From Betaproteobacteria bacterium (lineage in GTDB: Bacteria; Pseudomonadota; Gammaproteobacteria; Burkholderiales; SG8-39), in assembly GCA_004297625.1 (NCBI GenBank), contig SCTY01000004.1, positions 2,697-66,696 of the forward strand: a stretch of 64,000 nt of DNA. Direction: 5' to 3'. Below, in pieces: positions 1 to 64,000 of this stretch. The translations under genes and the position numbers were made by a program. The notes under the pieces are model-generated. The model saw nothing but the letters and a program-made list of their open reading frames with translations, had not been told where the DNA came from and ran no database searches. Every line of letters begins with the position of its first letter. The stretch's first letter is position 1.

Positions 1-1013
<1,013 letters not shown>

Positions 1014-1048
1014 TAGAATCCGCACCTCGCTTTTCCCAGCTCGACCGC

Positions 1049-1138
<90 letters not shown>

Positions 1139-1141
1139 AAT

Positions 1142-2206
1142 TCAACTACTTACGCAGCCAGCAGGTGCTTCAGACGCTTCTTCACTGTGACGAATTTGTG
1201 CCGTGAAGCTTGCGCCGAGGCTCAACCGCTCCGCGTGAGCCTTCAGGTGCTCGGGGGAGAGGTGAGCGTAGCGGTTCACCATCTCCAGCGTTTCCCAACC
1301 CCCAAGCTCCTTCAGCACGTATAGCGGTGTGCCGAGCTGCACATGCCAGCTTGCCCAGGTGTGCCGTAGATCGTGCCAGCGGAAATTCTTGATGTCCGCT
1401 TGCTTGCAACCGGCCAACCACGCCTTTTGAGCGTAGCTGTGCCAGCAATCGACCGGCTCACCATCGGGACCGACAAAGACGCGCCGAAGGTGTTTCCCCA
1501 ACTGCTTGCGAATTACTGCCACCGCGTCTTCGTTCAGTGGTACGCCGATTGCCCTGCGCGCCTTCGCCTGATCCGCGTGCACCATCGCCACGCCGCGCTG
1601 CAGATCGACCTGCGACCACTCCAAGCCGTACACGTTTGCCTGCCGCAGCCCTGTGGCCAAAGAAAACCGCGCCATCGCTGCTAGCCAGTCCGGAAGGCAT
1701 GCGAGCAGGGTTTCAGCTTCCTGCCTCGTAATCCATCGAACCCGCAGCTTCGGCTCCTGGTACATCTTCAGCTTTGGCGCGCGGTCCAGCCATTCCCACA
1801 CGCCAGCGGCCTTTATCAGAATCGCGCGAAGGCACGCGATGTAGCGGTTCCGTGTGGCCGGCTTTGCCTTTGGCTTGCTCTTTTCGAGCAGGTCCGCCGT
1901 ACCGTTCCGCGTGATCGCATCCAACGGCTGCCCCTGAAAGTGCTCGGTCCAGAACGCGACCTGCCTCTCGTACTCCTTGAGGCTCGCCTTACCCTCGGAT
2001 TCCTTCAAAAACCGCAGAGCTGCTTCATCCCACGTCCGCCTGGGCCTGTCGCCTAGCTTGAATCTTCGCCAAGCCTCGGCCTTTACGCGGTCGTGGTATT
2101 CCTGCGCGGCCTTTCGATCCGGCGTTTCAGCCGACTCTCTAATTCTTTGGCCGCTTGGCGTGGTGATATCAATCCACCACGTGCTTCCACGCTTGCGAAG
2201 TGACAT
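1142..2206 (-). CDS. tyrosine-type site-specific integrase (phage/island integrase)
   Basis: 354-aa ORF ending 5 nt from the tRNA 3' end. The C-terminal catalytic region reads RWHDLRHTWASWHVQLGTPLYVLKELGGWETLEMVNRYAHL (R..HxxR..Y signature). Confidence 0.9.
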   Translation of the reverse strand: MSLRKRGSTWWIDITTPSGQRIRESAETPDRKAAQEYHDRVKAEAWRRFKLGDRPRRTWDEAALRFLKESEGKASLKEYERQVAFWTEHFQGQPLDAITRNGTADLLEKSKPKAKPATRNRYIACLRAILIKAAGVWEWLDRAPKLKMYQEPKLRVRWITRQEAETLLACLPDWLAAMARFSLATGLRQANVYGLEWSQVDLQRGVAMVHADQAKARRAIGVPLNEDAVAVIRKQLGKHLRRVFVGPDGEPVDCWHSYAQKAWLAGCKQADIKNFRWHDLRHTWASWHVQLGTPLYVLKELGGWETLEMVNRYAHLSPEHLKAHAERLSLGASFTAQIRHSEEASEAPAGCVSS

Positions 2207-2451
2207 TCATTCTCCTTTCCCGGTGTCACCCGCAACGCTTGCCGAGGCAGAGCATAGAGCGAGCGCAAGTAGTCGGCAAGGTCGGCCTCGATGAAGACCC
2301 AACGCTTGCCGGCCTTCGCGCCGGGGAGCTGGCCCATACGAGCGCGACGGCGCACCGATTCCGGGTGCATCTTCAGGAATTGCGCAGCCTCAACGAGTGC
2401 GAGCGTTCGCACGGTGACGGGACCATTTGAGATAGCCTCCCTTACATTCAT
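2083..2451 (-). CDS. excisionase/AlpA-like helix-turn-helix DNA-binding protein
   Basis: 122-aa ORF immediately upstream of the integrase and overlapping its start. HTH segment: LVEAAQFLKMHPESVRRRARMGQLPGAKAGKRWVFIEADLADYL. Confidence 0.6.
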   Translation of the reverse strand: MNVREAISNGPVTVRTLALVEAAQFLKMHPESVRRRARMGQLPGAKAGKRWVFIEADLADYLRSLYALPRQALRVTPGKENECHFASVEARGGLISPRQAAKELESRLKRRIERPRRNTTTA

Positions 2452-3868
2452 GGTTCACGAACGCGCAGTCGTCCGGCGGCCAGACCGCAGCTTCATTGCA
2501 GTCGGCCTGCAGTCCTTTTGCAGTCGATCCGCCGCCGTTGCGCCAACTTCCATCGATTTGCTTTTCGATCCGATCCATCGCGTCTTGCTGCTCTTCGTTT
2601 GCTGCCTCGATGTGGCTGGTGTGTGCTGCCTGTCCGGTTAGTGTTTCTGTCCGTCCCGGCCGCTAGGCGTGCCGGGATCTACGAGGGACGCGGGACACCA
2701 CTCCCGCTTTGTGCAGTCTTCCTTTTGCTGCTCGCCGCGGCTGCACCCGCTCTTGGCTTCGATGGCGTTTCCTGTGGGAACTCGACTCATCGAGTTGAGC
2801 CATAACCCAAGGCTCAGGGGTGCGCGGGTTGCGCGCGGGTCAAACGACGCCCGTTGAGGAACGGGCAGGGGGACGAACCGCATTGCGCGGTTGTACGGGG
2901 TGATGCGCCAGGGAGCTCATCACTTGGTTGCGGCACTGGCAATATCGGCTCGAAACCCGCACCGTTGCGTGCCTGTGCGCAGCGTCACTACCCGCTCGCG
3001 GCTAGTGACGCTGCCATTGGCGCACACGAATTGCCGCAGGAATGCGGACATGGGTTGGCGCAGCGCAGGGATCGCGTCGGCCGAGGCCGGCGAGATGTGC
3101 TGGCACGAGTCCGCCGGCGAGCCTTACGCGTGGGCGCCTGAATGGCGCATCAGACGTTCAGCCGAGGCAGGGGTACGGACTATGGACGGCGGGTAAACCG
3201 TCTTCGACGGCCACGCGCGGGAAGCAGCAAATCGCTATGTCGATGCGATGCGATGTACTGCGGCCGGGACGCGATCTCCTACGTCATGCGCAACACGGCG
3301 CGCCCCGAGGGGCGGATGCTTACGTGTATCTCCGGGCCTTGCGGCCACTGGCTTTCAGGAGATCAGCCAGGTTTTGGCGCTCTCGCGAGCAAAGGGCGAT
3401 GCGTAACGGGCATCAAGCGGGCTGACACAGCCAACGAAATTCAATACCGTCCGGCGCAGTCCACTGACATATTCTATCGATCGCTTGCTCATCGAGATGG
3501 CAGTTCAACGAGGCACCTCGCAGATGCCCCTGTGACCGTGGAATTGAATCGAAAGTTCCCGCGCGCTCGGTTGCCGGGTGCGTGGCCAAAAACTGTTAGC
3601 ACTGCTGACAGTTGGCACACTCACAAAAGCTCGGCAGATCAGAAAGGTGATTTGCGTCTCGTCTGCGTCTTGTCCCGAGAGAATACGGTAGCAACTACCG
3701 GTTACGCCCGGTCAAGAAGAGTCGCCCTGCGGGCTGTGCGTGCCCGGTGTGCAAGTCTGGAAACGTCGGTACGAGAGGGCATCTACATTTCAAGTCCGTC
3801 GCGCCCCCCCTGCGTCGAATAGGTCGAATGACGGCTGCGCGATCGCACGCGGGCTGGCGGGTAGAACG

Positions 3869-3957
3869 CTGGCGGCGCGCTCTACAGTTGCGTGCCGAGC
3901 CGGGTAAGCCAGTCCGGCGTGACATCCAGTATCCATGCCTCGATTCGTTTGTTCGCG
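3869..3957. repeat. direct repeat copy A (about 88 bp, about 5 mismatches) of the ccdA 3' end plus downstream flank
   Basis: ctggcggcgcgctctacagttgcgtgccgagccgggtaagccagtccggcgtgacatccagtatccatgcctcgattcgtttgttcgc aligns by eye with 9353..9440. Confidence 0.85.
3882..3957 (-). pseudogene. 3'-terminal fragment of a ccdA paralogue (last ~22 codons plus stop)
   Basis: Minus-strand translation gives ..KRIEAWILDVTPDWLTRLGTQL*, against ..DRRIEAWILDVAPDWLTRLGTQL* at the end of the intact gene 9366..10094. Homology does not continue upstream. Confidence 0.8.
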
Positions 3958-4330
3958 CGTTCCGCGGACGCAAATCGAACCCGCGGCCCACCCAGGGGTA
4001 CACGATATCGCGTGCTTCGCCGTTCTTCGCGCGCAGCGCGTCTATCCCGGCAAGAATCGGACGGTAACGCTGGTACTGCTCGTGCTTGCCGAGGAACGCG
4101 AGTACCGGAACGCTCAACGCGTCGAGTTCCGTCGCCGGACCGGACTCACGCCTTCGACTTGTCGCAGCGAGTTCGTAAGCCGAGCGAGTGCGGCGCGTGG
4201 ATGACCTCTTGTGACCCGACTGCTCGACTGCCCACCGAAATTGGGTCAGTCCAATAGCGACGTAAGCCGCGGTCATATCTTCGCCATCAGGCGCGTGAGG
4301 GACGAGATGATCGCTATCTCCTGCGAAGCG

Positions 4331-5656
4331 TCACGATGACGCCCGGTGAAGCGATTCGATAAGTCTGGCCAGATGCGTTTCGTTCGTGCTCGGGGAGAGC
4401 AATACGGAGCGGAGGATCAGTTGCTCTCGCCACCGGGACAGACTGACCCAAGGCGCACCGTACGCTCCCAGCGTCTGATGCGCCAGTCGCATCGCATTTT
4501 CATCGTTGTCGCGGTATCGAAAGCACAACAAATTGAGGTCGGGAACATGCGTGGGCTCCAGAAACCGGTCCGACGAGAGCATTCTCCAGAAATCGCCTGC
4601 CAGGTCGATCGTGCGATCGACCTGGTCGCCCACGGCGCGCGCGCCAACGTAGCGCAGGACGGCCCAAAGCGTCACCGCGTCGGCGCGCCTCGATCCCTGC
4701 AGGCCCCAACGACCGCGGTGTGCTTCACCGGTCGCGGAGTACGGCAGCTCGACGCTCAGCTCGCGATCGAACCGATCGCGGTCCTTCACCCATACGATGG
4801 ACGAAACGCGCGGCACGTACAGCCACTTTTGCGGGCCGACCGCGACGCTGTCAGCCGAATCGAGTCCGCGCAGCAGCTCGCGATGCCGATGCGAGAAGGC
4901 GAGCGCGCCCCCGTGGATCGCATCGACGTGCAGCCATGCGTCATGTGCCCTGCTGATCTCGGCCAACCCCTGGATGTCCTCAACCGCGCCGTGAACCGTG
5001 GAACCGAGGATGCCGACGACGACCTTCCGCCGCGCGCCAGACGCGCGAAGCGCCGTGCGCAGGCTGGACAGGTCGGCACGTCCCAGAGCGTCGCCCGAAA
5101 CGACATGCACCTGACTGGCAGCAATACCGAGCACAGCCGCCGATTTTCTGATGGATACATGCGCGCACTCGGGCAGAAACAGCGCGCACTGCGCTCGCTT
5201 GTCCACGTCCCCAAACCCACCTACCGCTGCGAACAGCGCAGTGAGGTTGGCAATCGACCCGCCACTGGCAAACGTTCCCGCCCATTCCGCCGACAACCCG
5301 AGGCGTGCGCCGATATCGCCGATCACCATCTCCTCGACGCGGCTGGCGAAGGGGGCAAGCTCGCGAAACAGCAGGTTGTTGTTGACGGCGGAGACCAGCG
5401 CGTCGGTGAAAGCCGCGGCGGGGTGCGGCGCGGTATCCATATGTCCCATCATGCCGGGGGACGCCAGCCCCGCGCTGCCGGTCAGGAAACAGCGAAATAC
5501 TTCCGTCAGTCCTTCGATTCCCTCACCAGCGTCGGGAATCGCACCTATATCCGGCTGCGCCGCAGGACTGAACTGCGTCGCCTCATAGGCTCGCCGAATC
5601 ATTGCTGTCGCAATCTCGCCGGCAGTCTCGAACGGAAAATGGCGAAACGCCTCCAC
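4331..5656 (-). CDS. PLP-dependent (group II-like) amino-acid decarboxylase family protein
   Basis: 441-aa ORF with HVDAIHGG and a VGPQKWLYVP segment (putative PLP lysine), plus a GGSIANLTAL segment typical of fold-type I decarboxylases. Confidence 0.8.
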   Translation of the reverse strand: MEAFRHFPFETAGEIATAMIRRAYEATQFSPAAQPDIGAIPDAGEGIEGLTEVFRCFLTGSAGLASPGMMGHMDTAPHPAAAFTDALVSAVNNNLLFRELAPFASRVEEMVIGDIGARLGLSAEWAGTFASGGSIANLTALFAAVGGFGDVDKRAQCALFLPECAHVSIRKSAAVLGIAASQVHVVSGDALGRADLSSLRTALRASGARRKVVVGILGSTVHGAVEDIQGLAEISRAHDAWLHVDAIHGGALAFSHRHRELLRGLDSADSVAVGPQKWLYVPRVSSIVWVKDRDRFDRELSVELPYSATGEAHRGRWGLQGSRRADAVTLWAVLRYVGARAVGDQVDRTIDLAGDFWRMLSSDRFLEPTHVPDLNLLCFRYRDNDENAMRLAHQTLGAYGAPWVSLSRWREQLILRSVLLSPSTNETHLARLIESLHRASS

Positions 5657-5659
5657 GTT

Positions 5660-6238
5660 TCAGCCGCGAAGCGTGGCCATGAGATCCCGGACTGTCGTTT
5701 CGGTCGCGCCTCGGATCCGCGCATTCGGACGGCCGGTAGCGAAAGCGACTGCAAGTACAATTTCATCGGCCCGCGGGGCGCCCGGAACGCGGAACTCGAT
5801 CGTGTCCATCGCGTCGTAGTCCCATGCGTCGTCAATTCCGCCGAGCACAATGTCGAGGCTCGCGCCCGGTCCACCGCATTTCGCGTTTCCAGGAATCAAG
5901 GCAAGCCCCGCTTTGACCGCCGATCGCATGGCAAGGCCGATCTTGCAGTGGATCATCGCTGCCCCCTGCTCAAGGTCCCCCGCCTCTCCGACGATGACGC
6001 CCTTGCCATAGGCCCGCGGTGTCTGTTCCCCCAACGCGTCCAGCGCACGAGCGCTCAGGAGTTCTCCCGCACGAACCGATATTTCCACGAACTCGCTGAG
6101 GTCGTCTTGCGCGGGAGCGCCTGCTCGCGGGTTCTTGATCACGGCGCAGGCCATTGCACGCCGCACCGATGGACTCACTGCGCGGCCCGCGTGTTGCAGA
6201 ATTTCCTGCGTCACGACGTAGATTTCCCGGATATCCAT
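5660..6238 (-). CDS. amino acid synthesis family protein (DUF1185-like)
   Basis: The internal Met of ORF 5660..6679 starts MDIREIYVVTQEILQHAGR...AMIHCKIGLAMRSA..., which resembles the AA_synth/DUF1185 family. The upstream 147 codons are Arg-rich with no similarity. Confidence 0.65.
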   Translation of the reverse strand: MDIREIYVVTQEILQHAGRAVSPSVRRAMACAVIKNPRAGAPAQDDLSEFVEISVRAGELLSARALDALGEQTPRAYGKGVIVGEAGDLEQGAAMIHCKIGLAMRSAVKAGLALIPGNAKCGGPGASLDIVLGGIDDAWDYDAMDTIEFRVPGAPRADEIVLAVAFATGRPNARIRGATETTVRDLMATLRG

Positions 6239-6252
6239 GGACGATTCCTTTA

Positions 6253-7098
6253 CTAGAAGTTCCACCGCTCCGCGAGTTGCTGCCCCACGCGCAGGGTTTT
6301 GCCTTGTCCCTGGGCGACAACGACGTTTTGGCCGAATGTCGCGCCACCGACGCGCTGATCCATCCTGTAGCGCATCAGGAGATCGAGGGGAGCGGGTCCA
6401 ATCTCGCCGCTCTGCTGGTCCACGGACGGAATCGAGCAGCGCGCGCAAGGCTTCACGGGCCGCAACTCGACCCCGTCCCCCACGAGCGCTTCGACATGAT
6501 CCTCGTCGTAGGGCGCGAGGCCGCTGACCACGATGTTGGCCCGGAAGCGCTCGACCGGAAGCGTCGCATGACCCCCTATGCGCCATCGTTCGTTGAAGTC
6601 CCCAAGCGACGCCTCGCTGACGAGCAGAATCGGGAACCCGTCCGAAAACAGGTTGAGCACTTCCATGCCGCCGGTCCACCGCGCGCTTGAGGACCGCTTC
6701 GTGGCGCGGTCGAAGCGCACGAGCCGAGCCGGCAGATCGAGCAAGCGCGAGAACCAGTGGGCGGCTGCGTCGCCTGCATCGAACGCCGCCAGCCGTTGTT
6801 CCCAGATTTCCACGGTTACGCGTTTGCCTTCGATCCGCTCTCGGTCAAGCGGGACCTCGAGGTGGGGAAGGCCCCGGGCATCCACTCTCAGCGAATGCGC
6901 CTCGACGCACGGCCTTGCGCGCGCGAGGGCCGGGAGTCCGCGCTGCGTGAGAAAGCGGTGTTCCGCGTCTACCACCATCCACTCGCGGTCCGCGAGCCCT
7001 TGCGCCTCGAGTCCGAACGGCGTAAGCGTGGCCTCCCGCATCGCGATTCCCGCACACGATTTGATCGGGTAGAGATTGAGGCCAGTGATCGTCGCCAT
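6253..7098 (-). CDS. MOSC domain-containing protein (YcbX-like, N-terminal beta-barrel plus MOSC)
   Basis: N-terminus MATITGLNLYPIKSCAGI...DREWMVVD...FLTQR, with a C-terminal conserved Cys (VKPCARCSIPSVDQ). Confidence 0.85.
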   Translation of the reverse strand: MATITGLNLYPIKSCAGIAMREATLTPFGLEAQGLADREWMVVDAEHRFLTQRGLPALARARPCVEAHSLRVDARGLPHLEVPLDRERIEGKRVTVEIWEQRLAAFDAGDAAAHWFSRLLDLPARLVRFDRATKRSSSARWTGGMEVLNLFSDGFPILLVSEASLGDFNERWRIGGHATLPVERFRANIVVSGLAPYDEDHVEALVGDGVELRPVKPCARCSIPSVDQQSGEIGPAPLDLLMRYRMDQRVGGATFGQNVVVAQGQGKTLRVGQQLAERWNF

Positions 7099-7110
7099 CT
7101 GTCGCTTCGC

Positions 7111-8052
7111 TCAAGCGCCTGCTTCGCGTACGCGCCTCGCCTCGCGCGCAAGGAGGTGCACGTACGCGACCCGCAACAGCCCGGGCGCCACACCGACCGC
7201 TTCGGCCCTTCTCAGCATGTCGCCGATGAGGTGATTCGATTCGAGACGATGGCCTGCCTCGAGGTCGCGCAGCATCGAGGCAGTGAACGCCGATCCCGGC
7301 TCGGTGAGTATCCGGATCGCGTCCTCGCGGGCTGCGGAACGCGGCGGAAATCCGCTGCGAGCAGCGGTCTGCGCGCAGACTTCGAGCGCTTCCAGCATGA
7401 GCGCGCGTCCGCCCTCCGCAGCCACAACGTCCCCCACGGCAGCCCGCATCAGGCATGTCATGGACGCCAGCGTGCAAAGGAAGATGTACTTCTCCCACAG
7501 TTCCTGCATCACATTCTCGGTGTGTAGGCATTCGACCCTGGTCCTAGCGAACAGGTTCGCAAGCGAGTCGAGCACGGATCGTGCGTGGCCGGCGTTAGCG
7601 TCGCGGATCCCGAAGGTAATGCGATGGATCGCGTTGAGATGCCGGACCGCGCCGACGGGATCGAGCATAGCGGCCAGATGGCAGCATCCGCCGGCGACGC
7701 GTGCGCGGCCGAAACGCGTGTCGAGGAGATCGTAATGCGCGAGCCCGTTGAGCAAGGGCAGCAACAACGTATTCGGGCCGATCCCCGGTACCACCGCGTC
7801 CGCGGCAGATTCGAGGTCGTACGCCTTGCAGGAAAGGACGACGAGGTCGTAAGGTCCGTCGATTTCGCTTTCGAGCAGCGCGGGCACCGGGCGGCGGAAG
7901 CCCCCGCACGGACTCTCGACCACGAGCCCCTGCGTGCGCAATTGAGCGGCGCGCGAAGGCCGCACGAGAAAGCTGACATCCGTGCCAGCTTCCATGAGAC
8001 GCGCGCCGAAATAACCGCCCGTGGCGCCGGCGCCCAGGATTAGGATTCTCAT
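7111..8052 (-). CDS. 2-dehydropantoate 2-reductase family oxidoreductase (PanE/ApbA-like)
   Basis: MRILILGAGATGGYFGARL Rossmann N-terminus and ketopantoate-reductase-like length (313 aa). Confidence 0.8.
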   Translation of the reverse strand: MRILILGAGATGGYFGARLMEAGTDVSFLVRPSRAAQLRTQGLVVESPCGGFRRPVPALLESEIDGPYDLVVLSCKAYDLESAADAVVPGIGPNTLLLPLLNGLAHYDLLDTRFGRARVAGGCCHLAAMLDPVGAVRHLNAIHRITFGIRDANAGHARSVLDSLANLFARTRVECLHTENVMQELWEKYIFLCTLASMTCLMRAAVGDVVAAEGGRALMLEALEVCAQTAARSGFPPRSAAREDAIRILTEPGSAFTASMLRDLEAGHRLESNHLIGDMLRRAEAVGVAPGLLRVAYVHLLAREARRVREAGA

Positions 8053-8125
8053 TGATCTCCGCCGTGTCTGTCCACGATAGTAGACAGAGGATGCCGCGCC
8101 GTCAAGCCCGCGTGCGCCTCAGTCC

Positions 8126-8713
8126 CTATCCGACCCGGCTGTAGTCGATGACTATGTAGAAGACCGCAGGGTCGGTCGCGGACGGATTGTCGAACCGGTG
8201 TCCGACGTCGGCTCCGTAGAAAATCGCGTCCCCTGCGCCGAGCTTGAACTTTCGTCTGCCGAGAACCAACTGCAATTGTCCGGCGCTCACGGCAAGCGTT
8301 TCCCGGACGCCGGCCCTGTGCGGCGGGAACTCGCCGGAACTCTGGCCGGGCGGGAGGATGTTCACGACCAGATCCACCGTGCGGCCGCGACCCACCGGCG
8401 AAAGCGAGCGCCGTTCGAACCCCGTCCTGGCGACGCGAAAGACGGGTTGGTTCTTCACGCGCAGCAGCACCGGGTGGCGCCGGGCGATTGCAACCGGACC
8501 GCCGATCAGCTGTGAAATGCTGATTTTGAGTCCCTCCGCCAGCTTGCCGAGCACCGTGGCGGTAGGCGAGGCGCGCCCGCGTTCGATCTTGGAGAGCATC
8601 GAGCGGCTGACGCCAGTTTGCCTCTCCGTATCGCGCAAGGTGAGCCCGCGCTCCAGGCGCACGCGCCTGACACGCGCGCCAAGCGCGCCGCGCGGTACGT
8701 TCGAATGGTTCAC
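8126..8713 (-). CDS. XRE-family transcriptional regulator with C-terminal cupin domain
   Basis: HTH segment LGARVRRVRLERGLTLRDTERQTGVSRSMLSKIERG and cupin segment (GDAIFYGADVGHRFDN). I chose the GTG start at 8713 because GGAGAAGGA precedes it. The ORF track extends to 8809. Confidence 0.8.
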   Translation of the reverse strand: MNHSNVPRGALGARVRRVRLERGLTLRDTERQTGVSRSMLSKIERGRASPTATVLGKLAEGLKISISQLIGGPVAIARRHPVLLRVKNQPVFRVARTGFERRSLSPVGRGRTVDLVVNILPPGQSSGEFPPHRAGVRETLAVSAGQLQLVLGRRKFKLGAGDAIFYGADVGHRFDNPSATDPAVFYIVIDYSRVG

Positions 8714-9352
8714 TCCTTCTCCAGCAGGTTCATCAGACTCGACACCGGGCGTTGTCCTACCACCACATGTCCTTGTCCTGCGGGTACTGGCTCGCAACCC
8801 AAGTCTCATGCATCACCGCCGCAGGCGCGGTCAACAAGAATGCACAAAAGCGCAAGCGCTCGCATCGAACCTCCACGATTTGGACTGCGAGACATTTCCG
8901 GAGTGCGGCAATCATATCCTGGCGAAGAAGCTCGCAGGACCGCCGAGGCGGCGTGGAGCGCCCGGCTGAACGGCTACACAAGTATTCCTACTCCGCCCGG
9001 CACGCCTGCAATATCGGGTACTCGCTTATGCCAGACCGTCTGTCTTCAGGTTTTCCGCTCTGTAGCAAAGCACTCCGGCTTAACCAAGGCAGCCGAGGCG
9101 TCGGGCCCGAGTCCCGATTCGCTCAGCATCGTGATGGAACCAAGCAGTCCCCAAGCGCTGAATGGGCTGGCCGCAATCGGTCTCCGGTTCGCGATCATGC
9201 CAGGCGTCGCCGTGCCACAGGAAACTTGCCGCGGGCACCTCGTGGGTGTGCGCCTCTCGCTACGGTTGATGCGGAATTTCTCGGCGCTCTATCCGAAAGA
9301 CGAGGTCCGCTCGCAGCTCATCGTTACCTTCCTGCATTTCGCGACGACGCGG

Positions 9353-9440
9353 CTGGCGGCGCGATCTACAGTTGCGTGCCGAGCCGGGTAAGCCAGTCCG
9401 GCGCGACATCCAGTATCCATGCCTCGATTCGTCTGTCCGC
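9353..9440. repeat. direct repeat copy B (3' end of intact ccdA plus flank)
   Basis: Partner of 3869..3957; see that entry. Confidence 0.85.
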
Positions 9441-10094
9441 ACCGGTCAGGACGAACGCGCCGAGCATCAGCATCACGCCGCCGAGGACCTTCTTGCCGGT
9501 GCGCCCCGCGGCAAGAAGGCGGCCACGCAACCGGATCGTTACCTGCCGCGAAAGCGCACCGAGAGCGACGAGCGGCAACCCGGCGCCCAGCCCGAAAAGG
9601 GCCATCACCAGCGCCACCTGGGTAAGCTGCTCGCCCTGGCTCGCGAGCGTGATGGCCGCCCCGAGCGTCGGCCCCACGCATGGGCTCCATACGACGCCAA
9701 GCAGCAATCCCAGCACGAACTGTCCGGACAGGCCATCGGCTGAAATTCCGGACAGCATGCGCTGACCGGCGCTCGCCAAGCCGGAAGTGGCGAGCGCGAA
9801 GCGGTCCTGCAACAGCGTCGAAAGCAATAGAACGCCGAATCCGAGGAGCACTACCGCAGCGGCGGTGCGAAAGGCCTCCGGCTCGAGACCGATACTCGCG
9901 CCAAGGCTGGCGAGCAGTGCGCCGACGAGAGTGAAGGAAAGGGCGAGTCCCGCCGCGAGCGCCCAGGCGCCCAGCCGGTGCGCGGCCAGCGCCGAGCCGA
10001 TCAGGATCGGCACCAGCGGCAGCACGCAGGGCGACAGCGTCGAAAGCCCTCCGGCGGCGAAGGCGATGCCGTAGGTGCCGAAACCGAAATCCAT
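9366..10094 (-). CDS. ccdA: cytochrome c biogenesis/thiol:disulfide electron transfer membrane protein CcdA (DsbD-family core)
   Basis: 242-aa polytopic protein. It has LSTLSPCVLPLVPILIG and WSPCVGPTLG, the two conserved membrane Cys motifs. Confidence 0.88.
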   Translation of the reverse strand: MDFGFGTYGIAFAAGGLSTLSPCVLPLVPILIGSALAAHRLGAWALAAGLALSFTLVGALLASLGASIGLEPEAFRTAAAVVLLGFGVLLLSTLLQDRFALATSGLASAGQRMLSGISADGLSGQFVLGLLLGVVWSPCVGPTLGAAITLASQGEQLTQVALVMALFGLGAGLPLVALGALSRQVTIRLRGRLLAAGRTGKKVLGGVMLMLGAFVLTGADRRIEAWILDVAPDWLTRLGTQL

Positions 10095-10107
10095 CGTTCG
10101 CCGATAC

Positions 10108-10503
10108 TCAGAGCGCCTTGGCGAGGTCCGCCGCGATTGCGTCCTTATTCGTCTGCGCGATAGAGCGGGCCACCTCTTTCGTGCCCTTGAACACGATCAG
10201 CGTGCTCTGGGAGCGCACCCCGAAGCGCTTGAGTACCGCCTTCTGAAGATCATAGTCGACGATGAAAACTGCGAACCCGGCAAACTCCTTGCGACCGAGG
10301 AGCCCTCCGAGCACTTCCTCCTGAACGCGGCAGACGGGACACCAGTCGGCGTGGACGGAGACCAGCACCGGCTTGCCGGCCCGTTGGGCGGCTTCGAATT
10401 CGGCCGCATCGAACGGACGCTCCGCAGCCCGGAGTGCGCCTGAAAGGAAAAGCCCGGCAACCAGCAACAGGGTCGAACACCAAATAGACCGCGTCGCGCG
10501 CAT
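10108..10503 (-). CDS. secreted thioredoxin-family protein (CPVC active site)
   Basis: Signal peptide MRATRSIWCSTLLLVAGLFLSGALRA, then VSVHADWCPVCRVQ. Confidence 0.85.
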   Translation of the reverse strand: MRATRSIWCSTLLLVAGLFLSGALRAAERPFDAAEFEAAQRAGKPVLVSVHADWCPVCRVQEEVLGGLLGRKEFAGFAVFIVDYDLQKAVLKRFGVRSQSTLIVFKGTKEVARSIAQTNKDAIAADLAKAL

Positions 10504-10528
10504 GTCCAGAGTCCTTCTTTCGTCGTCG

Positions 10529-10984
10529 CTATGGCCGGATATAGTTCCAGCCTTGGCGCTGCCGCTCCATCAACTGCACCACGCCGGCCTTGACGTGGCC
10601 GATTCCGGCGATCAGGTCCGCGTTGGTGAGTTTCATGTTGTGCATCGTGTTGTCGCAGGCAACGACCGCAACGTTGTCGTCGAGCGCGCCGTTGACGCGG
10701 TCAACCACCTTGGACTCGGCCCTCAGCATGTTAAGGCCCGGGCCGTAAGCGACGATCTCGATCTCGACATTTTCCTTGCCGAGATCCGCCTGGACGTTTT
10801 TCGCGTTATTGAGCGCCAGATTCCACTTCACCGGATCGTTATCGCTCACCTGGAAGATGACTTTGTACTTCGCATTGGCTTGCGGGGCGCTCTTCACGGT
10901 TGCTGCCTGCTGCGCAAGAGCGTTGGGAATGGCCGTGAAGATGGTGCCGGCGGCGAACAGTGCGGCGATTACTGCCTGTCTCAT
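10529..10984 (-). CDS. secreted DsrE/DsrF-like (COG1416-type) protein
   Basis: Met at 10984 preceded by GGAGGA. Signal peptide MRQAVIAALFAAGTIFTAIPNALAQQ. Core segments: KVIFQVSDND..., EIEIVAYGPGLNML, VAVVACDNTMHNM, GWNYIRP. The long upstream ORF extension is rejected. Confidence 0.7.
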   Translation of the reverse strand: MRQAVIAALFAAGTIFTAIPNALAQQAATVKSAPQANAKYKVIFQVSDNDPVKWNLALNNAKNVQADLGKENVEIEIVAYGPGLNMLRAESKVVDRVNGALDDNVAVVACDNTMHNMKLTNADLIAGIGHVKAGVVQLMERQRQGWNYIRP

Positions 10985-11030
10985 ATTTCCTCCTCGATGA
11001 ATCGGGTTGCGGGCTTGCTCCGGACGTATT

Positions 11031-11056
11031 GACGCCGCAAGGCCCGGGAATATTCC
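11031..11056 (-). promoter_or_regulatory. candidate ECF-type promoter (GGAATA-N16-CGTC) for the dsrE-like/trx/ccdA operon
   Basis: The minus strand reads GGAATAttcccgggccttgcggCGTCaata, about 47 nt upstream of the 10984 start. Its geometry is identical to the plus-strand partner at 11079..11104. Confidence 0.55.
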
Positions 11057-11078
11057 ATCACCGGGCCCGGTCCGGGGT

Positions 11079-11104
11079 GGAATAAACTGGACGGGTACTT
11101 CGTC
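11079..11104 (+). promoter_or_regulatory. candidate autoregulated ECF-type promoter (GGAATA-N16-CGTC)
   Basis: GGAATAaactggacgggtacttCGTCtaa ends 24 nt upstream of the sigma-factor ATG (11128). Confidence 0.55.
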
Positions 11105-11127
11105 TAATCCCGGTGCAAGGAGTTCGA

Positions 11128-11670
11128 ATGCTGTTTGGCATTCAAGCCGCAGTGCGGCGGGAGGTTGCGCGGTCGCGCCAGGCGCTCTATCGGCTTGCGT
11201 ACGCCTGGTGCCACGACGCATCGCTCGCGGACGACTTGGCGCAGCAGGCCATCGAAAAGGCGCTGCGCAGTGCGGCGCAGGTGCGCGATCAGGCGCGTGT
11301 GCGAGGCTGGCTCTGCCGCATCCTCGCCAATTGCCTGCGCGACCATTTCCGCGCCACGCGCGAGCACGAGGACGTGGACCGTCTTGTGGACACGATTGCG
11401 GCAAGCGGCCTGACCCCGGAAGAGGCGCATGCCGGCGCGCAGCTTAGCGCGCGGGTGCGCGATGCAGTCGCCCGGTTGCCGCTGGGGCAACGTCAGGTCG
11501 TGACGCTGGTCGATCTCGAGGGCTGCAGCTATGCCGAAGTCGGCGAAGCGCTGGAGATTCCGATCGGCACAGTGATGAGTCGGTTATGCCGCGCTCGGCA
11601 GTCACTGCGCGAGCAGCTGCTTGCCGTGATGGCGGATGAGCGGGAAGCGAAGCTTCGGAGCGTGAAATGA
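11128..11670 (+). CDS. ECF (sigma-70 group IV) RNA polymerase sigma factor
   Basis: Region 2 (LYRLAYAWCHDASLADDLAQQAIEKAL) and region 4 (LPLGQRQVVTLVDLEGCSYAEVGEALEIPIGTVMSRLCRARQSL). I chose ATG 11128 because AAGGAG lies 5 nt upstream. The ORF track starts at GTG 11113. Confidence 0.9.
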   Translation: MLFGIQAAVRREVARSRQALYRLAYAWCHDASLADDLAQQAIEKALRSAAQVRDQARVRGWLCRILANCLRDHFRATREHEDVDRLVDTIAASGLTPEEAHAGAQLSARVRDAVARLPLGQRQVVTLVDLEGCSYAEVGEALEIPIGTVMSRLCRARQSLREQLLAVMADEREAKLRSVK

Positions 11671-12380
11671 GCGAAGAACACAGGGTTTCTGCCGAGATGC
11701 AGAGTGCGTTTGTCGATGGTCAGCTCGACGCCGCCGAATGGGAGCGCGTTGCCGGGCGGATCGAAGGCGATGCGCGGCTGCGGGAAGATTTGTGCGCGCT
11801 GCGCACCGTCAAGGACATGGTTCAGCGTGCGTATGCGGAGCCGCCCGCGTGGCGGGACCGCGCCGGACGCGAACCCCTGCGTCGCTGGATACCGCTCGCC
11901 GCGGCGAGCGCGATGTTCTCGGTCGCGGGCTGGTTCGGACACGCCTGGTGGAGCGATGAAGCGCAGGGGGACCCCGTTGCCGGCTACGCGCTGCGGGGTG
12001 ACTGGCGATCGCTCGATCGCAATCACGTACTGGTACACGTCAGCTCGGGGCGGCCCGAGGCGCTTGGGACGGCGCTCGACGAGGTGGAGGACGTGTTGCG
12101 TTCTGCGCGCACTGCGCACCGGAGCATCGAGGTCGAGATCGTCGCCAACAGCACGGGCCTGGATCTGCTGCACGCCGGAAACACGCCGCACGCAACGCGC
12201 GTCGCGGCGATGCGCGCCGAATTTCCCAACCTCAAATTGGTCGCCTGCGGCCAGACGCTGCAGCGGCTGCGTGAGAACGGAATCTCAGTCGAGTTGCTGC
12301 CCGGCACCGAAGTCGCGCCTTCGGCCCTCGATCAGGTGGTCAAGCGATTGCAGATCGGCTGGGTCTACGTTCGGGCCTGA
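11667..12380 (+). CDS. anti-sigma factor: RseA-like N-terminus, one TM helix, periplasmic DsrE-like domain
   Basis: 4-nt overlap with the sigma gene. The N-terminus has MQSAFVDGQLDAAEWERV. The TM helix is WIPLAAASAMFSVAGWFGHAWW. The C-terminal ~140 aa align with the 10529 product (EVEIVANSTGLDLL, LKLVACGQTLQRL, GWVYVRA). Confidence 0.75.
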   Translation: MSEEHRVSAEMQSAFVDGQLDAAEWERVAGRIEGDARLREDLCALRTVKDMVQRAYAEPPAWRDRAGREPLRRWIPLAAASAMFSVAGWFGHAWWSDEAQGDPVAGYALRGDWRSLDRNHVLVHVSSGRPEALGTALDEVEDVLRSARTAHRSIEVEIVANSTGLDLLHAGNTPHATRVAAMRAEFPNLKLVACGQTLQRLRENGISVELLPGTEVAPSALDQVVKRLQIGWVYVRA

Positions 12381-12464
12381 TGACAGGAAAACCGACGGAT
12401 CAAGGCGGTGTCATTACCGATTTCGTCTCGCCGAAAGAGCGATTTCCTCCTTTTGGAGATTGAC

Positions 12465-13016
12465 ATGAGATCCGTCGCGCTATTCAGTACTTCCCTATTG
12501 TTCCTGTTCAGTGGTCTGGCGTCGGCTAATCCTCCCTCGCCCTACGTCGGGCAGGAGACGCGCGCTATCAAAGCGTTGTCGGCGCAGGAAGTTCAGGATT
12601 ACCTCGAGGGCAAGGGCATGGGTCTCGCCAAGGCCGCCGAACTCAATCGCTACCCCGGTCCGGCGCATGCTCTGGAGCTTGCCGTGCCGCTCGATCTAAC
12701 GATAGAACAGAAGGCACGCACTCAGGAGCTGTTCAAACGGATGCAGGAAAAGGCGATAACTCTGGGCCGCCTGCTGGTCGACGAGGAAGTGAATTTGGAC
12801 AGGCTGTTTGCTACCCGAACCGTCACGCCCGAAACGCTGCGAGCAGCGCTCGAACGCATCGGCAAGGTTCAAAGTCAAGTGCGCGAGGCGCACCTGGAAG
12901 CGCATCTGGCCCAGACCGAGATACTTTCCCCGGCGCAGACTGCGAAATACGTCGAATTGCGTGGCTACGGCGCGCATCCGACCGGAAATGGCGAGCGGCA
13001 ACATGGCAGGCACTGA
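12465..13016 (+). CDS. periplasmic Spy/CpxP/heavy-metal-sensor-like protein (LTXXQ-type repeats)
   Basis: Met at 12465 after GGAG. Signal peptide MRSVALFSTSLLFLFSGLASA. Helical LxxxQ motifs: LSAQEVQDY, LTIEQKARTQELF, LSPAQTAKY. Confidence 0.6.
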   Translation: MRSVALFSTSLLFLFSGLASANPPSPYVGQETRAIKALSAQEVQDYLEGKGMGLAKAAELNRYPGPAHALELAVPLDLTIEQKARTQELFKRMQEKAITLGRLLVDEEVNLDRLFATRTVTPETLRAALERIGKVQSQVREAHLEAHLAQTEILSPAQTAKYVELRGYGAHPTGNGERQHGRH

Positions 13017-13362
13017 CGGTCTGATCGCACACCGGGTCGCGTCCCGGTGCGTGGTCTATGAGCGATCGGGGGCCACGTGATTTCCGGCAGATGACTTCAT
13101 GCTCAGACCGCGATTGCCGGCAGCCCGACGCGGCTACCGTCGCTCATTCCGGCGAGCGTTTCCAGGCTGATAGAGCGGCTCTGGTCTGCCCGCCCGTCGT
13201 TTTGCTCGGACTGGCAAAACTGGTCTGGGTGATCGTGGGGTGGCCGCTGGGCGGGGCCGTGGACTTCGCCATGCGGCGGTCGCTTACCCCTCGCGCCATG
13301 GTTCAACCAACCCGTGGTCATAGACGAAGCGGCCCGCTGGTTCACTCGAGAGTCGACGCCCG

Positions 13363-14145
13363 CTACCCGTGCGGCGCGGTCGCCAGCTTCAGAAACTCGT
13401 TCAATTCCGTCGTATTCAGGTCGGACACGGCGATATACGTGAATTCGCCATCCCTGCGCGCGGCGATGTTGAATCCATTGTGCCGCGCGTCGCCGTGCGG
13501 GGCGAGCCGGCCGGCCTGCTTAGTCGGCAGCACGTAGAGATTGATCAGGTGCTCCTTGCGACGGTAGACCAGCGCGGCCACCGCCTCCTCTTCGAACACT
13601 TCGAGCCGGCCGCCCACCAGCGTGAAACCCTGCGCCGCGAAGTCCTCGACCGGCGGCGCGTATCTCAGCCGGCCGCTGAACCAGGGCTTGACAGCGTGGC
13701 TGTCGGACGACGCGACATCGACCGCGTGCGGCGACATCATCGAGCGCAGATGGGCCGAGACCAGTAGCCTTTCGCCGGCATCGCTTCTTGCAAGATTGAG
13801 CACCAACGCGGTTGCGACGACCGAGACCAGCGCCGTTGACGTCATCGCGCCCGCCAGCCGCAAGTTCCACCGGTTGCGCGATCCGGCGCGTTCGCGCCCT
13901 TCCCGCTCGAACCCGCGCTCTTGAACCGGACGCGCGGGCAGCGCACTCAGGCGGCGCGGCGCTCGGTGGCGCCGCACGCGTGCGCGCATGGCGTCGCTCA
14001 AGGCGCGCAGCACCGCATGGCGCTTCAGCAGCGACGCAGATAGCGTCGCGGTGGCGTCCACTGGCCCAAGCAAGCCGCGCCGCTCGCCATCGTCGGCTTC
14101 GCCGTCGATCAGCGCCGTCAGCAGACGTTCATCCTTTTCGTTCAT
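13363..14145 (-). CDS. transmembrane anti-sigma factor (COG5662-like)
   Basis: 17-nt overlap with the upstream ECF sigma gene. N-terminus LLTALIDGEADDGE; one central TM helix (LAGAMTSTALVSVVATALVL). The C-terminal domain resembles that of 23031..23876. Confidence 0.75.
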   Translation of the reverse strand: MNEKDERLLTALIDGEADDGERRGLLGPVDATATLSASLLKRHAVLRALSDAMRARVRRHRAPRRLSALPARPVQERGFEREGRERAGSRNRWNLRLAGAMTSTALVSVVATALVLNLARSDAGERLLVSAHLRSMMSPHAVDVASSDSHAVKPWFSGRLRYAPPVEDFAAQGFTLVGGRLEVFEEEAVAALVYRRKEHLINLYVLPTKQAGRLAPHGDARHNGFNIAARRDGEFTYIAVSDLNTTELNEFLKLATAPHG

Positions 14146-14701
14146 AGGTGTTCATTCCCTTGTCTTTCAGTGCTTGCAGCATCATTTCGCGAGCGCGCGC
14201 CAAGCGTGACATCACGGTGCCCACCGGCGCCTCGATGACGCGCGCGATTTCCTTGTACGACAGATCCTCCAGCTCGCGCAGCACCAGCGCCTCGCGGTAA
14301 TGCACCGGCAGAGCCGCAAGCGCCGCATTCAGCGCTTCGGCGTCCGACAGGCGCTCGGTCCAGCTCTCCGGGCTCTCGGCCCAGATCGATTCGTCGGCCA
14401 CGTGCTCGTGCGCTTCGAGGTCGATCGGCTCTTCGTGCTGCGCCTGGTTCTTGCGCGCCGAACGCCAGTCGAAGAACACCCGGCGCACGATACCGAGCAA
14501 CCATGGCCGGCCTTCTTTGCCGCGGAACGAGGCGAAGTAATGCCACGCCCGCGCGAGCGCTTCCTGTGCGATGTCCTGGGCGTGGGTGTCGTCGCCCGAC
14601 AGCCAGCGCGCCAGGTTGTAGGCCGCATCCAGATGGGGCATGACCAGTCTGGCGAACCGGGAGCCGGGCTGTTCCTCTTGGGTCCTACCGAATCCGAACA
14701 T
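14129..14701 (-). CDS. ECF RNA polymerase sigma factor
   Basis: LDAAYNLARWLSGDDTHAQDIAQEALARAW and LPVHYREALVLRELEDLSYKEIARVIEAPVGTVMSRLARARE. Confidence 0.9.
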   Translation of the reverse strand: MFGFGRTQEEQPGSRFARLVMPHLDAAYNLARWLSGDDTHAQDIAQEALARAWHYFASFRGKEGRPWLLGIVRRVFFDWRSARKNQAQHEEPIDLEAHEHVADESIWAESPESWTERLSDAEALNAALAALPVHYREALVLRELEDLSYKEIARVIEAPVGTVMSRLARAREMMLQALKDKGMNTYERKG

Positions 14702-14731
14702 CAGCTATTCCACGGCGCGATACATACCTGT

Positions 14732-14757
14732 TACCGACTTGTTGATGGATTTATTCC
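14732..14757 (-). promoter_or_regulatory. candidate ECF-type promoter (GGAATA-N16-GGTA) for sigma/anti-sigma pair 2
   Basis: The minus strand reads GGAATAaatccatcaacaagtcGGTAac. Its -35 element is back-to-back with the plus-strand partner around the palindrome TTCCAATTGGAA. Confidence 0.45.
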
Positions 14758-14761
14758 AATT

Positions 14762-14787
14762 GGAATGAATCCGGTACGCCAACAGTA
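14762..14787 (+). promoter_or_regulatory. candidate ECF-type promoter (GGAATG-N16-AGTA) for the metallophosphoesterase/cupredoxin operon
   Basis: GGAATGaatccggtacgccaacAGTAg. It shares GGAATRAATCC and the N16 spacing with the divergent partner. Confidence 0.45.
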
Positions 14788-14873
14788 GTTGGAGGTGCGG
14801 GCCGCAGAGTCATACTCGGATCATCCCAAGATCGCGACGCCGCATACAACCTTACACCGATTCGGAGGAGAAC

Positions 14874-15773
14874 ATGATCCGTTTGAAAATAGACCGCCGC
14901 AAGTTTCTTAAACTGGCCGGCGTGGGTGGCGCGGTGTTCGCGTCGGGATTACCCGGCTGGGCCGAGGCGCAGAGCATGGCCAAGGCCGACGACTTCCTGT
15001 TCGTCCAGCTATCGGACACGCATTGGGGTTTTCAGGGAGCGCCGAATCCGGACGCTGGTGGCACGTTGCGGAAGGCAGTCGCGGCCGTCAACGAGCTTTC
15101 GCCCGTGCCCGACTTCGTCATTTTTACCGGCGACCTGACCCACACGACCGACGATCCGCAAGAGCGGCGCCACCGCCTAACGCAGTTCAAGGAGATCGTC
15201 TCCGCGATCAAGGTCAAGGACGTGAAGTTCATCCCCGGAGAGCACGACGCCTCGCTCGACCGTGGCAAGGCGTACGGCGAGTTCTTCGGCCCGACCCACT
15301 ACACCTTCGATCACAAGGGCGTGCACTTCATCGTCCTCGACAATGTATCCGATCCCGCCGCCGCGCTCGGTGAAGAACAACTCACCTGGCTCAAGGCCGA
15401 TCTGGCCGGACTCGATAGAGACGCACGCATCGTCGTCTTCGCCCACCGGCCGCTGTTCGACCTGATGCCGCAGTGGGACTGGGCGACGCGCGACGGCGCC
15501 AAGGCGGTCGAGATGCTGATGCCGTTCAAGAACGCGACGGTGTTCTACGGCCACATCCACCAGGAGCACCACCACGCCACCGGGCATATTCAGCACCATG
15601 CCGCGAAATCGCTGATCTTTCCGTTGCCGGCGCCGGGCTCGCAGCCCAAGCGCGCGCCCCTGGCGTGGAATCCGGCGCAGCCCTACAGCGGCCTGGGCTT
15701 TCGCCAGGTCGGGACCAGGCCTGCGGCGTATGGGTTCGATCTGACCGAATTCCCGGTGGCGAAGAAGGCATGA
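14874..15773 (+). CDS. Tat-exported metallophosphoesterase
   Basis: Twin-arginine leader DRRKFLKLAGVGGAVFASG. Phosphoesterase motifs: QLSDTHWG, FTGDLTH, PGEHD, VFAHRP, YGHIHQEH. Confidence 0.85.
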   Translation: MIRLKIDRRKFLKLAGVGGAVFASGLPGWAEAQSMAKADDFLFVQLSDTHWGFQGAPNPDAGGTLRKAVAAVNELSPVPDFVIFTGDLTHTTDDPQERRHRLTQFKEIVSAIKVKDVKFIPGEHDASLDRGKAYGEFFGPTHYTFDHKGVHFIVLDNVSDPAAALGEEQLTWLKADLAGLDRDARIVVFAHRPLFDLMPQWDWATRDGAKAVEMLMPFKNATVFYGHIHQEHHHATGHIQHHAAKSLIFPLPAPGSQPKRAPLAWNPAQPYSGLGFRQVGTRPAAYGFDLTEFPVAKKA

Positions 15774-16165
15774 CGACCGGCGCAACCGCAGCATGGACGC
15801 GCCGGCGCTGGCTCAAGGCGGCGCTGGCAGCCGCCGCACCGGCGGCCCTGGGCCTGGGCACATATCACGCCGCGGCCGCGCCCCGCCAGGTCGTGATCAA
15901 GATGACGGTCAAGCGGTTCGAGTTTTCCAAGAAAGTGATCGTCGTCAAGAAGGGCGTGCCGGTCGTAATCGAGATCACGTCGCTCGACGTGCCGCATGGC
16001 TTTGCGGTCCCCGATTTCCACGCGCGGGCGGAGATCGTGATGCCGGGCAAGGTTGCCCAGGTGCGCTTTACCCCCGACAAGATCGGCGAGTTTCAGTATC
16101 TGTGCGATATTTTCTGTGGTGAAGGACACGAGAAATTGGAGGGCAGACTGATCGTGCGGGTTTGA
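15770..16165 (+). CDS. Tat-signal cupredoxin-fold protein with CuA-like ligand pattern
   Basis: ATGA overlap with the upstream gene. Leader WTRRRWLKAALAAAAPAALG. Ligand pattern VPHGF...YLCDIFCGEGHEKL, i.e. H-x35-C-x3-C-x3-H-x2-L. Confidence 0.75.
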   Translation: MTTGATAAWTRRRWLKAALAAAAPAALGLGTYHAAAAPRQVVIKMTVKRFEFSKKVIVVKKGVPVVIEITSLDVPHGFAVPDFHARAEIVMPGKVAQVRFTPDKIGEFQYLCDIFCGEGHEKLEGRLIVRV

Positions 16166-16264
16166 GCTCGAAAGACAGGCGCCCGATGAACCGCGGTCGC
16201 ACCGCCGGATACCGCACCTCCATCGTCGAGAGCCAGCGAGAAGAACCCACGCGGTGTGCAGACC

Positions 16265-16822
16265 TCACGCATCCTTCGCTGCCGTCCGCATTTCTTCAAG
16301 CGTGTAGCGCGGGATGATGTGCTGCGGACAGTTCCAGTCGAACGCCCCGACGTGCAGCACCATGGCGCGCTCGACCACCGCCGGATAGCCCGGATCGGCA
16401 AGCGTGGCGATCAGCTCCGGGGTCTCGGCGGCGTTGCGCGCCTCGATCGTCGCGTAGATCTTCAGGCGGCGGCGATTCGGGTAGTCCATCAGAATGAGCG
16501 CAGCGCGGTTGTTCTTCTCCAGGTTGCCGACGCTGACGTATTGACGATTGCCGCGAAAGTCGGCGTACGCGAGCGTGTGCGCGTCGAGGACCTTCAGAAA
16601 TCCTCGTGGTCCGCCGCGAAACTGCACATACGGATAGCCGTTCTCGCCGACCGTCGCCATATAGAAGCTGTCGCGTTCCGAGATGAACTCGGCTTCCCGT
16701 TCGGTGAGGGTATCCTCGGCGCGCATCGCTTCCATTCGCTCGTACTGCCGGCGCGAACCGTGTTTCTCCTGTTGCGCCTTGACGCTCGCGGTAAACGCGA
16801 TGCGCGGAAAATTGGTAGGCAT
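16265..16822 (-). CDS. pyridoxamine 5'-phosphate oxidase-family (FMN-binding split barrel) protein
   Basis: 185 aa. SFYMATVGENGYPYVQFRGGPRGFLKVLD resembles the PNPOx-like family. Confidence 0.7.
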   Translation of the reverse strand: MPTNFPRIAFTASVKAQQEKHGSRRQYERMEAMRAEDTLTEREAEFISERDSFYMATVGENGYPYVQFRGGPRGFLKVLDAHTLAYADFRGNRQYVSVGNLEKNNRAALILMDYPNRRRLKIYATIEARNAAETPELIATLADPGYPAVVERAMVLHVGAFDWNCPQHIIPRYTLEEMRTAAKDA

Positions 16823-16891
16823 GGGATTTGTTGCTCGCGGTAGGGTGGCGTGAGCGGCTCGAAGCGGCCCGGACCGCTCACGCGTTCCTCC

Positions 16892-17266
16892 TCAGAAGGT
16901 CAGTACGTTGTAGCCGCTTCGAACGAGCTTCTGCAGGCTAGGCAGGCCGCTCGTTCCGGGCACCAAATTCTCCTTGATCAGGTCGAGGCCGGATCTGGTG
17001 ACCCCTTCAGCCGCGCCGAAAACATCGGTACAGCCGCACGATACCCCGGCCACCTTGTCCTTGACGGCGTTGTAGAGCGCATGCGCGGGATGTTCGGGTT
17101 TGATCAGCTCGCCAGCCCAGCGAGTGCCCGCTCCTTGAAAGTAGACCTGAACGTCATCGCCGCCTTGCTTGAAGTCGTAAGCCGCGGCGAGCGCGTTGAA
17201 GAGCCGCCCGAGAGACTCTTCCGAGCCGTTTTTCGGGTCCGACAGCAGGACGATTGCAGTTTTCAT
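16892..17266 (-). CDS. DsrE-family protein (cytoplasmic)
   Basis: Met at 17266 after GGAG. MKTAIVLLSDPKNGSEESLGRLFNALAAAYDFK...YFQGAGTRW...VSCGCTDVFG. No signal peptide. Confidence 0.65.
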   Translation of the reverse strand: MKTAIVLLSDPKNGSEESLGRLFNALAAAYDFKQGGDDVQVYFQGAGTRWAGELIKPEHPAHALYNAVKDKVAGVSCGCTDVFGAAEGVTRSGLDLIKENLVPGTSGLPSLQKLVRSGYNVLTF

Positions 17267-17293
17267 GTTCACTCCGTTGTCGATTCGATGGAC

Positions 17294-17379
17294 ATAACCC
17301 GTAAACAATAAAAATACAGGTTATAGGCACACTCTAGCCCTTGACCTCATAACCTGTCAAGAATATATTTACAGGTTAG
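17294..17379. promoter_or_regulatory. two 31-bp palindromic operators ATAACCYGT-N13-ACAGGTTAK in the divergent dsrE-like/CGNR intergenic region
   Basis: O1 at 17294..17324 is ATAACCCGTaaacaataaaaatACAGGTTAT. O2 at 17349..17379 is ATAACCTGTcaagaatatatttACAGGTTAG. Both spacers are AT-rich and exactly 13 nt. The centres are about 55 bp apart. Confidence 0.6.
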
Positions 17380-17404
17380 TGCTACGACTCACCGAAACGC
17401 CGCA

Positions 17405-18037
17405 ATGAAGGGCAGGACCGCCGAACCGGACGCGAGCAGGTTTTTCCTGATCGGAAACAATCTGGCGCTGGACTTCGTCAACACCGAGATCGTTTGCGAC
17501 GGCGCACCGTTGGATCTCCTGACCGACATTGCGGATTTCGCAACATGGGGGGTCGGCGCGAGTCTGCTGACCGCGACCCAGGCGAACACCTTGCTGCACG
17601 CCTGGAGCCAACGGAGCAAGGGCGTGCCTCAACAGGTGCTGAGTTTCAGGAAGACTCTCAGCGGGATATTCAGGGACCTCCTGCGCGGCAATAGCGTTTC
17701 GGCGGAGTCGCTCGCCGCGGTCAGTGAGGTTCTCAACCGGCACAAGGGGCGAGTCGAACTGCGAAAAACCCCGTCGGGGTTTGAGAAGCGGCTGCAAGCC
17801 GACTACACCGATCCCCGCCAGTTGCTCGCACCCATCGCGGAAGCCGCCGCAGACTTGCTGTGCGGCGCAGATCTCCGGTATCTCAGGAGGTGCGAGAACC
17901 CGAAATGCGTTCTGATCTTCCATGACACAACGAAGAGCCACCGGCGACGCTGGTGCTCGATGGCCGCATGCGGCAACCGCGCCAAGGCCGCGAGCTTCTA
18001 CCGCCGCCAGCAACGGTCGGGGCGGCGGCGGCCGTAA
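17405..18037 (+). CDS. CGNR zinc-finger (ABATE domain) protein, putative regulator
   Basis: N-terminus FFLIGNNLALDFVNT. C-terminus LRRCENPKCVLIFHDTTKSHRRRWCSMAACGNRAKAASFYRRQ. Confidence 0.85.
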   Translation: MKGRTAEPDASRFFLIGNNLALDFVNTEIVCDGAPLDLLTDIADFATWGVGASLLTATQANTLLHAWSQRSKGVPQQVLSFRKTLSGIFRDLLRGNSVSAESLAAVSEVLNRHKGRVELRKTPSGFEKRLQADYTDPRQLLAPIAEAAADLLCGADLRYLRRCENPKCVLIFHDTTKSHRRRWCSMAACGNRAKAASFYRRQQRSGRRRP

Positions 18038-18052
18038 CGGCGCCGTCCCTCC

Positions 18053-18218
18053 TCAGCTCATCCGTTGTCGAAGGAAGGCGATGCTCACGCGCACCTTGTT
18101 CGGCAGGAATGCGCGGGTCGGATAGAGGAGCCAAGCGGCGGTATCAAACGTCGTCGCGGCGACGTGGTCGAGGTCGAGATTGCCCCGATCCCGGTTCTGC
18201 GTAACACCAAAGGCTAGC
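18053..18218 (-). pseudogene. C-terminal remnant of a LysR-type regulator
   Basis: Minus-strand translation ..FDTAAWLLYPTRAFLPNKVRVSIAFLRQRMS* resembles LysR-family C-termini. It is bounded upstream by an in-frame TAG and has no N-terminal part. Confidence 0.4.
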
Positions 18219-18406
18219 TAGCTTTCTTTCGGGCGACACGCGAATATGACCCGCTTCCAAGAGCCTGTATCGGCTGGCAGTAACAGGTCGAGCCGGAGTG
18301 ATGTCAGGCGCTCAAGCAGAACCCGAATTTGGTTCGGGCGGCCAAGTCGGGGATGACGAAAAGGTAGGCGTTGAGGATAGACCGTGGAAGCGCTACGCCG
18401 CGGGCG

Positions 18407-18803
18407 TCACTCAGTCAGCGTCGCGATGATCGGGCAGGCAACTTTGCCGCGACGCACGCCACAGCGCGAAACGAGTTCCTTGAGAACGCCGCGCATTCGC
18501 TCGAGGTCCGCGATTCTGGCCTCGACCAGCGCGAGCTTCTCCGCGGCAAGTGAGCGCGCGGCTCCGCAGTTCTGCGGGTTCTCCAGGGCAAGTAGCCGCT
18601 GCACTTCGGCGAGCGAAAATCCGAGCTGCTGAGCACGCTTGATGAAACGCAACCGGGCCACGGACTCGCCGCCGTAGCGCCGCACGCCGCCCGCCGGCCG
18701 TGGCGGGTTCCGCCACCAGACCCAGGCGCTGGTAGAAGCGGATGGTTTCGACATTGACGCCGGCCGACTCGGCGATCCGGCCGATAGTGAGAGTTACGCT
18801 CAT
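18407..18803 (-). pseudogene. merR: merR (Hg(II)-responsive MerR regulator) interrupted by a +1 frameshift near 18701
   Basis: Frame A gives MSVTLTIGRIAESAGVNVETIRFYQRLGLVAEP.. and frame B gives ..RPAGGVRRYGGESVARLRFIKRAQQLGFSLAEV...RCGVRRGKVACPIIATLTE*. Removing one nucleotide (plus-strand T at ~18701) restores a canonical MerR. Confidence 0.8.
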
Positions 18804-18842
18804 GGGACGACCAATCCTCTGAAGAAAAATGAAAAAATGGGC

Positions 18843-18874
18843 TTGACTCCGTACACCACTACGGTGTTTAGAGT
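18843..18874 (+). promoter_or_regulatory. mer operator/promoter (merOP) with over-long spacer and dyad
   Basis: TTGACTccgtacaccactacggtgtTTAGAGT closely resembles Tn501 merOP (TTGACTccgtacatgagtacggaagTAAGGT). It has a 19-20 bp spacer and a CCGTA..TACGG dyad. Confidence 0.8.
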
Positions 18875-18905
18875 ACATCCCGTCGAAATCGTTGCGGAGA
18901 ACGAT

Positions 18906-19307
18906 ATGCAAGCGGTCAAGATCGGTTCGGCCGTCAACCTGGACATGCCGGCCAATACACACCTACTTGGCAAAGCGACGCTTGCGGGCGGGTTGATCGC
19001 GGCGATACTCGCGTCGGTCTGCTGTCTCGGGCCGCTGGTACTCGTGATGATCGGCGTAAGCGGAGCGTGGATCTCGAACCTCACATTGCTCGAACCGTAT
19101 CGCCCGGTGTTTCTTGGCATGGCGCTCGTCTTCATGGGGCTGGCATGGCGGCAAATCTACCGCGCACCCACCGCTGTCGAATGCGAATCCGGAACGCTTT
19201 GCGCGCTACCGCAGGTCAACCGCGTCTACCGGGTCATGTTCCGGGTGGTGTCGGCGCTGGTGCTGCTTGCCCTTGGATTCCCGCACCTCGCGCCGCTTTT
19301 TTACTAG
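18906..19307 (+). CDS. merT: mercuric ion transport protein MerT
   Basis: LAGGLIAAILASVCCLGPLVLVMIGVSGAWISNLTLLEPYRP...GTLCALPQV...LGFPHLAPLFY. I chose ATG 18906 because GGAGA lies 5 nt upstream. Confidence 0.9.
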   Translation: MQAVKIGSAVNLDMPANTHLLGKATLAGGLIAAILASVCCLGPLVLVMIGVSGAWISNLTLLEPYRPVFLGMALVFMGLAWRQIYRAPTAVECESGTLCALPQVNRVYRVMFRVVSALVLLALGFPHLAPLFY

Positions 19308-19318
19308 GAGACACGCCA

Positions 19319-21218
<1,900 letters not shown>

Positions 21219-21235
21219 GCGCTTCCGGAGCGCAA

Positions 21236-21670
21236 CTAGCGGGCGGGTGCTGGGCCGCGCGTGCCCCCAAGCTCAGGAAATGCCGCTTCGCCTGACGCCG
21301 GCATACCGCGCAACAGCGCGAGCCGGCGGCGCATCGCTTGGATCTCGACGGTCTGGCCGGCAATGATGTCCTCCGCCAGCCGCCGAGTGGCCGGATCGCG
21401 GCCGTGCACCAGCACCAACCGCGCCATTTCGACCGCGCCCTCATGGTGCGGAATCATCATCGCCAGGAAATCGATGTCCGGACTTCCCGTATAGCCCGGC
21501 GCATGCATGTCGCGCATCATCCGGTCCATGCCGGCGTTCATCTCGTCTGCGAAGCGGGCGAACTCCGCGCCGTGCCGTTGCAGCGCTGCGGGCGCGTGGC
21601 CGGCGTGCTGCGCGCCCGCGAGGGGCGCGAGCACGAGCCCGGCGAGAAGCAGCGCGCCGCGCGCGTTCAT
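21236..21670 (-). CDS. secreted DUF305 (ferritin-like four-helix) family protein
   Basis: Met at 21670 overlaps the upstream stop by 4 nt. Signal peptide MNARGALLLAGLVLAPLAGA. DIDFLAMMIPHHEGAVEMA is typical of DUF305. Confidence 0.8.
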   Translation of the reverse strand: MNARGALLLAGLVLAPLAGAQHAGHAPAALQRHGAEFARFADEMNAGMDRMMRDMHAPGYTGSPDIDFLAMMIPHHEGAVEMARLVLVHGRDPATRRLAEDIIAGQTVEIQAMRRRLALLRGMPASGEAAFPELGGTRGPAPAR

Positions 21671-23034
21671 GCGGTCTGCCCGCGGTAGCCAGGACGCACG
21701 TACACCAGGTTGATGCTTTTCTTGTTGCGCAGCTCGCCCGAGGGCAGCTTCAGGCTCCCCAGTGGAATCTGAGCGATAAACCGGGGGTTGAAGGGGTCGG
21801 ACACGTCGAACGCCGTGCACACGGTCTGTCCCGCGTTTGGCGTTCCGGGCAATTCGTCCTGCTCGTGCGCGACGTAGAGAAGGTCGTTCGCCGGGTTGGT
21901 CCAGATGCCGTGCGATTCCCGCCCGCGCGAAAAGAACGTTCCCACCACCTTGCGGCTGCCGGCCGGTGCGCTTCGGTCGATGATCGCGATCTGGCTCGCG
22001 GCGATGCCTCCCGGACCGCCGTCATCCACGCGCGCGAGGCTCGCATACACCACCCGACCTTTCGCGTTTTCGACGAACTCGACGTGATTCGGGCGCGCGA
22101 GGTTGCCCAGCGGAACAGCGTCGAGCAGCGCAAACGGCTCGGCTGTGGAGCGCCCGGACACGGCGTCGGCGAGCTTGTGGGAAAACCAAACTTCCTTCCC
22201 ATCCGGCGAGGTCTTCAGGAATGGCGTGAACCCGGGCTTGTCCTGGCCGGCAGTGTCGAGGGTGGCCAGCCGCTCCGGACGGGAGTATCCCTGCGTGTCC
22301 GGGTTGACGCGGAACACATCGACCTTCGAGACTTTCTGACTCGCGACGAACGCCAATGCGCCGTCGGCGCTGAACCAGACCTGCGCGGGGCCATTGATCG
22401 TTGCGACGAAACCGCGGATCGCGCCGGCTTCGCTCCCCGCCGCCTGCTTGATCGCCCGCTCCACCTCGAGGATCGCGATGCGGTCCTCGCCGCGCAAAGT
22501 GACCCACAACTCCTTGCCGTTTCTCGTGAAGGTCGGTTCGTGCGGCTCGCGACCGACCAGAATTCCAGAGGAAAGCCGCTCCGGGTTCGCGGCCGGGCTC
22601 GCGAACGGATTCGGCGTGTTTCCGATCACCTTCTTTCCGATGGCGTCGATCAGATAGACGTTGCTCGATCCGCGGCCGCTCGTGGCCAGCAACCGGCCGT
22701 CGGGCGATGGCACCGCGCCGTGCGCGTCAATGCAGCCGTGATACAGCGGCTTGTGGATCATCGCCGCATGCGCCGGCATCACCCCGCCGGTAACGAAGCG
22801 AAACGGCGGGCGCGGATCCTCATCGAAGCTGGTGAGATTGATCGTCGTCTCCACGGTGTTGGAGCGCGGATCGATGACGACCAATGTGTTGGAATCCTCG
22901 TTGGTGATGAAAACGCGGTCCCCCGCCTCGATGGAGGCGGCGCTCTGCGCCCGGGCCGGATTCGCGCCAGTCAATCCTGCCGCGACCGTCATCGCCATGG
23001 TCGTCTTGATGAAATCCCTGCGTTGCTCGTTCAT
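21667..23034 (-). CDS. Tat-exported beta-propeller repeat protein (YVTN-like)
   Basis: Met at 23034 overlaps the anti-sigma stop by 4 nt. Leader MNEQRRDFIKTTMAMTVAAGLTG. Repeated ..SPDG..L..T segments. The long upstream ORF extension is rejected. Confidence 0.7.
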   Translation of the reverse strand: MNEQRRDFIKTTMAMTVAAGLTGANPARAQSAASIEAGDRVFITNEDSNTLVVIDPRSNTVETTINLTSFDEDPRPPFRFVTGGVMPAHAAMIHKPLYHGCIDAHGAVPSPDGRLLATSGRGSSNVYLIDAIGKKVIGNTPNPFASPAANPERLSSGILVGREPHEPTFTRNGKELWVTLRGEDRIAILEVERAIKQAAGSEAGAIRGFVATINGPAQVWFSADGALAFVASQKVSKVDVFRVNPDTQGYSRPERLATLDTAGQDKPGFTPFLKTSPDGKEVWFSHKLADAVSGRSTAEPFALLDAVPLGNLARPNHVEFVENAKGRVVYASLARVDDGGPGGIAASQIAIIDRSAPAGSRKVVGTFFSRGRESHGIWTNPANDLLYVAHEQDELPGTPNAGQTVCTAFDVSDPFNPRFIAQIPLGSLKLPSGELRNKKSINLVYVRPGYRGQTA

Positions 23035-23876
23035 GGTTTGCTTTTCCCTTCGTGGACCTGTCGTTGATCGATGTCGGTTGGCGCCAGTTGGCGATAGACT
23101 TCCTGTGCCACGAGGTGCAGCACGTTCTTGCCGGCACCGGCCGAGATCGCATAACCGAAGCGCCCATCGACCCAGTAGAAGACGTTGACCGGCCCGTCCT
23201 GGGCGAAACGGAAGGCGGTATCTCCCGCGGCCGCCGCTTCCCGGGTCACGTACAGGGTCAGCCGCTGGCCGTAGGGATCGTGGTACATGAATTGCGCCAC
23301 GGGACCTTGCTCTCCGGGAAGCAGCCGTCCGCCGATCAACTCGTAGCCTACTCGGCCCAGATGCGGCGGCTTGAGCGGTGCGTTGAGCCGCTTGGATAGC
23401 CACGCCACCAGTTGATCTTCCTGATCGGCGCCAAGCTCGACCGGGCGGCGAACGTCTGGACTGTAGACAACATGTGCCACTGCGGCGCGGCGGGCAAACC
23501 CGGCCATGGACTGCATTTGATCCACGCCGACGCCTGCGAGCGGCTGCGGCGCCGGCTCATGCAACATTCCGCGCGAGAGCCAGCCTGCTGCGGCACTGAC
23601 GAAGGCAATGGACGCCGCCATGGCGAACTGACGCCAAGGGAGAACCCGCCTGCCCGGTGCGAGCGGCAGCCTGACGGGAATCGGCTCGTCCAGAACCGGA
23701 TCGAGCAGCGCACGAAGCGCTTGGTTATCCCGCACCCAGGCATCGACGCGCGCCCGCTCTTCCGGCCGGCCCGCCAGAAAAGCCTCGACCTGCGACCTGC
23801 GCGGCTCGGGCAGTTGCCCGTCCGCATAGGCATGCAGATCCGCTTCAGTCACCAGAATTTTGCCATTTTCGCTCAT
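23031..23876 (-). CDS. transmembrane anti-sigma factor (COG5662-like)
   Basis: LHAYADGQLPEPRRSQVEAFLAGRPEERARVDAW, a central TM helix (AMAASIAFVSAAAGWL), and a 4-nt overlap with the sigma gene. Confidence 0.8.
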   Translation of the reverse strand: MSENGKILVTEADLHAYADGQLPEPRRSQVEAFLAGRPEERARVDAWVRDNQALRALLDPVLDEPIPVRLPLAPGRRVLPWRQFAMAASIAFVSAAAGWLSRGMLHEPAPQPLAGVGVDQMQSMAGFARRAAVAHVVYSPDVRRPVELGADQEDQLVAWLSKRLNAPLKPPHLGRVGYELIGGRLLPGEQGPVAQFMYHDPYGQRLTLYVTREAAAAGDTAFRFAQDGPVNVFYWVDGRFGYAISAGAGKNVLHLVAQEVYRQLAPTDIDQRQVHEGKSKP

Positions 23877-24382
23877 TTCACCACCTTCAGCCTCGATACG
23901 GTCTCACTTGCCGTGAGAATCGCGCGCAGGCGCTCGCGGGCGCGAGAGAGGCGCGACATGACCGTGCCGAGCGGAATGTCGAGGGCGTTCGCGATCTGCT
24001 CATAGTTCATCCGCTCCACCGCAACCAGCAGCAGCACCGCGCGCTGATCTGCGGGCAGCCGTAACAGCGCATTGTCCAGATCGCGCACTTCCAGCATGTC
24101 GGTCTGAGTAGCGCGCACCGGGGCGTCGACCTCCTCCTCACCCATCGCCTCCACCGGGGAAGCACGCTGCGCGCGGAACCGATCGATAAACACATTGTGC
24201 AGGATGCTGAACAGCCACGCGCGCGGATCGTCGCGCCCCCGCCATAGCGCGATGCGGTTCCACGCGCGCTCCAACGTGTCCTGCACCAAGTCGTCGGCGG
24301 TATCCCTGCTGCCGGTGAGGCCGCGCGCATACCGCCGCAGGCTCGGTATGCACGCGACGATCTGGGCGGTTAGGTCCTGCAC
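23873..24382 (-). CDS. ECF RNA polymerase sigma factor (GTG start)
   Basis: LRRYARGLTGSRDTADDLVQDTLERAW and LPADQRAVLLLVAVERMNYEQIANALDIPLGTVMSRLSRARERL. Confidence 0.9.
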   Translation of the reverse strand: MQDLTAQIVACIPSLRRYARGLTGSRDTADDLVQDTLERAWNRIALWRGRDDPRAWLFSILHNVFIDRFRAQRASPVEAMGEEEVDAPVRATQTDMLEVRDLDNALLRLPADQRAVLLLVAVERMNYEQIANALDIPLGTVMSRLSRARERLRAILTASETVSRLKVVK

Positions 24383-24418
24383 GCCGGATTGATACCCTGG
24401 CGATTCGCCCGGTCGATA

Positions 24419-24847
24419 TCAGTAGCCGCTGACCATGAGCTTGGGGTCGATCTGCCAGGTTTCGCTCACCAGCTTGCCCTGACGATAGGTGAGGACGTAA
24501 CGAACCTTGATCGGCTGCTTGCCCTCGAACTGCACGTTCGCCGTTACCGTCGTGCCGCTCGGGTTGGCCGATTCCTCCAGCTTGTCCACGCTGACCTTGA
24601 GCGGGCCCTGCGCCTTGGCAAACTTCTCCCAGAGACCGCTGATGTTCGCTGCGCCCGTGTAGGTGCCATCCAACGGGCCGCCGATCCAGTTGAGCTGGGC
24701 GTTGTCGGCGTAGCCGCGTGCGAGCAGGGCGGTGTCACCGGAGCCGATCGCCTGGAAATGCAATTTGGCATCATCGGCGGCCTGGCCGGCGACGGCGCTG
24801 CCGGTGGCGGCGAAGAACAGCGATAGCGACAGAATAGTTCGTTTCAT
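24419..24847 (-). CDS. secreted NTF2/SnoaL-like fold protein
   Basis: Signal peptide MKRTILSLSLFFAATGSAVAG. About 120-aa mature domain with an NTF2-like pattern (family call is tentative). Confidence 0.5.
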   Translation of the reverse strand: MKRTILSLSLFFAATGSAVAGQAADDAKLHFQAIGSGDTALLARGYADNAQLNWIGGPLDGTYTGAANISGLWEKFAKAQGPLKVSVDKLEESANPSGTTVTANVQFEGKQPIKVRYVLTYRQGKLVSETWQIDPKLMVSGY

Positions 24848-24901
24848 CGGAGCGATCCTTTTCGGTTTGAGGTGTGTTAGTAAGTGGCCTTACACCCCAT
24901 A

Positions 24902-24927
24902 TACGAACGACACCCGGCGTCTATTCC
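24902..24927 (-). promoter_or_regulatory. candidate ECF-type promoter (GGAATA-N16-CGTA) heading the NTF2-like/sigma/anti-sigma/propeller/DUF305 operon
   Basis: The minus strand reads GGAATAgacgccgggtgtcgttCGTAtat, about 55 nt upstream of the 24847 start. Confidence 0.5.
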
Positions 24928-24986
24928 ACGAACGCGGCGAACGATGACGAAACTGCGAGCGCTGTACGCAAACGCCGGTTCAAACA

Positions 24987-25898
24987 TCAGTGCGCCGGAG
25001 CGACACCTGCCGGAAGGTTTGCGCGCATCGTCGCTGCCAGCGTGAGCAGCGTGCGCTCGGCGGAGGAGCGCTGCCGCCAGACCAAGCCGATTCGGCGCCG
25101 CGGTGCCGGGTTCCGGAACGGCCGGATCGCTACCGCGTTTCCGCGCACCCTGACCGAAGCTGCGTCCACCGCAAGCGCCGGCAGTAGTGTGCAGCCGACA
25201 CCCAGGCCGACCATCTGCCGCAGCGTTTCCAGGCCGGTCGCCTTGATCTCGTCGTTGTAGGCGGTCTTGCGTCCGCAAATATCGAGCGCCTGTTCGCGCA
25301 TGCAATGACCTTCCTCCAGCAGCAGTACACTTTGCTGCGAGAACTCACGCAGTTCGACTTGCTTGCCGCGCGCAAGCGCGTGCTCGCGCGGAAGCGCCGC
25401 GTAGAACGACTCGTCGAACAGCGGCTCGGCGCGCAGACCCTCGCGTTCCGGCGGCAACGCGATCAGCGCGGCGTCGAGCGCGCCCGACTCTAGTTTGGCG
25501 AGCAGTGCATCGGTGAACTCCTCGCGCAGCAGCAGCCTGAGCCCCGGGTGCGCGCGATGAATGGCGCCGAGGATCCGAGGCAAGAGGTAGGGTCCGACCG
25601 TGGGAATGACGCCGAGGCGCAGCGTGCGCGCCATCGGGTCCGCACCTTCGCGCGCGATCATCCGGATTCGATTCGATTCCTCGATCACGAGCCGGGCGCT
25701 TGCCACAACCCGCTCCCCAACCGGGGTAGGCGCGATGCGCCGCAGGCTGCGGTCGAACAGCGCGGCGCCGAGGTACTCCTCGAGCTTTTTCACCTGCTGG
25801 CTCAGCGTGGGCTGGCTGATGTGGCATTGCACGGCGGCGCGTTGGAAGCTGCCGGTGTCGGCCAGTGCGACGATGTAGCGCAGTTCCTGGAGGGTCAT
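24987..25898 (-). CDS. oxyR: LysR-family peroxide-sensing regulator OxyR
   Basis: MTLQELRYIVALADTGSFQRAA..., and LLLEEGHCMREQALDIC with the two redox Cys 9 residues apart. It is divergent from catalase/katG. Confidence 0.85.
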   Translation of the reverse strand: MTLQELRYIVALADTGSFQRAAVQCHISQPTLSQQVKKLEEYLGAALFDRSLRRIAPTPVGERVVASARLVIEESNRIRMIAREGADPMARTLRLGVIPTVGPYLLPRILGAIHRAHPGLRLLLREEFTDALLAKLESGALDAALIALPPEREGLRAEPLFDESFYAALPREHALARGKQVELREFSQQSVLLLEEGHCMREQALDICGRKTAYNDEIKATGLETLRQMVGLGVGCTLLPALAVDAASVRVRGNAVAIRPFRNPAPRRRIGLVWRQRSSAERTLLTLAATMRANLPAGVAPAH

Positions 25899-25923
25899 GG
25901 CGGGTCCTGTATTGGGATGATCA

Positions 25924-25960
25924 ATAGAATTATTCCATACAATCCATTGGATCTATAGAC
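25924..25960. promoter_or_regulatory. possible OxyR-binding region in AT-rich divergent promoter
   Basis: ATAGaattattCCATacaatccATTGgatCTATag is a partial match to the ATAG-N7-CTAT-N7-ATAG-N7-CTAT tetrad. The fourth element is out of register. Confidence 0.3.
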
Positions 25961-26027
25961 CACCTCTTGCTCCAATGCGGGTGTCCCGCAACGGCGGGAG
26001 CGATCCAACCCCGACAGGAGCCAGACC

Positions 26028-26246
26028 ATGAGCCAATGCCCCGTGATGACCACCGCGGCCGGAGTACCGGTGGCGGATAACCGGAATTCCCTCACCGCCG
26101 GGCCTCGCGGCCCGGTGCTGACGGACTATCAACTGATGGAGAAGATGGCGCATTTCAACCGCGAGCGCGTGCCCGAGCGCGTGGTGCATGCCAAGGGCGG
26201 GGGCGCTCACGGCACCTTCACGGTAACCGGCGACACCTTCAGGTAG
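26028..26246 (+). pseudogene. N-terminal 72-codon fragment of a monofunctional haem catalase
   Basis: [60 protein letters not shown] matches the conserved catalase N-terminus, then stops at an AT-rich junction. Confidence 0.85.
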
Positions 26247-26255
26247 TGAGATTGA

Positions 26256-28484
<2,229 letters not shown>

Positions 28485-28594
28485 TTTCAGAGGAAAGGTC
28501 CAAAAGATCCTATGCCGCCCAGCCGCGACCTGGCAGCGGGGTATGTCCGGCCAAGTCGAGGGCGAACGAACCCTGCAGAGCGCGGACGGCTGAT

Positions 28595-28747
28595 CGCCAT
28601 CTCGCCGGCGCGATGAAAGACGTGCCACGCGAAATCCATTTGCGCCAGATCGCGCACTTCCGCCACGCCGATCCGGAGTACGGTGCGGGCGTCGCGGCGG
28701 CCCTCGGCAGCAAGATGGCCGAGGCGCCCGGCATCAAGGCGGCATAG
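28595..28747 (+). pseudogene. C-terminal fragment of the same type of monofunctional catalase
   Basis: LAGAMKDVPREIHLRQIAHFRHADPEYGAGVAAALG matches the catalase C-terminal (immune-responsive) segment, cf. P. aeruginosa KatA ..QQRQIDLFTKVHPEYGAGVEKAI. Confidence 0.75.
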
Positions 28748-28759
28748 GGCGAGATCGCC

Positions 28760-29059
28760 ATGGCAACCGCAATCCTCCGCGCCGCGAACGAGGCCGCAAA
28801 GAGTGTTCCCGAGGCGCGCGACGCGACGCTCGCGTCCGGCTCGGTGGTCGCCATCGTCGCGGCCGGATTGCTGCTCCAGGACCTGGTTTCGTTCCATGCC
28901 GGCGCGCGCTCGTCGCTGAGCGAGCCAGTGCGCGCCGCGCTCGCGGGTTCCAGTCTTGCCGCAGTCGCGACTGTCCTTGGCGCGTTTCCGGCGCTGTTCC
29001 TCCGCCAGGTCTCGCAACGCACCGAGGACGTGATGCTAGAGCTGCTTACCGGGCAATAA
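28760..29059 (+). pseudogene. possible N-terminal fragment of a ZIP-family metal transporter
   Basis: ..SLAAVATVLGAFPALFLRQVSQRTEDVMLELL resembles the first TM region of proteobacterial ZIP proteins (..GTALGALLVLFVRRPSERLQDALLGFAAG). It stops after 99 codons. Confidence 0.35.
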
Positions 29060-29155
29060 CAGCCGGTCGCGACTACCACCTATTCGATCACCCGATCGGC
29101 GCCCATCAATGGACGGGCCGGTTGGTGAGAGGCTCCTGTGTGCCGCGGCTGGAAG

Positions 29156-29797
29156 CTACCAGCGCAACAAGCGCGGGCCGAGCAATGCGCCGAACGCGCT
29201 CGGAATCAGCATTCCGAGCAGATACCAAAAGCCGAGAAACGGGGCCTCCAGTTCGGGACAATGCAGACAATACACGAGTGCACCGATTGCTCCGGAAAGG
29301 AACCCCGCGGCCGTGCCTGCGAGCCGCAATCGTGTCGGGGCAAGCCCCCTCATCGCCCACACCACCGCGACAAACACTGGTGCCGAAAGCATAGCAACCA
29401 GGTACGGGCAGGACTCCCACGTTTCGCCGAAAAACAGCGATACACGCTGCGCCTGATCCGCTCGTAGCAACACGAATGCGCCAAGTGTCCACATGCCAAG
29501 CACCGGCGCCGCCAGCGCGCCCGGTACCCCAGCAATTCGCTGACCGGGCCGCGAAAGGCGCAATACCGCGAACAAGCTTGCCATTGCCAGGCCGATCACA
29601 AACGCTATCTTGACCCAGAACATCGGCAGCAGTACCGCAACCGCAAGGTCGCGCCGCACGCCGAGCAGGATTCCCAGCAGCAGCACCGCACCGAGCGCGC
29701 CCCAACCGATGGCACTCGCGTAGCGGCGAGCGGCTACGTTTGGCTCCACAGCAGGAGCGCCGGTCGCAAGCATGGTCACTAAGTCGTCAGTTCTCAT
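29156..29797 (-). CDS. nrsF: NrsF-family (DUF1109) membrane anti-sigma factor
   Basis: [19 protein letters not shown]..., six predicted TM helices, and a 4-nt overlap with the upstream ECF sigma gene. Confidence 0.8.
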
Positions 29798-30366
29798 GCG
29801 TCGCCCCTGATCATCTCCGCGAGCGCCTTTAGCCCCCGGTGCACCCCCACCTTTACCGCGGACTCCGACATTCCCGTGGCTCGCGCAGCCTCCGTCACCG
29901 TTAAACCCTCCAGCTTCGTATGGACGATGGGCAGGCGCTGTCGGTCAGGTAACCGTTTCAGCAGCTCACCGAGATCGCGGCGTGCCTCGGCGGCCTCGTT
30001 ATCCGAGAACGACAAGAAGTCGGTCTCGTCATCCAGCGGATCTGTGAGCAGATCGCGCCTTGTTCGCCGGCGCAGCAAATCGACCAACTTGTACTTTGCA
30101 ATTGCTTGGACCCACGCCGTCAAGGGCTGTCCCACGTCATAAGTATGACGCTGGTTGTGTATCGCTAACAGCGATTCCTGCACAAGATCCTCCACCTCTT
30201 CCGGCAGACGCGCGAGCCGTTTCCGCAGGAACGCCCTCAAGTGCGCGCTCAGTTCCTTCAAGAACATGTGGTACGCCGGTGCGTCACCAGCGAGGCCGTG
30301 AATCAGCAACTTCTTGAGTCGCTCCTCGCTCGTCGTGACGCGACCTATCTCTTCCATTCGTTGCAT
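29794..30366 (-). CDS. sigF: ECF sigma factor, SigF-type (partner of NrsF); start codon uncertain
   Basis: [32 protein letters not shown].., [61 protein letters not shown]. Confidence 0.85.
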
Positions 30367-30382
30367 TCGAGCCTTTGGTTAC
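30357..30382 (-). promoter_or_regulatory. candidate SigF-type promoter GTAACC-N16-CGAA (overlaps the annotated sigF ATG)
   Basis: The minus strand reads GTAACCaaaggctcgaatgcaaCGAAtgg. Confidence 0.45.
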
Positions 30383-30445
30383 AGCCACGCAGACAAATAC
30401 GCGTTCCGGTCGATCCGACACTGGCTACGAATTGTGCCCGAGGGC

Positions 30446-30471
30446 GTAACTATTCGCCGCTTCCCGACGAA
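30446..30471 (+). promoter_or_regulatory. candidate SigF-type promoter GTAACT-N16-CGAA for the DUF1223/cyt b/Mo-oxidoreductase/MxKDx operon
   Basis: GTAACTattcgccgcttcccgaCGAAtta, about 80 nt upstream of the 30553 ATG. Confidence 0.55.
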
Positions 30472-30552
30472 TTACCACTCAGACCGCGGCCAGTGCATCC
30501 ATTTGCGATCGCTTGGGCGGCTTGTTCACATACATGGAAAGGTGCTTTGCTC

Positions 30553-31335
30553 ATGAATTTCGGCGGCTTCGCCACCTGCGCCCTCATCGCCGCGTCATCG
30601 GTTGTTGTGTCCGGCACAGCCTTCGCCACCTGCGATGTTCGCAGCGGGCCGGAGACGACGGCATTGGTTGAGCTGTATACCTCGGAAGGCTGTTCCAGCT
30701 GTCCCCCGGCCGACCGACACCTCAGCCAATTGCAGAAGGCGCTTGGCCCGTCGGCCAAGCTGGTTCCACTGGCCCTGCACGTGGGCTATTGGGACTACCT
30801 TGGATGGAAGGACCCGTATGCGCAAGCCGCTTTCGGGGAGCGCCAGGACTGGCTGGTGCACGCCAACCAGCGCAAAACAGTCTACACGCCCCAGTTCTTC
30901 GTTAATGGTACCGAACTGCGGTCGTGGCGGGGCGCACTGGGCGGTACGGTGCGGCAATTGAACGCTTTGCGACCCGCCGCTGCCATCCGCGTGCAAGCGG
31001 GGCTATCACCGAACGGCGCGCTCGCGCTCGACGCCATGGCCGAGATGCGAGCTGGGGCGGAGCCCGCTGCACTGTACCTAGCGCTCGCCGAGAGCGGCTT
31101 GGTGTCGAAAGTGATGCGCGGGGAAAACAGCGGTGCGATGCTGACGCACGATCATGTTGTGCGCGAATGGATCGGCCCCGTCCGCCTGACCGGTGGCTCA
31201 GCGCGGGTGCGGCGTGACATTTCCCTGCCTGCCGACTGGAACCGTACACGGCTGGAGGTCGTCGCTTTTGTGCAGGAAGAGCGCAAGGGCAGCGTGCTCC
31301 AGGCGGTAAGCGCACAGCAGTGCGCGGGCTCGTGA
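30553..31335 (+). CDS. secreted DUF1223 (thioredoxin-fold) protein
   Basis: Met at 30553. Signal peptide, then ALVELYTSEGCSSCPPADRHL and ALHVGYWDYLGWKDPY. Confidence 0.8.
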   Translation: MNFGGFATCALIAASSVVVSGTAFATCDVRSGPETTALVELYTSEGCSSCPPADRHLSQLQKALGPSAKLVPLALHVGYWDYLGWKDPYAQAAFGERQDWLVHANQRKTVYTPQFFVNGTELRSWRGALGGTVRQLNALRPAAAIRVQAGLSPNGALALDAMAEMRAGAEPAALYLALAESGLVSKVMRGENSGAMLTHDHVVREWIGPVRLTGGSARVRRDISLPADWNRTRLEVVAFVQEERKGSVLQAVSAQQCAGS

Positions 31336-31354
31336 TTTCTCACTCGTCATTACC

Positions 31355-31951
31355 ATGACTAACGCCGTCCAAACCATCCATCCAGCGTGGCTGCGCGCGA
31401 CGCACTGGCTAAATGCGGTCGCGGTGGTGATTCTCGCAATGAGCGGCTGGCGCATCTATAACGCAGCACCATTCTTTAATCTCGTATTTCCCAACGGAAT
31501 CACGTTGGGTGGTTGGCTCGGGGGCGCGATCCAGTGGCACTTTGCGGCGATGTGGTTGCTTGCCGCCAACGGCTTGGTATACCTGCTGTGTAACGCCGGC
31601 ACCGGGCGACTGTTGTACAAGTTTTTCCCACTGTCACCGCGCGCCATCGTCGCCGACATGCTCGCCGCGCTAAGCGGACAACTGTCGCATGCCGACCCGC
31701 TTCATTACAACGCGGTACAGCGCGCGGCCTATCTGTTCGTAATGATCGACGCGGTAGTTCTGGTGCTCTCGGGCCTGGTCCTTTGGAAATCGGTGCAGTT
31801 TCCGCTTTTACGCGAATTGCTTGGTGGTTACGAATCCGCACGCCGAGTGCATTTCTTCGCCATGGTCGCGCTGGTTGCCTTCGTTACGGTGCATCTGGCC
31901 ATGGTGGCGCTCGTGCCGCGCACGCTATTGGCCATGGTTCGCGGCCGTTAA
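31355..31951 (+). CDS. membrane b-type cytochrome (cytochrome b561/PhsC-like)
   Basis: HPAWLRATHWLNAVAVVILAMSGWRIY..WHF and four TM helices with conserved His. Confidence 0.8.
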   Translation: MTNAVQTIHPAWLRATHWLNAVAVVILAMSGWRIYNAAPFFNLVFPNGITLGGWLGGAIQWHFAAMWLLAANGLVYLLCNAGTGRLLYKFFPLSPRAIVADMLAALSGQLSHADPLHYNAVQRAAYLFVMIDAVVLVLSGLVLWKSVQFPLLRELLGGYESARRVHFFAMVALVAFVTVHLAMVALVPRTLLAMVRGR

Positions 31952-31964
31952 GGAAATCACTCTG

Positions 31965-32741
31965 ATGATCAGGAAGATCCCGCGAATTCCCTCGATTGAC
32001 GGCGACGCCGTGGTGAAAGAGGCAATGCGGCGCATCGAACAACCGTCCCGCCGCCTCTTCCTTCAGCGTTCGCTTAATCTGGGCGGGCTGTCGTTGCTGA
32101 CCGGCTGCGTGATCGTGGACGAAAACAGTGTCGAGAATGCGCTGATGAGGGTCTCTCGATTCAACGACAACGTGCAGGGCTGGCTATTCGATCCTAAGCA
32201 ACTGGCGCCAACTTACCCCGAATCGATGATCACGCGTCCATTTCCGTTCAATGCCTACTACGGCGAGGAAGAGATAAGGCAGGTCGATGCGGACACCTAC
32301 CGGCTCGAGGTTACCGGCTTGGTGGCGGACAGGCACGCTTGGACGCTGGCCGAGCTGCGAGCGATGCCGCAGACTGACCAGGTCACGCGCCACATTTGCG
32401 TCGAGGGCTGGAGCGCCATCGGCAAATGGGGTGGCGTAACCTTTTCAAACTTCCTCTACAGCATTGGCGCAGATACGAGTGCCAAGTACGTCGGCTTTAA
32501 GTGCGCCGACGGCTATTACACCAGCATCGACATGCCCACTGCGCTACATCCGCAGACATTGCTGGCCCTGATCTACGACGGCCAGCCCCTGCCGCCAAAG
32601 TACGGTTTCCCGATGAAGCTGCGCATGCCGACCAAGCTCGGTTACAAGAATCCGAAACACATCCAGGCCATTTTCGTCACCAACACCTACCCCGGGGGCT
32701 ATTGGGAGGACCAAGGGTACAACTGGTTCGGCGGCAGCTGA
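31965..32741 (+). CDS. molybdopterin-dependent oxidoreductase (sulfite-oxidase fold, YedY/MsrP-like)
   Basis: Met at 31965. HICVEGWSAIGKWGGVTFSNF, LPPKYGFPMKLRMPTKLGYKNPKHI. Confidence 0.85.
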   Translation: MIRKIPRIPSIDGDAVVKEAMRRIEQPSRRLFLQRSLNLGGLSLLTGCVIVDENSVENALMRVSRFNDNVQGWLFDPKQLAPTYPESMITRPFPFNAYYGEEEIRQVDADTYRLEVTGLVADRHAWTLAELRAMPQTDQVTRHICVEGWSAIGKWGGVTFSNFLYSIGADTSAKYVGFKCADGYYTSIDMPTALHPQTLLALIYDGQPLPPKYGFPMKLRMPTKLGYKNPKHIQAIFVTNTYPGGYWEDQGYNWFGGS

Positions 32742-32809
32742 GTTCAACTCAGCCGCCCTGAATAATCGGCTTCACCTCAACTCACTCAATCACGACCAAG
32801 GAGTTCACC

Positions 32810-33046
32810 ATGACCAAGATCACCTTAGCTCTGCTGTGCACCACTCTTGTGCTTGCCGGCGGCAATGCATTAGCCGACGATATGATGAAGAAAGACACGA
32901 TGGCCAAGGAAGGCATGGCCAAAGATCAGATGAAGAAAGACTCGATGAAGAAAGATGCGATGGTCAAGGAAGATACGAAAAAGGACACCATGAAGAAGGA
33001 CGGTATGGCCAAGGACGCCATGAAAAAGCACGAAATGAAAAAATAA
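32810..33046 (+). CDS. secreted pentapeptide MxKDx-repeat protein (Met/Lys-rich)
   Basis: Signal peptide MTKITLALLCTTLVLAGGNALA, then 11 iterations of (M)(K/A)K(D/E)x. There are 11 Met in 56 mature residues. AAGGAG lies upstream. Confidence 0.85.
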   Translation: MTKITLALLCTTLVLAGGNALADDMMKKDTMAKEGMAKDQMKKDSMKKDAMVKEDTKKDTMKKDGMAKDAMKKHEMKK

Positions 33047-33118
33047 GGCCCGATCCTCACGGACCCGTGTAAGTGGAGGGGCGCAGGCCGTTGGTTTGCG
33101 CCACCTCGTCAAATGGAA

Positions 33119-33126
33119 GTTATATT
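33119..33126. repeat. target-site duplication GTTATATT (left)
   Basis: Identical 8-mer directly flanking both IS ends. Confidence 0.85.
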
Positions 33127-34557
33127 GAGCCTATCCGGAATTTTGTGTGAGAGGTCATATCATGCTCGCTAAAGGAGCCATGAATGACCGACAACACCAA
33201 GGCTGCCAAATCCCGGCAGCGTAAGCCCAAGGGCCCGTTTTCCGACGAGCTTCTGGATCAGCTGCTCTCGCAGGTGCGCGGCCGTGACGCCGAGAGCCTG
33301 CTGGGAGAATCGGGGTTGGTTGGGCAACTCAAGAAGCAACTGGCCGAGCGGATGCTGAGCGCGGAGCTGAACCACCACCTGGCCACAGGGCGTGCCGCGG
33401 GCGAAGCGCCTGGCAATCACCGCAACGGCAGCAGCGCCAAGACCGTGCTCACCCCGAGCGGGCCGCTGCCGCTGGAGATCCCGCGCGACCGGCACGCGAG
33501 CTTTGACCCGGTGCTGGTGGCCAAGCACCAGAGGCGCCTGCCCGGGTTCGACGACCACGTCATCGGCATGTACGCGCGCGGCATGACGATGCGCGAGATC
33601 CGCGGCCACTTGCTCGAGCTCTACGGGCTGGAGGTATCCCCCGAGTTGATCTCCACCATCACCGACGAGGTGCTGGCCGAGGCTGTCGAGTGGCAGACCC
33701 GGCCGCTCGATGCGATGTACCCCATCGTCTACTTCGATGCGCTGCGGCTGAAGATCCGCGACGAGGGTGCGGTCAAGAACAAGGCCGTCTACCTCGCCCT
33801 GGGGGTCGATGCCGCCGGCCACAAGGACGTGCTCGGGCTGTGGATCGAGCAAACCGAGGGCGCCAAGTTCTGGCTCAAGGTGTTCAACGACCTGAAGAAT
33901 CGCGGCGTGGCCGACGTGCTGATCGCCGTGGTCGATGGCCTGCGCGGTTTCCCCGAAGCCATCGAGGCGACCTTCCCGCAGACGCAGATCCAGACCTGCA
34001 TCGTGCGCCTGATCCGCAACTCCCTGAGCTACGTCGCCTGGAAGGACCGCAAGGCGCTCGCCGCTGAACTGAAGCCCGTCTACCAAGCGGCCAACGCCGC
34101 GGCGGCGGAAGCGGCGCTGGCAGCCTTTGAGCAAGGGCCGTGGGGCCGCAAGTGCCCGCCGATCGCGCAGGCCTGGCGCCGGCAATGGGCGCAGGTAACG
34201 CCGTTCTTTGCCTATCCGCATGAGGTGCGCCGCATCATCTATACGACCAACGCCATCGAGAGCCTGCACATGCGACTCCGGAAGATCGTGAAGAACCGGG
34301 GTCATTTCCCGAGCGACGAGGCCGCCACCAAGCTGCTGTACCTCGCGTTGCGCAACATCACCCGGAACTGGAGCATGGCGCCCAAGACCTGGAAGGAAGC
34401 GGCCAACCAGTTCACCATCCTGTTCGGCCAACGCTTTGTGCAGCAGGGGTAACATGTACACGACTTGTCCACCGCGTCGGGCGTTCGTCGCAAGCGACGC
34501 CCGCCGCCGTGGACAAGTCTTCACCGAAACCTTTCACACAGAAATTCGGATACGTCC
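33127..34557 (+). mobile_element. IS256-family insertion sequence (1431 bp)
   Basis: Terminal inverted repeats GAGCCTATCCGGAATTTTGTGTGAGAGGT and GGACGTATCCGAATTTCTGTGTGAAAGGT match at 22/29 ungapped. It carries a single mutator-type transposase and has 8-bp flanking direct repeats. Confidence 0.9.
33184..34452 (+). CDS. IS256-family (mutator-type) transposase
   Basis: 422 aa. LLGESGLVGQLKKQLAERMLSAELNHHL, YPIVYFDALRLKIRDEG, GLWIEQTEGAKFWLKVFNDLKNRGV. Confidence 0.95.
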   Translation: MTDNTKAAKSRQRKPKGPFSDELLDQLLSQVRGRDAESLLGESGLVGQLKKQLAERMLSAELNHHLATGRAAGEAPGNHRNGSSAKTVLTPSGPLPLEIPRDRHASFDPVLVAKHQRRLPGFDDHVIGMYARGMTMREIRGHLLELYGLEVSPELISTITDEVLAEAVEWQTRPLDAMYPIVYFDALRLKIRDEGAVKNKAVYLALGVDAAGHKDVLGLWIEQTEGAKFWLKVFNDLKNRGVADVLIAVVDGLRGFPEAIEATFPQTQIQTCIVRLIRNSLSYVAWKDRKALAAELKPVYQAANAAAAEAALAAFEQGPWGRKCPPIAQAWRRQWAQVTPFFAYPHEVRRIIYTTNAIESLHMRLRKIVKNRGHFPSDEAATKLLYLALRNITRNWSMAPKTWKEAANQFTILFGQRFVQQG

Positions 34558-34565
34558 GTTATATT
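34558..34565. repeat. target-site duplication GTTATATT (right)
   Basis: See 33119..33126. Confidence 0.85.
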
Positions 34566-34590
34566 AGCCGCGAGCACAGAAACGGCGTTG

Positions 34591-36297
34591 ATGCTCCTCG
34601 AAACCTTGAATAGCCGCAGATCACGCTTTCTCGCCGCATCAAACGACGCGACGCCGGCGGGCGCGAACCCGAAGAAGATCGGCTGGCTCCCGCCGCTGGT
34701 CCTGCTCGTCAACCTTGCGGTCCTCGGCCTGCTCATCGCGTACAGCTTCCTCAATCTGCTGCCCGATATCCCGGCGGCGCACGCAATGCATCCGCGGACC
34801 TATGTCCAATGGGCCGCCGCGTTTGCCGTGCTCACTCCCACGGCTGCTTCCCTCGTCTTCCTCTGGCCGGTCTTCGCTTGGTTACGTCGGCGCACGACCG
34901 CTCTGGCAAACGCCACGGGCGGCGAAATCCCAGCCGCCATCGCCGAGCGGGCGGCGAACGCTCCGCTCGCGCTCGCGGCGTTTTCCTTGCTCGGATGGCT
35001 TCTCGTCACCGCATTCGTTGTCATGCGGGCCGCGACGGGCGGCCTGGAGATCCCACCCGGCCACACCGTGCACTTTATTTCGCGTCCCGCGCTCGCGGGA
35101 CTCATCGCCGCGCTGGCGAGCTTCTTCGCCGCGGAACACCTTTGCCGCGCCCAGGTCTGGCCCGCGCTCCTCGCGAGCACTCCGATCGCCGGAAACCGGC
35201 GGCTGCGCAGGGTGCGCGTCTGGCACCGCCTTCTGGGGCTCTGGCTCGTGATCAGCGCCCTGCCTCTGGCCGCCGTAGCGCTGACGACGTTCGCGCGCGT
35301 GGTAGGCGTGGACCTGGCGGCCGACCCCATGCTCGAACGTCTCGCCCATGTGGTACTCCTGATCGCCGTCTCGGGGGCGGTGGGCGGGGCGTGGTTTGCC
35401 TGGCTCGTCTCGCGCTCCATCGCCGGGCCGCTCGAGGCGCTGGAGGCGGCGACGGCCCGGCTGAGCGAAGGCCGTTTCGACACGCGCATGCCGGTCAATG
35501 CGACCGACGAGTTCGGTTCGCTCGCCGAGGGTTTCAATCTCGCGGCCGGGCGCCTGTCGCGAAGTTATGCGGAACTCGAAACCCGCAACCGCGAACTTGC
35601 GGAGGCGCTCGACCGCGTGGTGTTCCTCGAGCACGTCAAACGAGGCCTCGACCGCTTCGTTCCGGAGACGGTGCGGCGCGCGATCGAGAAAAATCCCGAG
35701 GCCCCCGGTCTGGCGAAGAAGGTGACGGACGTGACGGTGCTGTTCCTCGACATCGAGGGCTATTCGCGCCTCAGCGAGCAGTTGCCGCGAGCGGCGCTCA
35801 ACGCGCTGGTCGAGCGCTATTTCTCGCTCTTCATGGCATCGATCCGTGCCGAAGGCGGAGACATCAACGAGACCGCGGGCGATGGGCTGATGATCATCTT
35901 CAAGGCGGGCCGGCCCGAAGAGCATGCCTGCGCGGCGGTGCGCGCAGCGCTGGCGATCCGGGAGCAGACGGGAGTCGCCAACCGCGACGCGGTCGCCGGG
36001 CATCCGCCGATCGCCGTCAACATCGGCATCAACTCCGGCGAGTGCGATGTCGGAGCCACCCGCTTCAAGGGTCCTGCGGGCGAACGCTGGACCTTCACTG
36101 CGAGCGGCCCGGCGACGAACCTCGCGGCGCGGCTCGGCGACCACGCCAACGGCGGGCAGATTCTGGTTGCTGCCGAGACAGCGCTGCGGGTGCGCGACCG
36201 CTTCGTCCTGCGCAGCCTCGGTCTCGTCTCGCCGAAGAACCTGTCGAGTCCCGTAGAGGCATGGGAGGTCGAAGCCGGGCATCAGACGGTATGCTGA
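34591..36297 (+). CDS. membrane-bound HAMP-domain adenylate/guanylate cyclase
   Basis: The first in-frame Met outside the IS is at 34591. It has a multi-TM N-terminus and a HAMP domain (IAGPLEALEAATARLSEGRFDTRMPVNATDEFGSLAEGFN). The class III cyclase domain has VTVLFLDIEGYSRLSE, TAGDGLMIIF and GINSGECDVG. Confidence 0.85.
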   Translation: MLLETLNSRRSRFLAASNDATPAGANPKKIGWLPPLVLLVNLAVLGLLIAYSFLNLLPDIPAAHAMHPRTYVQWAAAFAVLTPTAASLVFLWPVFAWLRRRTTALANATGGEIPAAIAERAANAPLALAAFSLLGWLLVTAFVVMRAATGGLEIPPGHTVHFISRPALAGLIAALASFFAAEHLCRAQVWPALLASTPIAGNRRLRRVRVWHRLLGLWLVISALPLAAVALTTFARVVGVDLAADPMLERLAHVVLLIAVSGAVGGAWFAWLVSRSIAGPLEALEAATARLSEGRFDTRMPVNATDEFGSLAEGFNLAAGRLSRSYAELETRNRELAEALDRVVFLEHVKRGLDRFVPETVRRAIEKNPEAPGLAKKVTDVTVLFLDIEGYSRLSEQLPRAALNALVERYFSLFMASIRAEGGDINETAGDGLMIIFKAGRPEEHACAAVRAALAIREQTGVANRDAVAGHPPIAVNIGINSGECDVGATRFKGPAGERWTFTASGPATNLAARLGDHANGGQILVAAETALRVRDRFVLRSLGLVSPKNLSSPVEAWEVEAGHQTVC

Positions 36298-36518
36298 GAA
36301 TCGCTCTCAAGCAATGGTCGCTGCTGATTTACGGGGCGCGAGCGGCGATCCAAAACGCCGAGGACAAGGACGACCGACTCAGTCGGCGGGTCACCCGACT
36401 GGTCGCGCGTCGCTACCCGAATGTTGCGGCCGCGGCGCTCTCCAACAAGACCACGCTCATGGCCTGGCTGCTGCTGAGAAACGGCACCGACTACCAACCC
36501 GATAGGGTCGCAAGCTGA
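36291..36518 (+). pseudogene. C-terminal remnant of an IS110-family transposase
   Basis: ..SLLIYGARAAIQNAEDKDDRLSRRVTRLVARRYPNVAAAALSNKTTLMAWLLLRNGTDYQP resembles IS110-family C-termini (..HGARSVL...LS.W...L..RR....AAVALANKMARI.WALL..G..Y). There is no N-terminal catalytic part. Confidence 0.45.
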
Positions 36519-36624
36519 TGTAATACTCGACTCGGAAACCGATCGACCGCGTCGTCAACACAGAGGGGCATACCCCACCTAGAGCCGGTCGTCTCGGAAG
36601 CGGCAGATCCGTAGACCTTTGGCT

Positions 36625-37002
36625 TTAACGCCCAGCTGCGATCAGCTTGCGCATGGCCGCCTCGGCATGGCGAATCTCCGTCGCAGACAGCGGCTGCTCG
36701 AACAACTCGCCAATGGCCTTCTGGTACACGGGCCACATGCGCTTGCGCATCCGGCGCCCCTCGGGGCTGAGCACCGCGTGGGCGCCGCGGCGGTCCTCGT
36801 CGGAGCGCTCGCGCCGCACCAACCCGGCGGTCTCAAGCCGATCGATCAGCCGTGTGATGTTGCTACGGCTGGTTACCATCCAGAGGGCGAACTCGTGCAT
36901 TCGCAGGCGCTGGCCCTCCGCGCGTTCCAGCGCCCATAGCGCGTCGTACCAGTCGAGCGCCGGCAGGCCGGCGGCGGCGAAGCGGTAAGGAATGATGGGC
37001 AC
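36625..37002 (-). CDS. MarR-family transcriptional regulator
   Basis: Winged-helix segment MHEFALWMVTSRSNITRLIDRLETAGLVRRERSDEDRRGAHAVLSPEG. Confidence 0.8.
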   Translation of the reverse strand: MPIIPYRFAAAGLPALDWYDALWALERAEGQRLRMHEFALWMVTSRSNITRLIDRLETAGLVRRERSDEDRRGAHAVLSPEGRRMRKRMWPVYQKAIGELFEQPLSATEIRHAEAAMRKLIAAGR

Positions 37003-37040
37003 CGCGCCTTCACTGCCCGCGCCGATCGCTTCGTCGCAGG

Positions 37041-38444
37041 CTAGAGCACGACGTTGGCGCGAACCCGGGCCTTCGCCTCTGTCAACCGCACGACGGCCTG
37101 CGCGACATCGGCGCGCAAGGGCTTTCTGTCCCGCACCACGACCTCACCGTCGACAAGCACGGTATCCACGTCGCCGCCGTCAGCGTTGTAGACCAGATAC
37201 TTGATCGGGTCTTCGTAGCCGGCAGCGCGCGGGCGCCTAAGGTCGACGAGCACGAGATCCGCCTTGCATCCGGAAGCAATGCGCCCGAGATCGTCGCGGC
37301 CCAGCGCGCGCGCGCCGTTCACCGTCGCGAGTTCGAGCGCTTCCATGGCGCTCGTCGCTTGCTGGCTCTGCTCGGCGAGCTTGCATCCGATCGCTGCGAC
37401 GCGCATCTCGTGGATCATGTCTACGGGATGGGTGTCGGTGCCGAGCGCGACGTTCACTCCAGCCCGCCGGAATTTCGCGTACGAATTCATCAGCGTGCCT
37501 TGGCGCATCTTCACCCACGGCAGGTGCACGATCGTGCTGCCCGATCGGGCGAGGAGCGCGAGCTCTTCGGAGGGAATCGCGCCGACGTCGTTCGTTTCGG
37601 CGAGGAACATTCCGTGGCCAATGAGGAAATCCCTTCCCAGCAGCCCGGCGCGATCGAGCCAGCGGATCGTGGTCATGCCGTGTGCGTCCCGCACGCGCCG
37701 GAATTCGCTTGGCGACTGGCCTGCGTGCAGCTGGATCGGCAGCCCGGACGCGCTCGCGATTCGCCTCGTCTCGGCGAGCATCTCCGCGTCGCAGGTATCC
37801 ACCTGGCCGGGCGCGAGCATCGCGCGCAGCCGGTCGCCGTGCGTGCCGTTCACCGCCTCGCAGAAAGCGACGCACGCCTCCATTCGCGCTCGGCCGGCAT
37901 CGGGATAGTCGAAATAGCCGACGCCCCCCGATCCGTCGCCGCGCCAGTAGCCGCGCCGGTAGCGCGGCGCCGTGTAGCAGCGCAGCCCCAGCCCCACCGC
38001 GATTTCAACCACATCGCGCGCATTCTCGATGCCTGAGGACCCCGCGAGCTCCTGGTCGTAGCCCATCTCGACCACCGTCGTCGTGCCCGCAAGCAGCATC
38101 TCGATGAACATCAGCCGCGCACCGATGCAGGCATCGCTCGCATCGATGGCATGGCGAACGGCCGGAAGCACGCGATAGAGGTTGGCGTAGTCCTTGGGGC
38201 CGGCGCTTTCCTCAAGGAAGCCCCGCGTGAACGCGGTATCGGTCGCGTGCGAATGCAGGTTGATCAACCCCGGAATGACAAGATGGCCAGCGGCGTCGAT
38301 CTCGCGATCGGCCTCCGCCCGGCCTTCGCCCACGTATGCGATCGCGTTACCCTCGACGAGCACTGTCGCGCACGGCAACACGCGATGTGCGCCGTCGATC
38401 CAGGCGACGACGGCGCCGTTGTGGATCGCCAGCCGCTCGGCCAC
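37041..38444 (-). CDS. metal-dependent amidohydrolase (TRZ/ATZ, deaminase-like)
   Basis: 467 aa. PGLINLHSHATDT (HxH motif). Length and pattern resemble the chlorohydrolase/aminohydrolase family. Confidence 0.8.
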   Translation of the reverse strand: MAERLAIHNGAVVAWIDGAHRVLPCATVLVEGNAIAYVGEGRAEADREIDAAGHLVIPGLINLHSHATDTAFTRGFLEESAGPKDYANLYRVLPAVRHAIDASDACIGARLMFIEMLLAGTTTVVEMGYDQELAGSSGIENARDVVEIAVGLGLRCYTAPRYRRGYWRGDGSGGVGYFDYPDAGRARMEACVAFCEAVNGTHGDRLRAMLAPGQVDTCDAEMLAETRRIASASGLPIQLHAGQSPSEFRRVRDAHGMTTIRWLDRAGLLGRDFLIGHGMFLAETNDVGAIPSEELALLARSGSTIVHLPWVKMRQGTLMNSYAKFRRAGVNVALGTDTHPVDMIHEMRVAAIGCKLAEQSQQATSAMEALELATVNGARALGRDDLGRIASGCKADLVLVDLRRPRAAGYEDPIKYLVYNADGGDVDTVLVDGEVVVRDRKPLRADVAQAVVRLTEAKARVRANVVL

Positions 38445-38447
38445 GCG

Positions 38448-39428
38448 CTATTCGGGTTTGATCCCGGCCGCTCGAATGACGTCGCCCCACTTCTTCGCTT
38501 CGGCGAGGAAATGACGCGTGAAATCCTCGGCCGAACCACCGACGATTTCGAGGCCCATTGATGCGATGCGGTTGCGCACATCGGGCATCTGCAGAATCCT
38601 CGCGATCTCCGTGTTCAGGCGCGCAACGATCGGCGCGGGGGTACCGGCAGGCGCAACGATGCCGTACCAGCCGCCACCCTCGAAGTCGCGGATGCCGAAG
38701 TCGCCGAGGCTCGGTACTTGGGGCGCGGCGGGGTCGCGTTGCGACGACAGCACGATGACCGCCTTCACCTTGCCGGCGCGGATGTTATTCAACTGGCTGT
38801 TGAGGTTGTCCGTAGCGTACGGGAGATGTCCGCCGGCGAGGTCAGTGACAAGCGGCGCAGAGCCCTTGTAGCCGACGTGCTCCATGACCAGCCCGGTGCG
38901 CGACTTGAGCAATTCGGTCGAAAGGTGAGAGAGCGAGCCGACGCCGGGTGTGCCATAGCTGAACGCCTTGGGGTCCGCCTTGCTCCGGGCGAGCATCTCC
39001 TTGAATTCGGCACTCTTGGCCCCCGGCCCGGCGACGAGCACGTTCGAATATCGCACGAGGTGGATTACACCCGTGAAGTCGCGCGGGCTCCACGACAGGC
39101 GGGCGAACATCGCCTCGTTGGTGGCCAGGTTGGGCGCCTGCAACAGCAGGGTATAGCCGTCCGGCGCCGACTTGGCGACGAAATCGCTCGCGATGTTAGT
39201 CGAGGCACCTGGCCGGTTCTCGACGACCACCGGCTGCCCGAGTACCTCCGAGAGTCTCGGGGAAATCAGGCGCGCGACCGTGTCGGTGCCGCCGCCACCG
39301 GGGTACGGCACAATGATGCGGACCGGTTTGGCCGGGTAGTCCTGGGCGACCGCGGGGGCGACGCCTAGCGCGGCTGCTGTCACGACTGCGACGACAAGCG
39401 CGATGGTTCTCATGATCTGTTCTCGCAT
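38448..39428 (-). CDS. Bug-family tripartite tricarboxylate transporter substrate-binding protein
   Basis: Signal peptide, then QDYPAKPVRIIVPYPGGGGTDTVARL. I chose ATG 39428 because AGGAG lies upstream. Confidence 0.9.
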   Translation of the reverse strand: MREQIMRTIALVVAVVTAAALGVAPAVAQDYPAKPVRIIVPYPGGGGTDTVARLISPRLSEVLGQPVVVENRPGASTNIASDFVAKSAPDGYTLLLQAPNLATNEAMFARLSWSPRDFTGVIHLVRYSNVLVAGPGAKSAEFKEMLARSKADPKAFSYGTPGVGSLSHLSTELLKSRTGLVMEHVGYKGSAPLVTDLAGGHLPYATDNLNSQLNNIRAGKVKAVIVLSSQRDPAAPQVPSLGDFGIRDFEGGGWYGIVAPAGTPAPIVARLNTEIARILQMPDVRNRIASMGLEIVGGSAEDFTRHFLAEAKKWGDVIRAAGIKPE

Positions 39429-39468
39429 TGTTGCTCTCCTGTGATTTCGTGTGGCCACCCGGAGTCCT

Positions 39469-40770
39469 TCAGGCGGCGCTGGCCAAGGGTGCCTCGGCAT
39501 CCACAACGCATTGTTCGAGGATCGCTAGACCTTCGTCGACGATCGTGTCCGGGGCTGTGAGCGGCATGAGCAGGCGGATGACGTTGCCGTACGTGCCACA
39601 GGAAAGGAGGATCAGACCGCGCCGCGCAGCGTCCGCCACGACGTCCCTCGCAAAGTCCGGGTCGGGCTCCCTGCGCTCGAGGTTCTTGAAGAACTCGATC
39701 GCGACCATGGCCCCTAGGCCGCGCACGTCGCCGATGCGCCGAGTGCGGCGCGCGAGCTCGCCAAGCCGTATCAGAAGCCGCTCTCCCAGCCGTGTCGCGC
39801 GCTCAGCCAGCCGTTCCCCCTCGATCACATCGAGCACCGCGAGCGCGGCCGCGCATCCGAGCGGATTGCCCGCGTAGGTCCCGCCAAGGCCGCCCGGCGC
39901 AACCGCGTCCATGATCTCGGCGCGACCGATGATTGCCGAGAGCGGAAAACCGCCGGCCAAGCTCTTCGCCGCAGCAATCAAGTCCGGCACGACGCCAGAA
40001 TGCTCGATCGCGAACATGCGTCCGGTCCGCGCTGCACCACTCTGGATTTCATCGACGATCAGGAGGATGCCGTGCTCGTCGCACAACCGGCGCAGGGCAC
40101 TGAGGAAAGGCGGCGGAGCGACGTAGAAACCGCCTTCGCCCTGCACGGGCTCGATGAGGAAGGCAGCGACGCGCTCGGGTTCGATATCGGACTTGAAGAG
40201 CGCCGCGATCGCGGCTAAAGCGTCGTCGCTGCTCACGCCGTACAGCGGATTCGGAAACGGCACATGGTACAGGTCGGCGGGAAACGGACCGAACCCGGTC
40301 TTGTAGGGCTCGACCTTGCCGGTCAGGCCCAGCGCCAGGAGCGTGCGGCCGTGGAAAGCGCCGCCGAACGCAATCACGGCGGGGCGGCGCGTGTACGCGC
40401 GCGCGATCTTGACCGCGTTCTCGATCGCCTCGGCGCCGGTCGTGAGCAGGAGCGTTTTCTTCGGCCACTCGCCGGGGGCGAGGCGGTTGAGGCGCTCGGC
40501 CAAGGCGATATAGAGTTCGTAGGGAAGCACTTGGAACGCAGTGTGCGTGAAACGGTCGAGCTGCGCGCGTACAGCCGCGAGCACTTTAGGGTGCCGGTGC
40601 CCGGTGTTCAGTACAGCGATGCCGCCGGAAAAATCGATGTAGCGCCGACCCACGGTATCCCACACCTCCGCCCCCTCGGCGCGCGCAGCGTAGATCCCTG
40701 CGTGCATACTCGCAACGCCGCGCGGCACTGCGTTCGCGCGTCTGGCCGCCAAATTCATGTTTGTGGTCAT
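39469..40770 (-). CDS. class III PLP aminotransferase (4-aminobutyrate aminotransferase-like)
   Basis: GIAVLNTGHRHPKV, LIVDEIQSGAARTGRMFA, GGLGGTYAGNP. Start at MTTNMNLAARR. Confidence 0.88.
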   Translation of the reverse strand: MTTNMNLAARRANAVPRGVASMHAGIYAARAEGAEVWDTVGRRYIDFSGGIAVLNTGHRHPKVLAAVRAQLDRFTHTAFQVLPYELYIALAERLNRLAPGEWPKKTLLLTTGAEAIENAVKIARAYTRRPAVIAFGGAFHGRTLLALGLTGKVEPYKTGFGPFPADLYHVPFPNPLYGVSSDDALAAIAALFKSDIEPERVAAFLIEPVQGEGGFYVAPPPFLSALRRLCDEHGILLIVDEIQSGAARTGRMFAIEHSGVVPDLIAAAKSLAGGFPLSAIIGRAEIMDAVAPGGLGGTYAGNPLGCAAALAVLDVIEGERLAERATRLGERLLIRLGELARRTRRIGDVRGLGAMVAIEFFKNLERREPDPDFARDVVADAARRGLILLSCGTYGNVIRLLMPLTAPDTIVDEGLAILEQCVVDAEAPLASAA

Positions 40771-40884
40771 GTATTCGATCTCCCGGGCGGTCCGCCAGCG
40801 GGTGGTCAGCGGACTGCCCACTGCACGACGGTGGGTGATATCCTACGCTGTCTATTATAATTGACAAGCACGGAGGAAGTCCTA

Positions 40885-41508
40885 GTGGGAAAGGTGGCCA
40901 AAGCGCGCGCCCGACGCGACGAGAGCAAAAGAATAATTAACACCGACTCTTCGCGAGGCAGAATTCCCGACATCGGTACACGCCTCAAGGTAGTCCGCGA
41001 GACCTGCGGCGTGAGCCAGCGCGCGCTGGCTCGCCGGGCCGGGGTCACGAATGCAATGATCTCGCTCATTGAGCGAAACCGATGCAGCCCCTCGGTCGCC
41101 CTCCTCAAGCGGGTTCTGGAGGGCCTGAACACAACACTGGGAAAGTTTTTTGCGACAGACCTGCCACCGCGAGAGCAGATTTTCTTCCGCTCTCGCGAAC
41201 TTACGCGGCTTGTCGAGGGCAAGATCTCCTTTCGTCAGGTCGGTGCCGATCTGCGCGGGCGCCGTATTCAGCTCCTGCATGAGCGCTACGCGCCCGGCGC
41301 CGACACCGGCGAAACGATGCTGCGGCACGAGGCGGAGGAAGGTGGCGTGATACTACGCGGTCGGATCGAGATCACGGTGGGCCGCGACAAAAGCGTGCTC
41401 GGACCCGGGGACGCATATTATTTCGACAGCCTGCGGCCCCACCGTTTCCGCAATGTCGGATCCATGGAATGCGAGATCATCAGTGCCTGCTCGCCCCCGT
41501 CGTTCTAG
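40885..41508 (+). CDS. XRE-family regulator with cupin domain
   Basis: IGTRLKVVRETCGVSQRALARRAGVTNAMISLIERN plus cupin segment (GDAYYFDSLRPHRFRN). I chose GTG 40885 because GGAGGA lies 7 nt upstream. The ORF track starts at TTG 40861. Confidence 0.8.
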   Translation: MGKVAKARARRDESKRIINTDSSRGRIPDIGTRLKVVRETCGVSQRALARRAGVTNAMISLIERNRCSPSVALLKRVLEGLNTTLGKFFATDLPPREQIFFRSRELTRLVEGKISFRQVGADLRGRRIQLLHERYAPGADTGETMLRHEAEEGGVILRGRIEITVGRDKSVLGPGDAYYFDSLRPHRFRNVGSMECEIISACSPPSF

Positions 41509-41815
41509 CCGACTGCCGCGTTTCTCTGACTGCAGAGCCCCCACACCAGGACCGTGGCTCTGGCGGCCCGCCTTGCGTCGAATCCGACAGAAACGTTGAA
41601 ACATGAACCCGCTCTTGTCGCGCGTTCCCCCGATTGCGGTTGCGCCCGGTCGGTTGGGGTGGAGCTGCCGTGTTTCCGTAGGGGTTTAGCGTTTGAGTCG
41701 CGGGAGCAAGTTTTCTAGTTCTGCATGGTCCGAAGACGCCCGAGCAGGTTATCGACCGTCGTCCGAGAGCGTGTAGAAATTGGAAACTCAACATCTAATT
41801 TGCGCACGACGTTGG

Positions 41816-41872
41816 AAAGCGTCGACTTGGACGTCAGTTTTTGATTCGATGACGCGGGCCATGCTATTACGG
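41816..41872. repeat. imperfect direct repeat, copy 1 (~55 bp, ~85% identical to 45191..45246)
   Basis: aaagcgtcgacttggacgtcagtttttgattcgatgacgcgggccatgctattacg versus caagtgtcgattggacatcagttattgattcgatcatgcgggccatattattgcg. Confidence 0.7.
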
Positions 41873-41961
41873 GTCCCGCCAGATAGCGCTGATGTAGTCT
41901 ACACCGTCTTGAGTAATCTTTTTGGCATCCAGCATGTTCTTTGGTCAAGGAGGAGTACACC

Positions 41962-42948
41962 ATGCTTAGCAATTTAATTAGGTTGTTCTTGACGCTATTG
42001 GTTGCCGCCGTCTCTTTGCATCACGTTCCAATTTCAATCGCGCAAGGTTCGGCTTATCCGTCAAAACCGGTACGCTTGATTGTGCCGTTTGCTCCCGGAG
42101 GCGTCACCGATGCGCTTGGGCGGCTCACTGCCGCGAAGCTACAGGACGCTTGGGGTCAGCCGGTCATTGTTGAGAATAAGCCGGGTGCCGGAACAAATAT
42201 CGCTGCAGATTTCGTAGCGAAGTCCGCGCCGGATGGCTACACGCTCCTTATGGGAACTCCGTCAATTGCGGTTAATCCGGCTCTTTACGCCTCGTTGCCG
42301 TACAACTGGCAGCGGGACCTGCAACCAGTGACGATGGTTGGCTACCTGCCGAACCTACTCGTGGTAACTCCGTCCCTACCGGTGAACTCAGTCAAGGAGC
42401 TCATTACCTATGCGAAGTCCAACCCTGGCAAGTTGGAATTCGGATCGTCAAGCGTAGGCGGTGCAATCCACCTTTCCGGCGAGTTGTTCAAAGCACTAGC
42501 TGGGGTCGACATGGTGCACGTGCCATATAAAGGCAGTGCGCCGGCAATCGCGGATCTCCTGTCCGGTCGGATCGCGCTAATGTTCGATAACCTGCCTTCG
42601 GCGCTGCCTCACGCAAAAGCGGGGAAGCTCCGCGCCATTGCGGTTACCGGCGCGAAGCGCTCCGCTCAGGTTCCGGACTTGCCGACAGTGGCGGAGGCGG
42701 GATTGCCTGGGTTCGAAGTACTCTCGTGGAATGGCATCTTCGTGCCTGCGGGTACGCCTCGCGACATCGTCATTAAGCTGCAGACGGAAATCAAGAAGGC
42801 AGTGGGCCTACCTGACGTTCAACAGCGGTTTTCAACGCAAGGGATTGAAGCCGGTGGCACCAGCCCAGAAGAGTTCGGTGCGTTCGTCAAGGCAGAGGCG
42901 GACAAGTGGCAGCCCCTGATACGGCGACTTGGGATTAAAGCGGATTGA
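41962..42948 (+). CDS. Bug-family TTT substrate-binding protein
   Basis: ATG 41962 after AAGGAGG. Signal peptide, then AYPSKPVRLIVPFAPGGVTDALGRL. Confidence 0.9.
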   Translation: MLSNLIRLFLTLLVAAVSLHHVPISIAQGSAYPSKPVRLIVPFAPGGVTDALGRLTAAKLQDAWGQPVIVENKPGAGTNIAADFVAKSAPDGYTLLMGTPSIAVNPALYASLPYNWQRDLQPVTMVGYLPNLLVVTPSLPVNSVKELITYAKSNPGKLEFGSSSVGGAIHLSGELFKALAGVDMVHVPYKGSAPAIADLLSGRIALMFDNLPSALPHAKAGKLRAIAVTGAKRSAQVPDLPTVAEAGLPGFEVLSWNGIFVPAGTPRDIVIKLQTEIKKAVGLPDVQQRFSTQGIEAGGTSPEEFGAFVKAEADKWQPLIRRLGIKAD

Positions 42949-42953
42949 GCGTG

Positions 42954-44147
42954 ATGACGATCGACGACCGGCAAATTCACCGCTGGGTTGATGATCATGC
43001 CGAGGAGATTGTCGAGCTTCTCCGTTCATTAGTGCGCATTCCGTCAATCACCGGCAACGAAGCCGCGATCGCCCAATTCATCACGGAATACCTTGAGTCG
43101 CTCAATCTCACTGTTGAACGGCTCGAAGCAGAGTCGAACCGCCCTAATCTCGTGTGCACCTGGGACAGCGGGAAGCCGGGACCGACTTTGCTTCTCAATG
43201 ATCACTTGGACATGATTCCGCCAGGGCCACTTGAATACTGGACACACCCCCCGTTTGCCGCCGAAATTCATGAGGGAAAGATTTACGGTCGAGCCACGAT
43301 CGATACCAAGTCTGGGCTGACGACAATACTTGCTACCGTAAGGTTGCTTAAGCAACTCGCAATTCCGTTTCGCGGGAAGCTCCTGCTCATCTTTAGTTGT
43401 GACGAGGAGGTTGGCGGCAGGCTGGGTATGCAGCACCTCGGAAAGCTTGGGCGCTTGAAGGCTGACTTGGCACTTGTGACTGAGCCGACCACCATGCAGG
43501 TCGAAATCGCCACAAAAGGACGCCTCACCTTTGGAATAACTACAAAGGGCATTGCTACTCATGGAGCGCGCCCTTGGCTTGGCCACAACGCGATTGAAGA
43601 CATGATGTTGGTGCTAGAGGAGCTTAAGGGACTCAAGCAGGAATTGGCCCAACGCAAGCATCCGCGATTGGGGAGCCCATCAATCAATGTTGGGACGATT
43701 AGCGGCGGAACTGTTTCGAACATGGTGCCAAACAAGTGCACCATCGAAGTCGATCGGCGACTGCTGCCGAATGAAGTGCCAGCCAACGTGAGGAAGGAAT
43801 TCGAGACACTACTGGATCGCATACGCGGGCGCCATCCCGAATTCGACGCTACTCTGGAAGAGCTGGTGTGGTGGCCGGGCTACGAAATCGCAGAGGACGA
43901 GCCGATCGTAGTTGCAGTTAGCCAAGCATTTGAAAAAGTGATGGGCCGTAAACCCGCAATCGGCGTCAAGGATGCAGGGACAGACGCCTCATGGATCAAT
44001 ACGCTCGGCAACATTCCGGTGGCGATGTTCAGCCCAGGTGACGGATTGAGGGCGATGAATGCCGATGAGAGCGTCACCATCTCCGATTTGATCGCTGCTA
44101 CCAAGGTCGTCGCCCAAACCACCGTCGACATCTTGGCTGCGAGATAG
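42954..44147 (+). CDS. M20-family metallopeptidase/deacylase (ArgE/DapE/CPG2-like)
   Basis: LVRIPSITGNE, LLLNDHLDMIP, SCDEEVGG, GTDASW. The start is uncertain (TTG 42945, GTG 42951 or ATG 42954). Confidence 0.85.
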   Translation: MTIDDRQIHRWVDDHAEEIVELLRSLVRIPSITGNEAAIAQFITEYLESLNLTVERLEAESNRPNLVCTWDSGKPGPTLLLNDHLDMIPPGPLEYWTHPPFAAEIHEGKIYGRATIDTKSGLTTILATVRLLKQLAIPFRGKLLLIFSCDEEVGGRLGMQHLGKLGRLKADLALVTEPTTMQVEIATKGRLTFGITTKGIATHGARPWLGHNAIEDMMLVLEELKGLKQELAQRKHPRLGSPSINVGTISGGTVSNMVPNKCTIEVDRRLLPNEVPANVRKEFETLLDRIRGRHPEFDATLEELVWWPGYEIAEDEPIVVAVSQAFEKVMGRKPAIGVKDAGTDASWINTLGNIPVAMFSPGDGLRAMNADESVTISDLIAATKVVAQTTVDILAAR

Positions 44148-44237
44148 CGCGGTTCACGAGAGGATGGGACATTCGGTACGTTATCGATTCATGGCTAAGA
44201 TGATTCTGGGCAGGTCACACTTCTTATTCGACGCGGG

Positions 44238-44996
44238 TTGAGCTTGGACTCGGGATCGGTTGTTCTGCTAGCGGGAGTGGCACTTACCGTAGGCGTGTTC
44301 ATTGGGACTTCGGGCATAGGGGGCGTTCTTCTAATCCCAGTGCTGGTTCATCCCGTAGGACTCTCAGTGCACCACGCTGTCGCCACCGCACTCGCGAGTT
44401 TTCTGTTCATTGGCAGTGCAGGTACATGGTTGTTTGCGCGTCGTGGGAGCCTCGAATGGCAGTTGATTTGGCCGGTCTGCGCTGGCGCAGCCTTTGCGGG
44501 ATATATCGGAGCGCGGTTCGCGGCGCAAATTGAAGCGCGGCCACTCGCTCTTGTGATCGGACTGCTCATCATCGGGGCGAGTGTACTCATTCTTCGTCCG
44601 CCACCTGTGCTCGCGCCGAGGGGGGTGCGCGCCCCGAGGCGTGAACGACTGGTGCTAGGCGGTGTAGGTCTTACCGCTGGATTTGGCTCCGGACTATCCG
44701 GGGCGGGTGGCCCAATATTCTCGGTGCCGCTGATGATTGCATTGGGTTTCCCACCGCTCGCTACAGTAGGCGCGGCGCAAGGCCTGCAGATCGTGGCAGC
44801 GCTTTCTGGTTCAGCAGCCAATCTCCAAGCTGGCGCGATTAACGCGCACGCGCTCGCATTGATTGTCGTGTTCCAGTTAGCGGGCCTAGTTGCGGGTGTG
44901 CGGCTCGCGCATGCATTAAGCTCGGCTGCATTGCGGCAGGTTGCCGCATGGCTTTGTGTCGGTGCAGGTGTCCTAATGGTGTTCAGGGCTGTGTGA
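44238..44996 (+). CDS. TauE/SafE (TSUP) family sulfite/anion exporter
   Basis: 252-aa polytopic protein with GTSGIGGVLLIPVL and GLSGAGGPIFSVPLM internal repeats. Confidence 0.8.
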   Translation: MSLDSGSVVLLAGVALTVGVFIGTSGIGGVLLIPVLVHPVGLSVHHAVATALASFLFIGSAGTWLFARRGSLEWQLIWPVCAGAAFAGYIGARFAAQIEARPLALVIGLLIIGASVLILRPPPVLAPRGVRAPRRERLVLGGVGLTAGFGSGLSGAGGPIFSVPLMIALGFPPLATVGAAQGLQIVAALSGSAANLQAGAINAHALALIVVFQLAGLVAGVRLAHALSSAALRQVAAWLCVGAGVLMVFRAV

Positions 44997-45019
44997 TAAC
45001 TGGTGTGCTGGGAGTTACT

Positions 45020-45110
45020 CGTCGCCAATCGGCGGGTGTGGCCTTGTTCCTCACCTCGCCGGCCGCGACTTTCATCGCCGGTGGTTTCATAGCTGTTGAG
45101 GGCGGCGCGG
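45020..45110 (+). pseudogene. possible C-terminal scrap of a short-chain dehydrogenase
   Basis: ..AGVALFLTSPAATFIAGGFIAVEGG resembles SDR C-termini (..VLFLASDEASFITGQ.L.VDGG). There is no upstream SDR sequence. Confidence 0.3.
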
Positions 45111-45190
45111 CGCCCGGGGGCGGCGGTCTAAGGGTGCCAAGAATCCCCGGAGGTAGACCCGGCTCACGCAGTTGAGCGTGATACGCCCTG

Positions 45191-45246
45191 CAAGTGTCGA
45201 TTGGACATCAGTTATTGATTCGATCATGCGGGCCATATTATTGCGC
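45191..45246. repeat. imperfect direct repeat, copy 2
   Basis: See 41816..41872. Confidence 0.7.
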
Positions 45247-45277
45247 CCTGCTGCGACCCCGGGCGCCCCAAAACCGC

Positions 45278-46294
45278 TCAGGCACTCCCACCGGCAACGA
45301 GTTCGAAGCCCAGATCCTCCATTGCTCCCGCCGCTCGACCGCCGATCCTGTCAAGCAGCAACTGCGCCGCGCGAGCGCCGATCTGCCGGCGCGGAAAGCG
45401 AATCGAGGTCAGTTCCGGCGTGATCAGGGTCCCGATCGGCGAGCCATCGAGACCGGCGAGCGCCACCTTGCCCGGCACCGGCCAGCCTCGCCGCAGGCAG
45501 TACAGCAGTGCACCCACTGCGAGTACGTCGCTGGCGGCGAACACCGCGTCGATCGAAGAATCGTGCGCGAGCAGATCCGACAGCGCCACCGCCCCGTTCT
45601 CGAATTCAAACGGCGTGCGGCGAATACACGCCTCCGCCGTCGGCAGCCCCGCTTCCGATAGCCCCGCCCGATAACCTCGTTCGCGCGCCTGCGTCCGGTC
45701 GTTTTTGTAGGTGGGGCCTCCGATGTAGGCGATGCGCCCATAACCGCGTGAAACCAGATGCCGCACCATGGTGCGCGCTGCCGAGAAATTGGAGAAACCC
45801 ACCGCACAGTCAAATGGGTGAGTCGGCAGGTTCCACATCTCGACCACCGGAATGCCGGCCCGTGTCAGCATGGCGCGAACACGCTCGGTATGGGTGGTGC
45901 CGGTGAGCGCGATCCCGTCCACCCGCTGCTCGACAAACGCCTCGACTATGCGCTGCTCGCGCAGCGGATTGTATTGGCTGGAGGCGATCAGGAGACGATA
46001 GCCTTTCACTTCCAGCACTTCCGACAGGCCCTGCAGCGTATCGGCGAAGATTGAGTTCGACAGCACCGGCACTACCGTGCCTATGCAGCGCGTGGTCTTT
46101 GACGCTAGGCTGCCAGCGACGGCGTGCCGCACGTAGCCGGTCTCGGCAACGGCGCGTCGGATACTGGCGAGGGTCGAACCTGACACCCACGCGGGATCGG
46201 CCAGTGCGCGCGAAACGGTGATCGGGGCAACGCCCGCGCGTCGCGCGACATCAACCATCGTCGGCGGCCTGTCGGCTTGTCTATGCCGGGGCAT
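45278..46294 (-). CDS. LacI-family transcriptional regulator
   Basis: PTMVDVARRAGVAPITVSRALADPAWVSGSTLASIRRAVAETGYV, plus a periplasmic-binding-protein-like effector domain. Confidence 0.9.
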   Translation of the reverse strand: MPRHRQADRPPTMVDVARRAGVAPITVSRALADPAWVSGSTLASIRRAVAETGYVRHAVAGSLASKTTRCIGTVVPVLSNSIFADTLQGLSEVLEVKGYRLLIASSQYNPLREQRIVEAFVEQRVDGIALTGTTHTERVRAMLTRAGIPVVEMWNLPTHPFDCAVGFSNFSAARTMVRHLVSRGYGRIAYIGGPTYKNDRTQARERGYRAGLSEAGLPTAEACIRRTPFEFENGAVALSDLLAHDSSIDAVFAASDVLAVGALLYCLRRGWPVPGKVALAGLDGSPIGTLITPELTSIRFPRRQIGARAAQLLLDRIGGRAAGAMEDLGFELVAGGSA

Positions 46295-46341
46295 ACGCTA
46301 CCCTCGCTGCGCACCAATTGACAACCAAGTACATATATCCT

Positions 46342-46357
46342 ATGGTAGCGCTACCAT
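46342..46357. promoter_or_regulatory. perfect 16-bp palindrome ATGGTAGCGCTACCAT (LacI-type operator), copy 1
   Basis: Located between the lacI-family gene (start 46294) and the dsrE-like gene (46437). An identical copy lies at 57183..57198. Confidence 0.75.
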
Positions 46358-46436
46358 TCACGGCAACCAAGTGCCCCACGCGTCCGGCATTGCAGCAACG
46401 AACGATGCACGATGCGCCTTTCCCCAAGGAGGTCGA

Positions 46437-46898
46437 ATGACTGGACCGGCCAATTATTTCAACGGGTTGAAACGCGTTGGGGCAGTTTACGACTTCACGA
46501 CCGGGGACGAAAATATGTTTTGCGACCGCATGGGCCTGATCAAGCTCACCGCGGAAAACTTTCACAAGCGCGGAATCGAGACGGACTTCGTCATTTTGAT
46601 TCATGGTCCTTCAACCAAGTTCGTTACCAAGTCGCAGAGCGGTACGAAGTTCGACGGCGAGAAGGTCGCACGGCTGCCGGAAATCCATGCCCTGATGAGA
46701 GAACTCGACGATTCCGGAAAGGCCCGCATAGTGACGTGCGGAATCGCAATGGGGCGTCATCTTATCGGCAAGGACAATCTGATGCCGTTTACGGCCGTCG
46801 AGGAGAACGTCGCGGAAATCAGCATCGCGTTGCAGAACCAGGGTTACGCCTACATGCAGGTTGACCTGATGGCGGCGGTTCCGGTGAAGGCGGCTTGA
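46437..46898 (+). CDS. DsrE/DsrF-like (COG1416-type) protein, cytoplasmic
   Basis: ATG after AAGGAGG. VYDFTTGDE.., FVILIHGPSTKFV, RIVTCGIAMGRHL, GYAYMQV. It aligns with the 10529 product and the 11667 C-terminal domain. No signal peptide. Confidence 0.6.
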   Translation: MTGPANYFNGLKRVGAVYDFTTGDENMFCDRMGLIKLTAENFHKRGIETDFVILIHGPSTKFVTKSQSGTKFDGEKVARLPEIHALMRELDDSGKARIVTCGIAMGRHLIGKDNLMPFTAVEENVAEISIALQNQGYAYMQVDLMAAVPVKAA

Positions 46899-46938
46899 GC
46901 GGGCGGTTCATGCCCATGTTCCACAAGGAGGAGGACAA

Positions 46939-47958
46939 ATGACCAAGTACTTCGGGAATAGACGTGCGTTGCTGAAGACATTGGGCGTCGGTGCCACGGC
47001 CCTGGCTGCCGCAGGATTGCCGGGAGCTTTGCTCGCGCAGCCCACCAAACTCCGCGTCGGCTATATTCATACCATCGCCGTCGACGGACAGATCTGGGCT
47101 GGCGAGCATATCGGGAGCTGGAAGAAGGAGGGCCTCGACATGGAGTTCATCAAATTCGACTCCGGGCTTGCCATCTTTCAGGCCATGGTCGGCGGAAGCC
47201 TCGACATGCTGGCGGTCGGCGCCTACGCCGCGAACTTTCCCGCCAACGGCCAAGGCAAGGTGTTCCTCATCAATTCGATCGAGTACGCGACCGCCCAGCT
47301 GTGGGTCCGCACAGACCAGGGCGTGAACAGCTTCCGGGACCTGAAGGGGAAGAAAATCCCGACCGCGGTCGGCTCGACGGCGGACGTGTTCCTGCGCACC
47401 GCGCTCAAAGCCAATGGAATCGACCCGAGCAAGGACGTAGAGATCATCAATCAGCGCATGCCCGATGCCGTTTCGGCGTTTATCGCCGGGGCGGTTCCGG
47501 CGGTGGCTTTGTGGGTACCCTTCAATCTGGCGGTCGCCAAGAGCGTGCCGACTGCCAAAATGCTGGTGGACGCGTCGGCCTACTATCCCAAGTCCGCGAT
47601 CATCGGCGGCTGGGTCGCGAGCAACGACTACTACGCCAAGCACCCGGATGTCATGAAGAAGGTGGCGCGTGCCTGGGCCGCAGCCAACGATTACCTCGTG
47701 TCGAAACCCGATGAGGCGCTGGCAGCGATCCAGCGCAAGCACTATCCGGAAGTGCCGCTCGATTCGATGAAGGCGATGTACAAGGCGTCCAAGGTGTTCC
47801 CGTCCAAAGAGTGGATCAAGTATTACCAGGACGGGACCGTCGTCAAGTGGCTCAACCAAGTGACCAACTTCTACGTGGAGCTCGGCGCGATCCAGAAACC
47901 GCTGCCGGCCGAGAAGTATTTCGATTCGAAGCTCTTGGCCGGTGTGGTAGGCGGATGA
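46939..47958 (+). CDS. ABC transporter substrate-binding protein, NMT1/SsuA/TauA-like (NitT/TauT family)
   Basis: Tat-like leader NRRALLKTLGVGATALAAAG, then KLRVGYIHTIAVDGQIW. Confidence 0.8.
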   Translation: MTKYFGNRRALLKTLGVGATALAAAGLPGALLAQPTKLRVGYIHTIAVDGQIWAGEHIGSWKKEGLDMEFIKFDSGLAIFQAMVGGSLDMLAVGAYAANFPANGQGKVFLINSIEYATAQLWVRTDQGVNSFRDLKGKKIPTAVGSTADVFLRTALKANGIDPSKDVEIINQRMPDAVSAFIAGAVPAVALWVPFNLAVAKSVPTAKMLVDASAYYPKSAIIGGWVASNDYYAKHPDVMKKVARAWAAANDYLVSKPDEALAAIQRKHYPEVPLDSMKAMYKASKVFPSKEWIKYYQDGTVVKWLNQVTNFYVELGAIQKPLPAEKYFDSKLLAGVVGG

Positions 47959-48045
47959 GGGAACAGCGCCGCGACGCGGCGCGTAGCTTCGCTAAGCTCG
48001 AGGTAACCCAAGTGTGAGTGTGACAGTGCTCTCCACTCTATTTTC

Positions 48046-48265
48046 CTACAAGGCGGGAATCGACATTGTGGCGAGCGCGTCCTCTAGAATTCCAAGGCCT
48101 TCGTGCATGACCGCCTCGGGCACCGTGAGCGGCACCATGATGCGGATGACGTTGCCGTAGATCCCGCAGGAGAGCGGGAGCGGGCCGCTCTCACGCCTCG
48201 GCGACCAATCTGCGCGCCAACCTGGGGCGTTGCTGGCGCGGCGGACGAGTAGCGGGTGCGGCTGG
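48046..48265 (-). pseudogene. C-terminal remnant of a class III aminotransferase (paralogue of 39469..40770)
   Basis: ..PLPLSCGIYGNVIRIMVPLTVPEAVMHEGLGILEDAL.. matches ..LILLSCGTYGNVIRLLMPLTAPDTIVDEGLAILEQCV.. of the intact gene. Upstream similarity (LARRLVAEA*) lies in another frame and has an in-frame stop. Confidence 0.7.
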
Positions 48266-48278
48266 GTCCATGATTTCC

Positions 48279-49262
48279 TTAGCGCGATCCCGCGCCAGCC
48301 GCCGAGCGGCGGCCGGCAACAGCTTCCGCCAGGATGCACAAGAGCTCGAACATCATGGTCGCACCCACCAAGGCGGTGTTTCCCGAAGGATCGAACGGCG
48401 GCGAGACCTCGACCACGTCGCCGCCCACCAGGTTTAGCCCCCGCAGGCCGCGGATCATGCGCTGCGCCTCGAGCGTGGAGAACCCGCCGATCTCGGGCGT
48501 GCCTGTGCCGGGCGCATAGGCGGGGTCGAGTCCGTCGACGTCGAAGCTGACGTAGGTCGGTCCCGTTCCCACCACCCTGCGGGCCTCCTCGATCACGGCG
48601 TCGACCCCCAGCTCCGCGAACTCTTCGATCGCAACGACGCGAATTCCCACCGAGGCCGCGTAGTCCATGTCCACCGCGCTGTAGAGCGAGCCTCTGATCC
48701 CGATCTGGATCGTGCGCTTCGGATCGAGCAGCCCTTCCTCGACGGCGCGGCGGAACGGGGTTCCATGCGTGTATTTCTCGCCGCCGAAATAGGTGTCCCA
48801 GGTGTCCGAGTGCGCGTCGAAATGCACCATGCCCACGGGCTCGGCGCCTGCAATCGCCCGGAAGATCGGCAGCGTCGTCAGGTGGTCTCCGCCGGCCGTC
48901 AGCGGCATCGCCCCGGCCTGGTGAACCTTGCCGAAGACGCGCTCGATGCGGATCAGCGTGTCCGATACGTTGATCGGATTCACGGGCACATCGCCGAGAT
49001 CTCCGATCCGGGCCAGTTCGAACGGGGAGATTTTCGTCACCGGGTGCACGCGCCTGACAAAGCTCGACATGTTGCGGATCTCGCGCGGCCCGTGGCGGGC
49101 CCCGGCCCGGTTCGTCGTGCCTCCGTCCCACGGAACCCCGATCAGGGCGATATCCAAGAGACTCGGGTCGCGAAACACCGGCAGCCGCATGAAGGTCGGT
49201 ATGTCGCTGAAACGCGGCATGACCGCGGCGTCTACCGGTTCATAGAATTCTCGCTTCTGCAC
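48279..49262 (-). CDS. agmatinase/ureohydrolase-family guanidino-compound hydrolase
   Basis: GTG start after AAGGAGGAG. GVPWDGGTTNRAGARHGP, GGDHLTTLP, VHFDAHSDT, SFDVDGLDP, VVEVSP (Mn-ligand motifs). Confidence 0.9.
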   Translation of the reverse strand: MQKREFYEPVDAAVMPRFSDIPTFMRLPVFRDPSLLDIALIGVPWDGGTTNRAGARHGPREIRNMSSFVRRVHPVTKISPFELARIGDLGDVPVNPINVSDTLIRIERVFGKVHQAGAMPLTAGGDHLTTLPIFRAIAGAEPVGMVHFDAHSDTWDTYFGGEKYTHGTPFRRAVEEGLLDPKRTIQIGIRGSLYSAVDMDYAASVGIRVVAIEEFAELGVDAVIEEARRVVGTGPTYVSFDVDGLDPAYAPGTGTPEIGGFSTLEAQRMIRGLRGLNLVGGDVVEVSPPFDPSGNTALVGATMMFELLCILAEAVAGRRSAAGAGSR

Positions 49263-49297
49263 AGCTTTCTCCTCCTTCAATTTAACGGCGGTCGAGA

Positions 49298-50092
49298 TCA
49301 GGGTCTGCGCGGGCGGGCGAGCACCAGCCCCAGAACGGCGAGCGCCACGTTCATGAGCACGAGCATGACCGAGATCGCCGCCAGAATCGGAGTCATTTCG
49401 TAGAAGATGCCGTCGAGCATCCGTTTGGGGAGAGTGACCGCCTGCGTCCCGCTCAGGAACATCGCGATCACCACCTCGTCGAACGACACCAGAAAGGCAA
49501 ACACCGCGCCTGCGGCGATACCCCGCCAGATAAGCGGGATCGTGACCTGGGCAAGGGTCGCCGCAGGTCCGGCGCCGAGGCTCATGGCCGCTTCTTCGAG
49601 CGCCCGCGGCAGGGCTGCAACCGCGGCCGACACGTTCAGGATCACGAAGGGGGTCGTGAGCACCGCGTGCGCGAGAATCAGCCCGAAAGGGGAACCGACC
49701 AGCCGGAGCGAGGCGTAGACGCCGTAGATCGCGATCGCGACCACTACCGTCGGCAGCAGAATCGGGCTCAGAAGGATCAGGCTGCAGACGTTGCGTACCG
49801 CCTCGCTCGCCCGCGCCAGGCCGACGGCGGCCAGCGTACCGACGAGCGTGGCGATGCCGGCGGCGCCGACCGCGACCTTGAAGCTCAGCAGTGTCGAGGC
49901 CATCCACTCGCGCCCGGAGAAGTATTCGGAGTACCAGCGCAGCGAGATGCTGCTTGGCGGGAACCGCAGCAGCGACCCCTGCTCCAGTGAGAGCGGGAAC
50001 ATCATCAGGATGGGCAGCATCAGGTAGACGAACCCCGCCGCCGCGATGACTCGGAATGCCACGCCTATCCAGCCGTGCTCAGCCGACCACAC
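49298..50092 (-). CDS. ABC transporter permease (PotC-like)
   Basis: 264 aa, six TM helices. EAAMSLGAGPAATLAQVTIPL is an EAA loop. Confidence 0.85.
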   Translation of the reverse strand: MWSAEHGWIGVAFRVIAAAGFVYLMLPILMMFPLSLEQGSLLRFPPSSISLRWYSEYFSGREWMASTLLSFKVAVGAAGIATLVGTLAAVGLARASEAVRNVCSLILLSPILLPTVVVAIAIYGVYASLRLVGSPFGLILAHAVLTTPFVILNVSAAVAALPRALEEAAMSLGAGPAATLAQVTIPLIWRGIAAGAVFAFLVSFDEVVIAMFLSGTQAVTLPKRMLDGIFYEMTPILAAISVMLVLMNVALAVLGLVLARPRRP

Positions 50093-50957
50093 GTTCGCCG
50101 CCGAACGTTCGCGCTGCCGTGACGCGACGATACGCCGCCACGAGAGCGGCGACGATGACGAGGAGGATCATCGAGGCCGCGGCGGCCAGAGGCCAATTGA
50201 CGAATTCCTGAATCTGCTGCTCGATGAATGTCGCCGCCAGAAGCACCCGGCCGCCGCCGAGCAGGGCCGGCGTGATGAAGAAGCCGACCGCCGTCGTGAA
50301 CACGAGCAGCGATCCCGCATAAACGCCCGTCAGGCTGAGCGGAAGCGTGACCGCCCAGAAGACGCGCGAAGGACTCGCCCCGAGGCTCCCGGCGGCCTCT
50401 CTCAACGCGCGGTCCTGGGAATGGATGGCCACGAAGATCGGGAGCACCATGAATGGCAGGAGCGTATTCGTCATGCCGATCACGACCCCGACCTCGTTGT
50501 AAAGGAGCTCGGCGGGTTTTCCCCCTGGCAACAAGACCCCGGCCGCGACGCTGAGCACGCCGCCCTTTCGCAGCAGATACACCCATGCGTAGTTGCGCAC
50601 CAGAACGCTGGTCCAGAAGGGCAGCAGCACCAGCAGAGACAGCAGCGCGCGCCGGCGCGCGGAGGAGAACGCCAGCACGTAGGCGATCGGATAGCCGAGA
50701 ATCACGCAGCCGGCGACCACCAGCGCGCTGAGGCGGAAAGTGCGCAGCAGGATCGCCGAATAGGACCACTGGTCGAGCAGCGCCGCATAGGCCGCAAGGG
50801 ACAGGCCCTTTTCGCCGAAGCTGACGGCGGCGAGGCGGCCGACCGGGATCAGGTAGAGAACGCCGACCAAGGCCAAGGCCGGCAGGAGCAAAAGCACGCC
50901 GGCCCGCAGCGGCGGGAAGCGGACGACGGCCGCGGCGTCGCGGGCGATGCGCTTCAT
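50079..50957 (-). CDS. ABC transporter permease (PotB-like)
   Basis: EAAGSLGASPSRVFWAVTLPL is an EAA loop. The start at MKRIARD overlaps the ATPase stop by 4 nt. Confidence 0.85.
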   Translation of the reverse strand: MKRIARDAAAVVRFPPLRAGVLLLLPALALVGVLYLIPVGRLAAVSFGEKGLSLAAYAALLDQWSYSAILLRTFRLSALVVAGCVILGYPIAYVLAFSSARRRALLSLLVLLPFWTSVLVRNYAWVYLLRKGGVLSVAAGVLLPGGKPAELLYNEVGVVIGMTNTLLPFMVLPIFVAIHSQDRALREAAGSLGASPSRVFWAVTLPLSLTGVYAGSLLVFTTAVGFFITPALLGGGRVLLAATFIEQQIQEFVNWPLAAAASMILLVIVAALVAAYRRVTAARTFGGERVVG

Positions 50958-52090
50958 CGAAGTACCACCGTATCCTCGATGGCCCACGAAAGAAGCACGT
51001 CTGCTCCGGGGCGCACGTGCGCCGCGCCCGCACGGTTCGGCTCGCGCACGATCACCTCATGACCCGCAGCCGAGACGATGTACTCGATCGAGTCGCCCAG
51101 GAAGATCGCATCCAGAACTCGGCCGCGCAGCGTGTTGAAGCGCCGGGAATCGGGTTCGGCGCGATCGATGCGCAATTTCTCCGGGCGCACGAGCAGCGTC
51201 GCGGACTCGGGTGCGCTGCCCTGCCACGGGCAGTGGACGATGCTGCCATCATTCAGCAGCATCTCTCCCTCGGCCGGCGGCGATGGCACAATGCTGCCCC
51301 GGAATAGGTTCGAGTCCCCAACGAACGCCGCCACGAACTCGGTTTGCGGTTTCTCGTAAAGCGTGCGGGGCGGGCCGATCTGCTCCAGTTTTCCGTGGTT
51401 CATGACGGCCACCAGATCGGACATCACGAACGCTTCGGTCTGGTCGTGCGTGACATAAACCGTCGTGATCCTGAGCCGCTTCTGCAGCTGCCTGATCTCC
51501 TGCTGCATGCGCTCGCGGAGCCGTTTGTCGAGGGCCGCCAGAGGTTCGTCCATCACCAGGATCCGCGGCTTGAATACGAGCGCACGGGCGAGCGCCACGC
51601 GCTGCTGCTGGCCGCCGCTCAACTGGCCGGGGTGGCGCTCGCCGTAGCCGGGCAATCCGACCATGTCGAGCGCCTCTTCGACGCGCTGCCTGCGAGCCGG
51701 TTTCGGAACGCGGCGCTGTTTGAGCGCAAAGCCGATGTTCTCGGCCACCGTTATGTGCGGAAACAGCGCATAGCGCTGGAATACGACCCCGATGTCGCGC
51801 CGGTAGGGAGGCAGCCGGCTGATCTCGCTTCCGTCGACCATGATGCTGCCGCGGTCGGGCAGCTCGAACCCGCCGAGCAGCCGCAGAACGGTCGTCTTTC
51901 CGGAACCGCTCGGCCCGAGCAGGCTCATGAACGCTCCGGCCGGCACCGCAAACCACACGTCGTCCACCGCGGTGATGCCCTCGAAGCGCTTGACCAGGTT
52001 GCGCACTTCGAGCGCGGGACCCGCGGCGCCGGCCGCTGACCCCGAGTCCGAGCACGCTCGACGCCCGCTCAGGCGATCAGGCGCTTCCAT
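50954..52090 (-). CDS. ABC transporter ATP-binding protein (PotA-like)
   Basis: LLGPSGSGKTT, LSGGQQQRVALARAL, ILVMDEPLAALD. The ORF track fuses it to an out-of-frame read-through of the upstream gene. I chose the start at MEAPDRL (52090), which is uncertain. Confidence 0.85.
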   Translation of the reverse strand: MEAPDRLSGRRACSDSGSAAGAAGPALEVRNLVKRFEGITAVDDVWFAVPAGAFMSLLGPSGSGKTTVLRLLGGFELPDRGSIMVDGSEISRLPPYRRDIGVVFQRYALFPHITVAENIGFALKQRRVPKPARRQRVEEALDMVGLPGYGERHPGQLSGGQQQRVALARALVFKPRILVMDEPLAALDKRLRERMQQEIRQLQKRLRITTVYVTHDQTEAFVMSDLVAVMNHGKLEQIGPPRTLYEKPQTEFVAAFVGDSNLFRGSIVPSPPAEGEMLLNDGSIVHCPWQGSAPESATLLVRPEKLRIDRAEPDSRRFNTLRGRVLDAIFLGDSIEYIVSAAGHEVIVREPNRAGAAHVRPGADVLLSWAIEDTVVLR

Positions 52091-53049
52091 CGCTCCTCGA
52101 CGTTGGACCGGTCGAGATACCAATCCCAGTCCGGAAACGACAGATCCGCATCGGTCAGCCGCCCGCCGTAGATGCGCGGAAGCAAACGCTCGTCGAGTTT
52201 TACTTTGCGGTTGGTCGGATGCCCGAAGAAGCTCTCCGCGAGGTCTTTCTGCGGGCCTGGCCCCTGGACGAAGTTGATGAACTCGCGCGCGAGCTCGGCG
52301 TTCCTGGAGCCCTCGACTATGGTCCAGCTCCGGTAGGCCCAGACCGGGCCCTCCGACGGAAAGACCACTTCGATCTCGACGCCGCGGTCCTTCTGGATCT
52401 GGGCAACGTCGATGAATTGCTGGCTCACCGCTGCGTGCCTGGAGGCGATGATCTCCTGCACGTGCCCTTCGGAGCTGGCCCAGAGCCCTGCCTGAGCGAC
52501 CAGCGCGGTGAGCTTCGTCCAGGCGCGCTCGAATGTCTTTTCGTCCCGCAGCCGCTCCGTTCCGATCCCGAGCACCTTGCACGTGATTGCCATGAGCTGT
52601 CCCGGCGCGATCTGGTCCCGCAATGCGATCTTGCCCTTGAGCTCGGGCGCCCAGAGGTCGGCCCAGCTCGTGATCGGGCGAGGCACCATGCCGGGCACGT
52701 AGACCGGGACCATGCCGTACACGAACACCCCTACGCCGAACGCAGAGGGATCGAGATAGCGTGGGTGCATGTCGGCCAGGTTGGGCATCCTCGCGTAGTC
52801 GAGCTTCATGCACATGCCCGCGCGCTTGGCCTTGCGGAAAAGGTGCTGCGGCCATTCGACGACGTCGTAGCTGTGCCGTCCCGTCTTGATGTCCTCTTGC
52901 ACGTCTTCGAGGAAGTGCTCGGATCGCGCCGGGGTATCGACCGTCACGCCGAAGGCCTTCGCAAACGGCTCCGTCAGGCAGCGCCGGAATATCTCGGTCG
53001 CAATCCCCGGCTGCAACGGCACCGAGAGGCGGTCCCTTGAGTGGGCCAC
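52069..53049 (-). CDS. solute-binding-protein (family 1, PotD/PotF-like) homologue lacking a signal peptide
   Basis: Paralogue of 53100..54179, but it begins at the mature domain (LSVPLQPGIATEIFRRCLTEPFAKAFGVTVD versus VVISSWGGAIQQAMRKAFFDPFTQESGIEV). The GTG start has AAGGAGG exactly 7 nt upstream. Confidence 0.7.
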   Translation of the reverse strand: MAHSRDRLSVPLQPGIATEIFRRCLTEPFAKAFGVTVDTPARSEHFLEDVQEDIKTGRHSYDVVEWPQHLFRKAKRAGMCMKLDYARMPNLADMHPRYLDPSAFGVGVFVYGMVPVYVPGMVPRPITSWADLWAPELKGKIALRDQIAPGQLMAITCKVLGIGTERLRDEKTFERAWTKLTALVAQAGLWASSEGHVQEIIASRHAAVSQQFIDVAQIQKDRGVEIEVVFPSEGPVWAYRSWTIVEGSRNAELAREFINFVQGPGPQKDLAESFFGHPTNRKVKLDERLLPRIYGGRLTDADLSFPDWDWYLDRSNVEERWKRLIA

Positions 53050-53099
53050 TGTTCATCCTCCTTATTGTCTTGAGCGATGGTCTTCTTCACTCGCTGCAA

Positions 53100-54179
53100 T
53101 CACCCGGAGACGAACTGATTCCAGCGCGGGCCGAGCTTGGCGAGGTTTTCGCCCCACCATCTACCGTCCAGGACGATCTGCTTCGCGAAATTTGCCGGGT
53201 ACGTCGGCAGCCGCACCAGGGTCTTCTGGTCCTTGATCAGATCGAGTGCCTTGGTATTGGTAGGCCCGTAATAGACGATCTTGGCGAATTCCGCCTGCGG
53301 TTCGGGTCGCGCCACGAACGAGAGGAACTTGAGCGCGTTGTCCCGGTTCGGGGCGCCCTTGGCGAGCACCCATACCAGGAAGTTCATCACCGCGCCGTTC
53401 CAGACGAACTCAAGCGGCGCGCCCTGGTCCTGATGGAAGTAAAGCCGGCCGTTGAAGAACTCGGCCATGTCGACTTCCTTGTCGACCAGCAGCTGCTCGC
53501 CTTGCGAACCGGTCTGGTACCAGATGTTGATCGCCGGCTTGATTTCGGCGAGCTTCTTGAACGCGCGGTCGATCTTTGCGTCGCTCAGCGGATAGACGTC
53601 CTTGGGGGCGACCCCGTCCGCCATGAGTGCGTACTCAAGATGGCGCGCGACCAATGGCCCGAACATCGCACGCCGTCCCTTGAATCCCTTCGTGTCCCAG
53701 AAATCCCGCCAATCGCGAGGCGCGCGCGTGGCCTGCCTGTTGTAGGAGATCCCCCAAGCCGCCGTCCCGTAGCCGAACGCGTATTCGTCGAGTGCGCCGG
53801 CCATGAAATCGGAGCGGCTCAGGCTCGGCAACTCGATCTTGTCCAGCAGCCCCTGGCCGCGGCCGATCACGGACCAGAACGGCGGTCCGTCGAGTAGGTC
53901 GACCTGCGCGCCGCCCTCGCCGAGCTGAGCCTTTACGCGGGCGAGGCCCTGCCCGCCGTAGGTCTGCTCGATGACTTCAATGCCGCTTTCTTGCGTGAAG
54001 GGGTCGAAGAAGGCCTTGCGCATGGCCTGTTGAATGGCTCCGCCCCAACTGCTGATCACCACGCGGCCGCGGCCTTGCGCGCGCGCCGCCCGGATGATGC
54101 CGGACGAAGGTAGTAGCGCACCCGTGCCGGCGGCAAGTGCTGATTTGAGTAGGGCGCGTCGCGTCAGTTTTCCGGGCAC
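53100..54179 (-). CDS. periplasmic solute-binding protein (family 1, PotD/PotF-like)
   Basis: Leader LTRRALLKSALAAGTGALLPSSGIIRAARA, and the length and pattern of a polyamine-type binding protein. Confidence 0.85.
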   Translation of the reverse strand: MPGKLTRRALLKSALAAGTGALLPSSGIIRAARAQGRGRVVISSWGGAIQQAMRKAFFDPFTQESGIEVIEQTYGGQGLARVKAQLGEGGAQVDLLDGPPFWSVIGRGQGLLDKIELPSLSRSDFMAGALDEYAFGYGTAAWGISYNRQATRAPRDWRDFWDTKGFKGRRAMFGPLVARHLEYALMADGVAPKDVYPLSDAKIDRAFKKLAEIKPAINIWYQTGSQGEQLLVDKEVDMAEFFNGRLYFHQDQGAPLEFVWNGAVMNFLVWVLAKGAPNRDNALKFLSFVARPEPQAEFAKIVYYGPTNTKALDLIKDQKTLVRLPTYPANFAKQIVLDGRWWGENLAKLGPRWNQFVSG

Positions 54180-54426
54180 GGTTCATCTCCTTGAGGGTAA
54201 AGGCCGATCCCTGTTCCACGCTTCGGTGGAACGGGTTCGTGGCGAGAGTCACGTGACGCCGTCGATTCATGCGGTGCGAGCGCATCGACCCGCGAGTCGC
54301 GCAACTCGAACCTGCGGCCATCGATCGGTATTTGAGGGCTCCCGGTTGATTTGATGGTAGATCTGGTGTTGCTGCCGAACAAATGATAGTTTTTGGCATC
54401 AAGCATCAACGTTTTGGATCCTGCAA

Positions 54427-55323
54427 TTGGACATCCGCCAAATCGAGACTTTCGTGTGGATCGCGAGGCTGGGCAGCATTGCTGAAGCGTGCAAACGGCT
54501 GAATGCGACCCAGTCGACGCTGTCCATGCGGCTCAAGACGCTGGAGGAGTCGCTGAACGTCTCCCTGTTCGACCGGGCTCACAAGCGGCTTACCCTGACG
54601 GCGAAGGGTCGCGATCTGGCGCGCTACGCGGAGAAGATTCTCGAATTGATCGAGCAGGTGCGGTTCTACGTGGCCGACCCGAAGGCCGCGTTCGGCACGG
54701 TGCGGGTCGGCGCCACCGAGCTGATCGCGCTGACATGGGCGCCCGATCTGATCCGCAGAATCAACGCGCAGTTCCCCCAGGTGCTGTTCGACCTCGAGGT
54801 CGGACTGACCCTCTCTCTGATGGATGGCCTCGCGGACGGCAAGCTGGACGCGGTCCTGGTTCCCACGCTCCACAAGCCGGTAACGCCCCTGACGGGAGTT
54901 TCTCTGGGTACCGTGACGTTCTCGTGGATGGCCAGCCCGGCGCTGGGGCTCGGCGGGAAGAGAGTGACGCCGGGGGATCTGCAGGAGCTTGCCATCATCG
55001 GTGCGAGCGCCCAGTCAATTTTCCACTCCCTTGTCGACCAGTGGTTTACCGACCATGGAGCCGCGATCCAGAGGCTCAACGTCTGCAACAGTCTTACGGC
55101 GAGTATCTCCATGACGGTTGCAGGAGTGGGGGTCAGCCTTCTCCCCGATCAGTTTTGCATTCCGTACGTCAAGAGGCGCCAACTCGAAATCCTGCGCGCG
55201 AACCGTCGCTTCGATCTCGAGTTTTATGCGATTTACAGCGCTCGAGGCGAGCGACCTTTGCCCAGGCTCGTCGCGGAGCTGGCTCAGTCGATCTCCACGT
55301 TTCCCCGAGTGCAGGTGAAATGA
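54427..55323 (+). CDS. LysR-family transcriptional regulator (TTG start)
   Basis: MDIRQIETFVWIARLGSIAEACKRLNATQSTLSMRLKTLEESL. It is divergent from the binding-protein/ABC/agmatinase operon. Confidence 0.9.
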   Translation: MDIRQIETFVWIARLGSIAEACKRLNATQSTLSMRLKTLEESLNVSLFDRAHKRLTLTAKGRDLARYAEKILELIEQVRFYVADPKAAFGTVRVGATELIALTWAPDLIRRINAQFPQVLFDLEVGLTLSLMDGLADGKLDAVLVPTLHKPVTPLTGVSLGTVTFSWMASPALGLGGKRVTPGDLQELAIIGASAQSIFHSLVDQWFTDHGAAIQRLNVCNSLTASISMTVAGVGVSLLPDQFCIPYVKRRQLEILRANRRFDLEFYAIYSARGERPLPRLVAELAQSISTFPRVQVK

Positions 55324-55486
55324 GGGAGCTTTTCATCTTCAGGTCGAGTGGAAACCTCAAGTTAAACAAAAGGAGTGGCGACTTGCCTACGTCTATAGAC
55401 CGGTCGTGACATGAGCGAATCGCTGCCGCGCTCAAGTATGTGCTCTTGCCAGTGCGGATGGTGTTTCAGGAAGCTGGGCGTGAGCG

Positions 55487-56299
55487 CTAATGCGGCGCCG
55501 CGTCGCGTGTTTGCTGTTCCTGCGCGGCGTATTCCCGCATCACCAGGTCGCGCACCCGGGAGCGCAGCCCCAGGAACTCGGCGTTCTCGTGCAGCTGTTC
55601 CGTTCTCGGATAGGGAAAGGGCACTTCGACGATGCAGCGCACGCGCGAGGGGCGGGCCGAGACGACCACCACCCGCGACGACAGGTAGATCGCCTCCTCT
55701 ACCGAGTGAGTGATCAGCATCACGGTCTTGCCCTCTTTCTGAAGGACTTCGAGCAACAGATCCTGCATGGCGGTGCGGGTCTGGGCGTCAAGCGCGCCGA
55801 ACGGTTCATCCATCAGCAGGAACTGCGGCGCCACCGCGTAGGCGCGCGCCAGCGCAAGCCGTTGCCGCATTCCGCCCGAAAGCGTCTTGGGATACGCGTT
55901 GCGGAACTCGTACAGTCCCATCAACCTCATGTAGCGCTCGCAGACCTCCGCGCGTTTCTCCCTGGATCGAGGGTTTGACCGCAGGTTAAGCCCGAACTCG
56001 ATATTCTTTTCGACGGTCAACCATGGGAATACCCCGTATTCCTGAAAGATGACTCCGCGGTCGGAGCCCGGCCCCAAAATCGGGATACCGTCCAGCGTGA
56101 CGGATCCGCGGGAAGGTTTGATGAACCCGGCGACGATGTTGAGCATCGTCGTCTTGCCGCAACCGGAAGGCCCCACCAGTGAAACGAACTCGCCGTCGCG
56201 TACGCTGAACGAAACATCCTCGACCACCGGAAGCATGTCTGTGGGCGTCGGAAAGGTGACGGACACATGGTCGAATACGATGCGGTCCGGGCTGATCAT
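55487..56299 (-). CDS. ABC transporter ATP-binding protein (NitT/TauT family, SsuB/TauB-like)
   Basis: LVGPSGCGKTTMLN, LSGGMRQRLALARA, LLMDEPFGALD. The start at MISPDRIV overlaps the permease stop by 4 nt. Confidence 0.88.
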   Translation of the reverse strand: MISPDRIVFDHVSVTFPTPTDMLPVVEDVSFSVRDGEFVSLVGPSGCGKTTMLNIVAGFIKPSRGSVTLDGIPILGPGSDRGVIFQEYGVFPWLTVEKNIEFGLNLRSNPRSREKRAEVCERYMRLMGLYEFRNAYPKTLSGGMRQRLALARAYAVAPQFLLMDEPFGALDAQTRTAMQDLLLEVLQKEGKTVMLITHSVEEAIYLSSRVVVVSARPSRVRCIVEVPFPYPRTEQLHENAEFLGLRSRVRDLVMREYAAQEQQTRDAAPH

Positions 56300-57087
56300 G
56301 CCGCTATCCTGTCTTGCCAGCTCAAGAAGCGTCGCGAAACCTTGCGCAATATCAGGTCCATGATCAAGGCGATCAGCCCGATACATATGATGCCGAGGTA
56401 GATGATGTCGAGCTGGAAAAACGAGGAGGCGTTCTGGATCATCGCCCCGAGGCCATTTTGTGCGGCGATCAACTCCGACGCGACCAGCGTCGCCCAGACG
56501 ACACCGAGCTCCACGCGTACCGCGGTAAGGATGTGCGGCAATGACAGCGGCACGATTACGCGTCGAAAAATCTCGCCATCCGTCGCCCCGAGCGTGCGCG
56601 CGACACGTATGTAAATCGGGCTGATCTGGCTGATGCCCTCGTACATGACGATGACGCCGGAGAAGAACGCGGCGTAGAACAGGATCACGACTTTCGCCGC
56701 CTCGCCGATTCCGAAATACACCACGACCAGCGGTATCAGGGCGATTGGCGGCAGCGCGCGGAAGAAATTGATGAGCGGATCGGCGAAAACATGGACGCTC
56801 CTGTTCCATCCGAGGGCGAACCCCGTCGGCACGGCAAGCAGCGTTCCCAGGACAACGCCTACCAGAACGCGCTTCGTGGATACCAGCATGTCGATCGGAA
56901 GTTTTCCGTTCGACATCAGTTCCCAGAAACGCCTCGCGACCTGCGCTGGAGTGGGAATCAGGCTGGGATTCACGATCCCGGAGTAATGCAGGAGCGTCCA
57001 TGCGGCTATTACGCAGATCCACGGCAGGGCCAGCACGATCAGTTTCTTGAGCGGGTTCGCGTAAGTCATGTCGTTTGCGCGTTGCAC
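56296..57087 (-). CDS. ABC transporter permease (NitT/TauT family, SsuC/TauC-like)
   Basis: 263 aa. RVARTLGATDGEIFRRVIVPLSLP is an EAA-type loop. Confidence 0.85.
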   Translation of the reverse strand: MQRANDMTYANPLKKLIVLALPWICVIAAWTLLHYSGIVNPSLIPTPAQVARRFWELMSNGKLPIDMLVSTKRVLVGVVLGTLLAVPTGFALGWNRSVHVFADPLINFFRALPPIALIPLVVVYFGIGEAAKVVILFYAAFFSGVIVMYEGISQISPIYIRVARTLGATDGEIFRRVIVPLSLPHILTAVRVELGVVWATLVASELIAAQNGLGAMIQNASSFFQLDIIYLGIICIGLIALIMDLILRKVSRRFLSWQDRIAA

Positions 57088-57182
57088 GACGTTGAGCGTC
57101 CGCGGGATCTTTTGGTCCGCAGCCGGAGTCGCATCGCGTCATCCTGCTCCATCAGCGATTGACATATCGATTCTCGTATTCT

Positions 57183-57198
57183 ATGGTAGCGCTACCAT
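57183..57198. promoter_or_regulatory. perfect 16-bp palindrome ATGGTAGCGCTACCAT (LacI-type operator), copy 2
   Basis: Lies 20 nt upstream of the aldehyde dehydrogenase ATG, in the divergent region shared with the ABC permease operon. The 5' flank TAT(T/C)CT is also shared with copy 1. Confidence 0.75.
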
Positions 57199-57217
57199 AT
57201 GACGCAAGAAACGGACG

Positions 57218-58648
57218 ATGAGCGAAACGCCCTATCGGTTCGGCCGCGGCGCGAGCCGCTTCGCTACCCGGAATCCGGCGCGGCCGGGCCGGCTGGCCGG
57301 CGACTACGGAGCGGACGATCCCGCTTCGGTGCAGGAGGCGGTGGCGCGCGCCGCCCGCGCCTTCCGCGACTGGCGCGCGCGGCCGGCGGCGCAACGCGCC
57401 GAGCGCGTCGCCGTTTGGCTCGATCGTCTTGCACAACGCGCCGAGGAGATCGCGCGGGCGATCGTGCTCGAGCAGGGCAAGCCGCTGGGCGAAGCGCGGG
57501 GCGAGTTCGCCAAGGCGCTTGCCGAGGCGCGATTCATGGTATCGCAGGCGCTGCATCAAGGTTCGCGCGAGGTCGGCGCGGCGCGCCAAGGCACGCGCAA
57601 TCTGGTGCTGCGCCGCGCACGCGGCGTCGTGGCGGCGCTCACGCCGTGGAACTTCCCGATCCTCACCCCGCTGCGCAAAATCGTCCCTTCTCTCGTGGCC
57701 GGCAATACCGTGGTGCTCAAGCCTTCGGAGCTGACGCCTGCCGCGGCCTGGCTCGCCGCTGACGCCGCCGCCGGCATCCTTCCGGAAGGTGCGCTGGAAA
57801 TTGTTCTCGGCGGTCGCGACGCGGGCGAGGCGTTGATCCGGGCGCCCGGACTCTGCGGCGTCACCTTCACCGGATCGGTTGCCACCGGCCGCGCCATCGG
57901 CGCCATCGCCGGCTCGAACCTGCTCGAGCAGAATTTGGAGCTCGGCGGAAAGAACGGCGTGATTGTAGCCGCCTCCGCGGATCCCGGTAGCGCCGCGGCG
58001 CAAATTGCGCACGCTGCTTTTCTTTGCTCCGGGCAACGCTGCACGGCGATCAGCAGGGCCATCGTGCACGTCTCGCACTGGAACGCTTTCGTCGCGGGAA
58101 TGCAGGCTGCCATCACCGCCGCCAAGCTCGGCGACGGTCTGGACCCCACGACCACGCTGGGGCCGCTCGTTTCGGCCAGCCACCGGGATAGGGTGGCTGC
58201 GATGGTCGATCAAGCCAGCCGCGAAGGCGCGCAACTGATCGCCGGCGGCGGACCCGCCCGTCCTCAGGGCTGCGAGGACGGCTATTTCTTTCAACCGACG
58301 CTGCTCCGGGCGGCGCCGCACATGGTTTGCGCGCGGGAGGAGATCTTCGGGCCGGTCGTGACGCTGCTGCCATACACCGAATGGGACGAGGCCCTCGCCA
58401 TTCTGAACGGCACGGATTATGGGCTCGCCGCTGCACTCTTCTCGCGCGACTCCGCCGAGGTCGAGCGCTTCCTCAACGAAGCCGAGGCCGGCATGCTGTT
58501 CGTCAACCAGGGTACGGTACCCGACAACCACATGCCGTTTGTCGGCACGAAGGTCTCGGGCGTCGGCCCGGGTTCGGTGGGCCCATCGGCGCTGGCGTTT
58601 GCCACTACCGAGCACGCCGTATACCTTTCTACGGGAAATATCGCGTGA
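57218..58648 (+). CDS. NAD(P)-dependent aldehyde dehydrogenase
   Basis: TPWNFPIL, VVLKPSELTP, ELGGKNGVIV, FLCSGQRCTAISR (catalytic Glu and Cys motifs). Confidence 0.9.
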   Translation: MSETPYRFGRGASRFATRNPARPGRLAGDYGADDPASVQEAVARAARAFRDWRARPAAQRAERVAVWLDRLAQRAEEIARAIVLEQGKPLGEARGEFAKALAEARFMVSQALHQGSREVGAARQGTRNLVLRRARGVVAALTPWNFPILTPLRKIVPSLVAGNTVVLKPSELTPAAAWLAADAAAGILPEGALEIVLGGRDAGEALIRAPGLCGVTFTGSVATGRAIGAIAGSNLLEQNLELGGKNGVIVAASADPGSAAAQIAHAAFLCSGQRCTAISRAIVHVSHWNAFVAGMQAAITAAKLGDGLDPTTTLGPLVSASHRDRVAAMVDQASREGAQLIAGGGPARPQGCEDGYFFQPTLLRAAPHMVCAREEIFGPVVTLLPYTEWDEALAILNGTDYGLAAALFSRDSAEVERFLNEAEAGMLFVNQGTVPDNHMPFVGTKVSGVGPGSVGPSALAFATTEHAVYLSTGNIA

Positions 58649-58896
58649 CGCCGCAGGAACGGATCCACGTCGTGGTCGATCCGCGGGACAACGTCACTAC
58701 GGTGTTGGACCAGGGCACGGGCCTTGACCGGCTGCAGGGCGGATTAGAGGTCGCCCTCGGGGTTCCGTTCGGCCACAAGGTGGCGCTGCGGCCGATCGCA
58801 CGCGGCGAACCGGTGATCAAGTATGGCGTGGCGATCGGGCGCGCCACGCACGATATCGCCTCCGGCGCGCACGTCCACGTCCACAACTGTGCCTGA
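58645..58896 (+). CDS. UxaA-family SAF-domain small subunit (SuyA-like)
   Basis: GTGA overlap with the ALDH stop. 83 aa with VPFGHKVALRPIARGEPVIKYGVAIGRATHDIASGAHVHVHN, the N-terminal SAF module of altronate dehydratase-type enzymes. Confidence 0.75.
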   Translation: MTPQERIHVVVDPRDNVTTVLDQGTGLDRLQGGLEVALGVPFGHKVALRPIARGEPVIKYGVAIGRATHDIASGAHVHVHNCA

Positions 58897-60070
58897 GGCG
58901 CCCTTGGCTGTCCTGCCCTCGCATTTCTTGGGCTTCCCGCGCAGCGACGGGCGCGTCGGCGTGCGCAACTACTTGGTAGTGGTGTCCGCCGTTGCTTTGG
59001 TCAATCGCTGGGCTGAATTGATCGCGGCGTCATTGCCCGACGCTCGCGCGATCGCCGGCGAATTCATGCGCGGGCTGCGCAAACCCGACGCCGCCCGGCA
59101 AGCACGGGTTTGCGAGGCGCTCGCAACGCATCCGAATGTCGGCGCCTGCCTGGTGCTTTGCCACGACGCGGCGAGCGCACGACTCTGGCGCGAATACTTG
59201 GCGGACTGCGGTCGACCGCATGCCGTCCTGGCCTTGATGGAGCAAAACGGAATGGAAGCGGCGATCCAAGCCGGGCAGCGCGCGTTAGCCCAACTCGACG
59301 AAATGCGCCGTTCGGTCGCCCGGCAGCGTTCTCCGTTCAGCGCGCTCACCCTGGCACTCGAGTGCGGCGGCTCGGACCCGACTTCCGCGCTGATCGCCAA
59401 TCCGGCCATTGGCCGGGTGGTGGATGCGGTGATCGACGCCGGCGGCAGCGCCATCGTCTCGGAGACAGTGGAGTTCGTCGGCGCCGAGGCTCCAGTGCGC
59501 GCACTCTGCCGCAGCCCGCGGGTAGCGAAGGACCTGCTCGCCGCCATCGCGGCTGCCGAACAGCGCATGGAAGAGGACGGCGAGCGCTACCGCGGCGTCA
59601 ACCCGACCGCGGAGAACATCGAGGCTGGCCTGACCACGCTCGTCGAAAAAAGCATGGGCGCGGTGGCCAAGGTGGGATCCCGCTCTTTTGCGGGATTGCT
59701 GGAATTCGGCGAGAAGCCGGCGACGCCGGGCCTGTACCTGATGGACACTCCGTTTTTCAGTCCCTGCTCGATCACCGGCATGATCGCCGCCGGTGCGCAA
59801 CTCACCTTGTTCGGCATGGGCGTATTCAACCCTTCCGGCAATCCGCTGGCGCCCACCGTCAAGGTCTGCGGCAACCCGATGACGGTCGCGCGCTGGAACG
59901 ACGCGATCGACGCAGACTTGAGCGATGTGCTCGCCGGGGGCGCCACCCTCGACCAGGCGGCGCAGCGGCTCGGCGCGTTTCTAGTCGAGACCGTCGAAGG
60001 CCGCGAGACGCGCGCCGAGCGTTGGCGGGAGGGCCAGTTCATCGTTCCGAAGACCTTGACCCCGCTCTGA
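58889..60070 (+). CDS. UxaA-family large subunit (SuyB-like)
   Basis: The GTG start overlaps the small-subunit stop. GFPRSDGRVGVRNYLVVVSAV, LECGGSDPTSALIANPA, GLYLMDTPFFSP, FGMGVFNPSGNPLAPTVKVCGNP. Confidence 0.8.
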   Translation: MPEAPLAVLPSHFLGFPRSDGRVGVRNYLVVVSAVALVNRWAELIAASLPDARAIAGEFMRGLRKPDAARQARVCEALATHPNVGACLVLCHDAASARLWREYLADCGRPHAVLALMEQNGMEAAIQAGQRALAQLDEMRRSVARQRSPFSALTLALECGGSDPTSALIANPAIGRVVDAVIDAGGSAIVSETVEFVGAEAPVRALCRSPRVAKDLLAAIAAAEQRMEEDGERYRGVNPTAENIEAGLTTLVEKSMGAVAKVGSRSFAGLLEFGEKPATPGLYLMDTPFFSPCSITGMIAAGAQLTLFGMGVFNPSGNPLAPTVKVCGNPMTVARWNDAIDADLSDVLAGGATLDQAAQRLGAFLVETVEGRETRAERWREGQFIVPKTLTPL

Positions 60071-60083
60071 CGCGCGAGCTGCC

Positions 60084-61697
60084 GTGCAACACTTGAGCCG
60101 CGCCGCCCGGGAGTTCGATTACATCGTGGTCGGCGCGGGCTCCAGCGGCTGCGTGCTCGCCAACCGGCTGAGCGCGGACGCTCGCTACACCGTGCTGTTG
60201 TTGGAGGCCGGCGGACCCGATACGAGCCCCTGGATCCACATTCCCATCGGCTACGGCAAGACAATCTTCGACAGCCGCGTCAATTGGGGCTACGAGACCG
60301 AGCCCGAACCCGATCTGGAAGGGCGGCGCATCTACTGGCCCCGCGGCAAGGTGCTGGGCGGATCCGGCTCGGTCAACGGCCTCGTCTACATCCGCGGCCA
60401 GCGCGAGGACTTCGATGGCTGGGCAGCACAAGGCAACCCGGGATGGAGCTACGACGAGCTGCTGCCCTATTTCCGAAAATCCGAGCACCAGGCGCGGGGC
60501 CCCGATGCCTTTCACGGCGCGGATGGGCCGATGTGGGTGTCGGATCTTTCCGAGCACCACCCATTGTGCGAGGCTTTCATCGCCAGCGCCCGCCGGCTCG
60601 GCATGCCGCCCAATCCTGATTTCAACGGTGAGCGCCAGGAAGGCGTCGGGTATTTTCAATTAACCACGCGGCGAGGGCTGCGCTCCAGCCCTGCGAGCGC
60701 TTACCTGCGCCCCGCCCGCGCCCGGACGAACCTTACTCTCGGCGTGCGCGCGCTCGCGCGCCGCGTGTTGTTTCAGGGCCGGCGCGCGATTGGTGTCGAG
60801 TTCGAGGCGGACGGTGAGGTGCGGCAGGCGCGCGCGCGCCGCGAGGTACTGCTGTCCGGCGGCGCGATCAATTCGCCCCAACTGCTCATGCTCTCGGGCA
60901 TCGGCGACGCCGCGCGGCTGGCACGCTTCGGAATCGCGCCGGTCGCGGACCTGCGCGGTGTCGGTCGCAACCTGCAGGACCACCTGCAAGCGCGGGTGGT
61001 GCTCAAGGCGAAACGGCCGATCACCTACAACGACGTCTTCAACAGCCCGCTTCGGACGCTGCAGGCGGGCCTTCAATGGGCGCTGCTGCGCCGGGGGCCG
61101 CTGACGGTGAGCGCCGGGCAGGCAGGCGCCTTCGTGCGCGTCATGCCGGACGCCGGGCGCCCGGACGTGCAATTCCATTTCATCACTTTCAGCACGGACC
61201 GGCCGGGCGAGGGCCTGCACAAGTTTTCCGGCTTCACCGCCTCGGTCTGCCAACTGCGCCCGGCGAGCCGCGGCCGCATCGAGCTGGCGAGCGCCGACCC
61301 GAAGTCCGCGCCCCGGATCCACGCCCACTACCTGTCCGCCCCGGGCGATCTCGAGGTGCTGCGCGAGGCTGTTCGCCTGGCGCGGCGCATCGCCCGCACG
61401 CCGCCGCTCGCGGACCTCGTCGCCGAGGAGTTCTCGCCAGGAGCGGCGGCGGACGACGACAACGCGCTCGACGCCTTCATCCGCGGCACGGCGCTGACCA
61501 TCTTCCACCCGGTTGGCACATGCGCGATGGGCCGCGGCGAGGACGCGGTGGTCGACCACGAGTTGCGCGTGCGCGGCGTCGAGGGTCTGCGCGTGATCGA
61601 TGCGTCGATCATGCCGACGCTGGTTTCGGGCAACACCAACGCGGCCGCCGTCGCGATCGGGGAAAAGGGCGCCGATCTGGTATTGCAGGCGGCGTGA
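60084..61697 (+). CDS. GMC-family FAD oxidoreductase (choline dehydrogenase-like)
   Basis: FDYIVVGAGSSGCVLANRLS, GKVLGGSGSVNGLVYIRG, HPVGTCAMG, IMPTLVSGNTNA. Confidence 0.9.
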   Translation: MQHLSRAAREFDYIVVGAGSSGCVLANRLSADARYTVLLLEAGGPDTSPWIHIPIGYGKTIFDSRVNWGYETEPEPDLEGRRIYWPRGKVLGGSGSVNGLVYIRGQREDFDGWAAQGNPGWSYDELLPYFRKSEHQARGPDAFHGADGPMWVSDLSEHHPLCEAFIASARRLGMPPNPDFNGERQEGVGYFQLTTRRGLRSSPASAYLRPARARTNLTLGVRALARRVLFQGRRAIGVEFEADGEVRQARARREVLLSGGAINSPQLLMLSGIGDAARLARFGIAPVADLRGVGRNLQDHLQARVVLKAKRPITYNDVFNSPLRTLQAGLQWALLRRGPLTVSAGQAGAFVRVMPDAGRPDVQFHFITFSTDRPGEGLHKFSGFTASVCQLRPASRGRIELASADPKSAPRIHAHYLSAPGDLEVLREAVRLARRIARTPPLADLVAEEFSPGAAADDDNALDAFIRGTALTIFHPVGTCAMGRGEDAVVDHELRVRGVEGLRVIDASIMPTLVSGNTNAAAVAIGEKGADLVLQAA

Positions 61698-61708
61698 GCG
61701 CCGCTGAC

Positions 61709-62755
61709 CTAACAGCTCGAGGCGGCCTGCGGCGGGCTGCCTTGCGGAACCCGGAACCGATCGAGCAGCCTTTCCGCGTTGCCGGAAAGAATCGCCGCGC
61801 GATCGGCTTCGGCGAGGCGGGCTTGACGAACGGCGGCGAGCGTCCAGTCGACCCGGAAGATCGGGCAATCGGTGCCGAAGACGATTCGTTCTGCCCCGTA
61901 GATCGCCACCGCGAGTTCGAGCGTGTGCGGGCCGAGCGAGGCACAGTCCACGGTTACCCGGCGCACGCGTTCGGAAGGCAGTGTGGTGCCAGGTGCACGA
62001 GTCCTGACGGTATGATCCATGCGCTCGATCACCGCCGGCAACGTGCCGCCGAGATTGGCGACATGGATGGAGACGTTCGGATATCGGTCGAGGAAATCGG
62101 TGAACAGCAGAGTGATCATCGCCTCGCTCACCTCGGCCTGCACCTCCAGCGCGCGGCGCAGCAGCGCGTTATCCGGATCGGGTTCGCGCGATGCGCCGTC
62201 GCAAGCCAGGGAGCGCAACGCCTCGTCAGGACGCCGTCCCGGATGGATGAAAAAATGGGCCCCCATTTCTTCGGCCACTGCAAACAGGGGGCGCATTTTT
62301 CCCGCCTCCGCGAGACTCGTGAAGGCATTGTTCGGCAGGATGGCGCCGATCAAGCCGAGTTCCGTGCGAGCCTGGCGAAGCTCCGCGATGGCTACATCCA
62401 TGTCGGCGAGCGGCAGTGCCGCCAAGCCGAGAAAGCGGTCGGGGTGCCGCCGGCATACGGCAGCCACGTCTTCGTTGAACGCCCGCGTCGGAGAACCGGA
62501 TTCGTCGAGCGGCAGGCTGTCGATGCCAAACAGCCCCGGCAGCGACAGCACCTGCCGGCGCACGCCGATTTCATCCATCGAGGCCAGTCGTGCGTCGATA
62601 TCCGTATACGCTCGGCCGAAACCCAGGATGCCAACCGGCATCACAAGCCGCTCGGATCCGTCCGGGAGTGTTTCGATGCACGGGGCCACGCGCCGGGCGC
62701 GCAAGAAAGCCACGACCGGAGGCGGCACGTAGTGAGCGTGGAAATCGGTAGCCAT
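61709..62755 (-). CDS. amidohydrolase-2 family protein (ACMSD-like metal-dependent hydrolase/decarboxylase)
   Basis: MATDFHAHYVPPP N-terminus, IHPG.., and FGTDCPI near the C-terminus. Confidence 0.75.
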   Translation of the reverse strand: MATDFHAHYVPPPVVAFLRARRVAPCIETLPDGSERLVMPVGILGFGRAYTDIDARLASMDEIGVRRQVLSLPGLFGIDSLPLDESGSPTRAFNEDVAAVCRRHPDRFLGLAALPLADMDVAIAELRQARTELGLIGAILPNNAFTSLAEAGKMRPLFAVAEEMGAHFFIHPGRRPDEALRSLACDGASREPDPDNALLRRALEVQAEVSEAMITLLFTDFLDRYPNVSIHVANLGGTLPAVIERMDHTVRTRAPGTTLPSERVRRVTVDCASLGPHTLELAVAIYGAERIVFGTDCPIFRVDWTLAAVRQARLAEADRAAILSGNAERLLDRFRVPQGSPPQAASSC

Positions 62756-62766
62756 CAGCTACGCCG

Positions 62767-63309
62767 TCAGGCGATTGCCGGCACAGAGAAGTGAAAGAAG
62801 TTCGGCGCCGGCGTGTTCGACTGCCGAAGATAAATGTCAATGTTGCCGAGATGGTAGGCGCGGTGCGCGTACAGCGCCCAAAGGAAACCCATCACGGTCC
62901 AGGTGCGCTCCGCGAAGCGGATCGTCTTTCGAAGCTGATCGTCCGTATAGCCACGCAGCGTTCGCACGCTGTCCTCGTGCAACCTCGCCGCCTCGCTCAC
63001 GAAATCGCCGTTGGCGAGCTTGGCGGTAAGTTCGGGATCGCGCGGCAGCGGCAGCGTCGCGTCGTTCTCGGAGTCCTTCAGGAAGCGCACCCAGTGGTAC
63101 TCTTCCACCGCCATGTGAATGTAGAGGTTTTTGATCGTAACCATCGACACGCGATCGCCGAAGCGAACGTTGGGGTTATCGACCGGAATCCAGTCCAGCT
63201 TGTCCTTGGGCGTTTTCGCGATCCAGTCGTTGGTCGCGCCGGAGAGGCACTCCTGAAGAACCATGAAACGGTCAAACTCGTTCCGAAACTCAACCTGCGA
63301 CATCGGCAA
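62767..63309 (-). CDS. DinB-like four-helix-bundle family protein (tentative)
   Basis: 180 aa. LYIHMAVEEYHW and ALYAHRAYHLGNIDIY are His-containing helices reminiscent of the DinB/YfiT fold. Confidence 0.4.
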   Translation of the reverse strand: MPMSQVEFRNEFDRFMVLQECLSGATNDWIAKTPKDKLDWIPVDNPNVRFGDRVSMVTIKNLYIHMAVEEYHWVRFLKDSENDATLPLPRDPELTAKLANGDFVSEAARLHEDSVRTLRGYTDDQLRKTIRFAERTWTVMGFLWALYAHRAYHLGNIDIYLRQSNTPAPNFFHFSVPAIA

Positions 63310-63348
63310 GCTCCTTCTTTTTTCCAGGTTCGGCCGTCGGGCGCGCCG

Positions 63349-64000
63349 TCACTGCGGAACGACCGCAGACGCCGGTTCGAACGGGCGGGCGCCACGCTTG
63401 CCCAGAACCCACTCGCCGGCTCCAGCGGCTCGCCGGCGCTGCGAGATGAAGAAGCGGGCCCGGTCGCTGCGATAAAGGGTAACGCTGTGTTCGACCGGTC
63501 GCCGAGCCCGGTCGTATGAGGTGCGGCTCACCGACAATAGCGCCGCGCCGACATTGACGCCGAGCAGGACGCTCTGATTGGCGTCGGCCACGACCGCCTC
63601 GATGAATTGTTCGGCCTCAGTGGCCTCGACACCACAGCGGTGCGCGAGCGTTTTCAGCAGATGCTGGGCGGCAAGGTCCACAGGGCGCAAGCGCTCGCCG
63701 AGCGCGCGCGGCAGGAAAATGCGCGTGGCTGAAAACGGCTGGCCTTCGACCATCAGGAGGCGCCGAAACGCGAAAGTTTCGTCCCCGGGGGCAAGCGCCA
63801 AGGCCGCAGCGACGGCATGTGATGCCTCGACCATGCCTGCTTCCAGCACCTGCACCTGGGCGGGGACCCCCAAAGCGATCAGATCCGCGAGCAGACACGT
63901 CATCTTCAAATCCGTGATCGCGGCAGCGGCCTCGCCCACAAAAGTCCCCCGGCCCGGCTCGCGGCGGACGAGCCCGTCGCGCTCCAGGTTTTGCAGCGCT
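63349..64000 (-). CDS. GntR-family (HutC/UTRA-type) transcriptional regulator, N-terminus outside window
   Basis: The reverse translation at the window end gives ALQNLERDGLVRREPGRGTFVGE, the end of a GntR wHTH. A UTRA-like effector domain follows. Confidence 0.75.
   Translation of the reverse strand, partial: ALQNLERDGLVRREPGRGTFVGEAAAAITDLKMTCLLADLIALGVPAQVQVLEAGMVEASHAVAAALALAPGDETFAFRRLLMVEGQPFSATRIFLPRALGERLRPVDLAAQHLLKTLAHRCGVEATEAEQFIEAVVADANQSVLLGVNVGAALLSVSRTSYDRARRPVEHSVTLYRSDRARFFISQRRRAAGAGEWVLGKRGARPFEPASAVVPQ

Follow-up and report, generated by a model that had tools for sequence, protein, structure and literature searches.

The window analysed here, a 64-kb stretch of DNA, carries an ECF sigma/anti-sigma module of an undescribed type. 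The module is characterized by its gene architecture, by a DsrE-like fold in the anti-sigma factor, by the paralogy of this domain with a divergently encoded secreted protein, by a promoter motif common to both transcription units, by the conservation of one cysteine and of the module itself, and by recurrent neighbours from sulfur and thiol chemistry. In short, the putative sensor is a copy of a small cysteine-containing, sulfur-carrier-like protein that the switch itself appears to turn on, which looks like an undescribed way for a cell to sense, in its envelope, reactive sulfur or thiol stress. The first-pass annotation had named no characterized anti-sigma factor with a DsrE-fold sensor, and likewise our literature search found no paper on an anti-sigma factor with a DsrE-like sensor domain.

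All open reading frames of the first-pass annotation were found at the positions it gave. The divergent operon, on the minus strand, is headed by the gene for a secreted COG1416/DsrE-like protein (10529-10984; 151 aa; PF02635, 25.6 bits against a cutoff of 22.7), which has a signal peptide (...ALA/QQ) and a single cysteine, Cys110, in an A-C-x-x-T motif. After a gap of 25 nt follows the gene for an exported or anchored thioredoxin (10108-10503; 131 aa; PF00085, E=5.2e-9) with a hydrophobic N-terminal signal or anchor and the active-site motif WCPVC at aa 54-58; its match to TIGR01068 (E=4e-11) lies under the model's cutoff, and its best solved relative is 5zpv (E=5e-24). The final gene, 13 nt further on, encodes a CcdA-type thiol-reductant conduit (9366-10094; 242 aa; PF02683 DsbD_TM, E=3.6e-14) with six hydrophobic segments and two cysteines, Cys23 and Cys139, both within PC motifs. 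The CPVC thioredoxin and CcdA of the earlier reading are both present.

On the plus strand, the ECF (group IV) sigma factor (11113-11670; 185 aa from GTG 11113) has sigma2 and sigma4 domains (PF04542 and PF08281), scores 83 bits against TIGR02937 (cutoff 42.9) and shares 28% identity with RpoE of E. coli (E=1e-16); translation may start at ATG 11128, with an AAGGAG ribosome-binding site, giving 180 aa. The candidate anti-sigma factor of 237 aa is encoded at 11667-12380 on the same strand, and the 4-nt overlap with the sigma gene noted previously is an ATGA. An LTXXQ protein of the Spy-CpxP-ZraP type (Metal_resist), already placed downstream of the anti-sigma gene, is encoded at 12465-13016 on the plus strand (183 aa; PF13801, 30.1 bits against a cutoff of 29.2). 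It has a signal peptide, its gene is preceded by a GGAGA ribosome-binding site, and the true start is probably ATG 12465 instead of GTG 12408. The 84 nt between the two genes hold no convincing terminator, and they are possibly co-transcribed.

The N-terminus of the anti-sigma candidate had been described as RseA-like, an identity with RseA_N that failed a direct test. By profile comparison, aa ~8-57 (nt 11688-11837, plus strand) are predicted to form a zinc-less zf-HC2-type anti-sigma domain, matching an actinobacterial zf-HC2 plus MucB/RseB anti-sigma factor (hhalign probability 95%, E=3.9e-8) that is likewise encoded directly after an ECF gene. Pfam and NCBIfam searches with the 237-aa protein returned no significant anti-sigma match, and AF2 confidence is low for aa 1-112, as might be expected if the protein were a DsrE-like enzyme or carrier anchored in the membrane, with no tie to the sigma factor beyond a common operon. 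We regard this as very improbable: the gene directly follows the ECF gene, in a translationally coupled position, in all loci, and the N-terminal match is to a bona fide zf-HC2 anti-sigma domain. In addition, anti-sigma domains commonly receive low AF2 confidence when the sigma factor is not part of the model. The predicted function of this domain is to bind the sigma factor.

As for the single transmembrane helix proposed at aa ~74-95 (nt 11886-11951, plus strand), one hydrophobic segment at a conserved position is found family-wide, although in the window protein it is only moderately hydrophobic (Kyte-Doolittle 1.19). An Arg-rich stretch lies next to the membrane, and the positive-inside rule is obeyed throughout the family, with a net charge of +3 to +5 before the segment and 0 to -3 after it. 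Hydrophobicity and charge rules therefore place the C-terminal domain, as a prediction, in the periplasm.

This C-terminal domain (aa ~119-237; nt 12021-12377, plus strand) has the DsrE-like fold, as had been proposed, and is of the COG1416/MTH1491 type. Its profile matches MTH1491 (1l1s) with E=3.4e-11, AF2 models it with a pLDDT of 77-91, and Foldseek finds 1l1s (E=3.4e-8, TM 0.89) and 2hy5_A, the DsrE of DsrEFH (E=4.7e-6); Pfam PF02635 gave no match to the window's anti-sigma factor itself. The single conserved cysteine that had been singled out, Cys194 (nt 12246-12248), is kept in 25/25 aligned anti-sigma homologues and in all but one of 150 diverse sensor representatives (149/150; pairwise identity at most 50%), and it aligns with the cysteine of the secreted paralogues and of MTH1491. 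Besides this residue, His124, Asn161, Arg178, Arg227, Trp232 and Tyr234 are near-invariant among the 150. We know of no COG1416 protein with a demonstrated function; the characterized members of the DsrE-like superfamily are sulfur-transfer proteins. It is this superfamily membership, together with gene context, that links the fold to sulfur.

The likeness of the sensor to the secreted protein, previously drawn residue by residue, is recovered by BLASTP (28% identity over 116 aa, E=1e-9), with all three of the blocks originally compared inside the alignment; judged from the sequences, the similarity is far above chance. Both groups have the A-C-x-x-T motif, two Arg and GW-x-Y, while conserved His124 and Asn161 are specific to the sensors, and a joint profile matches MTH1491 (1l1s) with E=1.5e-26. 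The free paralogues (about 50) all have Sec, lipoprotein or twin-arginine-like signals, and the subfamily therefore appears to work outside the cytoplasm. A DsrE-like gene adjoins the sigma/anti-sigma pair in essentially all loci, and many loci have 2-3 secreted paralogues. Since MTH1491 is a homotrimer (PMC5495134), the sensor and its paralogue could co-assemble.

The earlier reading also had the sigma factor wired to the divergent operon, and the same conserved ECF-type promoter motif, GGAATA-N16-CGTC, is indeed found before both transcription units. One copy (11031-11056, minus strand) points toward the DsrE-like gene and the other (11079-11104, plus strand) toward the sigma/anti-sigma operon, with identical motif and spacing; these two are the only exact matches in the window, where chance alone would give 0.09. 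The motif occurs on both strands in each of 33 divergent intergenic regions (33/33), and 74 of its 75 matches in 503 kb of loci are at this position. The pattern also holds in 8 further loci, and the distance from the sigma-side copy to the estimated start of the sigma gene downstream is 27-46 nt in all loci. A close relative of the window's module (L055) has a third site before a second DsrE-like gene. Presence of the motif on both strands of every intergenic region examined supports autoregulation and control of the paralogue's operon. No such site lies directly upstream of soxY, and in one locus (L056) the DsrE-like gene and soxY have a hairpin between them.

A paralogue under the sigma factor's own promoter motif makes a natural feedback loop, and it may be that the secreted paralogue is itself the ligand: the two proteins would form a hetero-oligomer, and the sensor would report the amount or occupancy of free paralogue, its cysteine chemistry not being the primary trigger. 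Paralogy of sensor and regulon product in essentially every locus, the multiple secreted copies, the MTH1491 trimer and the DsrEFH hetero-oligomer of paralogous subunits (2hy5) all fit this idea. However, the near-invariance of Cys194 and the sensor-specific His124 and Asn161 point to chemistry in the sensor rather than a purely structural interface, and as the main explanation we consider it unlikely. It is compatible with sulfur or thiol sensing through Cys194, and the two are not mutually exclusive.

The three-gene core (secreted DsrE-like gene, ECF sigma and anti-sigma) recurs in about 45 beta- and gammaproteobacterial loci, all metagenome-derived, and the family comprises at least 438 clusters at 50% identity. 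Conservation of the neighbourhood thus extends to this triad but not to Trx/CcdA, which had been taken as part of the circuit and is found only in the window and in one 85%-identical relative (L055). Elsewhere, thiol-disulfide oxidoreductases of other types take its place, for example a Redoxin (L062) or DsbA with a DsbH-like thioredoxin (L063). Anion-porin-family proteins are also among the variable accessory genes; two loci (L064, L065) have Porin_O_P with a DsrE-like gene, and rhodanese.

A link to sulfur chemistry is supported by soxYZAX(B) genes, which in 5 independent loci, from beta- and gammaproteobacteria, stand directly beside the module. They follow the anti-sigma gene as soxYZAXB in L001 and the DsrE-like gene(s) as soxYZAX or soxYZA in L004 and L056; in L038 and L039, from Piscirickettsiaceae MAGs, the ECF, anti-sigma, DsrE-like, cytochrome c and soxB genes are consecutive, with soxYZA nearby. 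Some sox-linked modules also have aprAB and sat in their vicinity.

Alternatively, the same architecture could be cued not by a sulfur-oxidation intermediate but by thiol-oxidative or metal stress of a general kind in the periplasm (oxidants such as HOCl, the metals copper or zinc, disulfide stress), with Cys194 as a redox or metal switch and the DsrE-like protein, Trx/CcdA, redoxins and LTXXQ chaperone as an envelope thiol-protection response. Within 7-8 kb, sox genes are absent from most loci (about 35 of 45), and the window has none; in its flanks, KatG stands with a MerA-like reductase and a LysR regulator, a set that looks like one for oxidative or metal stress in general. L064 has a cupredoxin and a copper-type P-type ATPase close to the module, and the recurrence of unrelated thiol-disulfide oxidoreductases agrees with such a cue. 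The commonest accessory neighbour, an LTXXQ protein in 14 loci (the window and 13 others, including L066), usually followed by a CpxRA-like response regulator and histidine kinase, speaks for envelope or metal stress no less than for sulfur oxidation, although this unit may be an independent, merely syntenic module. Five independent sox-adjoining loci in two proteobacterial classes are hard to fit to a generic stress sensor, and the sensor and main regulon product belong to a superfamily in which the characterized members are sulfur-transfer proteins. Metal sites usually need at least two ligands, and a single conserved cysteine with two Arg suits an anionic sulfur adduct better. We therefore see a general stress cue as a possible but less probable explanation.

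On balance, we think it somewhat probable that the module senses reactive sulfur or thiols in the periplasm by means of Cys194, with a feedback loop that runs through the paralogue. The zinc-less zf-HC2-type domain would hold the sigma factor at the inner membrane, and the COG1416 domain, beyond a single membrane crossing, would expose Cys194 to the periplasm. There, a reactive sulfur species (candidates are sulfane sulfur or polysulfide, thiosulfate or tetrathionate-derived thiosulfonate, or a mixed disulfide) would modify Cys194, either directly or with the secreted paralogue as donor or acceptor of the sulfur. Once modified or without its partner, the sensor would release the sigma factor, the probable mechanism being regulated proteolysis that acts through the Ala/Gly-rich transmembrane segment. 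Freed sigma factor would then transcribe from the two back-to-back promoters, one driving the sigma/anti-sigma operon, to which the LTXXQ chaperone-like protein probably belongs, and the other the secreted paralogue followed, in this genome, by exported thioredoxin and CcdA. Once induced, the paralogue would deal with the sulfur species and return the cysteines to their reduced state, together with Trx/CcdA in this genome and with SoxYZAX, redoxins or porins in others, and so close a negative feedback loop.

Parts of these proposals resemble known systems. Titration of the sensor by its paralogue would be similar to the action of RseB on RseA and of CpxP on CpxA, and the hetero-oligomers it supposes to the subunit assembly of DsrE/F/H and MTH1491. 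The Trx/CcdA part of the sulfur or thiol sensor has a precedent in Sox systems, where the CcdA orthologue SoxV and the periplasmic thioredoxins SoxW and SoxS keep the cysteine of SoxY functional (PMC10451225 and references therein).

The module consists of an ECF sigma factor, a 237-aa anti-sigma factor with a C-terminal COG1416/DsrE-like sensor domain (aa ~119-237), and a secreted DsrE-like paralogue of that domain, and we are highly confident that this architecture is correct. The full gene set named by the first-pass annotation was recovered in the ORF list and by profile scans. The ECF sigma gene (11113-11670, plus strand) encodes sigma2 (PF04542, E=1.6e-10) and sigma4 (PF08281, E=7e-16) regions and scores 83 bits against TIGR02937, for which the cutoff is 42.9; with sigma2 and sigma4 only and a length of ~180-200 aa, its product is an ECF (group IV) sigma factor. 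Translation may start at ATG 11128, which has an AAGGAG site, instead of GTG 11113. The anti-sigma gene (11667-12380, plus) follows with an ATGA overlap with the sigma stop, and 84 nt further on lies an LTXXQ/Metal_resist gene (plus; likely start ATG 12465, with a GGAGA ribosome-binding site). Its product carries a signal peptide and matches PF13801 at 30.1 bits (cutoff 29.2) and PF07813 at E=0.016, and its profile match and periplasmic location are those of Spy/CpxP/ZraP LTXXQ proteins.

The divergent operon on the minus strand comprises the DsrE-like gene (10529-10984; PF02635 at 25.6 bits, cutoff 22.7), a thioredoxin gene (10108-10503; PF00085, with the CPVC motif in WCPVC) and a CcdA/DsbD_TM gene (9366-10094; PF02683, with Cys23 and Cys139 both in PC motifs). 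The gaps between them are 25 nt and 13 nt, respectively, and the first two products each have an N-terminal signal or anchor. The DsrE-like gene starts at ATG 10984, and a longer TTG ORF is not its true extent. A scan for sigma-70 promoters and terminators across 9000-13400 gave nothing above chance. No sox genes were found within the 64-kb window, and the solved structure closest to the thioredoxin was 5zpv, with none named SoxS among the top 60.

Several features of the surrounding DNA were recorded alongside the module. A tRNA-Ser(cga) gene (1049-1137) is followed by a tyrosine-integrase-like ORF (1142-2206, minus) and an AlpA/excisionase-like ORF (2083-2451, minus), which is the usual signature of a tRNA-integrated genomic island (1049-2451); it lies upstream of the module, at a distance of a few kb. 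Two stretches of 89 bp, at 3868-3956 and 9352-9440, form a direct repeat with 95.5% identity; the latter consists of the 3' end of ccdA and 14 further nt, and the former, 5.4 kb upstream, is an orphan fragment. Insertion or rearrangement beside the ccdA operon may account for the intervening DNA, which holds PLP-decarboxylase, MOSC, ApbA and HTH-cupin genes. A second ECF sigma gene (14129-14701, minus; NF009185 at 212 bits, below its cutoff) overlaps the gene for its own 260-aa anti-sigma factor (13363-14145, minus), and this pair is divergent from genes for a TAT-signal metallophosphoesterase (14874-15773) and a cupredoxin-domain protein (15473-16165). On visual inspection, the C-terminus of the 260-aa protein looks like the COG5662 type of the sulfite-responsive ECF26 sigmas. 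A third ECF-like frame (~23876-24343, minus), 35% identical to the module sigma (tblastn E=3e-20), lies near genes for a LysR regulator (24987-25898) and KatG (26259-28484).

The N-terminal ~57 residues of the anti-sigma factor are conserved among its homologues. They had been described as RseA-like, a description that had to be given up, as Pfam RseA_N stayed below threshold and hhalign against E. coli RseA returned a probability of 0.5%. The RseA_N model (PF03872) left the window protein unmatched and recognised 6 of 18 N-termini of the family weakly (E=0.0046 at best, short of the gathering score), while MucA and RseA from the PDB reached only E=0.14-0.15 against the N-terminal domain, and RseA_N was rejected for a zinc-less zf-HC2-type domain. 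A genome scan found actinobacterial proteins that match residues 9-59 and are encoded directly after an ECF gene. One of these carries zf-HC2 (31.6 bits, threshold 22.2) together with MucB/RseB domains, and the N-terminal profile aligns with it at an hhalign probability of 95% (E=3.9e-8, 38% identity). Applied directly to family members, Pfam zf-HC2 is marginal (E=0.07 and 0.007). The window protein has R, D and L at the positions aligned with the H-x3-C-x2-C zinc motif, no His or Cys is conserved there across 25 homologues, and Cys43 of the window protein is not conserved in the family. The hhalign match and the lost ligands together point to a class I (zf-HC2-type) anti-sigma domain without the H-x3-C-x2-C zinc site. 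Since the zinc ligands have been replaced and Cys43 is unconserved, any redox or thiol sensing must reside in the periplasmic domain. That the 237-aa protein is no anti-sigma factor at all is an explanation to which we give very little credence. In its favour, Pfam and NCBIfam yield no usable match on the protein, so that profiles and structure were needed; the zf-HC2 alignment and the overlap with the sigma gene speak against it.

In every homologue, the sole hydrophobic stretch lies at aa ~73-95 (Kyte-Doolittle 1.2-1.9; 1.19 in the window protein), preceded by a net charge of +3 to +5 and followed by neutral or acidic sequence. This transmembrane segment is Ala-rich with a near-invariant Gly88-Trp89. 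An N-in/C-out topology, with the sensor domain predicted to be periplasmic, is well supported at the level of sequence. All of ~50 free paralogues bear Sec, lipoprotein or twin-arginine-like signals, and therefore the COG1416 branch of the module functions outside the cytoplasm. Some extra DsrE-like paralogues start with MRRRFLA or MMLRRSFF, sequences that resemble twin-arginine signals, and others have a lipobox (…GAC/QGC); among the compared loci, taken from metagenomes and MAGs, these signals were seen in L019, L022-L026 and L037 (third DsrE-like paralogues) and in L016, L018, L028, L029 and L033. Given the differing signal types, the exported COG1416 proteins seem to use three export or anchoring routes.

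The proposed kinship between the periplasmic part of the anti-sigma factor and the secreted protein was confirmed by BLASTP (28% identity over 116 residues, E=1e-9), with the three blocks quoted in the first-pass annotation included. Its assignment to Pfam DsrE stood in part: PF02635 passes its cutoff on the secreted paralogue, finds nothing in the window anti-sigma factor, and reaches E=0.0019 on one homologue of the latter. Against a profile of 25 homologues, MTH1491 (PDB 1l1s) scores E=3.4e-11 and ST0148 (2pd2) scores E=1e-4; when sensor domains and secreted paralogues are combined in a joint profile, the match to 1l1s extends over the whole length and reaches E=1.5e-26. Structure prediction, on which the fold assignment had been made to depend, agreed with it. 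AlphaFold2 gave a pLDDT of 77-91 over residues ~113-237, and Foldseek superposed the C-terminal domain on 1l1s with a TM score of 0.89 and an rmsd of 1.9 A, with further matches to 2pd2, to DsrE of DsrEFH (2hy5_A, E=4.7e-6) and to 3mc3, all at probability 1.00. On the profiles, AlphaFold2 and Foldseek taken together, the C-terminal domain belongs to the DsrE-like superfamily and, within it, to the COG1416/MTH1491 type. DsrE proper is not its orthologue, and the sequence similarity of true DsrE (2hy5) to the joint profile is below HMMER detection.

The conservation of Cys194 could be extended well beyond the two proteins in which it was noticed. This cysteine is present in 25 of 25 homologues and in 149 of 150 representatives at <=50% mutual identity; in 43 sensors and 50 secreted paralogues, its conservation is 90% or higher, and it is aligned with the cysteine of the secreted paralogues, MTH1491 and ST0148. 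It sits at a strand-helix junction, as the conserved Cys of the DsrE-like superfamily does. Also near-invariant in the 150 representatives are His124, Asn161, Gly164, Arg178, Arg227, Trp232 and Tyr234, and common to sensors and free paralogues are A-C-x-x-T, two arginines and GW-x-Y.

The putative promoters of the module share one motif. In k-mer counts of the divergent intergenic regions, GGAATA was found on one strand in 33/33 and on the other in 32/33, and the full motif GGAATA-N16-CGTC occurs once per strand, with invariant spacing, in all 33. The motif has the form typical of ECF promoters, with a -35 element of the type GGAAC/T and a -10 element CGT, and it precedes the sigma gene in all loci. 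Across 503 kb of locus DNA, GGAAT[AG]-N16-CGTC occurs 75 times, 74 of them at the divergent intergenic position, and eight further loci have the same motif pair. In the window, exact matches lie at 11031-11056 (minus) and, upstream of the sigma gene, at 11079-11104 (plus), which makes two in 64 kb against 0.09 expected by chance. The sigma factor would thus activate its own gene and control the operon of the paralogue, including trx and ccdA in the window. Third motif copies were found in L055 (4381-4406, minus), before a second DsrE-like gene (PF02635 E=1.4e-8), and in L064 (6061-6086, minus), before a gene for a SHOCT/PEGA-domain protein, and the genes behind them are candidate extra regulon members. 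The 165/166-aa proteins of these two loci, one of them with a third promoter site, have no homology to each other. Direct control of the sox genes gained no support, for even a relaxed version of the pattern gave no motif ahead of soxY in L001, L004 and L056. In L056, a hairpin follows the DsrE-like gene. If the module sigma controls sox at all, it would do so by read-through or indirectly.

The module is widespread in environmental Proteobacteria. A protein search returned 222 homologues, and among the 120 listed all were full-length (235-246 aa); an exhaustive search gave 1718 matches, 438 of them at E<=1e-30, with the full fusion architecture in nearly all of the top 150. Metagenome counts reach at least 4471 free proteins of the exported branch and at least 438 fusion clusters. 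We examined 62 loci (54 fetched first, later L055-L060 and L062-L066; L061, the E. coli rpoE-rseA control, was left out), and ~45 of them contain a full-length homologue; these are without exception metagenome or MAG sequences of Beta-/Gammaproteobacteria. No cultured host was found, as the contig matches and the named protein matches are MAGs or metagenomes throughout.

The first-pass annotation had also expected the gene neighbourhood to be conserved, which is true of the triad, only partly of LTXXQ, and not of Trx/CcdA. By tblastn and HMM searches, the conserved core consists of the secreted DsrE-like gene, the ECF sigma gene and the anti-sigma gene. The DsrE-like and sigma genes are divergent in 33/40 of the first loci and in most later ones, and the DsrE-like gene lies directly downstream of the anti-sigma gene in the gammaproteobacterial L036, L038 and L039. 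Two or three DsrE-like paralogues are present in several loci. In L004 (~4235-4725, minus), a second, more divergent COG1416-type lipoprotein (…FDVCLITL…AYLRP) is encoded in the interval from the first DsrE-like gene to soxY; the tblastn screen at E<=1e-5, with the window's secreted DsrE-like protein as query, had not picked it up, and paralogue counts elsewhere are therefore probably underestimates. CcdA, considered as a general part of the circuit with its thioredoxin, was absent from all 54 first loci (tblastn) and occurs only in the window and the 85%-identical L055. Other thiol oxidoreductases accompany the module, namely a Redoxin in L062, and DsbA with a DsbH-like thioredoxin in L063. 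The pyridine nucleotide-disulfide oxidoreductase encoded in the window at 19617-21218, of the MerA/dihydrolipoamide-dehydrogenase type, clusters in BLASTP comparisons with the C-terminal portion of a 743-aa DedA(VTT)-oxidoreductase fusion; this fusion recurs ~2-5 kb downstream of the module in Usitatibacteraceae-type loci, beside genes for a DUF3641 radical-SAM protein, a glycosyltransferase and DUF547.

Sulfur-oxidation genes adjoin the module in several loci. In L001, soxYZAXB directly follows the anti-sigma gene, soxYZAX or soxYZA follows the DsrE-like gene(s) in L004 and L056, and soxB and soxYZA come after the ECF, anti-sigma and DsrE-like genes in L038 and L039. Genes aprAB and sat are near the module in L001 and L056, and none of the loci checked for dsrF, dsrH and dsrC had them. 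A Porin_O_P (phosphate/anion-selective) outer-membrane protein is paired with a DsrE-like gene beside sigma/anti-sigma in two unrelated loci (L064 1520-3422 and L065 5939-7816), which points to an anionic substrate being taken up through the outer membrane; in L065, a rhodanese lies 2.9 kb downstream of the DsrE-like gene. An LTXXQ protein is found in 14 loci counting the window (13 others, L066 included), usually followed by a response regulator and a kinase; in the window, it stands without these two. The LTXXQ-response regulator-kinase neighbours also speak for an alternative in which the module is a generic envelope sensor of thiol-oxidative or metal stress, and so do the flanks of the window, which hold KatG, a LysR regulator and a MerA-like reductase and no sox genes. 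With sox genes next to the module elsewhere, we regard this alternative as rather unlikely.

The explanation that we prefer, at odds slightly better than even for the reading as a whole, is sulfur or thiol sensing at Cys194. The anti-sigma domain would sequester the sigma factor, and reactive sulfur species or thiol oxidation would be sensed at Cys194 of the periplasmic domain, either directly or via the secreted paralogue. The sigma factor would then be released, plausibly by regulated intramembrane proteolysis. The Ala-rich transmembrane segment with Gly88-Trp89 recalls RseA- and RsiW-type substrates. The induced paralogue and Trx/CcdA (elsewhere Sox, redoxins and porins) would clear sulfur species and re-reduce cysteines. 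MTH1491 is a homotrimer (PMC5495134), so co-assembly of sensor and paralogue is plausible. A reading in which the paralogue itself is the ligand and is titrated by the sensor is compatible with sensing at Cys194; as an explanation of its own, we consider it improbable. More specifically, and tentatively, a periplasmic sulfur relay may end at the anti-sigma factor: the secreted DsrE-like paralogue(s) would take up sulfane sulfur or thiosulfonate, with SoxYZ as a possible source or recipient, and hand it on to Cys194, with S-sulfhydration freeing the sigma factor. If true, persulfidation would for the first time be seen to trigger an ECF pathway, the COG1416 branch of the DsrE superfamily would gain its first function, and Beta- and Gammaproteobacteria would gain a missing regulator of Sox-type sulfur oxidation.

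The ECF sigma/anti-sigma module type is known; the sensor domain is new, and the sensor-paralogue regulon is unusual. Our literature search found no anti-sigma factor with a DsrE-like sensor, no function for exported COG1416 proteins, and none for MTH1491 or any member of the COG1416 branch. The main text of the ECF reclassification paper mentions neither DsrE nor sulfur nor thioredoxin, and the curated libraries Pfam and NCBIfam have no model for the fusion. The automatic JGI name, 'intracellular sulfur oxidation DsrE/DsrF family protein', reflects neither the anti-sigma domain nor the location. ECF sigma/anti-sigma pairs are among the major signalling devices of bacteria, and the sensed cue is known for a minority of their groups. 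With a recognisable fold, one invariant Cys, a small local regulon and a paralogue as main target, the input-output logic of this module is unusually testable. The DsrE superfamily has so far stood for cytoplasmic sulfur carriers, and the module reveals a large exported branch of it. The adjoining sox genes, thiol-disulfide oxidoreductases and anion-porin-family proteins suggest a periplasmic layer of sulfur handling and sensing, relevant to thiosulfate and sulfide oxidisers of soil, aquifers and sediments, which often lack an ArsR-type SoxR or two-component Sox regulators. The set of sigma factor, promoter and anti-sigma factor could become an orthogonal, possibly sulfur-responsive, expression switch.

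Among known systems, RseA/MucA with sigma-E/AlgU (ECF02-type) share with the module as proposed an ECF sigma co-transcribed with a single-pass N-in/C-out anti-sigma factor, a periplasmic part as the putative receiver of the signal, modulation by a soluble periplasmic partner (RseB/MucB there), an autoregulated promoter with a GGAAC-like -35 and a CGT-like -10, and, probably, release by regulated intramembrane proteolysis. However, the predicted periplasmic part of the module protein does not correspond to the C-terminal region of RseA but folds as a COG1416/DsrE-like domain and has an invariant Cys, and its 'partner', unlike RseB/MucB, is a paralogue of the sensor itself and a regulon member. 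The ZAS/zf-HC2 class I factors (actinobacterial zf-HC2 + MucB/RseB, RsrA-type) have homologous N-terminal ~50 residues and the same position after an ECF gene, but they keep the zinc ligands H-x3-C-x2-C that are replaced in the module.

Another known system is ECF26. RpoE1 and RpoE4 of Sinorhizobium meliloti, with COG5662 anti-sigma factors, are sulfite-responsive, and their cue seems to be intracellularly generated sulfite (PMC3511301). As in the module, these pairs lie beside periplasmic sulfur-oxidation genes (sorT there, sox here), and, as predicted for the module, their regulon is small and local, with their own operon among its members; their anti-sigma factors have no DsrE-like domain. 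No other characterised sulfur-linked ECF pair was found in the literature. ECF sigmas of Arcobacter influence sox expression, with no DsrE-like domain involved (PMC3445524).

The sensor shares with DsrE/TusD/DsrE3, MTH1491 (1l1s) and ST0148 (2pd2) the alpha/beta fold and a Cys that ends a beta-strand in A-C-x-x-T/S. Characterised DsrE-family proteins are cytoplasmic sulfur-relay subunits, whereas here the domain is predicted to be periplasmic and is fused to an anti-sigma domain, and the free paralogues are secreted. It is not a bona fide DsrE of the DsrEFH/TusBCD kind, given its predicted location, loci without dsrF, dsrH and dsrC, and the lack of HMMER-level similarity to 2hy5. SoxV, a CcdA orthologue, reduces the periplasmic thioredoxin SoxW, and SoxS, a periplasmic thioredoxin-type oxidoreductase, keeps the SoxY carrier cysteine functional (PMC10451225 and references there). 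The window likewise pairs a CcdA-type conduit with two Cys and an exported CxxC thioredoxin, but outside any sox cluster; in both SoxV + SoxW/SoxS and the proposed module, a single catalytic or carrier Cys of a periplasmic sulfur protein would be kept reduced. The Sox regulators on record are cytoplasmic ArsR-type repressors or two-component systems (PMC10451225, PMC12936845). SoxR/sHdrR, which are ArsR-type sulfane-sulfur sensors (PMC10451225), respond to sulfur loading of a cysteine, as the proposed module would, but they are cytoplasmic repressors and not membrane-spanning anti-sigma factors.

Follow-up and report, generated by a model that had tools for sequence, protein, structure and literature searches.

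The 143-bp gap (10985..11127) between an ECF sigma factor gene and a divergently oriented gene for a periplasmic DsrE-like protein very probably holds two back-to-back promoters, both recognized by the adjacent sigma factor. The gap is part of a 64,000-nucleotide stretch of betaproteobacterial DNA, called here the window, and its features are listed in Table 1. The case for the two promoters is built from their sequences and from orthologous loci.

On the plus strand, GGAATAaactggacgggtacttCGTC (11079..11104) points towards the sigma gene, whose ATG (11128) stands 23 nt after the CGTC and is preceded by the ribosome-binding site AAGGAG (11117..11122). Its minus-strand counterpart, GGAATAttcccgggccttgcggCGTC (11056..11031), points towards the dsrE-like gene, whose ATG (10984) stands 46 nt after the CGTC. 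A reading made from the sequence alone had described such a back-to-back GGAATA-N16-CGTC pair; both positions and both strands were confirmed in the gap, and the hexamer, the 16-nt length of the spacer, and the CGTC are the same in GGAATAaactggacgggtacttCGTC and GGAATAttcccgggccttgcggCGTC, as that sequence-only reading had stated. No sigma-70-like promoter was detected in 9200..13300. The only inverted repeat of the gap is weak, and no structure was found in the predicted 5' leader of dsrE (z = +1.5).

Table 1 Features of the divergent locus and its surroundings (positions in the window).
Feature	Position	Strand	Evidence or remarks
P(sigma), candidate autoregulatory ECF promoter, gtGGAATAAActggacgggtacttCGTCTAAt	11077..11108	+	Exact motif, PWM, conservation
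P(sigma) -35, GGAATA	11079..11084	+	
P(sigma) -10, CGTC	11101..11104	+	
P(dsrE), candidate divergent ECF promoter, atGGAATATTcccgggccttgcggCGTCAATa (minus-strand reading)	11027..11058	-	Exact motif, PWM, conservation
P(dsrE) -35	11056..11051	-	
P(dsrE) -10, CGTC	11034..11031	-	
ECF sigma factor, 180 aa, ECF26-like	11128..11670	+	Pfam Sigma70_r2, Sigma70_r4_2
Anti-sigma factor, 237 aa	11667..12380	+	4-nt overlap with the sigma gene
Periplasmic Metal_resist (CpxP/Spy-like) protein	12408..13016	+	Pfam PF13801, 30.1 bits
Periplasmic DsrE/MTH1491-like protein, 151 aa, signal peptide	10529..10984	-	First gene behind P(dsrE)
Periplasmic thioredoxin (WCPVC)	10108..10503	-	Pfam Thioredoxin; 25 nt downstream of dsrE-like
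CcdA/DsbD-type membrane thiol-disulfide electron transporter	9366..10094	-	Pfam DsbD_TM; 13 nt downstream of trx
HTH-cupin regulator	8809..8126		

Exact GGAATA-N16-CGTC occurs twice in the window when both strands are counted, against 0.09 matches expected, and both occurrences lie in the gap. That two matches could arise by chance in a GC-rich intergenic region is suggested by the shuffled windows, 1 of 100 of which likewise gave two exact matches; here, however, the two fall in the same 143-bp gap with the correct orientation and distance to a start codon. With a PWM built from orthologous loci only, P(sigma) scored 28.0 bits and P(dsrE) 25.4 bits, whereas the best sites of 20 random sequences scored 10.0-17.6 bits. 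The window sites are thus 8-10 bits above any random sequence, dozens of orthologous loci share them, and chance coincidence is ruled out by these comparative data. The third-best site of the window with the same PWM, GTGGAATAGACGCCGGGTGTCGTTCGTATATG (24929..24898, minus strand), lies 50 nt upstream of a gene for a small secreted protein (24847..24419). Its score of 14.7 bits falls inside the random range, and we rejected it as a clear further site; it may mark a weakly recognized third target or belong to a paralogous sigma factor.

Predicting ECF promoters from conservation upstream of orthologs is a standard method (PMC7826278). A scan of species-representative genomes yielded 80 loci, of which the best 49 (42-60% sigma identity) were taken as the family set, and the 31 remaining ECF loci, which lack a DsrE-domain anti-sigma gene, served as controls. 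The family loci come nearly all from metagenome-assembled beta- and gammaproteobacteria, with labels that include Thiobacillaceae, Chromatiales, Thiotrichales, Sedimenticolaceae, and Thiodiazotropha. Exact GGAATA-N16-CGTC was found 54 times in the family loci (349 kb) and once in the controls (212 kb), the same motif with a 15-nt spacer 8 times and never, respectively, and every other spacer length from 8 to 24 nt gave 0-2 matches each in either set. The PWM retrieved 65 family sites of at least 18 bits with a downstream ORF; in the controls, 6 sites reached at least 14 bits and a single one reached 18 (18.3 bits). With the looser seed GGAATA-N16-CGT, there were 55 matches in the family loci, compared with 1.9 expected from base composition. 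Columns outside the search pattern were also biased in these 55 sites, with T at -1 in 41 and A at +6 in 39, and the CGT was followed by C in 53 sites, then by T, then by T or A. The resulting extended consensus is aTGGAATAAA-N-CGTCTtA.

In most of the 49 loci the sigma gene is preceded by a motif site (30 were found automatically and several more by eye), and about 20 orthologous loci have a second copy before a DsrE-like gene. The genes behind non-sigma sites encode mostly small secreted proteins or lipoproteins of the DsrE family, together with one SoxY and one cytochrome c; in an alignment made almost entirely of proteins behind such sites (A1, 23 members), 18 matched Pfam DsrE. When the gap itself was aligned with those of relatives having 60-89% sigma identity (A2), the dsrE ribosome-binding site, GACG, TATTCC, GGAATAA, and CGTC were invariant, and the spacers varied. 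The motif is therefore placed as expected of an ECF promoter, before the operon of the sigma factor itself and before targets close by, and is conserved in orthologs. The spacer, the conservation, and the downstream genes together support the predicted autoregulation of the sigma gene and the predicted control of a divergent target operon, both of which the sequence-only reading had put forward. In approximately 10 of the most distant orthologs the -10 element upstream of the sigma gene is weaker (CATC, CTCT); in the gammaproteobacterial branch, L026, L028, L031, L032, L035, L036, L039, and L044 keep a sigma-upstream GGAATAAA followed by CATC, CTCT, or a similar -10. In this branch the DsrE promoter often retains CGTC, so that autoregulation may be weaker there than target activation.

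The two GGAATA copies of the gap are inverted to each other, and GGAATATTCC (11047..11056), which contains the minus-strand -35, is a perfect 10-bp palindrome. Such an arrangement could represent the site of a dimeric transcription factor, e.g. the HTH-cupin regulator of Table 1, rather than a pair of -35 elements. We regard this as very unlikely because the distance between the GGAATA copies differs among the loci (approximately 8-200 bp) and conservation does not extend to the second half of the palindrome. Only the TATTCC half is kept in relatives, and L084 and L001 have lost the second half and kept TATTCCAT. Furthermore, the distance from each copy to its CGTC is fixed at 16 nt, and many loci have the sigma-proximal site alone.

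Granting that the sites are real ECF promoters, they might be read mainly by another of the genome's ECF sigma factors, either an ECF26-like paralog or the second ECF sigma factor encoded in the window, with the adjacent sigma factor being a cascade target. This possibility is raised because ECF26 paralogs cross-activate in Sinorhizobium meliloti, where RpoE1, RpoE4, and RpoE6 activate each other's GGAATA promoters (PMC6180224, PMC3511301), and GGAAT elements are present in the upstream gap of the second ECF gene as well. Nevertheless, we consider it improbable: the motif tracks this particular sigma/anti-sigma family in 49 beta- and gammaproteobacterial genomes and is essentially absent from the 31 other ECF loci, while the second sigma factor is unlinked to the family elsewhere and the site upstream of its gene differs in the -10. 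Recognition by the adjacent sigma factor remains the preferred reading. The second sigma/anti-sigma pair (14701..14129 and 14145..13363, minus strand) has its own divergent gap (14702..14873), which contains a perfect palindrome, ATTCCAATTGGAAT, formed by two back-to-back GGAAT elements (14766..14753). The copy facing the second sigma gene, TTGGAATAAATCCATCAACAAGTCGGTAAC (14759..14729, minus strand), scores 9.6 bits. This gap may be another divergent ECF promoter pair of related specificity.

Autoregulation is a general property of ECF systems, as exemplified by sigma-E and sigma-W and covered by the classifications of Staron 2009 and Casas-Pastor 2021. In these systems the sigma/anti-sigma operon is preceded by its own group-specific promoter, and the locus in the window would be one more instance. 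The published consensus of group ECF26 consists of a -35 GGAATA and a -10 GT (PMC6180224), with which the consensus of our 55 sites agrees. The fit to the general ECF architecture (-35 GGAAC or GGAAT and -10 CGT, approximately 16-17 nt apart) claimed by the sequence-only reading held on both strands. The TSS-mapped rpoE4 promoter of S. meliloti, ATGGAATAAGCGAGGCAGCTCGCTCGTCTCTAC, with the core ATGGAATAAG-N-CGTCTCTAC, is nearly equal to the window motif (PMC6180224); rpoE4-ecfR4, sorT-sorU-azu2, and SMc01418-rpoE1-ecfR1 share the -35 GGAATA, the 16-nt spacer, and a CGTCT-type -10. Sites of the form GGAATAAA-N-GTGTC were seen in the RpoE1-like loci L076 and L078.

The sigma factor itself shows 40% identity (92.8 bits) to an RpoE6 ortholog encoded on S. 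medicae pSymA, recognized as such by its divergent S8 protease gene, whereas solved ECF sigma factors of other groups reached at most 74 bits. The nearest NCBIfam model, PRK12511, is common to the window sigma factor and RpoE6/RpoE1-like proteins, all of which score below its cutoff. As in ECF26 systems, a predicted co-transcribed, single-pass anti-sigma factor lies downstream, with a 4-nt gene overlap, one hydrophobic segment, and the same position in 49 of 49 loci. The typical ECF26 neighbors (catalase/cytochrome b561, lipoprotein, serine protease) and an RsiW-like anti-sigma domain are absent, and the neighbors are instead DsrE-like, Trx, CcdA, DsbC, or Sox genes. From these sequence features the system appears ECF26-like as regards its promoter specificity and closest relatives; its sensor domain and targets are distinct.

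The closest functional parallels are RpoE1 and RpoE4 of S. meliloti, regulators of the periplasmic sulfite dehydrogenase SorT (PMC3511301) that respond to thiosulfate and taurine, probably via sulfite (PMC6180224, PMC3511301). Likewise shared are an autoregulated sigma/anti-sigma operon, a very small regulon, and a link to periplasmic inorganic sulfur oxidation. The differences are nevertheless substantial: the sigma factors share no more than about 40% identity; the anti-sigma domain is DsrE/MTH1491-like, whereas EcfR1/3/4/6 are described as RsiW-like; the targets are a DsrE-like carrier with Trx and CcdA (Sox genes in relatives) rather than SorT; and the system occurs in chemolithotrophic beta- and gammaproteobacteria, nearly all of them known from metagenomes, rather than in a heterotrophic rhizobium. 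In the RpoE6/SMa0142 pair of pSymA (ECF26) the sigma gene is divergent from a target with a GGAATA promoter, as in the window, but that target is an S8 serine protease, its promoter lies near the sigma start with no back-to-back autoregulatory copy, and the mapped promoter of rpoE6 itself looks RpoD/RpoH-like (PMC6180224). Contexts of ECF281 and ECF290 have a heavy-metal resistance protein at position +2 (PMC7826278), similar to the PF13801 Metal_resist protein at +2 after the window sigma gene; however, none of the other 49 loci has the PF13801 gene, and by Pfam or NCBIfam the anti-sigma factor is neither of the zinc-finger type nor RskA-like.

The length of the sigma factor agrees with that of its homologs (179-184 aa). 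The CpxP/Spy-like gene begins 27 nt after the anti-sigma gene, although its true start is probably an ATG near 12465, and it has no motif site of its own. It is possibly the third gene of the sigma operon, a membership that we infer only, because the gene is not conserved in other loci. On the opposite strand, trx and ccdA probably share an operon with the dsrE-like gene, given the short intergenic gaps and the identical order in the relative L081. The DsrE-like protein scores 25.6 bits with Pfam DsrE (cutoff 22.7) and matches PDB 1l1s (MTH1491) with E=2.8e-19, and its Cys110 is at least 90% conserved in alignment A1. The profile score above the cutoff and the conserved cysteine of the active-site region place it by sequence in the MTH1491 subfamily of the DsrE/DsrF-like family (PF02635), with a putative sulfur-transfer activity.

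The anti-sigma factor consists of an N-terminal anti-sigma-like domain, one hydrophobic segment (residues ~73-95), and a periplasmic DsrE/MTH1491-like domain. Searches with the protein against Pfam and NCBIfam gave no significant family. Its C-terminal domain matches PDB 1l1s (MTH1491) with E=5.7e-5, and in tblastn the protein cross-hits DsrE-like proteins; the periplasmic domain can thus be regarded as a DsrE-like paralog of the protein that the system is predicted to regulate. All 49 sequences have Cys194 in this domain, and 47 of the 49 have Cys43, which lies in the cytoplasmic part; this conservation suggests sulfur or thiol-redox sensing. Because the sensor domain is DsrE-like and carries an invariant cysteine, the signal is most likely a periplasmic sulfur or thiol-redox species, e.g. 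sulfane sulfur, thiosulfate, or sulfite. In a full-text literature search on ECF or anti-sigma factors with DsrE or Sox, we did not find a DsrE-domain anti-sigma factor described; the hits for DsrE were DsRed matches and unrelated papers, and a search on ECF sigma factors with SoxYZ returned nothing relevant.

The genes behind the sites across the loci define a core regulon that would comprise the sigma/anti-sigma operon and a periplasmic DsrE-like protein. In L081, the closest relative (89% sigma identity), DsrE-Trx-CcdA follow the same divergent site in the same order, and DsrE-SoxYZAX are found in addition after the anti-sigma gene. The divergent operon is DsrE-SoxY-SoxZ-SoxA at 74% sigma identity and DsrE-DsbC at 73%. 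Trx, CcdA, and CpxP-like genes were rejected as conserved regulon members because none of the 49 loci has them close to its sigma gene; since trx and ccdA stand behind the DsrE-like gene in the closest relative only, their membership appears lineage-specific. Close relatives have SoxY, SoxZ, SoxA, and cytochrome c genes within DsrE-like transcription units (L081, 4525..7353; L082, 137..2514; L030, ~2860), and one SoxY gene has a motif site of its own. These Sox genes and the motif before SoxY link the sigma factor to thiosulfate oxidation. The lineage-specific additions to the regulon are, as judged from gene content, genes for thiosulfate oxidation or periplasmic thiol reduction.

In the mechanism that we infer (start sites, sigma dependence, operon extent, and signal alike), the membrane anti-sigma factor would keep the sigma factor inactive. 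Once free, the sigma factor would direct RNA polymerase to the GGAATA (-35) and CGTC (-10) elements of each strand. The ECF26 promoter sequences listed for S. meliloti seem to run up to the TSS, which would place it 9-10 nt after the CGTC (PMC6180224), and by analogy transcription would start near 11112-11114 on the plus strand, leading into the sigma gene, the anti-sigma gene, and possibly the CpxP-like gene, and near 11023-11020 on the minus strand, leading into the dsrE-like gene, probably with trx and ccdA. The predicted leaders of approximately 15 nt before the sigma ATG and approximately 38 nt before the dsrE-like ATG would each include a ribosome-binding site. In several orthologs (L001, L021, L024, L031, L032, and L043) only ~9-11 nt separate the CGTC from the sigma start codon, and leaderless mRNAs from the predicted +1 would therefore fit, suggesting that some sigma mRNAs of the family are leaderless. 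A search for sequencing runs containing the window or the Thiodiazotropha ortholog L026 returned no RNA runs; all runs found were of DNA and came from a single groundwater metagenome study. In the proposed mechanism, the sigma/anti-sigma operon would be under positive autoregulation, with negative feedback built in through the anti-sigma factor.

The promoters, conserved in about fifty related sulfur-oxidizing bacteria, are almost certainly real and of a known type. As such they add little that is new, being a clean, well-conserved instance of an ECF26-type motif and of ECF autoregulation, and the part worth pursuing is the DsrE-domain anti-sigma factor with its link to Sox genes. In uncultured sulfur oxidizers the regulon would be compact, consisting of the sigma/anti-sigma pair and a periplasmic DsrE-like protein, joined by Trx/CcdA, DsbC, or SoxYZA. 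The association of ECF26 with thiosulfate and sulfite would be widened from heterotrophic rhizobia to lithotrophs. We tentatively propose, as a possibility that the sequences suggest but do not make the likelier one, that the pair represents an undescribed ECF26-like subgroup, seen so far mainly in sulfur-oxidizing beta- and gammaproteobacteria, in which the anti-sigma cysteine directly senses periplasmic sulfane sulfur (or, alternatively, another reactive sulfur species) and the main target is a free-standing paralog of the sensor domain, with genes for Sox proteins or thiol reductases in addition. Once induced, the DsrE-like protein would then drain or compete for the signal and close a feedback loop. 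If this is true, the sensor would be a copy of the very protein that it regulates, and lithotrophic sulfur oxidation would have an envelope regulator dedicated to it.

Follow-up and report, generated by a model that had tools for sequence, protein, structure and literature searches.

Gene Content and Regulation of the Locus

The window, a 64,000-nucleotide stretch of a betaproteobacterial contig, carries four co-directional genes on the plus strand for an aldehyde dehydrogenase (ALDH), the two subunits of a split UxaA-family enzyme and a GMC flavoprotein. Genes for a regulator, a DsrE-like protein, an ABC importer and a TauE protein lie upstream, together with two operators:

44238-44996: TauE
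45278-46294, minus strand: LacI-family regulator of the module (Pfam LacI and Peripla_BP_1/3)
46342-46357, no strand: operator 1, a perfect 16-bp palindrome (ATGGTAGCGCTACCAT) upstream of the operon for the DsrE-like and binding proteins
46437-46898 (correct frame), plus strand: DsrE-like small protein of about 153 aa with a conserved Cys (IVTCGIAMGR)
46939-47958, plus strand: periplasmic binding protein, NMT1/SsuA/TauA type (Pfam NMT1)
55487-56299, minus strand: ABC transporter ATPase (Pfam ABC_tran, 111 bits); its start overlaps the permease stop by 4 nt
56296-57087, minus strand: ABC transporter permease, divergent from the ALDH operon (Pfam BPD_transp_1, 100 bits)
57183-57198, no strand: operator 2, a second copy of the 16-bp palindrome, lying between the divergent promoters and 20 nt before the start of the ALDH gene
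57218-58648, plus strand: NAD(P)-dependent ALDH (Pfam Aldedh, 447 bits)
58645-58896, plus strand: SAF-domain small subunit, 83 aa (Pfam SAF, 27.5 bits)
58889 or 58904 to 60070, plus strand: UxaA-family large (catalytic) subunit (GD_AH_second, 65.5 bits; GD_AH_C, 235 bits)
60084-61697, plus strand: GMC flavoprotein oxidoreductase, choline-dehydrogenase-like (Pfam GMC_oxred_N and GMC_oxred_C)

The GTG start of the SAF gene overlaps the ALDH stop codon (GTGA). The original prediction described a split UxaA-type enzyme with overlapping stop and start codons between its subunit genes. The two-subunit SAF/UxaA layout stands, but the overlap (8 nt with the SAF stop) exists only if the large subunit is read as 393 aa from the GTG at 58889. 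A TTG at 58904, preceded by GAGG 5 nt upstream, lies 7 nt past the SAF stop and gives 388 aa, the form entered in the public collection (P0001). The SAF and large-subunit genes are tightly coupled under either start.

The 16-bp palindrome occurs exactly twice in the 5.85-Mb genome, at 46342 and 57183, and defines the regulon. The prediction that the genes belong to a LacI regulon, along with a DsrE-like gene and an ABC importer of the sulfonate type, is supported. The TauE/SafE exporter placed in the same regulon 12 kb upstream fared differently, for the gene is real but sits in a block of lower GC content, and the whole-genome palindrome search found no copy of the operator at it. When HpsR, the LacI-family regulator of the hps-suy cluster of Cupriavidus pinatubonensis, was compared with this genome, its best match was the LacI protein of the window (36% identity); a LacI-type regulator is a trait that the two systems share.

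Phylogenetic Position of the Two-Subunit Enzyme

Profile searches recovered the SAF, GD_AH_second and GD_AH_C domains of the UxaA/GarD superfamily (COG2721) above their gathering cut-offs, split over the two open reading frames. The SAF subunit also matched the N-terminus of the GarD model, and GarD (6u7l) was the sole PDB match of the large subunit (104 bits). Such a division, in which coupled genes encode a SAF protein of about 80-95 aa and a UxaA-family partner of about 390 aa (roughly 42 kDa), is also that of SuyAB, the Fe2+-dependent sulfo-lyase that cleaves (2R)-sulfolactate to pyruvate and sulfite (EC 4.4.1.24), known from Paracoccus pantotrophus NKNCYSA, C. pinatubonensis JMP134 and Desulfovibrio sp. 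DF1. The subunits of the window (83 aa with 388 or 393 aa) match it in layout and size, and the C-terminus of the SAF subunit is 51% identical to C. pinatubonensis SuyA over 43 aa.

Identification of the pair as SuyAB from layout and size did not survive comparison with SuyB references validated by genomic context (the hpsN-hpsO-suyAB cluster of C. pinatubonensis; suyAB with a sulfate exporter in Paracoccus versutus). We rejected orthology because the large subunit is only 28-31% identical to these proteins, no closer than it is to Escherichia coli UxaA (32%), whereas the two references are 64% identical to each other. SuyB orthologues are reported to share more than 70% identity across classes (PMC6278857). 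The true SuyAB of the same genome is encoded on contig C59, with 78% (SuyB) and 61% identity. Furthermore, no gene for HpsN/OP, SlcC/ComC or SuyZ/TauE, the neighborhood looked for around SuyAB, lies within the regulon; where SuyAB has HpsN or SlcC/ComC as its partner, the window enzyme has a GMC flavoprotein.

The tree puts the window enzyme at the head of a separate monophyletic clade (100/100) with a stem of 1.45. This clade joins SuyB and a third split clade, C24 (36% identical to the window enzyme), at 96/92. Clustering of the large subunit with altronate or galactarate dehydratases, the outcome against which the original prediction had staked itself, was not what we found, for E. coli UxaA and GarD (outgroup) and a split dehydratase from a fucose cluster all fall outside the group. 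The grouping with SuyB does join long branches (stems of 1.45 and 1.5), which counts against the reading of the window enzyme as a sulfo-lyase.

Canonical sugar-acid dehydratases carry four cysteines (Cys134, Cys173, Cys208 and Cys276 of C785_RS13685), and these conserved residues are absent in SuyAB (Watanabe, 2019). In the alignment, the window enzyme has Ala or Leu at the first position and Arg at the second; its third Cys is kept in a CHD rather than a GCE context, and the fourth (CGGSD) is kept. The window, SuyB and C24 clades all lack the first Cys and carry Arg at the second position, a pattern that fits the published description of SuyAB (Watanabe, 2019). Other motifs separate the window family from SuyAB (CHD/CFD against (G/C)IE(D/E), MDTPFFSP against MDSSSAAA and GMGVFNPSGNP against PTGQGNVIGNP, respectively).

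Among other relatives, E. coli UxaA (D-altronate dehydratase) and GarD (galactarate dehydratase, PDB 6U7L) share the Pfam domains but, unlike the split window enzyme, are fused single polypeptides with all four cysteines and 25-32% identity. The heteromeric L-fuconate dehydratase of Paraburkholderia mimosarum (A19U_RS0100650/55; Watanabe, 2019) and the pair in the Bacillus sp. S3 fucose cluster (L104) are also split into SAF and UxaA subunits (about 33% identity), yet they keep the canonical Cys motifs (TVVC, HGC, GCE) and lie among genes for a lactonase, SDRs, FAH, FucU and GH95. We rejected this assignment for the window pair, whose operon has no lactonase, SDR, FAH or FucU gene; the Bacillus sp. 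S3 pair also lies outside the tree group. We found no characterized member of the window family. This lyase has the architecture of SuyAB but forms a separate, uncharacterized sister family and is not SuyAB.

Conservation of the Gene Set in Metagenomes

Relatives of the enzyme are encoded on more than 500 metagenome stretches from lakes, sediments and marine sites, and a sample of approximately 700 reference genomes from the same phylum and order yielded no member of the family. In a census of 25 metagenome loci, each 14 kb or longer, a GMC orthologue (43-88% identity) occurred in 23 and one of three types of transporter binding protein in 24. The near-obligate linkage of the GMC and lyase genes fits the earlier idea that the GMC enzyme and the ALDH feed the lyase. 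ALDH orthologues (49-51% identity) directly precede the SAF gene in L106 and L108, and LacI orthologues (80-82% identity) occupy the equivalent position in L111-L114. SAF homologues had 80-91 aa in most loci that we read, with longer gene calls (126-134 aa) in L008 and L009. Because the order of ALDH, SAF and large-subunit genes, with the GMC gene, a transporter in the locus and an upstream LacI gene, recurs on unrelated metagenome contigs, the arrangement of the operon is beyond chance.

DsrE-like homologues, with weak PF02635 (DsrE) matches, hold the equivalent position in L008, L009 and L106, and a copy 40-83% identical adjoins the lyase genes in L111, L112, L119 and L155. TauE adjoins the lyase genes in L113 and L114 and was present in 2 of the 25 long loci; SuyZ, HpsN and Ldh_2 were absent from all 25. 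Apart from the census, a 55% identical relative (P0043) has as its neighbors TauE and an Ldh_2 enzyme that matches sulfolactate dehydrogenase best among the NCBIfam models.

Oxidoreductases and Importers of the Module

The GMC protein is BetA-like but, as judged from profile scores, not BetA. Its score of 619.7 exceeds the cut-off (605) of PRK02106, the NCBIfam model for the choline-dehydrogenase subfamily, and we rejected BetA itself on the betA equivalog TIGR01810 (520.9 against a cut-off of 732.1). Its nearest solved relatives, choline dehydrogenase (9lq0) and the chloramphenicol-oxidizing CmO (8b7s), oxidize primary alcohols. Some of these relatives carry the oxidation on to the acid. The catalytic Glu (ELGGKN) and Cys (GQRCTA) of the ALDH are visible in its translation, and it reached no NCBIfam equivalog cut-off. 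An Arg at the position of RlGabD Arg171 (WNFPILTPLR) and a Leu at that of Arg289 (sites from PMC10599462) suggest that its substrate is an anionic aldehyde.

Permeases 62-90% identical to that of the window adjoin the lyase genes in most metagenome loci with the type-A binding protein. The window binding protein matched the NCBIfam model SsuA_fam best (133 bits, below the cut-off of 163.5) and then taurine-binding models; its PDB matches were only TauA, SsuA-type proteins and one uncharacterized exported protein (3qsl). Alignment with TauA (sites from PMC6906117) showed that the sulfonate-contact positions Gly61, Gly79 and Ser131-Thr132 are kept, while Ala and Gly stand in place of the amine ligands Glu106 and Asp205. 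The sulfonate-binding Gln of TauA/SsuA is Ile, which counts against a sulfonate ligand. The module has two unrelated subtypes of ABC binding protein, and both match SsuA_fam and taurine-binding models best.

Variants of the module carry a TRAP transporter instead (L105 and L173-L176). The closest match of known ligand to their binding protein is BwHpsK, specific for S-DHPS (185 bits), against at most 124 bits for relatives with other ligands. Seven of the eight BwHpsK residues that contact DHPS are kept, and Trp238 is replaced by Leu. Five of these eight positions are, however, generic to a TRAP subfamily that includes pantoate and erythronate binders, which weakens the argument for DHPS.

A Candidate Pathway for Hydroxy-Sulfonates

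The sequence comparisons establish which genes make up the module and its regulon, where the lyase falls in the tree and that its gene stays linked to GMC and transporter genes; substrate, stereochemistry and the reactions of the individual steps are inferred. The module would be a LacI-controlled catabolic unit that breaks down a small anionic alcohol, and C3 hydroxy-sulfonates such as 2,3-dihydroxypropanesulfonate (DHPS) are the most probable candidates; that the substrate may be a sulfonate is based on the transporter families and the neighboring genes of relatives. The compound would be imported by the SsuA/TauA-like ABC system and its primary alcohol oxidized by the GMC flavoprotein, after which the ALDH would finish the oxidation to the 2-hydroxy acid (sulfolactate). 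Both oxidation steps would fall to the GMC enzyme in loci without the ALDH. The SAF and UxaA subunits would then strip the C3 substituent to yield pyruvate and sulfite.

Our leading interpretation, to which we give a little less than an even chance, is that the enzyme is a new SuyAB-related sulfo-lyase in an HpsN-independent hydroxy-sulfonate pathway. The confinement of the palindrome to two sites, the grouping with SuyB and C24 and their common Arg, the core partners that recur in the loci read gene by gene, the binding proteins of the TRAP variants with their BwHpsK match, the recurring DsrE-like gene, the TauE genes of L113 and L114, the sulfolactate dehydrogenase match beside P0043, the primary-alcohol chemistry of solved GMC relatives and the SsuA/taurine-type matches of both ABC subtypes all favor it. 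Against it stand the low identity to SuyB, the rarity of TauE and the absence of SuyZ and HpsN in the census, and the search of the 5.85-Mb genome, in which no sulfite dehydrogenase or exporter carried the regulon operator. Moreover, the known route does not require the module, since the genome encodes a canonical SuyAB as well as a HisD paralogue that shares 47% identity with HpsN.

The hpsRNOUPsuyAB pathway of C. pinatubonensis offers the closest parallel: import, conversion of a C3 alcohol to the acid and sulfite removal by a split UxaA-type lyase, under LacI-family control. The proposed route would differ in having no HpsN (HisD family) and no epimerizing HpsO/HpsP pair, in an FAD-dependent GMC oxidation with or without the ALDH, in an SsuA-like ABC or BwHpsK-like TRAP transporter in place of the MFS carrier HpsU, and, in many loci, in an added enolase-superfamily protein. 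A bolder version, possible but doubtful, is that bacteria of lakes and oceans mineralize DHPS, or some other C3 hydroxy-sulfonate, by an undescribed route without HpsN or SuyAB, in which the GMC enzyme, with or without the ALDH, would replace the former and a third split UxaA family the latter. The lyase might then act only on the (S)-enantiomer, which is no substrate of the known enzyme, and the enolase-superfamily protein of about half of the loci might serve as a sulfolactate racemase in place of SlcC/ComC.

Alternative Substrates

Dehydration of 2,3-dihydroxy acids is the established chemistry of the superfamily, and the module could instead degrade a non-sulfonated hydroxy acid. For example, the GMC enzyme and ALDH would convert a C4 aldonate (threonate or erythronate) to a tartrate isomer, and the split enzyme, as a true dehydratase, would yield oxaloacetate. 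We regard this as the main alternative, though a rather unlikely one. An enolase-superfamily (MR_MLE) gene directly precedes the SAF gene in 12 of the 25 long loci and would encode an epimerase or a second dehydratase. Acid-sugar dehydratases such as galactarate dehydratase III are among the solved relatives of its product; the closest (3DDM) has no assigned function. Basal members of the clade (P0115 and P0024) neighbor genes for L-2-hydroxyglutarate-oxidase (LhgO)-like, YdiJ-like D-2-hydroxy-acid dehydrogenase and acetolactate-synthase-like proteins and TctABC, surroundings that look like hydroxy-dicarboxylate metabolism and count against a sulfonate. The best NCBIfam matches of the ALDH, all below cut-offs, include 2,5-dioxovalerate and alpha-ketoglutarate-semialdehyde dehydrogenases, the TRAP subfamily holds erythronate and pantoate binders, and a second carboxylate, and not only a sulfonate, could bind to the Arg at the second Cys position. 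Yet SsuA/TauA-like importers of two subtypes are unusual for sugar acids, and the TRAP binding protein scores 185 bits with BwHpsK against about 100 with erythronate and pantoate binders. A dehydratase would also have to work with the first two canonical cysteines replaced and the third in a changed motif, the core module has no downstream enzymes for keto-deoxy acids, and the DsrE-like, TauE and ComC-like neighbors would go unexplained.

Less probable still is that the module acts on another small polar alcohol (a quaternary-ammonium alcohol, sulfate ester or phosphonate) or on a sulfosugar-derived intermediate other than DHPS, the lyase then catalyzing an undescribed beta-elimination. The choline-dehydrogenase subfamily of the GMC protein and weak OpuAC and Phosphonate-bd Pfam matches of the binding protein would suit such a substrate, as would the operons of distant marine members (L185-L189; 46-48% identical), which include a PfkB kinase, a LacD-family aldolase, SDRs, a split transketolase and two sulfatases. 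Demethylase or betaine-pathway genes are, however, absent nearby, the binding protein lacks the amine-binding residues of TauA, and we know of no precedent for trimethylamine or phosphite elimination by the UxaA fold. That the pair is an ordinary SuyAB, despite the shared layout, SAF C-terminus and Arg, is highly improbable and already contradicted by sequence.

Much carbon and sulfur passes between phototrophs and heterotrophic bacteria in the form of DHPS and sulfolactate, and their known aerobic breakdown proceeds through HpsN and then one of three lyases (SuyAB, CuyA or Xsc). If the window family is a sulfo-lyase, surveys based on counts of suyB, cuyA and xsc would miss part of the environmental turnover of sulfonates, and the new enzymes would include a DHPS dehydrogenase of the flavoprotein type and possibly a sulfolactate lyase specific for the (S) form. 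If it is instead a hydroxy-dicarboxylate dehydratase, a conserved, unannotated module would gain a testable function, and the family would warn against naming every split SAF/UxaA pair SuyAB.

Gene organization and regulon

The window has a GC content of approximately 64%, and its genes were picked out by frame-wise GC3. The original prediction had placed an aldehyde dehydrogenase (ALDH), a SAF small subunit, a UxaA-family large subunit and a GMC oxidoreductase side by side in this stretch, and all four genes were confirmed. The features considered are as follows:

44238-44996, TauE
45278-46294 (-), LacI regulator
46437-46898, DsrE-like ORF, in the correct frame
46939-47958, NMT1-type binding protein
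55487-56299 (-), ABC ATPase
56296-57087 (-), ABC permease
57218-58648, ALDH, co-directional with the next three genes
58645-58896, SAF protein of 83 aa, with a GTG start that overlaps the ALDH stop codon
58889 or 58904 to 60070, UxaA-family large subunit
60084-61697, GMC oxidoreductase
61709-64000, convergent downstream operon (Amidohydro_2, DinB, GntR)

The predicted 393-aa large subunit overlapping the SAF stop codon stands if translation starts at GTG 58889; starting at TTG 58904, which has a GAGG motif 5 nt upstream, gives 388 aa, the length in the public collection. The operon at 61709-64000 was not seen beside any relative and, therefore, was not counted in the module.

A perfect palindrome, ATGGTAGCGCTACCAT, lies at 46342 ahead of the DsrE/binding-protein operon, and a second copy, at 57183, lies in the promoter region from which the permease and ALDH genes diverge. 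These are the only copies in the whole 5.85-Mb genome and thus delimit the regulon. Hence, the NitT/TauT (sulfonate-type) importer and DsrE-like gene anticipated in the regulon are present, with the operator at both sites. The TauE gene, also assigned to the regulon from 12 kb upstream, does exist but has no operator and sits in a lower-GC stretch. Two metagenome relatives whose lyase is 80% identical (L113 and L114, compared with window positions 41941-46294) carry beside the LacI gene a Bug/TctC receptor gene and a TauE gene, the latter 52% identical to that of the window. The TauE neighborhood therefore recurs, though the window copy lacks the operator.

Approximately 7.5 kb of unrelated genes (47959-55486) split the binding-protein gene from the ATPase and permease genes of the regulon. 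The block contains an aminotransferase gene fragment, an ORF resembling agmatinase, a LysR regulator and a Pot-type ABC system that has two SBP_bac_8 proteins in tandem. It appears to have been inserted into the module, because the binding-protein gene directly adjoins the ATPase gene in close relatives (L008, L009, L111 and L112).

Comparison with SuyAB

The SuyB references had to be validated by gene context. On plasmid p2 of C. pinatubonensis HN-2, two genes annotated as ‘UxaA family hydrolase’ come after LacI-hpsN-hpsO-MFS-hpsP, in agreement with the published C. pinatubonensis cluster hpsRNOUPsuyAB (PMC11382572). Paracoccus versutus pTAV3 has the order GntR-suyA-suyB-‘sulfate exporter’, which mirrors the P. 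pantotrophus arrangement, and its SuyB is 64% identical to that of HN-2. In this plasmid (L110, 674128-687306), a LacI regulator and a four-gene ABC importer lie directly upstream of the GntR gene, and a pyruvate carboxylase gene follows the exporter gene. Two other candidate references were dropped: a fused 530-aa C. metallidurans gene, which clusters with E. coli GarD, and an unannotated, frameshifted fused UxaA-family gene on a Halomonas sp. PA16-9 ‘plasmid’. The latter (L001, NZ_CP040452.1 340292-357230) belongs to an unannotated 1.8-Mb record in which the frameshifts are probably assembly errors; its neighbors are TctABC, Ldh_2, two 3-hydroxyisobutyrate-dehydrogenase-like genes and an Fe-ADH gene.

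The window large subunit shares 31% and 28% identity with the SuyB proteins of C. pinatubonensis and P. versutus, respectively, which is no higher than its identity to E. coli UxaA (32%) and lower than that to a fucose-cluster split dehydratase (33%), and the alignment of its SAF subunit with SuyA spans 43 residues only. SuyB orthologs are reported to be more than 70% identical across proteobacterial classes and Firmicutes (Burrichter et al., PMC6278857), and the window enzyme therefore falls outside the SuyB group. Homologs bear only unspecific database names, ‘UxaA family hydrolase’ and ‘altronate dehydratase large subunit’ alike, and so do members of another split-enzyme clade, that of the C24 paralog of this genome.

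The genome encodes five UxaA-family genes in total. One pair, on contig C59 (48287-49854; L015:8591-10158), is the canonical SuyAB of this organism: its large subunit is 78% identical to C. pinatubonensis SuyB and its small subunit 61% identical to SuyA. A divergent GntR/UTRA regulator, a PhoD phosphatase, a TctC receptor and a TAXI-type binding protein are encoded nearby. Contig C66 (87611-90024; L191) carries a HisD-family paralog that shares 47% identity with HpsN; the gene after it encodes an SDR with 35% identity to HpsO. The other HisD-like gene of the genome is 33% identical to HpsN. NCBIfam has no hpsN-specific model; the C66 paralog may be a DHPS (2,3-dihydroxypropanesulfonate) dehydrogenase.

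Phylogeny and active-site motifs

We placed the large subunits in a 39-row maximum-likelihood tree (IQ-TREE, LG+C20) and in a quick 54-row version, using E. coli UxaA, GarD and three other fused genes as the outgroup. In the 39-row tree, the window enzyme and its relatives formed one clade (support 100/100, stem 1.45), so that the proposed phylogeny put it not within SuyB but in a lineage of its own. SuyB formed a second clade (100/100, stem 1.5), and the C24 paralog and its highly conserved relatives a third (100/99). These three clades unite at 96/92; the split pairs of the Bacillus sp. S3 fucose cluster, E. albertii and Haloferax fall outside. Given the long stems, we consider the three-clade grouping likely rather than certain. 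It is matched by an independent character: canonical members carry cysteines in TVxC, HxxGC, GLGCE and CGGSD, and in all three clades the first is absent and the second is replaced by arginine (GEFMRGL, PYGRLQF and LFVRGQY). These four cysteines are conserved across the superfamily except in SuyAB (Watanabe et al.). A heteromeric L-fuconate dehydratase also exists (Watanabe et al.), and therefore the split layout alone does not identify SuyAB.

The C24 pair (contig C24, 377162-378661; L014:8950-10449; also L102 and L073; protein P0121) had been suspected of being the true SuyAB from the nearby Ldh_2 and TctC genes, and was ruled out by a SuyB identity of only 38%; it is 36% identical to the window enzyme. 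All 120 database relatives listed for this clade share 77% identity or more, and almost every one has a length of 384 aa. GntR, TctC, Ldh_2 and DctP genes adjoin the pair in this genome. The homolog in Variovorax sp. SRS16 is flanked by genes for a 2-hydroxyacid dehydrogenase and for an Ldh-family oxidoreductase, which resemble the racemizing SlcC/ComC pair.

Conserved partners and distribution

Nine loci read gene by gene and 80 from metagenomes, annotated through BLAST comparison with a reference-protein panel, gave the same picture of partner genes. Of the metagenome loci, 25 span 14 kb or more; among these, a GMC ortholog (43-88% identical to that of the window) was present in 23 and one of three types of binding protein in 24. 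Twelve carried an enolase-superfamily gene, usually immediately 5' of the SAF gene, and six an ALDH gene. TauE and DsrE-like genes were found in two loci each, and the panel detected HpsN, SuyZ or Ldh_2 in none of the 25. The window order (LacI, ALDH-SAF-large, transporter and GMC gene) was seen again in L106, L108 and L115. A search at E ≤ 1e-100 found no clade member among 400 genomes from the same phylum or 300 from the same order; two of the sampled genomes belong to the same genus and five to the same family. Thus, the clade is a patchy accessory module.

Distant members from marine metagenomes (L185-L189; L189:1-19072), 46-48% identical, lie in a long operon with LacI, GMC, enolase-superfamily and DctQMP genes, three SDRs, an acetolactate-synthase-like TPP enzyme, a PfkB kinase and a LacD-family aldolase. 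It is flanked by a split transketolase and two sulfatases, one above the choline-sulfatase cut-off. The kinase/aldolase pair recalls the sulfo-EMP pathway (YihV/YihT), yet is not specific to it.

Substrate evidence from the transporters and enzymes

The two ABC binding-protein subtypes share only approximately 25-30% identity, and both best match the NCBIfam SsuA_fam model, then taurine-binding models, below the cut-offs. The only PDB matches of the window protein are TauA, SsuA-type proteins and an uncharacterized exported protein (3qsl). When aligned onto the TauA contacts (PMC6906117; chain/paper numbering offset of 21), it keeps Gly61, Gly79, Ser131-Thr132 and Trp176; the amine ligands Glu106 and Asp205 are replaced by Ala and Gly, as in SsuA, and the sulfonate-binding Gln by Ile.

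One relative (L105) has a TRAP variant with the order GMC-DctPQM-ALDH-SAF-large. Among solved structures, its binding protein is closest to 4PFR, an apo structure (214 bits), and then to BwHpsK (185 bits), which is specific for S-DHPS and comes from Bilophila (PMC13335735); further matches reach at most 124 bits, and erythronate and pantoate binders approximately 100 bits. It keeps BwHpsK residues His42, Glu74, Asn95, Arg152, Arg173, Trp196 and Asn213, with Trp238 replaced by Leu. Arg152, Arg173, Asn213, an aromatic residue at 196 and an acidic one near 76 are generic in this TRAP subfamily (IseP paper), and overall similarity to BwHpsK therefore outweighs the residue count.

Structurally, the GMC protein comes closest to a choline dehydrogenase and to CmO. 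IseJ is probably a GMC enzyme; a literature search on GMC-type isethionate or DHPS dehydrogenases gave no usable result. Matches of the ALDH in PDB and NCBIfam are generic. It has one of the two predicted sulfonate-binding arginines of RlGabD, which is not decisive; this SSADH-type arginine suggests an anionic aldehyde substrate. The gene for another relative, P0043, sits between a divergent TauE gene and genes for a TAXI transporter and an Ldh_2 enzyme whose best NCBIfam match, below the cut-off, is sulfolactate dehydrogenase.

Candidate functions of the window enzyme

The original interpretation is supported in part. We tentatively favor a sulfite-releasing lyase in a GMC-dependent pathway for a hydroxy-sulfonate, most likely DHPS. 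Several findings count against a sulfonate. The genes of the basal pair of the clade (P0115 and P0024) are embedded among those for an L-2-hydroxyglutarate-oxidase-like enzyme (above the cut-off), a YdiJ-like FAD/Fe-S dehydrogenase, an acetolactate-synthase-like enzyme and TctCBA. The recurrent enolase-superfamily partner, whose nearest structure (3DDM) has no assigned function, resembles acid-sugar dehydratases. No sulfite-handling gene is a regular partner in the 25 long loci, and the genome already has SuyAB and the HpsN-like HisD paralog with its SDR. A dehydratase for a hydroxy-dicarboxylate is an appreciably less likely assignment, with a coherent route in which a C4 aldonate would be oxidized to a tartrate isomer and this isomer dehydrated to oxaloacetate. 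Action on some other small anionic alcohol is more doubtful still. That the window pair is an ordinary SuyAB is highly improbable: it shares the two-subunit layout that had suggested a SuyAB-like enzyme, but neither orthology nor gene context supported membership. For this reason we file the window enzyme as an uncharacterized family within the UxaA/GarD superfamily, one that is probably distant kin of SuyAB.
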